Source: an uncultured bacterium (lineage in GTDB: Bacteria; Patescibacteriota; Gracilibacteria; UBA1369; PNNO01). Taken from it: a stretch of 32,000 nt of DNA. A program made the position numbers and the translations under genes. Below are positions 1 to 32,000 of the stretch, one piece after another. Below the pieces are notes generated by a model. That model was not told the origin of the DNA and searched no databases. It saw nothing but the letters and a program-made list of their open reading frames with translations. The stretch is from NCBI GenBank assembly GCA_963704705.1, contig OY969931.1, positions 600,001 to 632,000 on the forward strand, read 5' to 3'. How positions within the stretch are numbered: the first letter of the stretch is position 1; the number at the start of each line of letters is the position of its first letter.

Positions 1-861
1 ACCAAAACCAGATGGGAGGACGAGAACGACCCCAAGGTCGTCTACAGCGGTCATCGGATCTTTATGCTCGCGCAGCGAAAGCGCGACATCAACAATGGCC
101 GCGGGTTCCCGATGACGATCACGACGAGTCAGAAGACCTTCCACCTGCGGATCTTCGTCATCCCGAGCGTTTCCATGGCCGGTCAGGCCGATCGCAATGC
201 TCGGGTCATCAACGAATGGAACAAGAGCCAGGCTTTGCTGGCCAAGCGTGTGGTCGCAAACGAGAAGCGAAGCATCAATGCCCGAAGGGCTGATGTGGAG
301 CTCTCGCTTTACGGCTTCTTCGCCGGCGAGACTCCGGGACATCCGGGTGGTGGTATGGGCATCTCGTCCAACATCATCCTTGGCAAGTTCGCGAAGGACG
401 TGGTGCAGCTCGGCTTGAGCCCGCACATCTCTTTCATGCGCTACCAGCTCCAGATCGAGGGGCTTCCCCCTGACGGAGCGCTGAACCGCGACATGAACTC
501 GACTGAATGGGACTTTGGTCTCAGTTTTCTCCTTCGTATCCAGCCCTTCAAGTACTTGTACTTCGATGGGAAACTGGGCTTCTCCCTGCGTGTCGTTGAC
601 AACAGCGACGCCATGACCTGGCAGGAGGACTACCCCACCTACCAGATCTACGGGATCAACGGCAGCACCGCCAAGATGGCGGTGCTCAACTGGAGCATCG
701 GTATCTACTTCCCGGTAGCACGGAACTTCGCTTTCGGAGTGTCCTACATGGGCACCGTATCCCTGACGAAGCAGGCCTGTGTGCTCAGTGCAACCACTGA
801 CCACAACATGTGCAATTCCTTCAACCACAGCGGCGCGGTCGAAATCCGCGCACGCTTCTAG
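1..861 (+). CDS. Outer-membrane beta-barrel-like protein, 3' part (5' end lies outside the window)
   Basis: Frame 1 is open from nt 1, so the Met at 64 is internal. Beta-strand-like alternating segments are present (KLGFSLRVV, MAVLNWSIGIYFPV, FAFGVSYMGTVSL). The protein ends ...GAVEIRARF-stop (TAG 859-861), an aromatic C-terminus typical of OMP beta-signals. Codon usage is GC-rich. No family was recognised. Confidence 0.45.
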   Translation, partial: TKTRWEDENDPKVVYSGHRIFMLAQRKRDINNGRGFPMTITTSQKTFHLRIFVIPSVSMAGQADRNARVINEWNKSQALLAKRVVANEKRSINARRADVELSLYGFFAGETPGHPGGGMGISSNIILGKFAKDVVQLGLSPHISFMRYQLQIEGLPPDGALNRDMNSTEWDFGLSFLLRIQPFKYLYFDGKLGFSLRVVDNSDAMTWQEDYPTYQIYGINGSTAKMAVLNWSIGIYFPVARNFAFGVSYMGTVSLTKQACVLSATTDHNMCNSFNHSGAVEIRARF

Positions 862-886
862 AACACGAACGAGAGGAGAAGAGACC

Positions 887-3800
887 ATGAAACGTAACTG
901 TATCATGGCCCTGGCCACGGCATTGATCGTGGCCACGGGCTGCAACCCAAGCGGTCTGGAGCATCAGTGCTTCGAGGGGAGCTGCGGACAGGACAGCGGC
1001 GTCGTGGTTCAACCCGACGCCAACGTCAACAACAACAACGACGGCTCGACGGTGCACCCCGACACCGGAGTGATCGTGCCCCACTGCGGGGACAATCACT
1101 GCGATCCGGGGGAGACCGCCAACGACTGCCCTCAGGACTGCGAATCAGTCTGTGGGAACGGCGTGATCGAACCCAACGAGCAGTGCGACGACGGCAACTC
1201 CGATCCCGGCGATGGCTGCAGCCCGTCCTGCGAGGACGAGTATTGTGGCGACGGGATCATCCAGGTGGAACTGGATGAGGAGTGCGACGACGGCAACACG
1301 GCCTCCGGCGACGGCTGCGACACCAACTGTATCCTCGAGTACTGCGGCGACGGCGTGATTCAGATCACGCTGGGCGAGCAGTGCGACGACGGCAACGTCG
1401 TCTCCAACGACGGGTGCAGCGCTACCTGCCAGGTGGAGCAGCCGCTTTGCGGCAATCACACCCTGAATCCCGGCGAGGAATGCGACGACGGCAACACGGC
1501 CTCCGGCGACGGATGCAGCGCAAGCTGTATCCGTGAGTTCTGCGGCGACGGTGTGCTACAAGTCAGCCTCGGCGAGGAGTGCGATGATGGCAACATCATC
1601 AACGGAGACACCTGCAACGCCAGCTGCCAGGTCGAATTCTGCGGCGATAACATCGCTCAGGTCGGCCTCGGTGAGGAATGCGACGACGGCAACAACGTCG
1701 ACGGAGACGGGTGCGATTCCAACTGCTTGCTCGAGACGCCGACCCTTTGCGGGGACGGCAATCTCGACCTCGGTGAGCAGTGTGACGACGGCAACACGAC
1801 CCCCGGCGACGGCTGCACTGCCTTCTGTCAGCTCGAGTTCTGCGGTGACGGTGTCACCCAGATCGGCCTGGGAGAGCAGTGCGACGACGCCAACATCGTG
1901 TCCGGCGACGGCTGCAGCGCCACCTGCCAGGTGGAGAGCTGCGGCGACGGCATCATCCAGGTCGGCCTGGGAGAGCAGTGCGACGATGGGAATCTGATTC
2001 CCGGCGACGGCTGTTCTCCGTCCTGCCGCATCGAGAGCTGCGGCGACGGCATCATTCAGGTTGGCATGGGTGAGCAGTGTGACGATGGCAACGCCGTCAA
2101 CGGAGACGGCTGCAACACCAGCTGCCAGCTGGAGTACTGCGGCGACGGCGTCCAACAGCTGCTCCTCGGAGAGCAGTGCGATGACGGCAACAACCTCTCC
2201 AACGATGGGTGCAGCGCCACCTGCCAGATCGAGGTCCCGCCGCTTTGCGGCGACGGGACCCTCGACATCGGAGAACAGTGCGACGACGGCAACAACGTAT
2301 CCGGCGACGGGTGCAACGCTGCCTGTGTTCGCGAGTTCTGCGGTGACGGAGTCGTGCAGGTTTCCCTCGGGGAACAGTGCGACGACGGCAACAATTCAAA
2401 CGGTGACGGTTGTACCGCGTACTGCCGAACCGAGTTCTGCGGTGATCACATCACCCAGATCGGCCTCGGGGAACAGTGCGACGACGGCAACAACGTCGAC
2501 GGCGACGGGTGCGATTCCAGCTGTATGCTGGAAGATCCCGCTCTCTGTGGCAACGGCACCGTGGATCCGGGTGAGGGGTGCGATGACGGTAATACCGTAT
2601 CGGGCGATGGCTGCAGCGCAGGCTGTGTCATCGAACGGTGCAGCGATGGCGTGCTGCAGCCCACCCTGGGCGAGCAGTGCGACGACGGCAACCTCACCAA
2701 CGGTGACGGGTGCAGCAGCACCTGTCAGATCGAACGCTGCGGCGACGGCATCATTCAGGTCTTCCTCGGGGAGCAGTGTGATGACGGTAACCTTGTGAAC
2801 GGTGATGGCTGCAGCGCCTTCTGCGCTCTGGAGAACCCTCCTCTGTGCGGAAATCACGTTTTGGAAGCCGGAGAGCAGTGCGACGACGGCAACAACGTGA
2901 ACGGCGACGGCTGTACCGCCACCTGCCAGAAAGAGTACTGCGGCGACGGGAGCGTACAGACGCTTCTGGGCGAGCAGTGCGACGACGGCAATCTCAACAA
3001 CGGAGACGGCTGCAGCGCCGCCTGCCGCATGGAATACTGCGGCGACAACAAGATCCAGCTGCTCCTCGGTGAGCAGTGTGACGACGGTAACAACGTCGAT
3101 GGAGATGGGTGTGACTCCAACTGTATGTTGGAGGAGCCCTACCTCTGCGGCAACGGGACCGTGGATCCGGGTGAGGAGTGCGACGACGGCAACACCGTAT
3201 CGGGCGATGGCTGCAGCGCAGGCTGCGTGCTCGAGCGGTGCAGCGACGGCGTGCTCCAGCCCACCCTTGGTGAGGAGTGCGACGACGGCAACCTGTCCGA
3301 CGGAGACGGGTGCTCCTCCACCTGCCACAGGGAATACTGTGGCGACGGCGTCTATCAGCTCCTCCTTGGGGAGCAGTGCGACGACGGCAACAACATTTCA
3401 GGTGACGGTTGCAGCGCCAGCTGCCTGTTGGAAGACCCGCCGGTCTGCGGCGACGGGGTTTTGAACCCCGGCGAGACGTGTGACGACGGCAACACCATCA
3501 GCGGCGACGGCTGCTCCTCCACCTGCCAGCTCGAGTTCTGCGGTGACGGCATCGTGAATTCGGGCCTTACCGAGCAGTGCGACGATGGCAATCACACTTC
3601 CGGCGACGGCTGTAGCGCTGCTTGCCGCATTGAGATGTGCGGCGACAACATCACGCAGGCCTCCCTCGGGGAGACATGCGACGATGGCAACGTAGCGGAC
3701 GGCGACGGCTGCAGCGCGATCTGCCAGCTCGAGAACCCCGCGGCGTGCGGTAACGGCCAGATGGATCCGGGCGAGAAGTGCGACGATGGCAACACCATCA

Positions 3801-5149
3801 GCGGCGACGGCTGCTCCGCTTCCTGCCAGAACGAGTTCTGTGGTGACGGCGTCACCCAGACCCAACTGGGCGAGCAGTGCGACGATGGGAACGCCTCGAG
3901 CGGTGACGGCTGCTCCGCAGCATGTCAGAACGAGCGCTGCGGTGACGGCGTCGTACAGCCCAATATGGGCGAGGAGTGCGACGACGGCAACGTGGTCGAC
4001 GGTGATGGCTGCAGTGCATTCTGCAGTCTCGAGAATCCCGCGGTGTGCGGCGATGGGGTCATCAACCCCGGCGAGCAGTGCGACGACGGGAACAACGTGA
4101 GCGGCGACGGCTGCAACGGCAGTTGCCAGGTGGAGTACTGCGGCGACGGATCCGTGCAAGCGGGACTGGGCGAGCAGTGCGACGATGGCAACGTGGCCAA
4201 CGGCGACGGTTGCAGCGCCTCCTGCCGCATCGAGAGATGCGGCGATCACATCATCCAGCCTTCCCTCGGGGAGGAGTGTGATGACGGGAACGTGGCCAAC
4301 GGCGACGGGTGTGATTCCAGCTGCCAGCTGGAAGCGCCCGCTTTCTGTGGCAACGGGACCCTGGATTCGGGAGAGGGTTGTGACGATGGAAATACCGTAT
4401 CCGGTGACGGGTGCAGCTCCGGCTGTGTCCCTGAGGGCTGCGGTGACCATGTGCTTCAGCCGTCCCTCGGCGAGGAGTGCGACGACGGCAACCTTTCCAA
4501 TGGCGATGGCTGCAACGCAGCCTGCCAGCGCGAGTACTGCGGCGACGGCGTGATCCAGCATCTGCTGGGCGAGGAGTGCGATGACGGTAACAACATCAAC
4601 GGTGATGGCTGTGACAACAGCTGCCATCTCAGCACTCCTGCTGTGTGCGGCAACGGGGTTTTGAACCCCGGTGAGCAGTGCGACGACGGAAACAACGTGG
4701 CCGGCGACGGCTGCAACGCCTTCTGTCAGCGCGAAATCTGCGGTGACGGCATCGTACAACCCGCTCTCGGTGAGCAGTGCGATGACGGCAACGTGGGCAA
4801 CGGTGACGGCTGTAGTGCTTCGTGCAAGATCGAGTACTGCGGCGACACGGCGCACCCCCTGCTCGGTGAACAGTGCGACGACGGCAACGTGATCAACGGC
4901 GACGGCTGCGATTCCAACTGCATGTTGGAGGCACCGGCCGCCTGCGGTAACGGCACCGTGGATCCGGGTGAGGAGTGCGATGACAACAACACCGTATCCG
5001 GCGACGGGTGCAGCTCGGGCTGTACCCTGGAGGGATGCGGAGACCATATCACTCAGGCCTCCTTGGCGAGGAGTGCGACGACGGCAACGCGGTCAGTGGC
5101 GACGGGTGCAGCAGCACCTGCCAACGCGAGTACTGCGGCGACGGCGTGA
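887..5149 (+). CDS. Giant cysteine-rich-repeat lipoprotein, fragment 1 of 4 (repeat units 1-39)
   Basis: AGGAG at 874-878 lies 8 nt upstream of ATG 887. N-terminus is [18 protein letters not shown]|C (signal peptide plus lipobox Cys), followed by an Asn-run linker ([10 protein letters not shown]). Then come 39 tandem units [14 protein letters not shown]...GDGC...C..E. The authentic frame is lost at ~5063-5066, so the last ~28 codons up to TGA 5147-5149 are out of frame. The ORF-track start at 779 overlaps the upstream gene and is not favoured. Confidence 0.8.
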
Positions 5150-7030
5150 CGCAACTCACCCTTGGTGAACAGTGCGACGACGGTAACAGCGTGAACGGCG
5201 ATGGCTGCAACGCCTTCTGCAAGATCGAAATCCCGCCCATGTGCGGCGACGGCATCCTGCAGACTGGTGAGCAGTGCGACGACGGTAACAACGTTTCCGG
5301 AGACGGCTGCAACGCGGGTTGCGTGAAGGAGTTCTGCGGCGACGGCGTGCAGCAACCCGGCTTGGGTGAGCAGTGTGATGACGGTAACGCGACCAGCGGC
5401 GACGGGTGTTCCGCCGCCTGCAGGCGCGAAATCGTGGCGATAACGTCGTTCAGCTCGGCCTCGGCGAGCAGTGCGACGACGGCAACAACGTTTCGGGTGA
5501 CGGCTGCGACGCCACCTGCCAGTTCGAGGTCCAGCCCACGTGCGGAAACGGCGTGACTGACCCCAACGAGCAGTGCGACGACAGCAACAACCTGAACGGT
5601 GATGGCTGCAGCGCCGGTTGTCTCTTGGAGTACTGTGGCGACGGCGTTCTCCAGCCCCTCATGGGCGAAGAGTGCGACGACAGCAACACCTCCTCGGGCG
5701 ACGGATGCTCAGCGACCTGCCGTATCGAACGCTGCGGAGACGGCGTCGTGCAGGCTTCCCTCGGGGAGCAGTGCGACGACGGCAACGTGGTGAATGGTGA
5801 TGGTTGCAGCGCAGGCTGCAACCTCGAGAATCCGGCAGTTTGCGGCGATGGCGCCGTGGATGCCGGGGAGCAGTGCGACGATGGGAACAACATTCCCGGA
5901 GACGGCTGCAATGCAACCTGCCAGAAGGAGTACTGCGGCGATGGTTCCGTGCAAGCGGGCCTGGGCGAGCAGTGCGACGATGGCAACAACTTTAGCGGTG
6001 ATGGCTGCTCCGCAGCCTGCCGAATCGAATACTGCGGAGACGGTATCAGTCAGGTGCCCATGGGAGAGGAGTGCGACGATGGCAACATCGTCTCCGGAGA
6101 CGGCTGCTCCTCTTCCTGCCACTTGGAGATTCCGGCACTCTGCGGCGACGGCAACGTGGACCCCGGTGAGCAGTGCGACGACGGGGACAGCGTTTCCGGC
6201 GACGGCTGTAGCGCCGGTTGCCTCCTGGAGTATTGCGGTGACGGCGTCATGCAGGCTTCCCTTGGGGAGCAGTGCGACGACGGCAACGCATCCAGCAACG
6301 ACGGGTGCAGCGCTACCTGCCAGATCGAACGGTGTGGTGACGGCACTGTCCAGGTTTTCCTGGGCGAACAGTGCGATGACGGGAATCTCGTCAACGGCGA
6401 CGGGTGCAATGCCAGCTGCCAGTTGGAGGCTCCGTCGATGTGCGGCAACCACACCATCGACCCCGGTGAGCAGTGCGACGACGGAAACAACGTTTCCGGT
6501 GACGGCTGCAACGCCACCTGTCAGCGCGAATTCTGTGGGGACGGGCTCACGCAGCCCGGACTCATGGAGGAGTGCGATGACGGCAATGTCTCCAATGGAG
6601 ACGGCTGTTCCGCCAGTTGCCGCCTCGAGTATTGCGGGGATGGCGTCATTCAGGTGCTGCTCGGTGAGCAGTGCGACGACGCCAACTTCGTGAACAACGA
6701 CGGCTGCAACAACAACTGTCGGCTCAGCGCTCCGCACATCTGCGGAAACGGGGTCATCAACCCCGGCGAGCAGTGCGACGATGGCAACATCATTTCCGGA
6801 GACCTCTGTAGCTCTTCCTGTATGGTGGAGTACTGCGGCGACCATATCACCCAGGTTGGTCTGGGTGAGGAGTGTGACGATGGCAACATCGTCAACGGTG
6901 ACGGCTGCAGCAGCAACTGCCTGCGGGAGTACTGCGGTGACGGTGTCATTCAAGTGCTGCTCGGTGAGCAGTGCGATGATGGCAACATCGTCTCCGGGGA
7001 CGGATGTTCATCCATCTGTCGTGTAGAAAA
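1151..7030 (+). repeat. Coding tandem array: 59 units of ~99-102 nt (33-34 aa, 6 Cys each), with higher-order 300-nt and 600-nt periodicity
   Basis: Hand count of the C-D-D-[GASN]-[ND] cores gives 59. Pro-containing linkers (E.P..C) follow units 3, 6, 11, 14, 17 ... 59, giving an exact 3-unit period from unit 12 onward. Segments 2521-2700 and 3121-3300 show 24 mismatches in 180 nt at an exact 600-nt offset. Confidence 0.9.
5008..5556 (+). CDS. Giant cysteine-rich-repeat protein, fragment 2 of 4 (units 40-43)
   Basis: The repeat consensus ([27 protein letters not shown]...) resumes in this frame at ~5065 and is lost again at 5433/5434. Sequence before 5065 and after 5434 in this ORF is out-of-frame read-through. 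There is no independent start context. Confidence 0.6.
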
Positions 7031-7037
7031 CCCTTAG
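5406..7037 (+). CDS. Giant cysteine-rich-repeat protein, fragment 3 of 4 (units 44-59)
   Basis: The repeat consensus resumes at ~5436 ([17 protein letters not shown]...) and runs in frame to ...CRVENP, with TAG at 7035-7037. The first ~10 codons of the ORF are out-of-frame overlap with fragment 2. Confidence 0.75.
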
Positions 7038-7990
7038 AAGGCCCCACTGGACCAAGCTGCTCCGACGGCGTCGACAACGACGGCGACGGACTGGTGGACT
7101 GCAACGACCCAGGCTGCGCAGGCGATCCCGCCTGCGCAGTCCCGGGGGTTGAGGTCTGCTCCGGTGGGGTAGACGAGGATGGCGACGGTCTTGTGGACTG
7201 TGCCGACCCCGACTGCTCGAATTCCCCCTTATGTCCCGAGAACTGCACCAACGGTATCGACGATGATGCCGATGGTCTCGTGGATTGCAACGATACAGAG
7301 TGCGCGGCTCATCCCGCGTGCGTTGGTCCCACCACAGAAATCTGCAACGACGGGCTCGACAACGACGGTGACGGTCTTGCAGATTGCCTCGATCCGGACT
7401 GCGTGGCTCATCCCGCGTGTGCTCCGGGCGTTGAGATCTGCAATAACCTCACCGACGACGATGGTGATGGCAGGGTCGATTGCCAGGATCCAAATTGCTG
7501 GGCTACCGCCTTCTGCATCGGTGTTACGGAGAACTGCTCCGATGGCATCGACAACGACGGCGACGGCAAAACCGACTGCGAGGATGATAAGTGCAGCGGC
7601 CGTCTCGGCGGCAACGGCACCATCTGTGCATATGGTCGGCGGCAGGAACTCCTGTGCAACGACGGCATCGATAACGATGGCGACGGCCTGATCGATTGCC
7701 TCGATCCCGACTGCTCTCTTGATCCCGTTTGTGGTTTTACCACAACGGAGAACTGCGAGGGTGGTGGTGACGAGGACGGCGACGGCCAAGCCGATTGTGT
7801 CGATAGCGATTGCCGGAACCATCCACGGTGTATGGTCTGGAACACTGCAAGAACCGGAACTACAGGAACTTTGTGTCCCACAGACACTTCCGGAACCTGC
7901 GCTACTGGTATTCTAAGTGCTCCAGATTACGACAACGTAAAGTGGTGTCGACCCATCAACCCGGTCTGCTATACGGACTACGTGAAGTAG
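7004..7990 (+). CDS. DNDGDG-repeat / Cys-rich C-terminal domain protein; probably the C-terminal domain (fragment 4) of the giant gene
   Basis: Contains 8 units of C.DG.DNDGDG..DC.DPDC....C, then a C-terminal module ...[13 protein letters not shown]...[14 protein letters not shown]-stop (TAG 7988-7990). There is no signal peptide and no SD of its own. The ORF overlaps the stop of fragment 3, and adding one nt at 7031-7033 fuses it in frame ([23 protein letters not shown]). Confidence 0.7.
7058..7813 (+). repeat. Coding tandem array: 8 Cys-bracketed DxDxDG (DNDGDG) units, GC-rich codons
   Basis: The eight units are [140 protein letters not shown] and [20 protein letters not shown]. Confidence 0.85.
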
Positions 7991-8026
7991 CCGGTCCATC
8001 CGCAACTAATTGTTCAACCTTATAAA

Positions 8027-8056
8027 GGCGGGCTCACATATGTGAACCCGCCTTTT
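8027..8056 (+). terminator. Rho-independent terminator after the giant gene, at the GC-rich/AT-rich boundary
   Basis: GGCGGGCTCACA-TA-TGTGAACCCGCC forms a 12-bp stem with one mismatch, followed by TTTT. It lies 37 nt after the stop at 7990. Confidence 0.7.
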
Positions 8057-8131
8057 CCCCATATAAAAAATTTGCTTTTATGTAATTAATTTGGTATCAA
8101 TGCGTTCTATATATTGGAAATGATTTTGTGC

Positions 8132-8159
8132 TTGACAAGTTTGTCGAATAATGTAAAAT
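8132..8159 (+). promoter_or_regulatory. Sigma70-type promoter for the 8189 gene
   Basis: TTGACA (8132-8137), a 16-nt spacer ending in TG, then TAAAAT (8154-8159), i.e. an extended -10. It lies ~30 nt upstream of ATG 8189. Confidence 0.55.
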
Positions 8160-8188
8160 AACATCTAAAATTCTTAATACCTTATAAT

Positions 8189-9586
8189 ATGTCAAAATTA
8201 GATAGAAATACGGAAAATTTAGAAAAGCGCTTTCAAAAGCCTAAATTTTATTTAAATCCCAATTCAATTTGGGGTAAAATTGCACGTCCGATTACATTAG
8301 CTGTTGGTTTAGTTCTTGCTGGAGGAGTAGCTGCTTGTAAATTTGACGTAGGTGGATTCGCTCCACCTGATCGTCCGGATTCAAGACCATTAGACGACGG
8401 AAGTTTTGATGCAGGAACAGATGCTGGTGATGCTGGTCCAACTGATGAAATTTGTAATGATGGAATCGATAATGATCAGGATGGGAAAATAGACTGCGCT
8501 GATGAAGATTGTTTAGGGAATCCTTCTTGTCCTGAAATTTGTGATGATGAAGTTGATAATGACGGAGACGGGAAAATTGATTGTGCTGATAGTGATTGTG
8601 TTGGTCATCAGGGAAGTGGAGGTTTATGCGAACAAGCTGAAACCAATTGTGCAGATGGATTTGATAATGATGCAAATGGATTAATAGATTGTGCAGATAC
8701 TGCTCACTGCGGCGGAAGTCCTGATTGTGGTGAAACTGTATGTAATGATGGCATCGATAATGATAATGACGGTAAAACTGACTGCGCTGATAGTGAATGC
8801 GTTGGCCAAACCGGTCAAAATGGAGAAATTTGCGAAGCAACTGAAGTAACTTGTGATGATGGTTTTGATAATGATGGTGACGGCCAATCAGACTGTGATG
8901 ATCCTGATTGTTTAAATACAGCAGCTTGCGGAGAATCTACATGCAATGACGGTATAGATAATGATAATGACGGTAAAACTGACTGCGCAGATAGTGAATG
9001 TGTGGGGCAACTTGGACCAAATGGAGAAACATGTGAATTAACTGAAGTTTCTTGTGCTGATGGTCAAGATAATGATGGTGATGGACTTATAGATTGTGAA
9101 GACCCAGATTGTTTTAGCGCTTCATGTTCTGAAGTATGTGATGACGGACAGGATCATGATAATGATGGTTTAGTTGGATGTGCAGACCCTGATTGTACGG
9201 GCTTCACCGATGGTTTAACAATGTGTGCATACGGGCAAGAATGGGAAACCGATTGTACAGATGGTGTAGATAACGATGGCAATGGATACACAGACTGTGA
9301 TGATATTGCATGTTCAATAACTGCCGCATGTGGTGCGGTTGTTGAAGATTGTACAAGTTTTACTGCTGATGTTAATGGAGATGGTTTACAAAAATGTGAA
9401 GATGTAACATGTTTATTCGATCTGGATTGTATAGATTGGCCTCGTTCATGTTCAGGTTCTGCTGGATCTATATGTCCTACACAGCAATCCGGTACTTGTG
9501 CAACTGGAACATGTTCTGAAGGAGCCACTTATAATGGTCAGACTCTGCCAAAAGTTTGTAGCCCTATAGATCAATCTTGTTACTAA
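8189..9586 (+). CDS. Membrane-anchored/lipoprotein DNDGDG-repeat protein; low-GC counterpart of the 7004-7990 domain
   Basis: A 33-aa polar N-terminus precedes [15 protein letters not shown]|C (TM segment or lipobox). Ten units of C.DG.DND.DG..DC.D..C follow. The C-terminal module [13 protein letters not shown]...CSPIDQSCY-stop matches the end of the GC-rich ORF. Codons are AT-rich (tgt, gat, aat, ggt). Confidence 0.85.
8453..9412 (+). repeat. Coding tandem array: 10 Cys-bracketed DxDxDG units, AT-rich codons
   Basis: Examples include [60 protein letters not shown] (twice), [20 protein letters not shown] and [20 protein letters not shown]. Confidence 0.8.
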
Positions 9587-9805
9587 AAAGAATACGAATA
9601 ATTTAATATATCCTAGTTTTTGGTCTGATTTAATATAATCGGACATATCATTAATTGATATTGTTATCGATTGTTATCGGATCAAATGTCCATTGAAAAC
9701 CTGCTTAAAGCTTATGATGAGCCTTGTTTTGCTAAAAAAAATTTTTGGCAGGACAGGGTTCATCAACTTTTAGAAAAACACACCGAAAACACGGAGGAAA
9801 GTCTC

Positions 9806-10471
9806 ATGCAGAAGATCGCGATGATGATGTGTGTCGTTGCCCTGACGTTCGTTGCCTGCAACGAGCACCCCGGGGAGTACAGCGATGCGAACAACAACAA
9901 CGAGCCCGCTGTGAATAACAACAACAGCGGCACCAACGACAACAACTGCTGCGATGTGCAGCCCACCTTCACGGCCTGGTCGACAGACATGCTCGCGACC
10001 TGGGTCCAGAAGCAGGACGGATCCGTGGAATTGGGGGCTGTGCTCACGCCTGAGTCGTGCGATGGGGAACGAGCAAGGTACGATTACTACGTGACTTCGC
10101 GTCCCATGGTCTTCCTGTTCTCGGCTTCGACTGATTTGACGATTCAGTCGACAATCCCCCTGGAGGCCTACATCGTCAACCAGAACCCCGATGACCCCTG
10201 GTCGTTCTGGGTCATGGAGTTCGAGATCAAGGAGTTTTATGGGCTGGATCCGTTCTGGCACATCAAGCGTTTTCCCACATCCATGAGCCAAGCCGAGGGC
10301 TTCAAGTACTCGGCGAGCGCGTTCATCTGCGGTAAGCAGATCGATGCCATCAACTTGGGATGCTGGAACGTGTTCGAGGATGCGTTCTTCGAGCCGGCCG
10401 GCAATCAGCGCAACTATTACTTCGAGGAGGACGAGTTCGGAGAAATCTTCGTACTCATCGTAGTTCGGTAG
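9806..10471 (+). CDS. Small GC-rich lipoprotein of unknown function (221 aa)
   Basis: GGAGGA at 9793-9798 lies 7 nt upstream of ATG 9806. N-terminus is MQKIAMMMCVVALTFVA|C (signal plus lipobox), followed by Asn-run linkers (DANNNNEPAVNNNNSG) like that of the giant protein. G+C is ~52-58%. The frame is also open upstream to 9659 (ATG 9686, TTG 9671) in AT-rich DNA, giving an alternative long start. No family was recognised. Confidence 0.7.
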   Translation: MQKIAMMMCVVALTFVACNEHPGEYSDANNNNEPAVNNNNSGTNDNNCCDVQPTFTAWSTDMLATWVQKQDGSVELGAVLTPESCDGERARYDYYVTSRPMVFLFSASTDLTIQSTIPLEAYIVNQNPDDPWSFWVMEFEIKEFYGLDPFWHIKRFPTSMSQAEGFKYSASAFICGKQIDAINLGCWNVFEDAFFEPAGNQRNYYFEEDEFGEIFVLIVVR

Positions 10472-10545
10472 GGATTGGGGTCTCTCTGAAGCATCTTCCC
10501 TCCCTCCCAGTCCATACATGCTTCTTTGAGACCCTTTGTTTTCCA

Positions 10546-10608
10546 GGGTTTGAGAGTCGGCTGGCAGCGTAAAAAACTGCCGGCCGCTCTCAAGCCCGAC
10601 TTGTTTTT
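10546..10608 (+). terminator. Long GC-rich hairpin plus T-run closing the second GC-rich block
   Basis: GGGTTTGAGAGTCGGCTGGCAG-(CGTAAAAAA)-CTGCCGGCCGCTCTCAAGCCC forms an imperfect stem of ~20 bp, followed by GACTTGTTTTTCT. It also lies just downstream of the convergent pfkB-like gene. Confidence 0.6.
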
Positions 10609-10643
10609 CTAAAAATACAAAGCTTTAAGTAGGTTTTTCTTTT

Positions 10644-11591
10644 TTATAGAGGTTCACCAAAGTTTTTTTCGAATCTTTTTGCGAATTCTTTCATTTTGAA
10701 ATTATGGCTTTGCGTACCGCTGTTTTCAATTACAAAAGCGCTAACTAAAGCACCAACCTTACATGATTTAACATGGTCATAACCTTTAATTATTCCTGAA
10801 AGCAGGCCGGCCCTGAATGCGTCTCCGCAACCTGTGGGGTCAGCTATTTGTGTTGGTTTAGCGATAGGAATGTGATGTTCTTCGCTGCCTTCTCTTAAAA
10901 TTGAACCCTTTTCGCCCTTTGTTTCAATAAAAAAGTGAACATTATTAACAATATCATCAATATTGTAATTTAATCTTTTACATAAAAGTTCGGTTTCGTA
11001 GTGATTGGCAATATAACCAAATGCATTTTTAAGCAAAAACCTTAGATCATCCAGATCAAAAGCAGGTGTCATCTGTCCTGGATCAAAAATATAAGGAATT
11101 TCCGCTTCTTTAAGTCTATGTGCAAGTTTTACAGTTCTCTTACAAATATCCGGTGATAAAATAGCTATTTCAATATCCAATAAATCAACTTCTGTAAGTT
11201 CTACTTCATCTTCAATACTTTCCATAGCACCCGGAGCAAAAAAAGTGATTTGGTTTTCTTTATCATCAGTCAAAAGATAAGCAGTAGCAGTAAACTGATC
11301 TCTTGCTTTGCCTATATGTTTTATTGAAATTTTGTTCTTTTTAAGCCATTTTTCGTAATCTATAAAATCCATTCCAGATACTCCGTATAAAAGTGGATTA
11401 ACATCCAGCATTTTTAGGCTGTAAGCGATATTTCCGCCACAACCACCAAAATGCACAACTTTATCACGTGCAGTAAATGCTATATTTAAATGATCAAGAT
11501 GTTCTTTAAGCAAAGCATCACTAAAAACACCTTTGTAGCGCATAATATAATCGTATGCAATAGAGCCACTAACAAAGATTTTACTTCTCAT
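10644..11591 (-). CDS. PfkB-family carbohydrate/nucleoside kinase
   Basis: 315 aa. It has an N-terminal GG motif (FGGCGGNIAYSL) and the PfkB signature DPTGCGDAFRAG near the C-terminus. The substrate cannot be assigned. Confidence 0.85.
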   Translation of the reverse strand: MRSKIFVSGSIAYDYIMRYKGVFSDALLKEHLDHLNIAFTARDKVVHFGGCGGNIAYSLKMLDVNPLLYGVSGMDFIDYEKWLKKNKISIKHIGKARDQFTATAYLLTDDKENQITFFAPGAMESIEDEVELTEVDLLDIEIAILSPDICKRTVKLAHRLKEAEIPYIFDPGQMTPAFDLDDLRFLLKNAFGYIANHYETELLCKRLNYNIDDIVNNVHFFIETKGEKGSILREGSEEHHIPIAKPTQIADPTGCGDAFRAGLLSGIIKGYDHVKSCKVGALVSAFVIENSGTQSHNFKMKEFAKRFEKNFGEPL

Positions 11592-11598
11592 ATTAGAA

Positions 11599-12393
11599 TT
11601 ATTTAGTTGGAATTGGGGTATCTGAATATTTAGGCATTTTTTCTTTTAAATCCTGCTGTTTGCGGCCTTCATAATTTTGTTCAATATGAATATCGCGCGC
11701 AATAACACCTGCTCTGAATAAACTTTCAAAAGTTCCGGCATCAGTCCATCTCTTTTTTAAAACAGTTGCTGTTAACTGTGCTTTTTGAATGTAGGCGTTA
11801 TTTACATCAGTAATTTCATATTCACCTCTGTTTGAAGGTGACAGTCCCGAAATTATATCAAAAACCTGATTGTCATATAAATATAAACCTGTTACAGCAT
11901 AGTTTGATTTTGGTTGTTTAGGTTTTTCTTCAATTCCAACTACTTTTTTGCCTTTTAATTCAGCAACTCCAAATCTAAATGAATCTTCAAGTTCTTTAAT
12001 AAAAATATGGGCACCTTTTTGATTTTCGAATTCTTTAATATGTTTACTTAAGTTTTCTTCAAAGACATTGTCACCTAAAATAACTGCGAAATTGTCTTCT
12101 CCTACAAAGTTTTTAACAAGACCTACTGCATGCGCAATGCCTTCAGCTTTTTCTTGTACTCTAAATTGCAAATTGCATCCATATTGTTTGCCGTCTCCGA
12201 GTAATTGTAAAAATGAACCTGCGTGTTTAGGGCCTGACACAATTAAAATATCTCTTATCCCTGCCTGGGTTAGTGTTTGCAGAGGATGAAAAATCATTGG
12301 TTTGTTGTAGATAGGAAGTAAATGTTTGTTTGTTACTTCGGTAAGTGGTTTTAAACGATTTCCCTGTCCTCCTGCGAGAATTACACCTTTCAT
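11599..12393 (-). CDS. rmlA: Glucose-1-phosphate thymidylyltransferase-like sugar nucleotidyltransferase
   Basis: 264 aa. The N-terminus MKGVILAGGQGNRLKPLT..NKHLLPIYNKPMI is the G-x-G-x-R-L nucleotidyltransferase motif of the RmlA family. It lies in a cluster with rmlB and rmlD. Confidence 0.8.
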   Translation of the reverse strand: MKGVILAGGQGNRLKPLTEVTNKHLLPIYNKPMIFHPLQTLTQAGIRDILIVSGPKHAGSFLQLLGDGKQYGCNLQFRVQEKAEGIAHAVGLVKNFVGEDNFAVILGDNVFEENLSKHIKEFENQKGAHIFIKELEDSFRFGVAELKGKKVVGIEEKPKQPKSNYAVTGLYLYDNQVFDIISGLSPSNRGEYEITDVNNAYIQKAQLTATVLKKRWTDAGTFESLFRAGVIARDIHIEQNYEGRKQQDLKEKMPKYSDTPIPTK

Positions 12394-12395
12394 TT

Positions 12396-13229
12396 TTATA
12401 TTTTATTAAGATAATCTTTTAGAGCTTCTTCATGTGATCTTAAGTGGGGCAGTTTTGTATTGTGCAGAATTGAAATCTGCGGTCTTTTTGCCGGCCGGTT
12501 GAGCTCTCCTGAATTAATGCTCACTAAGTCTACCCCAGTTAAATTTTTTAAATCAAATATTTTTTTTGCAAATTCATACCACGAAGTGCTATTTTCGTTT
12601 ACCAGATGGTAAATTCCGCTTGAATAGCCCGTTTTCACAAAATCCAAAATTCCATTTGCAAGATCAACAGTATATGTTGGTTTACCAAATTGGTCGTTCA
12701 CAACCTGAATTTGACGACCTTCATCAGCGAGTTTTAGCATTGTTTTTACAAAGTTCTGTCCATGCATTCCAAATAGCCATGAAGTTCTGATAATAAAAAA
12801 ATTATCTGTATTTTCCTGAATCATTTTTTCTCCCAGAAGCTTTGATTCACCGTATGTATTAATAGGGGAGGTAACATCATCTTCTTTGTATCCTTCCTTT
12901 TTGGTACCGTCAAAAACATAATCTGTACTAAAATACATTAAATTGGCATCAATTTCTTTGCATTTTTCAGCTAAAAATTTGTTTGCGTAGCCATTTACCT
13001 GCATAACGAAATTCTGCTTTGCTTCACATTCATCAACATAAGTAAATCCGGCAGCGTTTATAACCAAATTTGGCCTAAAATCATTTAAAATCTGCCATAC
13101 AGATTCTTCATTTGTTATATCTAGTTCATCTCGGCTCGTTGAATAGAAATCAAATTCTTTGGATTCTTTAAATACAGAATTAATTTCAGTGCCCAGTAGC
13201 CCGTTTTTACCTATTAAAAGGATTTTCAT
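12396..13229 (-). CDS. rmlD: dTDP-4-dehydrorhamnose reductase
   Basis: Has the MKILLIGKNGLLG Rossmann start plus STDYVFDG and YGESKLLGE (the Y-x3-K catalytic pair). The ORF track extends to 13253, but that start overlaps proS by 14 nt, so ATG 13229 is favoured. Confidence 0.85.
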   Translation of the reverse strand: MKILLIGKNGLLGTEINSVFKESKEFDFYSTSRDELDITNEESVWQILNDFRPNLVINAAGFTYVDECEAKQNFVMQVNGYANKFLAEKCKEIDANLMYFSTDYVFDGTKKEGYKEDDVTSPINTYGESKLLGEKMIQENTDNFFIIRTSWLFGMHGQNFVKTMLKLADEGRQIQVVNDQFGKPTYTVDLANGILDFVKTGYSSGIYHLVNENSTSWYEFAKKIFDLKNLTGVDLVSINSGELNRPAKRPQISILHNTKLPHLRSHEEALKDYLNKI

Positions 13230-13239
13230 CAGACACGAG

Positions 13240-14946
13240 TTAATTGTTGGCAAATTTTTTAATTTCGTTAATTAATTTATCTATTTTAACATTTTTAGCT
13301 TCTTTTTCAGTTCGCTCTTTCCATTCAACACTGTTTTCAGCAATTGTTCTTTTGCTGATTACAATTCTAAGTGGCAATCCAATCAAATCAGCATCATTTA
13401 ATTTAAGTCCAGGACTGGCATCACGATCATCAAAAAGAACTTCAATATTCTCATTATTCATATTTTCATAAAGTTTCTGCGCAATAGTCTGCACCTCGTC
13501 ATCTTCGCCAATTGTAATCAAATACACCAAGTAAGGAGCAATGGTTTTTGGCCAGATTATTCCTTTATCATCATGTGATGCTTCTACGATTGTTCCTAAA
13601 AGCCTTGTTGAACCGATTCCATAACAACCCATAATAACGGGCTTTTTCTTGCCATCCTGATCAGTGAAGCTAAGATCAAAATCATCACTGTATCGTGTGC
13701 CGAGTTTAAAAATATTACCTGCTTCAACAGCTTTTTCTTCTTCAAGCTGAGTATCACATTTAGGACACATAAATCCGCCTTTAACCTCAACGAAATCAGC
13801 AAAATCTTTAACTTCAAAATCACGGCCTATATTTATATTTTTCCAGTCTTTATTTAATTCATTTGCGCCAGATTCGAAATTTTTCATTTCTTTAATAGAA
13901 AAATCACCAATAAATGAGATTTTGTTATTTGGCTTGCCATCAGCCAAAACAGGGGATATAAATCCTTCGACAAGCCCTAATTGTTTAAGCTCTTCAGATG
14001 TAGCTATTCTGACATGTTTTTTAAAATATCTTTCTAATTTTTCAAGATTCACATTAAAGTCTCCACGTATTAAAATAGCGACAGGACCTTCATCTTCAAC
14101 CATATAAACTACTGATTTTAAAATTCGAAATTCATCGATTTCAAGTTTTTTAGCTGCATCTTTGATTGTTTTATCCCGTTCAATATCTATCAATTCGCGT
14201 TTTTTCTCTTTTTCATCTGATGTAGGATTATCGTATTTGCCTTCTGCAATTTCCAGATTTTGTGCAAATTTACATTTAGGACAGTAAATCATTGTATCTT
14301 CACCTGCATCGGTTTTTATTGAGAATTCATGTGAAATTTTATCTGTAAAAGCTCCACCCGAAGCTTCAATAATATAAGCATCCAATCCACATCTCGAATA
14401 AACATTTAAGTATGCTTCAATAACTTTATTGTAATATTCATCTAAGTCTTCTTCTGAAGTGTGAAAACTGTACATGTCTTTCATCCCAAATTCGCGTCCT
14501 CTTAATAATCCTGATTTTGCGCGTGGTTCGTTGCGAAATTTGGTTTGTAACTGATAAACGCATAAAGGCAGATCTTTATAACTTTGAATTTGTTTTTTTG
14601 CCAAAGGTGTTACTGTTTCTTCATGACTTGGCCCTAAAACAAAGTCTTTTTCACCTGATTTTAATCTATATAAAACATCAAATGTATTTATTCTGCCTGT
14701 TGTTTCCCATAATTCAACTGGTTGAAGTGCAGGCATTAATATTTCCTGCGCGCCAACAGCATTCATTTCTTCACGAATAATTGTGTTGATTTTATGCATC
14801 GATCGCATTCCAAGCGGAAGATAGTTGTAAATTCCAGCTGCAACTTTATCTATAAATCCTGCTTTAGTTAAAAGCTCAGCATTTATACTGTTAGAATCAT
14901 GTGGAGTTTCATGTTTAGTACGCCCGAAAAATTTAGAATATCGCAT
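13240..14946 (-). CDS. proS: Prolyl-tRNA synthetase (bacterial type, with insertion domain)
   Basis: 568 aa. The N-terminus MRYSKFFGRT.KE.P.D....S..LL.KAGFI......GIY..LPLG is characteristic of ProRS. Class II motifs and a C-terminal anticodon-binding region are present. Confidence 0.95.
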   Translation of the reverse strand: MRYSKFFGRTKHETPHDSNSINAELLTKAGFIDKVAAGIYNYLPLGMRSMHKINTIIREEMNAVGAQEILMPALQPVELWETTGRINTFDVLYRLKSGEKDFVLGPSHEETVTPLAKKQIQSYKDLPLCVYQLQTKFRNEPRAKSGLLRGREFGMKDMYSFHTSEEDLDEYYNKVIEAYLNVYSRCGLDAYIIEASGGAFTDKISHEFSIKTDAGEDTMIYCPKCKFAQNLEIAEGKYDNPTSDEKEKKRELIDIERDKTIKDAAKKLEIDEFRILKSVVYMVEDEGPVAILIRGDFNVNLEKLERYFKKHVRIATSEELKQLGLVEGFISPVLADGKPNNKISFIGDFSIKEMKNFESGANELNKDWKNINIGRDFEVKDFADFVEVKGGFMCPKCDTQLEEEKAVEAGNIFKLGTRYSDDFDLSFTDQDGKKKPVIMGCYGIGSTRLLGTIVEASHDDKGIIWPKTIAPYLVYLITIGEDDEVQTIAQKLYENMNNENIEVLFDDRDASPGLKLNDADLIGLPLRIVISKRTIAENSVEWKERTEKEAKNVKIDKLINEIKKFANN

Positions 14947-14959
14947 CTTTTAGGTTAAA

Positions 14960-15997
14960 TTAAGGTCTTGAAGTGGGTAAAGGTTTATCACTTGTTTTTT
15001 CATGTTTGCGTTCCTGTGCTTTATCAATAAGTTTCTCCCACCACTCTTTATGTGTTTCATACCAATCAAAGGTTTTCGCTATTCCTTCTTCAAAGGTAAC
15101 CTCGGGTTCCCAGCCGATTTCTTTTTTCATTTTACTTGCATCAATCGCATAACGTCTGTCATGAGCCTTACGGTCATCAACAAACATAATCTTATTTTCG
15201 TCTTTTTCTAAAAATTTAAGTATTAATTTTGTGATTTCCAGGTTAGATTTTTCAAAATTACCACCGATATTATATACTTCACCAGGTTTACCTTTTTCCA
15301 AAATCATATCAATGGCACGACAATGATCGGTTACATAAAGCCAATCCCGAACATTTTTACCGTCTCCATAAACAGGTAGTTTTTGATCTTCGGATGCCAG
15401 TCTGAAAAAATAAGGAATTAGTTTTTCAGGAAATTGATATGGTCCGTAATTATTTGAACATCTGCTAATTGTTAATGGCATTTTAAATGTTTCATAATAT
15501 GATCTCACCAGAAGGTCAGCTGCTGCTTTGCTTGCAGCATAAGGACAATTAGGTGAAATTGGTGTTTTTTCAGTAAATTTATTGTCATTATCAAGCCCTA
15601 AATCACCATAAACTTCATCAGTTGAAACCTGATGGTATCTTGAGACTTCATTTGCACGGCATGCATCAAGCAAAGTTTGAGTTCCAACAATATTTGTCAT
15701 TGTAAAAGCACTTGGCGTTTCAATACTTCTATCTACATGTGTTTCAGCTGCAAAATTTACAACAGTGTCGAATTTTTCTCTTTCAAAAAGTTTATTTACC
15801 ATTGGAACATCAGCAATATCACCAAGCATAAACCAAAACCTTTCATTATTATCCAGGTCTTTTAAATTATCCATGTTCCCTGCGTAAGTAAGGCGATCCA
15901 AAACAATCACCATATCTTTAGGGTGTTTTTTAAGATAATAATGCGTGAAATTTGAACCTATAAATCCGGCACCGCCGGTAACTAATACTTTTTTCAT
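14960..15997 (-). CDS. rmlB: dTDP-glucose 4,6-dehydratase
   Basis: 345 aa. Has MKKVLVTGGAGFIGSNF, the YAASKAAADLL Y-x3-K motif, and the conserved HVDRSI and NNYGPYQFPEKLIP blocks. Confidence 0.95.
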   Translation of the reverse strand: MKKVLVTGGAGFIGSNFTHYYLKKHPKDMVIVLDRLTYAGNMDNLKDLDNNERFWFMLGDIADVPMVNKLFEREKFDTVVNFAAETHVDRSIETPSAFTMTNIVGTQTLLDACRANEVSRYHQVSTDEVYGDLGLDNDNKFTEKTPISPNCPYAASKAAADLLVRSYYETFKMPLTISRCSNNYGPYQFPEKLIPYFFRLASEDQKLPVYGDGKNVRDWLYVTDHCRAIDMILEKGKPGEVYNIGGNFEKSNLEITKLILKFLEKDENKIMFVDDRKAHDRRYAIDASKMKKEIGWEPEVTFEEGIAKTFDWYETHKEWWEKLIDKAQERKHEKTSDKPLPTSRP

Positions 15998-16063
15998 AAG
16001 ATACGAACGTTAGTGAGTATCTGGCGAGCAAAAACTTATTGCGAGCCATAGCGTGAGCCCCGC

Positions 16064-16462
16064 TTAGCGGGGTGAACTCAGTTTCAAGAATTTATCGAAA
16101 TCTCTTACATAATCAGATGGGTCGTAATTAGTTGACGACACTGCCAGTAGAATAGCATCTTCTGAAAAATCTGTGAACTCATGCCATATCATATTATCTA
16201 CATAAATTGCATTATCAGGACCTTTTAGCTTATGTTCCTGCCAATCTTTGCCATCATGCACTCTCGCGGTAATTTCACCGCGCGGACAAATAAAAAGTTC
16301 TTTTTCAGTTCTGTGCGCATGACCTCCTCTTGTTTCTTTGTTATTAAATGCATAATAAACACGCTTTGGTTCCCAATCTATATAATCCTTAAGTTCAATA
16401 GGAACCAGTTGACCGCGTTCATCAGTAAATAGAGGAAGATTGTAAGTTTGAATTTTGTTCAT
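16064..16462 (-). CDS. FdtA/WxcM-like cupin (putative dTDP-4-keto-6-deoxyhexose 3,4-ketoisomerase)
   Basis: 132 aa. The pattern F.DERG.L...E......KR.YY......RGGHAH....ELFIC..G matches, from memory, the FdtA/WxcM-like domain rather than the ~180-aa RmlC epimerase. Confidence 0.65.
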   Translation of the reverse strand: MNKIQTYNLPLFTDERGQLVPIELKDYIDWEPKRVYYAFNNKETRGGHAHRTEKELFICPRGEITARVHDGKDWQEHKLKGPDNAIYVDNMIWHEFTDFSEDAILLAVSSTNYDPSDYVRDFDKFLKLSSPR

Positions 16463-16465
16463 GAT

Positions 16466-18556
16466 TTAAAGTGTGCGTATTGTCTTTTCTAATTTATATA
16501 CTTCCAAAATATCACCTTCCTGAACATCATGTTTACCTTTTAATTTAATTCCGCATTCATTATCAGCTTTAATTTCATCAACCGCTTCTTTTACCCTTTT
16601 TAATGAATCTATTTCAACTTCTTCAACCTTTTCACCATCACGTATTAATCTTGCTTTTGCCCCTTTTTGAATTTTTCCGTTAGTAACCTTACAACCAATG
16701 ATCATCTCTTTTTTACCACTAAAGAACACTTGTTTAACTTCAGCTTTACCAAGGTCAACTTCAACAATCTCAGGTTCAATAAGACCTGCTAAAAGTTTAG
16801 TAATATCTTCAATTAATTTGTAAATAATTGTGTATTTAAGAATATCAACATTTTCACGTTCAGCTGTTTTATCAACTTGTGCAGGAACATCCACATGGAA
16901 GCCAATAACAATTCCGGTGCTTGCACTAGCCATAATTACGTCGCCTTCAGTCACGTTGCCAACTCCTGAGTGGATAACTTTAATCGCTACTTCTTCATCT
17001 TTTATTTTTTCTAAAGCTTGCAGAATTGCTTCGAGTGAACCTTTTGTATCAGCTTTAATAACTAACTTTAATGTTTTTAATTTACCGCTTACGATTTGGG
17101 CAAGAATATCTTTTGGTCCAAATCCCGCATGAAGTTCATTCTTTTTTAATAATGCTATTTTTTGAGCCTGAGTTCTTGCGGTTTTTTCATCTTTAACAAC
17201 CTGTAAAATATCTCCACTGTGAGGTGAAGCTGAAAGTCCGGCTACCAATACAGGAGTGGAAGGTTCGGCTTTTTTCATGTTCTTGCCATTGTGGTCTTTC
17301 ATCACTTTTATTCGTCCGTAAGTTTCACCGATTACAACATTATCCATTATTTTTAAAGTACCTGTATTTATTAAGACAGTTGCAACCGGTCCTAAATTTT
17401 TATCCAAATGTGATTCGATAACAGTACCAACCGCAGCTCTGTTCGGATTCGCTTTTAGATCTTCCATTTCAGCAACTATAAGAATCATATCCAACAGATT
17501 CTCCATTCCTTCACCGGTAATTGCAGAAACAGGTGCCATAATTGTTTTTCCGCCCCAATCTTCTGGCTGCAAATCGTGTTCTGCCAGTTCAGCTTTTACT
17601 CTTTCAGGATTAGCATTTTCTTTATCGATTTTATTTATAGCAACAATTATAGGAATACCAGCAGCTCTTGCATGATTGATTGCCTCTATTGTCTGGGGTT
17701 TAACTCCTTCATCAGCAGCAACCACTAAAATTGCAATATCAGTGGCTTTTGCACCTCTTGCACGCATGGCAGTGAAGGCTTCATGTCCTGGAGTATCTAG
17801 AAATGTAATTTTTTTCCCATTTCTTTCAACCTGATATGCACCGATATGCTGCGTAATACCACCTGATTCAGTTGCTACTACATTTGATTTCCGAATATAA
17901 TCAAGAATTTTTGTTTTACCATGATCAACATGCCCCATAATGCTAATTACAGGTGGCCTTTCAACTAAATCCGATTTTTCATCTTCTTTTAATAATTGGT
18001 TTAAATTTCCTGACATTAAATCTTCAATTGATGCTTCGTCCCTGATTTTTTTGATTTTTAATCCCAAATCTGCGGCAATAATAGAAGCAGTATCAAAATC
18101 AATTTGTTGGTTAATGTTTGCGAGAATCCCGTTTTTCATAAGTTCACCGATTACTTTTGCAGCGTTTAGACCGGTTTTTTCAGCAAATTCTTTAACTGAA
18201 ATTACAGCAGGAATTTCAATTGCCTTGCCTTTTTCAACTTTTTCTTCAGGTTGTTTCTTTTCTTCTTCTTTCCTTTTTTCCTTGCCTGAATCTTTTCCAG
18301 CTGTTTTTTTTCTTTGTTTTTTAATTATTTCACGATCCAGTTCTTTATCATAAATTTCTTCATAAACTTTTGCGGCACTTTTATCTGTATCTTCATCTTT
18401 ATTTCCCTGTAATTCATCCGTTACGAGTTCTGCAATGTCATCTTCAATTGTTCTTGCATTTGTTTTTACTTCAAATCCAAGCTCATTTATCTTTTCTTTG
18501 AGCTCCTTGGGGCTAATGCCCAACTTTTCTGCAACATCTTTAATTTTTTGTGACAT
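16466..18556 (-). CDS. infB: Translation initiation factor IF-2
   Basis: 696 aa. Has the IF2 N-terminal helix ([22 protein letters not shown]), a Lys/Glu-rich spacer, the GTPase motifs [16 protein letters not shown] and NKID, and the C-terminal domains. Confidence 0.95.
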
Positions 18557-18624
18557 ACGAAAAAAGCTTTAGTTAGCTTAAATGCGAGTGTTAGTTTACG
18601 TGCAAAAGCTTTAAAAGTAAAGGT

Positions 18625-19713
18625 TTAATTCAGTAATTTCTCTTGTTGTGCAGGCGAAGACAAAGATTCAACCTGACTTAGCTTATCAGCAAATCTTGTG
18701 AGTTTTTTCTCTGAATTTTCAAAGCTTCCTCTTGCATGAGTTATATGTTTTCCAACAAGAGTAAAATCATCACCGAATTTTTCAAAATCACCCCTTAACC
18801 TTGATAGAGAAGTGAGAATTTCGCCTGCCTTTTTTTCAATTTGGAAACCTTTAAGACCGATTAAAATTGTTTGAAGGTAAACATAAAAGGTGTTTGGAGA
18901 AACAGGTATAACTTTTTTAGAGAAAGCATAATTAGTTAAATCAGTATTATCATCACTGTTTTTGATTATAATCTCATAATAAACGTTTTCAGCAGGTACA
19001 TACATTAAAGCAAAATCAAATGTTCCTTCATCAGGTAAAATATATTTTGAACTAATCTCATCAATTCGTTTTTTTACATCGCTGATGAATGTTTTTCTGA
19101 TTGCTGCTCGTTGTTTCTCATCGGTTTCTTCATACATTTTCCTGAAATTTTCCAATGGAAATTTTGAGTCAACCGGAATTAAATGATTATCACGTACATG
19201 AATTACAGCATCAACTGTATCACCGGTTTTAAAAGAATATTGCATTGAATAGTTTTCTCTCGGGAAAATTTGAGCAAGCAAATCACTTAAAAACAATTCT
19301 CCAAGACCGCCACGAAGTTTTGGCGCTTTTAATAATTCCTGCAATGAAGATATATCTTTACCAACTTCAAATATTTTTTTATTGCCTTCTTCAATTTTTG
19401 ATAACCTCGCTGTTACTGTATTTACTGCTTTTGCAGCTGTATCAAGCCTTTCTCCGACTGTTTGATGCTGTCTTTGTAAAACTGTAGTGTTTTCTTTTAA
19501 TCTTTCATTCACCTGCTTTGTAACTTCCGTTAATTGCTGAAGAACATTTTGAGTAACATTATTCAAATTGGTTGTCATGTTCTGATTCAAATCATCAAGT
19601 CTTTTATGGTAACCTGAATCATTGCCGCCATTTAATTTATTTTGAAAATAAAAAAATAAGCCGATTAATGCGCCGACCAAAAGCAAGATTATAACTATTA
19701 GCACTGTTTCCAT
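18625..19713 (-). CDS. rmuC: DNA recombination protein RmuC
   Basis: 362 aa. Has an N-terminal TM helix (VLIVIILLLVGALIGLFFYF), a long coiled-coil, and the conserved RmuC core (RGGLGE..L...L, VD..I......IPVDSKFP, ALMYVPAE). Confidence 0.85.
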   Translation of the reverse strand: METVLIVIILLLVGALIGLFFYFQNKLNGGNDSGYHKRLDDLNQNMTTNLNNVTQNVLQQLTEVTKQVNERLKENTTVLQRQHQTVGERLDTAAKAVNTVTARLSKIEEGNKKIFEVGKDISSLQELLKAPKLRGGLGELFLSDLLAQIFPRENYSMQYSFKTGDTVDAVIHVRDNHLIPVDSKFPLENFRKMYEETDEKQRAAIRKTFISDVKKRIDEISSKYILPDEGTFDFALMYVPAENVYYEIIIKNSDDNTDLTNYAFSKKVIPVSPNTFYVYLQTILIGLKGFQIEKKAGEILTSLSRLRGDFEKFGDDFTLVGKHITHARGSFENSEKKLTRFADKLSQVESLSSPAQQEKLLN

Positions 19714-19767
19714 AATATTTAACTTAATTAGAAATCTATAATAATGGAAAAATCATTAAAAAAGTAC

Positions 19768-19796
19768 TTGATTTATTTTTTGGAATGTGGCATAAT
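19768..19796 (+). promoter_or_regulatory. Sigma70-type promoter with extended -10, firing into a gene-free intergenic region
   Basis: TTGATT (19768-19773), a 17-nt spacer ending in TGG, then CATAAT (19791-19796). No plus-strand CDS follows for 3.4 kb. Confidence 0.5.
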
Positions 19797-19802
19797 ATAG
19801 GT

Positions 19803-20240
19803 ACAAAAGAAAAATAAATATAGAAGATCATTAAAATACAGCATTTAGAACACATACTTCTGGGAGGAACGGATCCTTAAGGGAGGAGCTTTGTTGGCCT
19901 TTATTTAAGATCAACGGCCACGGTACCTTGAGGATCCCTTTCTCCCCGAAGATGCAGATAGCCTTATTCATTTTTTCACTTCGGTGATTTAATGATTTGC
20001 GTCTCTCTCTTACCTCTTTGATACTTCTTGTTTTTCTTTCCTCGGAAAGATTAACTTTTTGCTCCTTTCATTCTTCGGAATGCAATTAGCATCTTGTATC
20101 ACTCTGGTAAGAGATGGAAACTTTTTGATACCTTTATGCCTTATCCTTCGGGAAATTGCATTTTGGTACCATGGAGTTTCTTATGACTTCGGTCATACGA
20201 GGTGCTTTTTAGGCCCTCTAACTCTTTGGGGAGTTTTTTT
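19803..20240 (+). ncRNA. Candidate structured non-coding RNA, class unknown (~440 nt)
   Basis: It is bounded by the promoter above and by a short hairpin plus T7 run (20220-20240). Four C(UUCG)G-capped hairpins plus one CUCG-capped hairpin read correctly only on the plus strand (19975-19987, 20036-20049, 20068-20081, 20145-20154, 20183-20196). Long-range helices: 19862-19882 pairs with 19926-19946, and TCTCTTACC..TGATAC (~20003-20023) pairs with GTATCA..GGTAAGAGA (~20096-20114). There is no convincing ORF. Confidence 0.4.
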
Positions 20241-20306
20241 ATGCTTAAACATGCGTATTTGACCTACGGCCCCCGGACTAGCAAGTACGCTTTAGCGTGC
20301 TTGTGC

Positions 20307-23084
20307 TTATGCAGCCTTATTACAAATCAACCTGTATTCGCAGAACTTACAAGAAAATCCAGGCGTAGCTTCAAAATCTGATTTCATTAATTTATCTGCT
20401 TTTTCTTCAATTTCTTTTTCTGCTTTCTCAAGCTGTTCGCTATCTCGCGTAGTAGAGTGTCTTGTATTGTCTTCCAAAAAGTACAAACTTAGCTTTGAAG
20501 CATTAATACCATAAACATCGCGGCAGGCTAATGCGTAAATGGAAAGCTGTAAATCTTTATTTAATTTTTGATCTTTTTTGGATTGTCCTGTTTTATAATC
20601 TATTACTTCATATGTTGCGTCTTCGAGCTTATCTATTCTATCAATACGGCCATTAAATGAGTAATTTCCGATCTTTAAATTAAACGCGCGTTCCAGCATT
20701 TCCGGAATAATCCAATTCTTTTCATTTGTTTTGTAAAAATCTTCAAGAATTTCCAGTCCCTGTTTTTTTCGCGCATTATGATGCGCTCGGCTTTCATAGC
20801 CTTGCGGCCTCCAATTTTTCTCGTATAAATCTTTTAAATCAGTTAATCTTGGCTCTTTTCCATTTTTTAATCCTTCATAAAACTGGTTAAGGGTTTCGTG
20901 TATTGAAGTTCCAAAATTTGAAGCAGCAGTTGAAGGGGATGGAATATTATATAAATATCTAAATTTGTATTTTAACGGACAAGATTCAAAAGTAGTTAAT
21001 TGACTATAGCTGAATTTGCTTGGAATAGGGGATAGTCCAGCTTCTTTTTTAATAACTTTTGGCTTCTGTTCTTCCACTTCTACATCTTCATGTTCCATAA
21101 ACTCTACATCGTCAAGTCCGCTTAATTCATTTATAAATACTGAGGGTTTCCACTTTTTATTGCCTTCGTACTTCTCGCTGTAACTTAAAAATAATTTTTC
21201 TTTTGCTCTTGTACAAGCCACATACATCAAACGGCGCTCTTCATACAAATGCATGTCTTTATCAGGAACTTCCTCAATAATTAATGCATCTGGAATTTGA
21301 ATCGGATCACTTTTATTTGTTCCGGGAAATCTTTGCTGTACAAGTGATGGGATAAATACAACTGGGAATTGCAGCCCTTTTGCTGCGTGAATTGTAAGTA
21401 TTTGAACTGCATCGTGATCTGTTTCGGAAATACTTGAATCAAAGCGCGCTCCGGCATCTTCAAGTAAGTTAAGATAATCTATGAAATTATAAATATTATT
21501 GTCGTTATGCTGAAAATCATATTGCTGAATAAGCTTTAAAAATTCAGCGATATTGAGTATTTTTTCATCATTTTCATACGAATGTTCTGATTGGAGCTTT
21601 TGTATATATTGAAATTTTGTTAAAAATTCGCTGATTATCTGCGGAATAGTATGATCTTTTGAAAATTCAACCAATTCACCAAACAACTTAACTGTTTCTT
21701 TTAAATAATCTTCATCACGAATAACTTCAAGCAAAGAAATTTGATTGTCTTTTGTTTTATTTATAAGCGAAACAAGTGAGGCCATGGGAAAGTTATAAAC
21801 AGGCATTTGCAGTATCCTGAAAAGCGAAAGATCATCATCAGGATTGCTTATAAACTTTAGCACAGCCATCAAATCTTTAATTTCAGGTAAACTTGTTATT
21901 GTTTCTGATGATTTAACCTGAAAAGGCACTTCGTTTACCTTTAAAGCATCTATAATCGGCTGCGCAATTCCATGGGTTCGTACAAGAATAGCGATATCTT
22001 TATATTTATATTCTTTTACTAGTTCGTTGATCTCTTGAACAAAAAATTTATACTCATTTATGTAGTTATTAAAGCGGTTAATCTGTACTTTGTCGCTATC
22101 ATCGAATTGACTGTTTAGCTTTTTATTTATTTCATGACTTGCTTCTAATCTATATGGATTATTATTTTGTATAAGCTCGTATGAGGCATTTAGAATTTGA
22201 GGAACTGACCTGTAGTTTTCTTTAAGTACTATTTTTTTAGCTTCGGGATATTTTCGGCTAAATTCATTTATATTGCTCATTGAAGCACCTCTCCAACGAT
22301 AAATACTCTGATCATCATCACCAACAACAGTAAGGTTTTTATGAGCATCAGCAAGTAAATGTACAATCTTGCTTTGGCTGAAGTTGGTATCCTGGAATTC
22401 ATCAACCATTATTTGTTTATATTTTTGCTGATATTTTTTTAGGATTTGAGGCCTGCTTTCAAAAAGTCTTAAAACATAAGACTGCAGACCATTAAAATCC
22501 AGTACGTTGTCTTTAATTAATAATTCTTCGTATTTCAGATAAGCATTTGCAAGCTCCAAAAATCTTTCTTTATCTTCATCTGTATTTTCAGCAAATTCAA
22601 GATATGCTTTTGGAGAAATATCTTCATCTTTTAGGCGGGAAAAATGCGTGCCCAAAGCAGAAATAAACTTACCGGGATTGCCTAGCGGCCTGTAATAATT
22701 CAAATCAAAATCAAATAAATGTTTTTTTATAAACATCCATTGATCAATTTGGTTAAGAATTTTATATGATGTATCAAGACCTATCTCAAGCCCGCTTTCT
22801 TTTAAAATTTTGTCGCAAAAACCATGAAATGTATAAATCGGAATTTCTTCATATGAATATGGAAGTGCGATATCAACCCTTTCTATCATTTCATCAGTTG
22901 CTTTTTCAGTAAAAGTAAGCGCCAAAACACTTGTTGGATTGTATTTTTTTTCCTGAATTAAATATAGAATTCTTGAAGTAATTACATGTGTTTTTCCTGT
23001 TCCCGCACCCGCAATAATCAAAAGAGGTCCGTTTTCATGTTGAACTGCTTCTAATTGTTCTTTATTTAATTTATTTAAATCCAT
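20307..23084 (-). CDS. UvrD/PcrA-type superfamily-1 helicase fused to a C-terminal PD-(D/E)XK (Cas4/AddB-like) nuclease
   Basis: 925 aa. Has Walker A (AGAGTGKTHV), DEFQDT, further SF1 motifs, and a C-terminal nuclease core (GRIDRID...YEVIDYKTG). Cys residues at FESCP...CKFCEYRLIC give the C...C-x2-C-x5-C Fe-S pattern. Confidence 0.9.
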   Translation of the reverse strand: MDLNKLNKEQLEAVQHENGPLLIIAGAGTGKTHVITSRILYLIQEKKYNPTSVLALTFTEKATDEMIERVDIALPYSYEEIPIYTFHGFCDKILKESGLEIGLDTSYKILNQIDQWMFIKKHLFDFDLNYYRPLGNPGKFISALGTHFSRLKDEDISPKAYLEFAENTDEDKERFLELANAYLKYEELLIKDNVLDFNGLQSYVLRLFESRPQILKKYQQKYKQIMVDEFQDTNFSQSKIVHLLADAHKNLTVVGDDDQSIYRWRGASMSNINEFSRKYPEAKKIVLKENYRSVPQILNASYELIQNNNPYRLEASHEINKKLNSQFDDSDKVQINRFNNYINEYKFFVQEINELVKEYKYKDIAILVRTHGIAQPIIDALKVNEVPFQVKSSETITSLPEIKDLMAVLKFISNPDDDLSLFRILQMPVYNFPMASLVSLINKTKDNQISLLEVIRDEDYLKETVKLFGELVEFSKDHTIPQIISEFLTKFQYIQKLQSEHSYENDEKILNIAEFLKLIQQYDFQHNDNNIYNFIDYLNLLEDAGARFDSSISETDHDAVQILTIHAAKGLQFPVVFIPSLVQQRFPGTNKSDPIQIPDALIIEEVPDKDMHLYEERRLMYVACTRAKEKLFLSYSEKYEGNKKWKPSVFINELSGLDDVEFMEHEDVEVEEQKPKVIKKEAGLSPIPSKFSYSQLTTFESCPLKYKFRYLYNIPSPSTAASNFGTSIHETLNQFYEGLKNGKEPRLTDLKDLYEKNWRPQGYESRAHHNARKKQGLEILEDFYKTNEKNWIIPEMLERAFNLKIGNYSFNGRIDRIDKLEDATYEVIDYKTGQSKKDQKLNKDLQLSIYALACRDVYGINASKLSLYFLEDNTRHSTTRDSEQLEKAEKEIEEKADKLMKSDFEATPGFSCKFCEYRLICNKAA

Positions 23085-23138
23085 AGTAATAATTTAACCT
23101 AAATCCTTTAAAATAAAAACTGAAAATTGGAGTTTTTG

Positions 23139-23167
23139 TTGTTAAATAAAGGTTTTTCTGATATAAT
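23139..23167 (+). promoter_or_regulatory. Sigma70-type promoter for the 23189 gene
   Basis: TTGTTA (23139-23144), a 17-nt spacer ending in TGA, then TATAAT (23162-23167). Confidence 0.45.
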
Positions 23168-23188
23168 ATAGAGAAATAATTGTTATTT

Positions 23189-24982
23189 ATGTGTTCTGTG
23201 TTTTTATCAAAATCAGAATTTGAAAAATCTAAACACGATGAAGAAGCTTTAAAAAAGAAAGCAACTCCACCTGTTTTAAGTAAAAATCCTAAAACTCCTG
23301 ATTCTAATTCAAAAGCAAAAGCAGTTGCTGCAGATAAAACCGAAGAAGCTAAAAAAGCTGGTAAAAGACGTTTGGAAAAATTAAAAACAGGAAAAGAAAA
23401 AAAAGAATCAAAAGATTTTAAAATTAAACTATTTGGAACTGAAGTAATTAGAAAAAGTGAAAATGGTGTAGTTTATTATTTGGATTTAAGCGGTAAAAAA
23501 ATAACTGATCTTGCAAAATGGGCTTCAGATAGATTAAAAGATTCAACTGTTACAGCAAAATTAGAGAGAGATTTAAAACCATATTCAGGCAAATTAGAAG
23601 CTGTTACGCCTGAACAAAGAGCAAAATCCTTAAAAGATTTAAACAGCAAATTAATTCTCGATTTACAAAATGGAGCTGACAATAAAGGACAAATAAAAGG
23701 AGATAAAATTGAATTGGCTGCCTTAAGAGCACAAGCTGTTTTGGAAAAAAAATCAGGTTTAACTTTTTCAGTCACAGAAAATTTATCTAAAGTTAAAAAC
23801 AGTAAGTATTTGGACTATCAACATGTCTTACCACCTAATGCCACAACTATTATAGTGGAGAGGGCAGGTAAAAAATTTGTATGCGTAAGAATGATTGATA
23901 GAAGTGAAGGAGAAAGAATAGGGTATTTTAATTTACAAGCAGGAAAAAGAGTGTCAATGCAAAAAGGCGATACTGTGTCTATCGTTGGTACAATCGATAC
24001 AAAAAGCGCACAATATACACAAGTAGTTGAACAGGAAAATTCAGCAATATCTAAGCGTGCAAAAACAGGTTTTGCCTATAGCAAAGATAAAGAAAAACCT
24101 GACAAAGTAACAGCAAGTCGCAGTGGAAGAGCTTCTTATATTCCAAAAACTTCGTCATATGCATCAGTAGGAGCACAAGACTCGCCAAGCTCACCGGCTT
24201 CAACTGCACCTGCCACATGGGATCCTTCTAAGAATGAAAGTAAAGAAGTTGCAGGTGAATACAATATAAAAACTGTTAAAAATCCGGAAATAAACGGAGG
24301 CAGAAATATACATTTATTTATACCGGAGAAGCTTGACCCTAAAAAACCTACTCATCTTATTTATTATTTTCATGGATTTACCAATCCTGCAAGTGCAGCC
24401 AAAGAACTTTTAACAAATCCGCGTGAATGGAGCAAAAAAAATATGCTCAGTGGCTTAAAGGACCTTGCAAAAACTCATAATATTGTCTTTGCAATGCCAG
24501 AAGGGGAGAGCGGCAGGTCAAAATGGTGGTCATTACATAAAAAAGAGAATTTTGAAAAATTTGATGAATTTGTAAGAAAAGAATCAGGCGCAGATAAGAC
24601 CAAAGATGTAAAAAGATATATTATGGGGCATAGCGGCGCATATATTGCTTTAAATGGTATTTTAAAAAGTATGCCAGCAAATTATTTTGCCGGGCTTGGC
24701 CTTTTTGATACTATTTATGGAAAGGGATTTTATGCTCAGGAAATTTTCAAGCGTTTAAGTAAGCACGATAAAATGAAGGTATGGTCATTATTTAGGGCAG
24801 GATCAAGTGCTCCTAACAGAAATAATAATGAACTTCAAAAAATGCTACAAAATAACCCTGGCTCAAGAAAAGCAGAAAAAGATATGAAGTTTAGTACAAC
24901 TAGTTTAAAACACATAGATATAAAAGCTCCGGGAATTCGTGATTCAATGAAGTTTTTCATAGATAATGAGAAGAAAGCTTAA
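23189..24982 (+). CDS. Hypothetical protein: Lys-rich N-terminal region, possible alpha/beta-hydrolase-like C-terminal domain
   Basis: Long ORF with AT-rich backbone codon usage. The ORF track starts at TTG 23180, but ATG 23189 is favoured given the promoter position. The C-terminal part contains YYFHGF and MGHSGAY, which are oxyanion-hole-like and nucleophile-elbow-like motifs that do not fit canonical GxSxG. No signal peptide is evident. Confidence 0.65.
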   Translation: MCSVFLSKSEFEKSKHDEEALKKKATPPVLSKNPKTPDSNSKAKAVAADKTEEAKKAGKRRLEKLKTGKEKKESKDFKIKLFGTEVIRKSENGVVYYLDLSGKKITDLAKWASDRLKDSTVTAKLERDLKPYSGKLEAVTPEQRAKSLKDLNSKLILDLQNGADNKGQIKGDKIELAALRAQAVLEKKSGLTFSVTENLSKVKNSKYLDYQHVLPPNATTIIVERAGKKFVCVRMIDRSEGERIGYFNLQAGKRVSMQKGDTVSIVGTIDTKSAQYTQVVEQENSAISKRAKTGFAYSKDKEKPDKVTASRSGRASYIPKTSSYASVGAQDSPSSPASTAPATWDPSKNESKEVAGEYNIKTVKNPEINGGRNIHLFIPEKLDPKKPTHLIYYFHGFTNPASAAKELLTNPREWSKKNMLSGLKDLAKTHNIVFAMPEGESGRSKWWSLHKKENFEKFDEFVRKESGADKTKDVKRYIMGHSGAYIALNGILKSMPANYFAGLGLFDTIYGKGFYAQEIFKRLSKHDKMKVWSLFRAGSSAPNRNNNELQKMLQNNPGSRKAEKDMKFSTTSLKHIDIKAPGIRDSMKFFIDNEKKA

Positions 24983-26179
24983 TTATGCAGCGATCTCTTC
25001 TTCAGCAGGTTTTTCTTCTTCCGCATTACTCGCTTTGCTCGTTCCAGAAGCCTTTGCTTTCGTTTCGCCCTGTTTATCGCTCAATGCTTTTATACTTAAG
25101 CCGATTCTGTGCTCTTCAGGATCTACAGAAATAATTTTAGCTTCAACTTTATCACCAACTTTAAGTACTTTTGTCGCATCTTCTAGAGGTTCTTCCTGAA
25201 TTTCAGTTAAGTGGATAAGTCCGTTAATATCTTCACCCAATTTAACAAATGCACCGAATTGAGTTACTTTATTAACTTCGCCCTCAACTGTTTTTCCAAT
25301 TTTAAAGTTTTTAGCAGCTTCAAGCCAAGGATCAGGTGTTAATCTTTTCATGCTTAATGAGATTTTTTCACCTTCAATTCCAATAACTAGAATTTCTACT
25401 TCATCGCCGATTTTACCGTATTCAGCAGGATCTTTAACATGGCCCCATGCGATTTCAGAGATATGAACAAGCCCTTCGAGTCCGTCGAATGCAACGAATA
25501 TACCAAATTTAACAATACCGCTGATTTCACCTTTAACTTTTTGTCCTATTTTAAGTTTTTTAAGCGATGCATTACGTTGTTCGCTCATTGCAGCCTTTTC
25601 AGAAAGAATCAATTTACCGTTATCGTGATCAATATTAATAACTTTTACATCAAAGTCTTTGCTTACCAGGTCATTAAGTCTTTTTAAAATTTCATTTGAA
25701 TCAGCTCCGTTTACACGTGGATAATGCATTGGGGCAAGCTGAGAAACAGGTATGAAGCCTTTAATTCCGTCAACTTCCAATAATAATCCACCTTTATTTG
25801 CTTCATTTGCTTTTACTTTAATAATGTCACCGTTTTCATAAGCTTCAACAAAATATTGCCAGCTTTTCTCCTGACTTGCTTTTCTAAGTGAAAGAACAAC
25901 AAGCCCATCAGGATTTTCAGGGTCTATTACATAAGTTGAAATAGTATCACCAATTTGGAGTTCTTTTATTGTACCCATGCTGTCATGAGCTTCTTTACCA
26001 GCAATAATTCCGGTGCTAATCCCACCGAGATCAACTAAAATCTTATTTTTATAAATGTCAGTAACTGTTCCGTCAATTAAGGAACCCGGAGTAGGGAATA
26101 CAATTTCAGGTGAATCTTTAAGAAGTTTTTCCATAACTTCACTCTCGTCACCAAAAACTTTGGTCATTTGGGTATTCAT
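24983..26179 (-). CDS. rpsA: 30S ribosomal protein S1 (four S1 domains)
   Basis: Contains four repeats of the S1 OB-fold pattern (G..V.G.V......G..V......G..H.SE/Q). The acidic/Lys-rich tail ends at 24983, abutting the stop of the convergent gene. The ORF extends to a TTG at 26233, the first ATG is 26179, and 26167 is also possible. Confidence 0.9.
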   Translation of the reverse strand: MNTQMTKVFGDESEVMEKLLKDSPEIVFPTPGSLIDGTVTDIYKNKILVDLGGISTGIIAGKEAHDSMGTIKELQIGDTISTYVIDPENPDGLVVLSLRKASQEKSWQYFVEAYENGDIIKVKANEANKGGLLLEVDGIKGFIPVSQLAPMHYPRVNGADSNEILKRLNDLVSKDFDVKVINIDHDNGKLILSEKAAMSEQRNASLKKLKIGQKVKGEISGIVKFGIFVAFDGLEGLVHISEIAWGHVKDPAEYGKIGDEVEILVIGIEGEKISLSMKRLTPDPWLEAAKNFKIGKTVEGEVNKVTQFGAFVKLGEDINGLIHLTEIQEEPLEDATKVLKVGDKVEAKIISVDPEEHRIGLSIKALSDKQGETKAKASGTSKASNAEEEKPAEEEIAA

Positions 26180-26317
26180 GATGCCTGTGCAATAGAGCCT
26201 TTTAAAGTTTAGTAGCTCACATTTTTGTAACAACGGCTCTACTACTTAAAGGTTGTTAAAACACATGAGCACAAAAAGATTACACTATGTTTTTTAAATT
26301 TGCAAATTAAAAATTCA

Positions 26318-26346
26318 CCAAAACAAAATAGCTTTGCCCGGCAAAG
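26318..26346 (-). terminator. Weak hairpin plus T-rich tract downstream of clpC
   Basis: On the minus strand the sequence reads CTTTGCCGGGCAAAG followed by CTATTTTGTTTTGG, beginning 6 nt after the clpC stop. The stem is short and AU-rich. Confidence 0.35.
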
Positions 26347-26351
26347 TGGGA

Positions 26352-28958
26352 TTACTTCTTTTTAGCTTCTTTTAAAAGTTTAATTTCATCACCTTTCTTT
26401 GTAATAATAATTTTATCACCTTCTTTGAATTCTCCTTCAAGGAATTTATTTGTAAGAGGATCTTCAACATAATCCTGAATAGCTCTTCTGACAGGTCTAG
26501 CTCCATATTTTGGATCAAATCCTTTTTCAGCGAGAAGATCGATTGCGGTTTTAGTTGCTTCAATAGTGATTTTCTTAGATTTAAGTCTTTCCTGAAGCAT
26601 TGCCAAATGAAGTTTTACAATTTCTTTAATGTTATCTCGTGTTAAGGCTCTGAATACAATAGTTTTATCGATACGATTTAAAAATTCCGGTTTAAAATTC
26701 TCTTTAAGATCCTGTAATATCGCATTTTTTGTATTCTGATATTCATCTTCGGCAGCTTTTAGATCATCACCTTTTTGAGTAAATCCAATTGGAGCGGCTT
26801 TTTCAGTTAATTTATCAGCTCCAATATTTGATGTAAGTACAATTATTGTATTTTTAAAGTCTACTTTTCTGCCTTTACTGTCAGTTAATACACCGTCTTC
26901 AAGGATTTGAAGAAGTAAATTAAATACTTCCGGATGAGCTTTTTCAATTTCATCAAATAAAACTATTGAATAAGGCTTCCTTCTAACCAGTTCAGTTAAT
27001 TGACCTCCGTCGTCATAACCAACGTAACCGGCTGTAGTACCTATTAATCTTGAAGTGGTGTGGCGTTCCATAAATTCACTCATATCAATCTTAATAAGTG
27101 CGTCTTTATCATCATAAACTTCTTGTGCCAGTGCACGTACAAGTTCAGTTTTACCAACACCGGTTGGTCCCATAAATATGAATGAACCTATAGGTCTGTT
27201 TTCATCAGCAAATCCTGCTCTTGAACGTCTGATTGCTTTTGAAATAGCTTCAACAGCTTCATCTTGTCCAATAATTCTTTTCTTTAATTTATCGTCCAAA
27301 TTAATTAGATTCTGCATTTCTGATTTAATAAGTTTTGTAACCGGAATTCCAGTCATGCTTGCTATAACTTTAGCAATATCCTCTTCGGTTACTTTTTTTC
27401 GTTTACCTTTAGGTGTTTTAATTGATTTTGAGTTTTCAATCTGTTTAGCGAGCTCAAGTTCCTGATTTCTGAGTTCAGCTGCACGTTCATAATCCTGCAT
27501 TGAAACAGCTTCTTCTTTTTTTCTGATAACTTTACCCAATTCTTTTTGAAGTTTTTTAGACGTATCATTAGTACTTTTTGAATCAACACGTTTTAATGAT
27601 GCTGCTTCATCAATCAAATCGATAGCTTTATCAGGCAGAAATCTATCGTTTATATATCTTGCTGAAAGTGTGATTGAAGAATCGATTGCTTCATCTGTAA
27701 TATTCATATCATGGTGATCTTCAAAACTTTCACGAAGTCCTTCAAGCATTGCTTTTGATTCTTCAATACTTGGTTCTTCAACCATAATTGGCTGAAATCT
27801 TCTTTCAAGAGCTGCATCGCTTTCAATATGTTTGCGATATTCATTTGTTGTAGTTGCACCGATTACCTGAATTGCACCTCTTGATAAAGCCGGTTTTAAT
27901 ATATTTGCTGCATCAAGACTTCCTTCAGCTGATCCGGCACCAACAACAGTATGTACTTCATCAATAAATAAAATTGCATTGTTAACCTGTTTAAGTTCAT
28001 CAAGAATTTGTTTTACCCTTTCTTCAAATTCACCGCGATATTTTGTACCTGCAATAACAGATGTCATTGATAAAGAAAGTATACGTTTGTTTAAAAGCTG
28101 GTCAGGCACATTATCTTTTGATATAGCGAAAGCAAGGCCCTCAGCAATAGCTGTTTTACCAACACCAGGCTCACCAATAATCACAGGGTTATTCTTTGTT
28201 TTTCTGCATAAAATACTAACCATTCTTTTAATTTCTTTTTCACGTCCGATTACAGGATCTAATTTTCCTTTAACTGCTTCATTTACAAGATCAACTGTAA
28301 AGTAGTCCAGAGCAGGAGTTTTTGTTTTCTGCCCGTCTTTTTTCTTCTTTTTCTTATATTCCTCTTTTTCAACCTGTCCTACTAAAACACCCTGTAGTCC
28401 ATTCAAAAAGAATTCCATAGGATTCATTGGCTGACCATTTTGCTGCATTGGCATTGGATTATTGCCAGTTTGACCTTGTGCCTGCATTTCTTTGCCTTTT
28501 TCAAAAGTTTGAAGAATTTGATCTTTTACATCCAAAGGATTGATTTTCATGTTTTCCAATATTACAGTTGCAGCTGTATTTTCTTGTGAAACAAGCGCAT
28601 ATAATAAGTGCTCTGTTCCAATATATGAATGGTTATATTCTTCTCCTGATTTAACTGCTTCTTCAATAACTTTTTTAGCAAATCCGCTTAGGCCTGTTTT
28701 GCCATTTTGATTGATAGGCTTATTAGGTCTATTTAATCTTCCTACTGTTTTAAGTACCAACTCAACATTTTCGCTTGAAACGCCAAAATTGTGGAGTATA
28801 TGTGCTCCTAAAGAATTTGTCTGGGTTAAAATGCCCATTAATATATGTTCAGTACCAACGTAATCGAGGCCTGCAAATTTAGCTTTTTCCTGCGCTACAA
28901 TAAGCGCCTGCTTTGCTTCTTTAGTGAATTTTTCGAATCTGTGTGAATTATTTTCCAT
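26352..28958 (-). CDS. clpC: ATP-dependent Clp protease ATP-binding subunit ClpC
   Basis: 868 aa. Has a duplicated Clp_N repeat (G..YVGTEHIL.G / YIGTEHLLYAL), two AAA+ modules (GEPGVGKT, GPTGVGKT), and a UVR-like motif (MQDYERAAELRNQE) between them, as in ClpC rather than ClpB. Confidence 0.9.
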   Translation of the reverse strand: MENNSHRFEKFTKEAKQALIVAQEKAKFAGLDYVGTEHILMGILTQTNSLGAHILHNFGVSSENVELVLKTVGRLNRPNKPINQNGKTGLSGFAKKVIEEAVKSGEEYNHSYIGTEHLLYALVSQENTAATVILENMKINPLDVKDQILQTFEKGKEMQAQGQTGNNPMPMQQNGQPMNPMEFFLNGLQGVLVGQVEKEEYKKKKKKDGQKTKTPALDYFTVDLVNEAVKGKLDPVIGREKEIKRMVSILCRKTKNNPVIIGEPGVGKTAIAEGLAFAISKDNVPDQLLNKRILSLSMTSVIAGTKYRGEFEERVKQILDELKQVNNAILFIDEVHTVVGAGSAEGSLDAANILKPALSRGAIQVIGATTTNEYRKHIESDAALERRFQPIMVEEPSIEESKAMLEGLRESFEDHHDMNITDEAIDSSITLSARYINDRFLPDKAIDLIDEAASLKRVDSKSTNDTSKKLQKELGKVIRKKEEAVSMQDYERAAELRNQELELAKQIENSKSIKTPKGKRKKVTEEDIAKVIASMTGIPVTKLIKSEMQNLINLDDKLKKRIIGQDEAVEAISKAIRRSRAGFADENRPIGSFIFMGPTGVGKTELVRALAQEVYDDKDALIKIDMSEFMERHTTSRLIGTTAGYVGYDDGGQLTELVRRKPYSIVLFDEIEKAHPEVFNLLLQILEDGVLTDSKGRKVDFKNTIIVLTSNIGADKLTEKAAPIGFTQKGDDLKAAEDEYQNTKNAILQDLKENFKPEFLNRIDKTIVFRALTRDNIKEIVKLHLAMLQERLKSKKITIEATKTAIDLLAEKGFDPKYGARPVRRAIQDYVEDPLTNKFLEGEFKEGDKIIITKKGDEIKLLKEAKKK

Positions 28959-29098
28959 TTCTAGTAGTTAAATATATTAATATAAAGTCTTTATATTCTA
29001 GCATAAATAGGACAATTTTTGAATTCCTTATGCTTATTTTCAACTTTACTTACAAGTAAATTTATGTTGTATAAATTTATTGAACAAAACATATTAAA

Positions 29099-29125
29099 TT
29101 AGCACTCTTTATTTTAGAGTGCTAA
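29099..29125. promoter_or_regulatory. CIRCE operator (HrcA-binding inverted repeat), perfect consensus
   Basis: TTAGCACTC-TTTATTTTA-GAGTGCTAA is an exact match to TTAGCACTC-N9-GAGTGCTAA. It lies 141 nt upstream of the clpC start. Confidence 0.85.
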
Positions 29126-29139
29126 TTGTTTGAAGTCAA
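29111..29139 (-). promoter_or_regulatory. Sigma70-type promoter overlapping CIRCE, directed at clpC
   Basis: On the minus strand: TTGACT (29139-29134), 17 nt, then TAAAAT (29116-29111). The -10 hexamer sits inside the N9 spacer of CIRCE. A second, weaker candidate (TTCAAA-N17-TAGAAT, 29023-28995) lies downstream. Confidence 0.5.
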
Positions 29140-29149
29140 TAAGAAATTT

Positions 29150-30808
29150 TTAGAGATCCTGAATACTTGCGGCCATATCTATAATATACTGTTCGTTTTC
29201 AGCTCCTCCATGAACTTTATACAATAGCCCATCATCTCTTTTTATATAGATTGCCATTTCGCCGCCATCATAAACTTTTACTCCTGTATGGCTTCCAACT
29301 GAAATGCTGCTTCCGGAAGGTAAGCTTCCTGAAACAATATCAATACTTACCATCTCGTTTCCATTTTCTACAGGTTCGTTGCTGAATCCGTAATGGTGAG
29401 ATACATCACCACCGCCGTTTGTGCCGCTAAAATACCAATTTGAAGGGTATTGAGCATTAAAATCATATGGAGAACTTTCAAAATATCTGTAACCTTCTTT
29501 TACAGTAGCTGCTTCTTCAGCACCTGTGTCAGTTAGATTCACTATGGTTTTTTCAGCTGATTCAACGGGATTTTCTCCCTCAACTCTTTGCCATGAAGTT
29601 GTTTCACCTGGTTTGAAATACCCAACTACATCTGTATTTAATCCGCCATTTTGATTATAAGTGAGAAGTACTCTTCTATAAGCGCTTCCGTCAGTATATT
29701 CAACATAAACATAATTTGGATCTACAAATTCAAAATTTGTTGCTTTCCATGTGCCTGATTCTGATTCCTCTGGTGCAATAGTATCAATAGTTTCATTTAT
29801 ATATTGAGCAATTACACCGTAAGAACTGCTTGTAGCAACAGGTTGTGATGCTGGCTCCGGCTCAGCTACTGGTTCAGCTTTTGGCACATCCTCCACAACT
29901 GGTATGTCCTCTTTGACATCTTCTTTTGTTGTTTGATCTTCAGGTACTTCTACTACAGGCAAATCTGTTTCTTGCTCATTCATTCCTATAAATTGAAATG
30001 TTGATAGCATACTGAAGAAAGTATTCCTGTTATTTAAAGTATTTGTATTGTCAGCACCCTTAAAGCTGAATACGTATAGATATTCATTTCGTGTAAGCCA
30101 AACATTTACTTCCAATTTATCTGAACTTTCTTTTTTAAGTCCTTCAAGTTTGTCGATTCCAATTAAGCTTTGAGTATAACCTAAATTACTGAGTTCATCA
30201 GCGTCTGATGGAAGTTCAAGAAATGTTTCCACTTGTTCTTTATCAGGATTTGGAAGTCTTTTAATTATGATTAAATCAGGTTTTGTTTGATCCATTGTTG
30301 TCTCTTCAGCTGCTGTAACTTCAGGTTTAACAACCGGTGCGGTAAAAGTCACTTCGTCTGTGCCTTCTTCAACTTTCCAGCTATCCAAATAAGTTAAACT
30401 AAAACCAAGATCTGCATTTTTATATTCCTGTTGAGTTCCTGTTTCAGTTGTATCTTCTACTAAATCGATACTTCTAACATCCATAATATCTTTCCCGTCT
30501 TCTGCATTACCTAAAACACCTCTTACTTCAACTTTTTTATTTAGATATTTTTCCTGATCTAAATCGATATTATTACTTTTAAGTCTTATTGTGTGGCCTC
30601 CGCTTACTTCAAGTAGATGAGTGCCTTCTCCCACACTCATTCCGCCCAAAGATTTTAGTGTTCCAATTCTTTTTTGCTGAACCTGTTCTTCAGCAAGTGT
30701 ATTATTGTTCTGTTCTCCGTCAAAAGGCCAGCATCCGCTAGCAATCATAGAAAAACTTAGTAGCATAATAATAAGAAGACCCTTCGAAAGGAATGATCTG
30801 GTTTTCAT
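29150..30808 (-). CDS. Hypothetical lipoprotein (552 aa)
   Basis: N-terminus is MKTRSFLSKGLLIIMLLSFSMIASG|C (signal peptide plus lipobox). An acidic/Pro-rich central linker is present (PVVEVPEDQTTKEDVKEDIPVVEDVPKAEPVAEPEP). No family was recognised. Confidence 0.75.
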   Translation of the reverse strand: MKTRSFLSKGLLIIMLLSFSMIASGCWPFDGEQNNNTLAEEQVQQKRIGTLKSLGGMSVGEGTHLLEVSGGHTIRLKSNNIDLDQEKYLNKKVEVRGVLGNAEDGKDIMDVRSIDLVEDTTETGTQQEYKNADLGFSLTYLDSWKVEEGTDEVTFTAPVVKPEVTAAEETTMDQTKPDLIIIKRLPNPDKEQVETFLELPSDADELSNLGYTQSLIGIDKLEGLKKESSDKLEVNVWLTRNEYLYVFSFKGADNTNTLNNRNTFFSMLSTFQFIGMNEQETDLPVVEVPEDQTTKEDVKEDIPVVEDVPKAEPVAEPEPASQPVATSSSYGVIAQYINETIDTIAPEESESGTWKATNFEFVDPNYVYVEYTDGSAYRRVLLTYNQNGGLNTDVVGYFKPGETTSWQRVEGENPVESAEKTIVNLTDTGAEEAATVKEGYRYFESSPYDFNAQYPSNWYFSGTNGGGDVSHHYGFSNEPVENGNEMVSIDIVSGSLPSGSSISVGSHTGVKVYDGGEMAIYIKRDDGLLYKVHGGAENEQYIIDMAASIQDL

Positions 30809-30869
30809 AATTAATAGATTAAAGTGTACATATAATTGGCTTTGATAAAAAGCAATCAGAATTATATCA

Positions 30870-31901
30870 TCACTTTATAATATTTGTAAATTCATATCCA
30901 AGATGTTCAAATGCAACTTTGGTCGCTATTCTTCCGCGATGAGTTCTTTCCAACATCCCGATTTTTAAAAGGTAAGGTTCGTATACTTCTTCAATTGTAT
31001 TTTGTTCTTCGGATGTGGCTGCGGATATTGCACTTAAGCCAACTGGTCCGCCACTAAATTTACTGATTATCAATTCTAAAATATCTCTGTCTGCCTGGTC
31101 TAAACCTATGTTATCAATACCAAGTGAAGAAAGACCTTCTTTAGCGGCTTCCAGGTTGATTGTGTCTAGATTCTTTACTTCAGCAAAATCCCTGATTCGT
31201 TTTAATAATCGATTTGCTATTCTTGGTGTCTGTCTTGAACTTTTTGAGATTTCCTTCGCTGCATTATCCTCAATTTTAAAATTCAATAAATTTGATGTTC
31301 TTTTAATTATTTCAAAAATATCCGCATTTGAATAAAAAGTAAGTTTAAATATGTTTCCGAAACGATCACGAAGCGGTGAAGATAGAAGGCTTACTTTTGT
31401 TGTTGCACCAATCAATGTGAATTTTGGAAGGTTGAGTCTTACTGATTTTGCGGAAGGACCCTGACCAATTATTATATCAATTCCAAAATCTTCCATGGCA
31501 GTATATAGAATTTCTTCGATTGCAGGTCTTAATCGGTGTATTTCATCAATAAATAAAATATCGTTTTCTTTTAAATTTGTTAGTATTGCAGCCAAATCTC
31601 CCTGTTTTTCCAATGCAGGTCCTGAAGTCATTTTAATGCTGACATTCATTTCTTTGGCAATAATATGAGCAAGGGTTGTTTTACCAAGTCCTGCCGGACC
31701 ATGTAATAAGATATGATCAAGAGGCTCTTTACGTTTTTTTGTGGCCTGAATTGCAATAGCTAAATTATTTTTTATTTCCTGCTGACCAATATATTCATCA
31801 AAATTTTGAGGTCTTAAAGTGAAATCCGGAATTATCTCCGTATTATCAACTATTCTTTCCGGTTTTTTTTTAGGTAAATTTGATATGCCTTCTTCAATCA
31901 T
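30870..31901 (-). CDS. ruvB: Holliday junction branch-migration helicase RuvB
   Basis: 343 aa. Has LRPQ.F.EYIGQ, Walker A ([11 protein letters not shown]), Walker B (LFIDEIHRL), sensor motifs and a C-terminal winged helix. Confidence 0.95.
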
Positions 31902-31906
31902 ATTTA

Positions 31907-32000
31907 TTATTCAGTAACAGGAACAGTAGTAGCGTTAATTTCGCAAGTATTTGGTTTACAGCCTTCAATATGCTGTGATAAGAACTTTTTAATACCCTCA
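31907..32000 (-). CDS. 3' end of an unidentified gene (only 30 codons in the window)
   Basis: On the minus strand, one frame reads ...[33 protein letters not shown] (stop at 31907-31909), 5 nt upstream of ruvB. A second frame is also open, so the call is tentative. Confidence 0.3.

Follow-up and report, generated by a model that had tools for sequence, protein, structure and literature searches.

Two GC-rich blocks of secreted-protein genes, probably long resident, in an AT-rich marine Peribacteria genome

Genes and base composition of the locus

The window, i.e. the whole stretch of DNA analysed, comprises 32,000 nt of contig OY969931.1 (positions 600,001 to 632,000) from the genome of an uncultured marine Peribacteria bacterium (CPR; 1.37 Mb, ~33 % GC). 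Two GC-rich blocks were observed in it (Table 1). Block I would be one operon: a gene for a secreted barrel-like protein is followed by one for a giant DUF4215 lipoprotein and then by a double-disulfide module, which would be reached through a -1 frame junction conserved among relatives. Block II consists of a lone small lipoprotein gene. An AT-rich paralogue of the module, which separates the blocks and is read in the same direction, stands outside the GC excess.

Table 1 Features of the locus, with coordinates within the window
Feature	Position	Strand	Evidence or remark
Barrel-like gene, 3' part (286 codons) of 382-aa secreted protein (P0006)	1..861	+	GC3 0.80
Giant lipoprotein gene, >50 DUF4215 repeats (Myxococcus-type Cys-rich)	887..7037	+	Pfam PF13948 E 2e-212, 6e-93; GC3 0.77-0.80
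Conserved -1 frame junction A_AAC_CCT_TAG	7028..7037	+	motif comparison among relatives
Acidic double-disulfide repeat module, 8 repeats and unique Cys-rich tail, -1 frame	7034..7990	+	NF033662 E 4e-81; GC3 0.64 (likewise over 7004-7990)
Block I inverted repeat, right arm ATCCGCAACTAATTGTT	7998..8014		left arm upstream of window
Intrinsic-terminator hairpin, end of block I operon	8024..8055	+	dG -21 kcal/mol, z -6.0 vs shuffles; palindrome I1
Sigma-70-like promoter TTGACA-16-TAAAAT (11/12), before AT-rich paralogue	8132..8159	+	sequence match
Native-codon lipoprotein, 8 acidic double-disulfide repeats	8189..9586	+	NF033662 E 4e-72; GC3 0.167
Block II inverted repeat, left arm AAAACCTGCTTAAAGCTT	9696..9713		repeat comparison among relatives
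Conserved 5'-UTR hairpin of small lipoprotein gene	9715..9765	+	consensus fold, 7 lineages
Small lipoprotein gene, 221 aa, MQKIAMMMCVVALTFVAC	9806..10471	+	GC3 0.81
Strong terminator hairpin and U-tract, small lipoprotein gene	10546..10597	+	dG -40.9 kcal/mol, z -6.1
Block II inverted repeat, right arm AAGCTTTAAGTAGGTTTT	10620..10637		6 nt from pfkB stop codon
pfkB-family kinase	10644..11591	-	first backbone gene; synteny anchor for relatives

When GC was profiled in sliding windows, values of 0.56-0.66 (1-8000), 0.35-0.41 (8000-9800), 0.54-0.575 (9800-10600) and 0.28-0.41 (10.6 kb onward) were obtained, with ~40 % GC for the gene between the blocks and 30-38 % for the backbone. Together with GC3 per gene, they bear out the abrupt GC blocks in a low-GC backbone described in the initial annotation, whose backbone gene names (infB, proS, S1/rpsA, ClpC-type and RuvB) were also correct. 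The contrast lies almost wholly in third codon positions (GC3 0.64-0.81 vs 0.17-0.28, with 0.19-0.28 for 14 backbone genes), with only small differences in GC1 and GC2 between island and backbone genes. Composition changes in intergenic DNA, at gene boundaries; the GC excess is limited to coding sequences, and promoters, leaders and spacers are AT-rich. In L019, one of the related lineages (designated here by L numbers), GC rises where the barrel-like ORF begins, at its start codon, upstream of which lies a 516-nt AT-rich spacer with near-consensus promoters. The codons of the island genes look foreign for every amino acid: preferences are opposite throughout (A3 0.06; TTA, ATA and AGA ~0), and usage resembles that of a ~60-65 % GC genome.

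The barrel-like protein has an N-terminal signal peptide (coded outside the window) and ends in ...VEIRARF. Its family is tiny and confined to the lineage (only 19 representatives among 1.84 billion proteins), and the protein gave no match in Pfam/NCBIfam, outer-membrane-protein families included. In the AF2 model (pLDDT 42), the C-terminal ~170 aa are predicted to form long beta hairpins, and the model is too poor to name a barrel fold. Of the surface-protein locus proposed earlier, the secreted or surface character holds (signal-peptide protein ending in ...IRARF, giant DUF4215 lipoprotein and small lipoprotein), and the barrel call is not supported.

The giant gene, which has a lipobox at its N-terminus, occupies four frames in the window. 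It is broken by two 1-nt deletions near 5065 and 5433 (located against L017), and the L017 orthologue is a single intact ORF of 1981 aa (dN 0.031 and dS 0.32 between the two). The two breaks could represent decay in this genome. Internal repeats characterise the giant gene; neither the barrel-like gene nor the small lipoprotein gene is repetitive. DUF4215 is commonest in GC-rich Myxococcota, and DUF4215 genes elsewhere match their own genomes in composition (L026 ~48 % GC, L027 ~62 %).

The DUF4215 array is joined to the double-disulfide module at the -1 junction (C_CCU_UAR): the 0 frame ends at TAG, and the -1 frame reads CCC TTA GAA... into the module, which has no signal peptide of its own. 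The motif CCCTTA(G/A), placed identically relative to the two frames, was found in the window, L017/L018, L020/L021, L003 and L002; folding tests gave no significant stimulatory structure downstream of it. Against L017 the module has a dN/dS of 0.14, and its orthologues have GC3 of 0.72 (L002) and 0.61 (L003). The lipoprotein gene at 8189-9586 is a paralogue of this C-terminal module of the giant gene. The C-terminal tail is common to both (BLASTP 35-41 % identity, E 4e-52), and the orthologues of 8189-9586 have GC3 of 0.14-0.25 in all lineages.

In block II, the small lipoprotein gene is preceded by a Shine-Dalgarno sequence (GGAGGA, 9793-9798). Its product had no family match in Pfam/NCBIfam-type domain scans, and the orthologues share 24-90 % amino acid identity with GC3 of 0.57-0.86. 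The 5'-UTR hairpin contains 23 pairs in 7 lineages, 4 of them with compensatory changes, and is read as a sense-strand RNA structure because it is rich in G.U (UG/GU) pairs. Both hairpins called terminators earlier fold far better than shuffles, and a counterpart of the one at 10546-10597 was found in relatives.

Each GC-rich block is framed by a perfect inverted repeat of 14-18 bp, and the blocks therefore behave as delimited cassettes. The block I repeat forms a perfect 17-bp pair in L019 (9752-9768 with 18080-18096); its right arm is present in the window, L017, L018, L020 and L021, and its left arm in L019, L023 and L024, with a variant form in L025. The block II arms co-vary between lineages. 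No tRNA was found in the window and no integrase or transposase domain among the ORFs scanned, as the initial annotation had stated. It had sought only direct flanking repeats; short perfect inverted repeats do flank both blocks. The analysis yielded no insertion mechanism, and the conserved inverted repeats at the edges of both blocks are now added to the description.

Conservation and codon composition among relatives

The GC/AT/GC/AT mosaic lies beside pfkB with the same gene order and orientation in at least eight related lineages (L003, L004, L005, L017/L019, L020-L024, L025, L028 and the single-cell genome L002), with no more than ~60 kb around the locus covered per genome. Orthologues of the small lipoprotein, the AT-rich paralogue and the GC-rich repeat module keep their order even where PfkB is only 53-79 % identical. 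The lipoprotein identity matrix recovers the backbone clades (Spearman 0.64-0.86), and the GC-rich small lipoprotein gene has co-diverged with the backbone.

When the window was compared with L002, L003 and L005, the four-fold sites of the backbone were near saturation (identity 0.34-0.48; random expectation 0.28-0.38), and GC4 of the island genes stayed at 0.56-0.80. As repeated substitution has overwritten the synonymous sites of the backbone while the island stays GC-rich, a gene-specific force appears to hold the codon composition against AT-biased mutation. The dN/dS values of island genes are 0.1-0.4, and these genes appear to be functional. Against the close relative L017, dS is 0.32-0.47 for three genes with GC3 ~0.8 vs 0.57-1.47 for the backbone; the lower island dS could come partly from gene flow among the three closest lineages. 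In pooled counts, the per-site W>S rate of the island is ~2x that of the backbone and the S>W rate ~two-thirds. Parsimony-polarised island changes comprise 78 S>W vs 31 W>S (pooled), such counts being biased at skewed composition, and given this S>W excess the island GC may be slowly decaying. The most distant lineages, L004 and L005, have lower GC3 (0.57-0.63).

Comparison with known systems

Acquired genomic islands with atypical base composition, which reportedly follow the amelioration model of Lawrence and Ochman, resemble the blocks in their sharp composition steps, reversed codon usage and surface or secreted cargo. However, the position and order of the blocks are conserved across deep lineages and co-diverge with the backbone, and integrase, tRNA and direct repeats are lacking. 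The blocks are also unameliorated despite saturated synonymous sites, and have AT-rich promoters and leaders of native type.

Invertons include the Hin/Gin/Cin segments and the switches of Bacteroides and Clostridioides, and some of their recombinases are encoded elsewhere in the genome. Short perfect inverted repeats around a surface-protein unit, with arms evolving in concert, are common to them and to the blocks. Here, however, none of about a dozen assemblies showed a flipped segment, the window encodes no recombinase, the sequences of the two brackets are unrelated, and whole gene(s) or an 8-kb operon are enclosed instead of a promoter. The long-range processing stems that flank rRNA operons are similar in that a GC-richer transcribed segment of an AT-rich genome has co-varying complementary flanks. 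In our case, the segments are protein-coding and under purifying selection, the block II right arm sits past the small lipoprotein gene's own terminator, and G.U pairs are almost absent from the arms.

Programmed -1 ribosomal frameshifting is known from dnaX, the IS3 family, phage tail chaperones and copA. The junction resembles it in the conserved slip-prone codon adjoining a 0-frame stop and in the -1 frame that runs into a purifying-selected module without an export signal. C_CCU_UAR, however, departs from the canonical X_XXY_YYZ heptamer in some lineages and a stimulatory structure is not supported, so that the junction is a putative frameshift site. The -1 frame junction and the inverted-repeat brackets are new findings.

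Ca. Peribacter riflensis encodes giant secreted Cys-rich proteins resembling Myxococcus repeats (DUF4215) together with lipoprotein machinery (Anantharaman et al. 2016, PMC4736985). The bacterium described here is of the same bacterial class, but those genomes are uniformly 58.5 % GC (PMC4736985), whereas genes of ~64 % GC lie here in a ~33 % GC genome. An extracellular surface repeat protein with atypical codon use, enriched in C-ending codons (GAC), has also been described in the very AT-rich genome of a Gracilibacterium, likewise a CPR member (Sieber et al. 2019, PMC6851277). There, the atypical codons belong to a single hypervariable repeat tract within a population; here, whole genes of GC3 0.8 are conserved across lineages.

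Origin and maintenance of the GC-rich blocks

We consider it probable (about 0.7) that the GC-rich blocks are long resident, vertically inherited and kept GC-rich in marine Peribacteria, and are neither a recent import nor an artefact. A gene-specific force would maintain the GC-rich codons against the AT-biased mutation of the genome, and we infer selection on synonymous sites of the island mRNAs, e.g. on mRNA stability/structure or translation rate. The origin would be old: the blocks could have been imported from a GC-rich donor (Myxococcota-like or Peribacteria) or retained since a GC-rich ancestor. The inverted repeats are candidate sites of DNA inversion or recombination, or may serve long-range RNA pairing.

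Extreme composition steps in a metagenome-derived genome could suggest a chimeric contig, with GC-rich DNA of another organism mis-joined during assembly or binning. This is already contradicted and scarcely credible: a Logan contig from ERR11571143 (independent assembler) is 100 % identical to window 8959-22393 and crosses two junctions, the same mosaic occurs in contigs from at least 10 other samples (single-cell genome included), each of the four junction types is crossed by contigs of several samples and of the single-cell genome, and the conserved inverted repeats pair DNA on either side of each block. We agree with the initial annotation that a single mis-join is insufficient to explain the mosaic. 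Its own proposal was a surface-protein locus recently imported into an accessory hot spot, with a GC-rich diderm as donor, and the island codon usage, the frequency of DUF4215 proteins in Myxococcota and a best-scoring homologue on a contig of uniformly 60-65 % GC are in its favour. Such an import is very improbable and likewise contradicted, as the mosaic is kept down to 53 % PfkB identity, island divergence (including that of the lipoprotein) is congruent with the backbone, promoters and leaders look native, and mobility genes and tRNA were not found. Since at least eight lineages, one of them represented by a single-cell genome, carry the mosaic beside pfkB, chimera and recent import are in practice excluded, and its fixed order and orientation argue against an accessory hot spot. 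The diderm donor is not supported either: the lineage-restricted barrel-like family lacks an outer-membrane-protein match and a usable model, and DUF4215 is commonest in Myxococcota, yet large Cys-rich proteins of this kind also characterise the Peribacteria as a class, with some members at 58.5 % GC (PMC4736985).

Long residence with maintained codons must also be weighed against an ancient import with later re-supply, in which recombination with GC-rich donors or among Peribacteria keeps replacing island alleles and blocks amelioration. Natural competence has been attributed to CPR bacteria, and within the three closest lineages the nearest neighbour is not the same for island genes as for backbone genes. 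Large Cys-rich proteins have been reported to vary between strains in Peribacteria (PMC4736985), which also counts for re-supply. We nevertheless regard it as unlikely, because it would need three exact stops at coding-sequence boundaries, skipping the middle AT-rich paralogue; moreover, island proteins have diverged more than backbone proteins within identical clades, and no GC-rich outside homologues were found for the barrel-like or small lipoprotein genes. Slightly less probable again is a local rise in GC at a recombination hot spot, through regional GC-biased gene conversion or some other local mutational bias. In AT-rich genomes, bacterial surface-antigen loci that vary through gene conversion can have high GC (e.g. 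Borrelia vls), and the giant gene is repetitive, but the other two GC3 ~0.8 genes lack repeats, no silent cassettes were seen at the locus, the spacers, leaders and adjoining paralogue are AT-rich within 10 kb on the same strand, and non-coding DNA between the brackets is largely as AT-rich as the genome average. Somewhat less unlikely than these is a relic of a GC-rich ancestor (like Ca. Peribacter riflensis, 58.5 % GC), from which the backbone drifted towards AT while island genes alone retained the earlier composition. Large Cys-rich extracellular proteins are indeed encoded by some GC-rich Peribacteria (PMC4736985), and the island gene families are confined to the lineage or class; the paralogue, however, did turn AT-rich. 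As a gene-specific maintaining force is still required, the relic is a variant of the origin step of long residence and not an alternative to it.

Composition and genes of the locus

The locus consists of ancient, conserved surface-protein cassettes which are bracketed by inverted repeats and keep GC-rich codons in an AT-rich CPR genome. When G+C content was calculated in sliding windows, values of 0.56-0.66 were observed at 1-8000, 0.35-0.41 at 8000-9800, 0.54-0.575 at 9800-10600 and 0.28-0.41 beyond. GC at third codon positions (GC3) was 0.80 in the barrel-like gene, 0.77-0.79 in the giant gene, 0.64 in 7004-7990 and 0.81 in 9806-10471, and it was 0.167 in 8189-9586 and 0.19-0.28 in 14 backbone genes. 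The sliding windows confirm the four compositional segments of the initial annotation, which had also named the backbone genes correctly; the two hairpins that it called terminators both fold far better than shuffled sequences. GC1 and GC2 overlap between the GC-rich and AT-rich gene classes, and the contrast is almost entirely synonymous. The GC-rich (island) genes prefer codons opposite to those of the backbone for all amino acids, with an A3 of 0.06 and TTA, ATA and AGA almost missing. Base composition and codon usage are both atypical of the host genome, as in a genomic island.

Features of the locus (window positions, unless a contig of a related lineage, L-number, is named)
Feature	Position	Strand or frame	Description
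Barrel-like gene (protein P0006)	last 286 codons in window		signal-peptide protein of 382 aa, C-terminus ...IRARF
Giant lipoprotein gene	from ATG 887		>50 DUF4215 repeats
Third frame change of giant gene	7028-7037		A_AAC_CCT_TAG; C_CCU_UAR junction from repeat array to acidic double-disulfide module
C_CCU_UAR junction in relatives	L017 7220-7229; L020 771-780; L003 ~14224-14233; L002 ~15024-15033	- in L003 and L002	
Repeat module	7034-7990	-1 frame	acidic double-disulfide repeats, NF033662
Block I arms	L019 9752-9768 and 18080-18096		GACAATTAGTTGCGGAT and its complement; perfect 17-bp pair, 8.3-kb operon
Block I right arm in window	7998-8014		between stop codon and terminator
Paralogue	8189-9586		AT-rich lipoprotein gene between the blocks
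Block II arms	9696-9713 and 10620-10637		complementary at 17/18 positions
5' UTR hairpin of small lipoprotein gene	9715-9765		~23 bp, directly after left arm
Block II, small lipoprotein gene	9806-10471		single 221-aa lipoprotein, no known family
pfkB	10644-11591	-	
Leader of barrel-like gene	L019 9750-10000; L023 3064-3327; L025 1-246		~230 nt upstream, conserved
Promoter/hairpin unit	L019 9577-9700; L023 2891-3014		near-consensus TTGACA-17-TATACT; ~70 nt on, small GC hairpin and T-tract
Long antisense ORFs	7229-7822; 9770-10519; 3398-5047; L017 7417-8010	- for first two	in GC-rich blocks
rmuC homologue	18625-19713	-	
UvrD/PcrA-type helicase	20307-23084	-	fused to C-terminal PD-(D/E)XK (Cas4-like) nuclease domain, AddA-like architecture
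600-aa ORF	23180-24982	+	no Pfam or NCBIfam match; sole + strand backbone gene
552-aa ORF	29150-30808	-	no Pfam match

Block I starts upstream of the window and has three coding parts. DUF4215 (PF13948, Pfam gathering threshold 27) was matched in the giant gene with 688 bits in 38 stretches and 305 bits in 16 stretches. NF033662 (NCBIfam cut-off 41) scored 266 bits in 7004-7990 and 237 bits in 8189-9586, with eight repeats in each. A unique C-terminal tail is common to 8189-9586 and 7034-7990 as well (35-41% identity, E 4e-52), and the shared repeats and tail thus identify two adjoining same-strand paralogues with opposite codon usage. A lipobox cysteine after a signal peptide was read directly from the translations of the giant (...LIVATGC), small (...LTFVAC) and paralogue (...GGVAAC) lipoproteins. 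The island genes include the giant Cys-rich surface proteins by which CPR bacteria probably attach to other cells.

The barrel-like protein found no family match in Pfam or NCBIfam. Its family has only 19 representatives among 1.84 billion proteins, a profile scan of metagenomes returned one locus only, and look-ups of the exact proteins of 8189-9586, 7004-7990 and P0006 gave no match. The terminal Phe is present, and a structure model (AF2, four-sequence alignment) shows only long C-terminal beta hairpins. The model is poor (pLDDT 42), no OMP family was matched, and the earlier call of a barrel is not established. CPR bacteria are generally considered to be without an outer membrane.

The long antisense ORFs of the GC-rich blocks are an expected by-product of GC3 near 0.8; in relatives, gene callers annotated one of 197 aa rather than the -1 frame module. 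Opposite-strand dual coding was rejected as the cause of the high GC3, as the giant gene has only an interrupted antisense frame and the barrel-like gene lacks an antisense ORF.

Conservation of the locus and of its GC-rich codons

Judged from its PfkB relatives, the backbone of the source contig (1,374,545 bp) is placed in Candidatus Peribacteria/Peregrinibacteria, within CPR/Patescibacteria. The contigs compared came from JGI metagenomes (L017, L018 and L019, and L025 from another), six further sequencing runs (L020-L024 and L028), a single-cell genome (L002) and metagenome-assembled genomes (L003-L005). A Logan contig from ERR11571143 matches window 8959-22393 with 100% identity along 13,435 bases and spans the 9.7 and 10.6 kb junctions, and every junction type is crossed by contigs from other samples. 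An assembly chimera was rejected on this assembly-level evidence, the junctions being repeated by another assembler, in other samples and in the single-cell genome.

The island was found next to pfkB in L002, L003, L004, L005, L017/L019, L020-L022 and L028, always in the order pfkB, GC-rich small lipoprotein gene, AT-rich paralogue, and GC-rich repeat module with giant gene. GC3 of the orthologues was 0.57-0.86 for the lipoprotein, 0.14-0.25 for the paralogue and 0.61-0.72 for the module, and PfkB identity to the window was 77-79% in L002-L004 and fell to 53% in L005. The lipoprotein identity matrix yields the clades of pfkB and rmlA, namely {window, L017, L020}, L003, {L002, L004} and L005 (Spearman 0.64-0.86); thus the island co-diverged with the genome. 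The recent import into an accessory hot spot that had been proposed is contradicted by the shared site, the constant gene order in all lineages compared and a lipoprotein divergence which follows the backbone. A GC-rich diderm donor is likewise unsupported, since no OMP family was matched and large Cys-rich proteins are also typical of Peribacteria.

Island and host gene histories are incongruent only locally, among the three closest lineages (L017/L019, window, L020); there island and backbone genes point to different nearest neighbours, a hint of recombination. The L017 lineage has a backbone GC at four-fold sites (GC4) of ~0.31 versus 0.21 in the window and L020, with an excess of changes from A/T to G/C (W>S) on its branch. 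At the upstream edge in L019, native tig, rplS, rnhB and a pyruvyl transferase gene (GC3 0.24-0.31) are followed by a 516-nt AT-rich spacer with promoters, and GC rises at the barrel-like gene's start codon. L006, a remoter relative, has a 40% GC genome; there pfkB itself (9947-10987) has a GC3 of 0.52, and GC climbs to 47-53% in the final 1.5 kb of the contig, which stops before an island would come into view.

When the window was compared with L002, L003 or L005, four-fold identity of the backbone was nearly random (0.34-0.48; expectation 0.28-0.38), and the island genes of both genomes compared kept a GC4 of 0.56-0.80 (0.42-0.67 for L005). Against L017, dS was 0.32 in the giant gene, 0.37 in the small lipoprotein gene and 0.47 in the barrel-like gene, with 0.57-1.47 in the backbone. 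Under the AT-biased mutation of the backbone, G/C-rich synonymous sites are expected to change faster, but slower change was seen. The island dN/dS of 0.1-0.4 against L017 indicates that these genes are functional. In three-taxon counts over pooled branches, the island rate of W>S per W site was about twice that of the backbone and the rate of S>W per S site about two-thirds. Island S>W changes still exceed W>S (78 to 31), possibly by some slow decay or by parsimony bias; at these divergences, parsimony polarisation is too biased to separate equilibrium from slow decay.

The spacers, leaders and paralogue inside the same 10 kb are AT-rich, so neither biased gene conversion nor a mutational cause acting on the whole region is likely. 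The maintaining force targets the coding sequences of particular genes, and we infer selection on synonymous sites. As to the benefit of GC-rich codons, mRNA stability or structure and translation rate are our guesses. DUF4215 genes elsewhere match their own genomes (~48% GC in L026, ~62% in L027), and GC-rich Myxococcota have the largest numbers of DUF4215 proteins. Large Cys-rich extracellular proteins of this kind are also typical of class Peribacteria, whose groundwater members have 58.5% GC (PMC4736985). The GC-rich codons may stem from an ancient import or may have been retained since a GC-rich ancestor, and both origins call for the maintaining force.

Atypical GC is routinely taken as the mark of recent horizontal transfer, a signal that should fade according to amelioration theory. 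At this locus, GC3 values of 0.8 and 0.2 have stayed apart, gene by gene, across lineages with saturated synonymous sites, with a native-codon paralogue adjoining, and composition-based island callers would therefore misdate the locus. The case calls for care in dating gene transfer by composition, and it serves as a natural experiment on the forces that can keep the synonymous sites of a tiny genome far from their mutational equilibrium.

Inverted-repeat brackets

The inverted repeats around the two blocks are a new finding. Among the window ORFs scanned for domains, none had an integrase or transposase domain, a tRNA search of the window found none, and the direct repeats in 7950-10700 were only the paralogue's own internal ones, in agreement with the initial annotation; inverted repeats occur instead. 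For block II, perfect pairs of 14-17 bp lie at the same positions in L017, L020, L003, L002, L004 and L005, and L028 has the pair there with one mismatch, so that arms of 14-18 bp are present across eight lineages. Their sequence varies by clade and complementarity is retained, with double compensatory changes in 5 of 15 pairs; 93% of cells are paired versus 30-57% with the partner slid, and none of 500 shuffles reached the covariation score. The right arm is always 6-8 nt from the pfkB stop, past the lipoprotein gene's own terminator. The left arm of block I was also found in L023 and L024, and in a variant form in L025. No bracket surrounds the paralogue, and elsewhere in the window no comparable perfect long-range repeat was found.

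By our own count, the arms contain only ~2-3 G.U-type mismatches in ~130-150 pairs. The 5' UTR hairpin at 9715-9765 is kept in L017, L020, L003, L002, L005 and L028; it has four compensatory pairs and ~22% G.U and is a sense-strand RNA structure. The scarcity of G.U in the arms relative to this hairpin favours a DNA-duplex constraint, for example at sites of recombination, of inversion or of paired protein binding; that the few mismatches, read on the sense strand, are without exception G.U points the other way. Both blocks have the flanking inverted repeats of an inverton, and inversion would give flipped junctions such as CCATTGAAAACCTGCTTAAAGCTT then TGTATTTTTAGAAAAA. At assembly level only one orientation was seen: all of about 12 assemblies share it, with no contig break at an arm, and a minority orientation may still occur. 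No site-specific recombinase was found in the 32-kb window, in which the ORFs 23180-24982 and 29150-30808 are of unassigned function. DNA inversion and long-range RNA pairing are possible explanations, each less likely than not and with about equal chances. One diffusible factor binding both block II arms on the convergent mRNAs is possible, but misfits block I because both of its arms lie on the transcript of one strand. Transposon terminal repeats with target-site duplications were rejected, as no duplication was seen by eye beside the arms, and the co-variation between the arms likewise speaks against passive relics. A diversity-generating retroelement was rejected too, as neither template/variable direct repeats nor a reverse transcriptase was seen.

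A bolder reading, at a probability of about 0.3, is that marine Peribacteria have a few surface cassettes in a GC-rich codon dialect held by selection, each controlled by a co-evolving inverted-repeat bracket. Selection would preserve the dialect over very long times in the face of AT-biased mutation, and the opposite dialect would be a regulatory or stability device setting the island genes apart from the native-codon paralogue. Control by the brackets would consist of DNA inversion, switching a cassette between flanking transcription units, or of pairing of mRNA ends. The conserved brackets, together with the frame junction (see below), suggest regulated expression of attachment proteins.

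Frame junction, leaders and backbone features

The giant gene has three -1 frame changes in the window. Compared with the intact 1981-aa L017 orthologue, two of them are 1-nt deletions, at about 5063-5068 and 5431-5436, that occur only in this genome or its assembly; they may represent true pseudogenisation, variants within the population or errors of assembly. At the third change, the motif CCCTTA(G/A) and its frame relation are kept in five lineages. The -1 frame module behind it has no export signal of its own and is under purifying selection (dN/dS 0.14 against L017). Both the conserved slip site and the constrained downstream frame of a programmed -1 frameshift were thus found, and such a shift at C_CCU (a Pro codon) beside the stop codon is the simplest reading of this candidate site. 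A stimulating structure is unsupported, the downstream hairpin having a z of -1.0 versus shuffles and one compensatory pair. Alternatively, the module could start independently at an incidental SD-ATG within the last DUF4215 repeat.

Conservation of the barrel-like gene's leader extends to L025, where the protein is only 46% identical, with the common blocks CCGGTTTTTCCGG, CTGTGAGACTG and CAGCCGGAC..GGCCGGC; it may be an undescribed cis-regulatory RNA. The promoter/hairpin unit upstream of the left arm of block I could be a small RNA gene or attenuator. When the spacers and leader were searched against Rfam, nothing reached a family gathering score, and the 9715-9765 hairpin matched no family.

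The rmuC homologue, 8 kb away from the bracketed cassettes, keeps its syntenic position in relatives. RmuC of E. coli keeps inversions at short inverted repeats in check; the proximity here is probably coincidence. The 600-aa ORF has strong positive AT and GC skew, and the helicase-nuclease fusion is a single gene adjoining rmuC.

Follow-up and report, generated by a model that had tools for sequence, protein, structure and literature searches.

Secreted proteins of 1,300-3,958 aa are known with tandem arrays of the Myxococcus Cys-rich repeat. In the Peribacteria, large Cys-rich extracellular proteins were reported in 2016 from Ca. Peribacter riflensis (Anantharaman et al., PMC4736985). These proteins vary between strains and weakly resemble the Myxococcus repeat and pappalysin; an attachment role was proposed for them, and the same study noted Lgt genes and one disulfide-forming enzyme in the genomes (PMC4736985). 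The acidic module NF033662 (motif CxDGxDNDGDGxxDCxDPDC) is widespread and is found in fusions with many other domains. It can be aligned with residues 9-40 of teneurin-4 (E 1.8e-8), whose C-rich domain binds three Ca2+ through acidic residues (PDB 7PLP). Finally, frameshifting by peptidyl-tRNA-Pro at a stop codon is established, in the +1 direction, at the shifty stops CCC_UGA of Listeria phage tsh and E. coli pheL (PMC5009743).

The gene described here lies in a 32,000-nt window, the whole stretch of DNA that was analysed, and its product is a Cys- and Asp-rich surface lipoprotein of 2,368 residues. This protein type is already known, and what is new relative to it is a conserved junction and a composition far from that of its own genome. 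The gene shares its repeat with the Myxococcus proteins, but it belongs to a CPR bacterium with a small, AT-rich genome, its array follows strict super-periods of 3 and 6 units and its tail is joined via a frame change. The Ca. Peribacter riflensis proteins belong to the same lineage and are likewise large, Cys-rich and equipped with a signal peptide; similarity to the Myxococcus repeat is strong in the window gene rather than weak as in those proteins, their account describes no frameshift junction (PMC4736985), and no composition contrast was reported because their genomes have 58.5% GC. Compared with teneurin and other NF033662 proteins, the window gene carries eight tandem copies and a lineage-specific end module, and the bacterial repeat has four Cys per unit versus six in teneurin. 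Genes that use -1 frameshifting include dnaX and copA. As at CCC_UGA, the putative shift in the window gene would involve a Pro codon in the P site, a slowly decoded stop in the A site, a tRNA able to re-pair in the new frame and two products with a common N-terminus, but its direction would be -1 (C_CCU to CCC) rather than +1. In contrast to the shifty-stop, dnaX and copA cases, the candidate site lies in a chromosomal CPR surface-protein gene and lacks a conserved tandem heptamer or conserved stimulatory structure. We put at roughly 60% the reading that the gene encodes a lipid-anchored, exported giant CPR surface protein in which a Cys-repeat spacer receives a Ca-type tail by frameshifting, with a role as a stalk or adhesin.

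Table 1 Features of the giant gene and its surroundings in the window.
Feature	Position	Strand	Remarks
Upstream GC-rich ORF	1..861	+	GC3 0.80; open at the window's left edge, ends ...VEIRARF
Shine-Dalgarno-like AGGAG	874..878	+	8 nt 5' of ATG at 887; direct sequence reading
Lipoprotein signal peptide	887..943	+	Lipobox Cys codon 941-943; from translation
N-terminal linker	944..1150	+	NNNN run and one CGDxxCxxGExxxxCxxDC module; from translation
DUF4215/TIGR02232 array	1151..7030	+	59 units, 4 Cys each
Frame break 1	5065..5066	+	1 G absent from TTG GGC (SLGEEC), within unit 40
Frame break 2	5433..5434	+	1 base absent from invariant first Cys codon of unit 44 (ATC [T]GT GGC)
Candidate -1 frameshift site A AAC CCT TAG	7029..7037	+	Conserved junction
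C-terminal part, -1 frame	7031..7990	+	8 acidic double-disulfide repeats, end module, stop codon
Core motifs of the 8 acidic repeats	7058-7813	+	
4-Cys end module	7826-7987	+	
Terminator-like hairpin	8027..8056	+	GGCGGGCTCACATATGTGAACCCGCC then TTTT; sequence reading
Promoter-like site of the AT-rich paralogue	8132-8159	+	Promoter scan
AT-rich paralogue	8189..9586	+	N-terminal membrane anchor, acidic double-disulfide repeats, same C-terminal end module
Small GC-rich lipoprotein gene	9803..10471	+	Asn-run linker; GC3 0.73; AT-rich flanks

The gene is spread over ORFs 779-5149, 5008-5556, 5406-7037 and 7004-7990 (frames 2, 1, 0 and 2, respectively), and adding one base after each of positions 5066, 5433 and 7033 yields a single 7,107-nt ORF. 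The earlier note had arrived at nearly the same gene, of ~2,370 codons, but had treated the three breaks alike, whereas the third is a junction that different species have kept. The lipoprotein signal that it had predicted was found as a lipobox followed by a short Asn run, and the L009 ortholog has a signal of the same type (...VIGSGC). The linker module resembles the 21-aa unit of the L089 array. The repaired protein contains 280 Cys (8 + 236 + 36), not the 350 or more first estimated, and the need for an oxidising compartment follows from the sequence. Upstream, only 25 nt separate the stop codon of the first ORF from the giant gene's ATG, and the two are probably co-transcribed; a Pfam search of this upstream ORF returned no matches, and it is homologous to the ORF before the L009 ortholog (24% identity, E 2e-12). 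The hairpin downstream of the gene was missing from a consensus scan because its T run is short.

Profile searches of the array gave 689 bits for PF13948 DUF4215 (cut-off 27) and 1,302 bits for TIGR02232 (cut-off 20.8), which bears out the family that the earlier note had named. The proposed number of units agrees both with the motif count and with the TIGR02232 stretches (39 + 4 + 16 = 59); the units had been described as six-Cys modules, a figure that counting corrected. Unit lengths repeat as triplets of 31 + 33 + 36 aa, giving a 100-aa period, and nucleotide self-identity is 0.65 at lag 300 and 0.50 at lag 99 over a background of 0.33. This period, said to start at unit 12, is real but begins at unit 1: the triplet order is present in units 1-6, and units 7-11 form a lone five-unit group. 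A 200-aa period of alternating triplet types is also real but weak, with 71-73% identity for in-phase against 63-67% for out-of-phase blocks, and triplet identities of 68-71% at even lags against 66-67% at odd lags 1, 3, 5, 9 and 11 (0.687 at lag 7). It is not the exact 600-nt period that had been claimed, since unit 38 is short by one residue and the fifth copy therefore starts at 4918 rather than 4921. The copies at 2521 and 3121 do differ at 24 of 180 nt when recounted, and the remaining copies at 40-67 of 180. The concern that the array was mis-assembled is weak because units share only ~67% nucleotide identity and just 12 31-mers recur in the whole window. Contrary to what had been suggested, neither the size of the array nor its fusion to a DNDGDG domain is unusual, since DUF4215 proteins of 1,300-3,958 aa are common in Myxococcota metagenome bins and fusions to acidic repeats exist elsewhere (P0052, P0058). 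A single unit can be aligned with pappalysin-1/2, proteins of solved structure; separately, a DUF4215 protein is present in diatom adhesive trails. Structure prediction gave a pLDDT of just 33, and the rod shape of the protein is therefore an assumption.

Beyond the array, the tail scores 266 bits against NF033662 (cut-off 41) in eight stretches, matching the eight DNDGDG units proposed. Its -1 frame is open for 319 codons while the other two frames hold 6 and 12 stops. Since this repeat has a homologue in teneurin-4, the C-rich domain that binds Ca2+ (7PLP, E 1.8e-8), the label "calcium-type" is reasonable, and the tail may bind Ca2+.

Array and tail meet at a junction that reads N-P-stop in the zero frame and K-P-L-E-G-P... 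in the minus-one frame. The arrangement C, CCT, stop is shared by eight independent sequences, with TAG, TAA and TGA all in use, and in each the -1 frame starts CCC TTR... and is the only frame in which the tail is open. Past the junction this frame runs for 190-362 codons with 24-44 Cys, against 3-32 stops in the other frames, and it is shut 5-43 codons 5' of the junction. The window, L005 and L009 share the 17-mer AACCCTTAGAAGGCCCC without a mismatch, although surrounding protein identity is only 50-60%. The arrays before the junction vary (DUF4215, acidic repeat, 21-aa repeat, MopE-like) while the junction is constant. The junction uses TTA and CCT, codons that the gene otherwise avoids: in the array none of the 110 Leu codons is TTA and 9% of Pro codons are CCT. 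Sequence comparison thus identifies break 3 as a conserved recoding-type junction, not damage, and the tail seems to be appended by a programmed -1 "shifty-stop" ribosomal frameshift. A ribosome reaching C CCU UAG (7030-7037) would either terminate, releasing an array-only protein of ~2,050 aa, or slip, peptidyl-tRNA-Pro moving one base back (CCU to CCC) so that UUA is decoded as Leu in place of the stop and translation continues into the 319-aa tail; the frameshift would thereby fix the proportion of molecules with and without a tail. The C_CCU_stop site differs from the classical X_XXY_YYZ heptamer in five of the eight sequences. No conserved RNA structure was found 3' of the junction (consensus fold just -4.1 kcal/mol), where hairpins in single sequences had z-scores of -0.7 to -3.6.

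Breaks 1 and 2 are of another kind. Both are plain 1-nt deletions, either errors or recent mutations, and at most very recent. Break 2 lies outside any homopolymer, and break 1 is not conserved, the L009 array being an uninterrupted ORF of 1,497 aa. If they are real, the product ends at 5149 after ~40 units and the gene may be inactive in this strain. A reading in which every break inactivates a foreign GC-rich gene that an AT-rich genome is losing would fit three breaks per 7 kb beside 24 kb of intact housekeeping neighbours, an invariant Cys codon destroyed by break 2, and a collection of 5.8 billion proteins in which no product of the giant gene was found. Such decay is nevertheless unlikely: 3' of the breaks all 80 unit Cys and 36 tail Cys are kept and the correct frames are stop-free, break 3 is kept in eight sequences with an intact downstream ORF in each, and the L009 array is unbroken.

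Equally doubtful is that array and tail are two genes, the first ending at TAG 7035-7037 and the second (7004-7990, or a later start) translated by coupling or re-initiation. The window has an ATG at 7004, and L006, L088 and L089 have a TTG shortly 5' of the junction that gene callers take as a start. However, near the junction L009 lacks a start codon altogether, the sole one in L005 is an ATG ~14 codons upstream, and candidate starts vary in position and type; among the junction sequences compared, neither a conserved start codon nor a signal peptide was found on the tail. The tail nonetheless has conserved Cys (24-44) and Ca-binding motifs of the sort usual in exported proteins. The AT-rich paralogue has a membrane anchor of its own. 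Two genes would also leave the conserved C, CCT, stop geometry unexplained.

The window's sequence places the host among the Peribacteria/Peregrinibacteria (CPR), as an AT-rich bacterium with a tiny genome. Its ProS shares 85-88% identity with that of Patescibacteria single-cell genomes and Peribacteria bins, and 56-73% with that of many Peregrinibacteria. The giant gene has a GC3 of 0.80 versus 0.20 in host genes, a 60-point gap to the rest of the window that, like the lineage, was not among the earlier note's observations, and the GC-rich block inverts the host's codon preference for every amino acid. These contrasts, together with Myxococcota proteins as the best array matches and an independent Logan contig (100% identical across 8959-24946) that ends at 8959 and leaves the 7990-8189 junction uncovered, could suggest that block 1-7990 was joined to the host DNA wrongly in assembly or binning, or came in very recently from Myxococcota or another GC-rich donor, and is uninformative on a CPR host. 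This is very improbable. The order giant GC-rich tail, AT-rich paralogue, small lipoprotein, pfkB-rmlA-rmlD-proS recurs in L005, the single-cell genome L006 and L092, and in L009 lacking only the AT-rich paralogue, so that the GC-rich gene keeps its AT-rich neighbours across independent bins, Logan contigs and one single-cell genome; because the GC3 contrast recurs at this locus in relatives, an assembly chimera is excluded. The paralogue (GC3 0.17; 35% identity to the giant tail, BLASTP E 6e-52) has orthologues of GC3 0.14-0.22 that neighbour GC-rich genes in L005, L006 and L065. Composition shifts at gene borders rather than at one breakpoint, and the Logan contig confirms a second GC-rich gene, the small lipoprotein, inside AT-rich DNA; its orthologues occur in L005, L006, L009, L060 and L065. 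The contrast is also kept by relatives with as little as 56-71% ProS identity, and the acquisition, if there was any, is therefore ancient.

Correction at the nucleic-acid level, by RNA-polymerase slippage on AAAACCC or a phase-variable C3/C4 tract, would use the short A and C runs at the junction, where one extra C restores the frame, but is scarcely credible given runs of just 3-4 nt (known slippage tracts are far longer), an A run missing in four of the eight sequences and an identical "off" length in 8/8 assemblies, unexpected for a phase-variable tract.

Under the frameshift reading, the lipobox Cys would anchor a long spacer. Its 59 units, ordered in 3-unit and 6-unit super-repeats, have four Cys apiece, presumably paired in two disulfides, and its distal tail would present eight teneurin-C-rich-like Ca2+-binding repeats and a small 4-Cys end module. 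Such a protein would most likely be an extended rigid stalk or adhesin touching other cells or surfaces. This adhesion role is drawn purely by analogy, with the attachment role proposed for the Peribacteria proteins, the DUF4215 protein of diatom trails, and homologues whose partner domains include lectin, VWA, FG-GAP, PKD and discoidin domains.

The translations of all four overlapping ORFs in the giant gene share the same repeat language, and every change of frame corresponds to the loss of a single base. The first break (GGG to GG within TTG GGC) falls after base 5066, the second removes a base from the codon of the first Cys of unit 44 (after base 5433) and the third lies within GAAAACCCTTAG, near base 7033. 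Adding one base at each of the three breaks yields a 7,107-nt ORF of 2,368 aa, which bears out the proposal of an earlier note that this is a single gene of ~2,370 codons. The repaired protein is rich in Gly (16.9%), Asp (13.5%), Cys (11.8%) and Asn (7.9%) and opens with a lipoprotein signal consisting of MKR, a hydrophobic core and the lipobox VATG followed by Cys at +1. Lipobox-type signals are also found in the orthologues and in the neighbouring GC-rich genes.

Features of the window, with reading frame and base composition (GC3, GC at third codon positions)
Feature	Coordinates	Strand	Frame	Composition
Upstream ORF	1-861			GC3 0.80
Giant gene	887-7990	+		GC3 0.65-0.82
ORF in giant gene	779-5149	+	2	
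ORF in giant gene	5008-5556	+	1	
ORF in giant gene	5406-7037	+	0	
ORF in giant gene	7004-7990	+	2	
Intergenic DNA after giant gene				GC 0.24-0.36
Paralogue of giant tail (ORF 8189)	8189-9586			GC3 0.17
Small lipoprotein gene	9803-10471			GC3 0.73
Host genes (eleven)	10.6 kb onward			GC3 0.19-0.28
ORF of 600 aa	23180-24982	+		host composition
ORF of 552 aa	29150-30808	-		host composition

The third break is a fixed junction followed by a conserved out-of-frame ORF in 8 of 8 independent sequences, as expected of a programmed frameshift gene. In the window and at the related loci L005, L009 (which carries an orthologue) and L091, the array ends ...AAC CCT TAG and the tail resumes one base back as CCC TTA GAA GGC CC(C/T), encoding P-L-E-G-P. 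The window, L005 and L009 share the 17-mer AACCCTTAGAAGGCCCC exactly, although protein identity around it is only 50-60%, and L091 departs from it at the final base only. L006, a single-cell genome, and L088 have an acidic-repeat array whose last codons are TGC CCT TAA or TGC CCT TGA, with the tail read as CCC TTA/TTG ATC; in L089 and L090 an array of 21-aa repeats ends TGC CCT TAG, and in L092 a MopE-like array ends CTC CCT TAG and is followed by a different Cys-rich tail. Past the junction the -1 frame of all eight sequences stays open for 190-362 codons with 24-44 Cys, while the other two frames contain 3-32 stops; upstream, the -1 frame is shut within 5-43 codons. The tail has no start codon conserved across the eight sequences and no signal peptide. 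The codons TTA and CCT are avoided elsewhere in the giant gene.

A programmed -1 frameshift is the best reading of this junction, and from the sequence comparison we put its probability at about 0.6. The P-site Pro codon would re-pair one base back (C_CCU to CCC) with the stop codon in the A site. The slippery heptamer X_XXY_YYZ is matched by A_AAC_CCU in the window, L005, L009 and L091, but U_UGC_CCU and C_CUC_CCU of the remaining sequences do not fit it, and only the P-site re-pairing is universal among the eight. This logic of P-site Pro re-pairing and an A-site stop is shared with the "shifty-stop" frameshifting known for peptidyl-tRNA-Pro, whose direction is +1 (PMC5009743) whereas here it would be -1. 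Hairpins of -23 to -30 kcal/mol form after the junction in each sequence; their register is not conserved, the consensus fold reaches -4.1 kcal/mol and RNAalifold gave no convincing conserved structure downstream of the junction. An Rfam scan of the window returned no match, a metagenome scan with the 18-mer of the junction found no orthologue, its four matches being due to chance, and we found no literature on frameshifting in the host lineage. A true frameshift would constitute a new bacterial recoding site in a chromosomal gene, and annotation pipelines would systematically split or discard such proteins.

Breaks 1 and 2 sit within units, and the L009 array, intact over 1,497 aa, has neither. 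Frameshifting was rejected at both, as slippage at break 1 would require a tRNA-Leu paired with UUG to re-pair with CUU, and at break 2 it would replace an invariant Cys. Because the sequence past them is still perfectly unit-like, these breaks reflect errors in the consensus or else mutations that are very recent; if they are real, translation ends at 5149 after 1,420 aa. Homolog searches of the protein collection revealed no independent copy of the giant gene: the tail, the full repaired protein and a 610-aa piece across breaks 1 and 2 found no near-identical protein (best 45-62% identity), among matches apparently confined to ~0.55-1.75 times the query length. Exact look-ups of the tail ORF and ORF 8189 gave no match, and no GTDB species representative contains the exact 38-mer at 7975-8012, which runs across the stop codon into the 3' flank.

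Profile searches secure the family named in the earlier note, TIGR02232/DUF4215, with both profiles far above their curated cut-offs. On the three pieces of the array TIGR02232 (NCBIfam) scores 1,302, 150 and 574 bits (cut-off 20.8) and marks 39, 4 and 16 stretches, 59 in total, while PF13948 (DUF4215, Pfam) scores 689, 88 and 305 bits (cut-off 27). All 59 units carry four Cys at fixed spacing in the tandem pattern C-x(9-12)-C-D-D-G-N-x3-G-D-G-C-x3-C, not the six first proposed, and the protein contains 280 Cys (N-terminal part 8, array 236, tail 36) instead of at least 350. The eight units counted earlier in the DNDGDG part correspond to the curated "acidic double-disulfide repeat" NF033662, which matches the tail at 266 bits (cut-off 41) in eight stretches; a motif search likewise found eight four-Cys acidic units. 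In a search against solved structures one array unit aligned with pappalysin-1/2 (E 2e-7) and a tail unit with the C-rich domain of teneurin-4, 7PLP (E 1.8e-8), with the D/N motif conserved and four Cys against six in teneurin. That domain binds three Ca2+ via acidic residues (PMC9058538). AlphaFold2 gave no usable model of a 200-aa six-unit block (pLDDT 33) from an alignment of 13 self-repeats.

Unit lengths in the array cycle through 31, 33 and 36 aa, giving a 100-aa period. This period is regular over units 12-59, as claimed, but does not begin there: the cycle already holds for units 1-6 and is interrupted by one five-unit group, units 7-11. Nucleotide self-identity is 0.50 at lag 99, 0.65 at lag 300 and 0.64 at lag 600 over a background of 0.33. 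Triplets are 68-71% identical at even lags and 66-67% at odd lags (69% at lag 7), and 200-aa blocks 71-73% in phase and 63-67% out of phase. Since all five in-phase block values exceed all seven out-of-phase values, the third, 200-aa period does exist, though it is shallow. The copies at 2521 and 3121 do differ at 24 of 180 nt, other copies differing at 40-67; the supposedly exact 600-nt period fails at its last step, where the fifth copy lies at 4918 rather than 4921 because unit 38 is one residue short. The L009 ortholog, whose array (16197-20690, minus strand) comprises 45 units, 31 aa long except for each sixth one of 34 aa, has a six-unit super-repeat as well (31x5+34 aa), and its 189-aa period indicates that this super-repeat is common to both proteins despite their differing unit types. 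Collapse or expansion of the array in assembly is unlikely, as its units have diverged and no more than 12 31-mers occur repeatedly in the window. At L089 (2-1648) a long array of the 21-aa unit CGDGxCxxxExxxxCxxDC precedes the conserved junction, and a single copy of this type of unit (1079-1150) opens the window protein.

The array of the giant gene has a GC3 of 0.78-0.82 and its tail one of 0.65. For every amino acid the codon preference is the reverse of that in host genes, and the shifts in composition follow gene borders. Neither a chimera nor a recent transfer accounts for this, since gene order and GC contrast recur together in independent relatives (L005, the single-cell genome L006, L065, L009 and L092). 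The composition is atypical, as in a recently acquired island, but the genes occupy the same site in relatives; the window holds no tRNA genes, and Pfam scans of it found no integrase domains. A Logan contig from run ERR11571143, 100% identical to window 8959-24946, confirms that the second GC-rich gene (9803-10471) lies within host DNA. The end of this contig at 8959 is explained by a repeated 31-mer (8756-8788 and 8957-8989); the 201-nt units of ORF 8189 around this repeat are 81% identical. In distant relatives other GC-rich, Cys-rich lipoproteins (MopE-motif or Stig1-like) fill the slot after pfkB, with GC3 of 0.6-0.91 against 0.24-0.65 in adjoining housekeeping genes. Across many Peribacteria and Peregrinibacteria assemblies the GC3 contrast (0.6-0.91 versus 0.2-0.65 for housekeeping genes) marks genes for lipoproteins or secreted proteins at one syntenic locus, namely window 1-10600 and the region downstream of pfkB in L005, L006, L009, L010, L022, L024, L036, L037, L042, L043, L055, L057, L060, L061 and L065. 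At this locus intergenic DNA and one paralogue remain AT-rich. Codon selection, recurrent exchange and biased gene conversion are possible causes of the contrast. Adjacent paralogues at GC3 0.8 and 0.17 across deep divergence offer a natural experiment on synonymous composition in reduced genomes.

The size of the array and its fusion to the acidic repeats, singled out earlier as unusual, are not: Myxococcota bins commonly contain DUF4215 proteins of 1,300-3,958 aa, joined to many partner domains, the acidic repeat has a wide distribution (2,227 matches in the homolog search with the tail), and two other proteins from the searches, P0052 and P0058, carry the same fusion. The giant lipoprotein is thus an ordinary member of known families, of a class already noticed in its lineage; the novelty lies in a recoding-type junction that is conserved and in a composition that is gene-specific and persists. 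Anantharaman et al. 2016 had described large extracellular proteins of Peribacteria with signal peptides and a very high Cys content, strain-variable and weakly similar to the Myxococcus repeat and pappalysin, and had proposed a role in attachment for them; these genomes hold several Lgt genes (at least four copies) and one disulfide-forming enzyme (PMC4736985). By analogy the giant protein would act as a stalk or adhesin, given its lipid anchor, long disulfide-rich spacer and putative Ca-binding tail homologous to an adhesion-protein domain, together with the partner domains of its homologues, the occurrence of a DUF4215 protein in the adhesive trails of diatoms and the attachment proposal for Peribacteria.

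CPR bacteria are generally considered to be attached to other cells in life, and very little is known of the machinery that attaches them; the locus provides a concrete, conserved candidate for it. Tentatively, and at somewhat less than even odds, we propose that Peribacteria share a lineage-wide, new -1 shifty stop (C_CCU before UAG, UAA or UGA, read CCC_UUR) that would add a Ca-binding tail to interchangeable Cys-rich surface arrays. These genes also keep a GC3 of 0.6-0.9 regardless of genomic composition (0.2-0.65), which would point to gene-specific codon selection or to recurrent exchange at a locus for surface proteins; in combination, the two features might amount to a dedicated expression regime for the host-contact proteins of episymbiotic bacteria.

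The remainder of the window (10.6-32 kb, GC ~34%) encodes pfkB, rmlA, rmlD, proS, rmlB, fdtA, infB, rmuC, a UvrD-nuclease, S1, clpB and ruvB. ProS is 85-88% identical to proteins of Patescibacteria single-cell genomes and "Candidatus Peribacteria" bins and 56-73% identical to those of many Peregrinibacteria/Gracilibacteria bins, and judged by these matches the host is a CPR bacterium. Its ORFs are intact under table 11, indicating the standard genetic code; the 600-aa and 552-aa ORFs are among the intact ones and have no Pfam match. The upstream ORF, also without a Pfam match, ends ...ARF, and its relatives (L009 20750-21697, L043 18079-19146) bear signal peptides. This end resembles the terminus of an outer-membrane beta-barrel, which would be odd in CPR bacteria, generally regarded as lacking an outer membrane. 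ORF 8189, preceded by a near-consensus promoter-like site (TTGACA-16-TAAAAT, 8132-8159), is an AT-rich paralogue of the giant tail (E 6e-52); its product is membrane-anchored and shares the tail's repeats and end module, and similar proteins occur elsewhere (P0111). The small GC-rich lipoprotein gene encodes Asn-run linkers and has no family match; its position is conserved in L005, L006, L009, L060 and L065.
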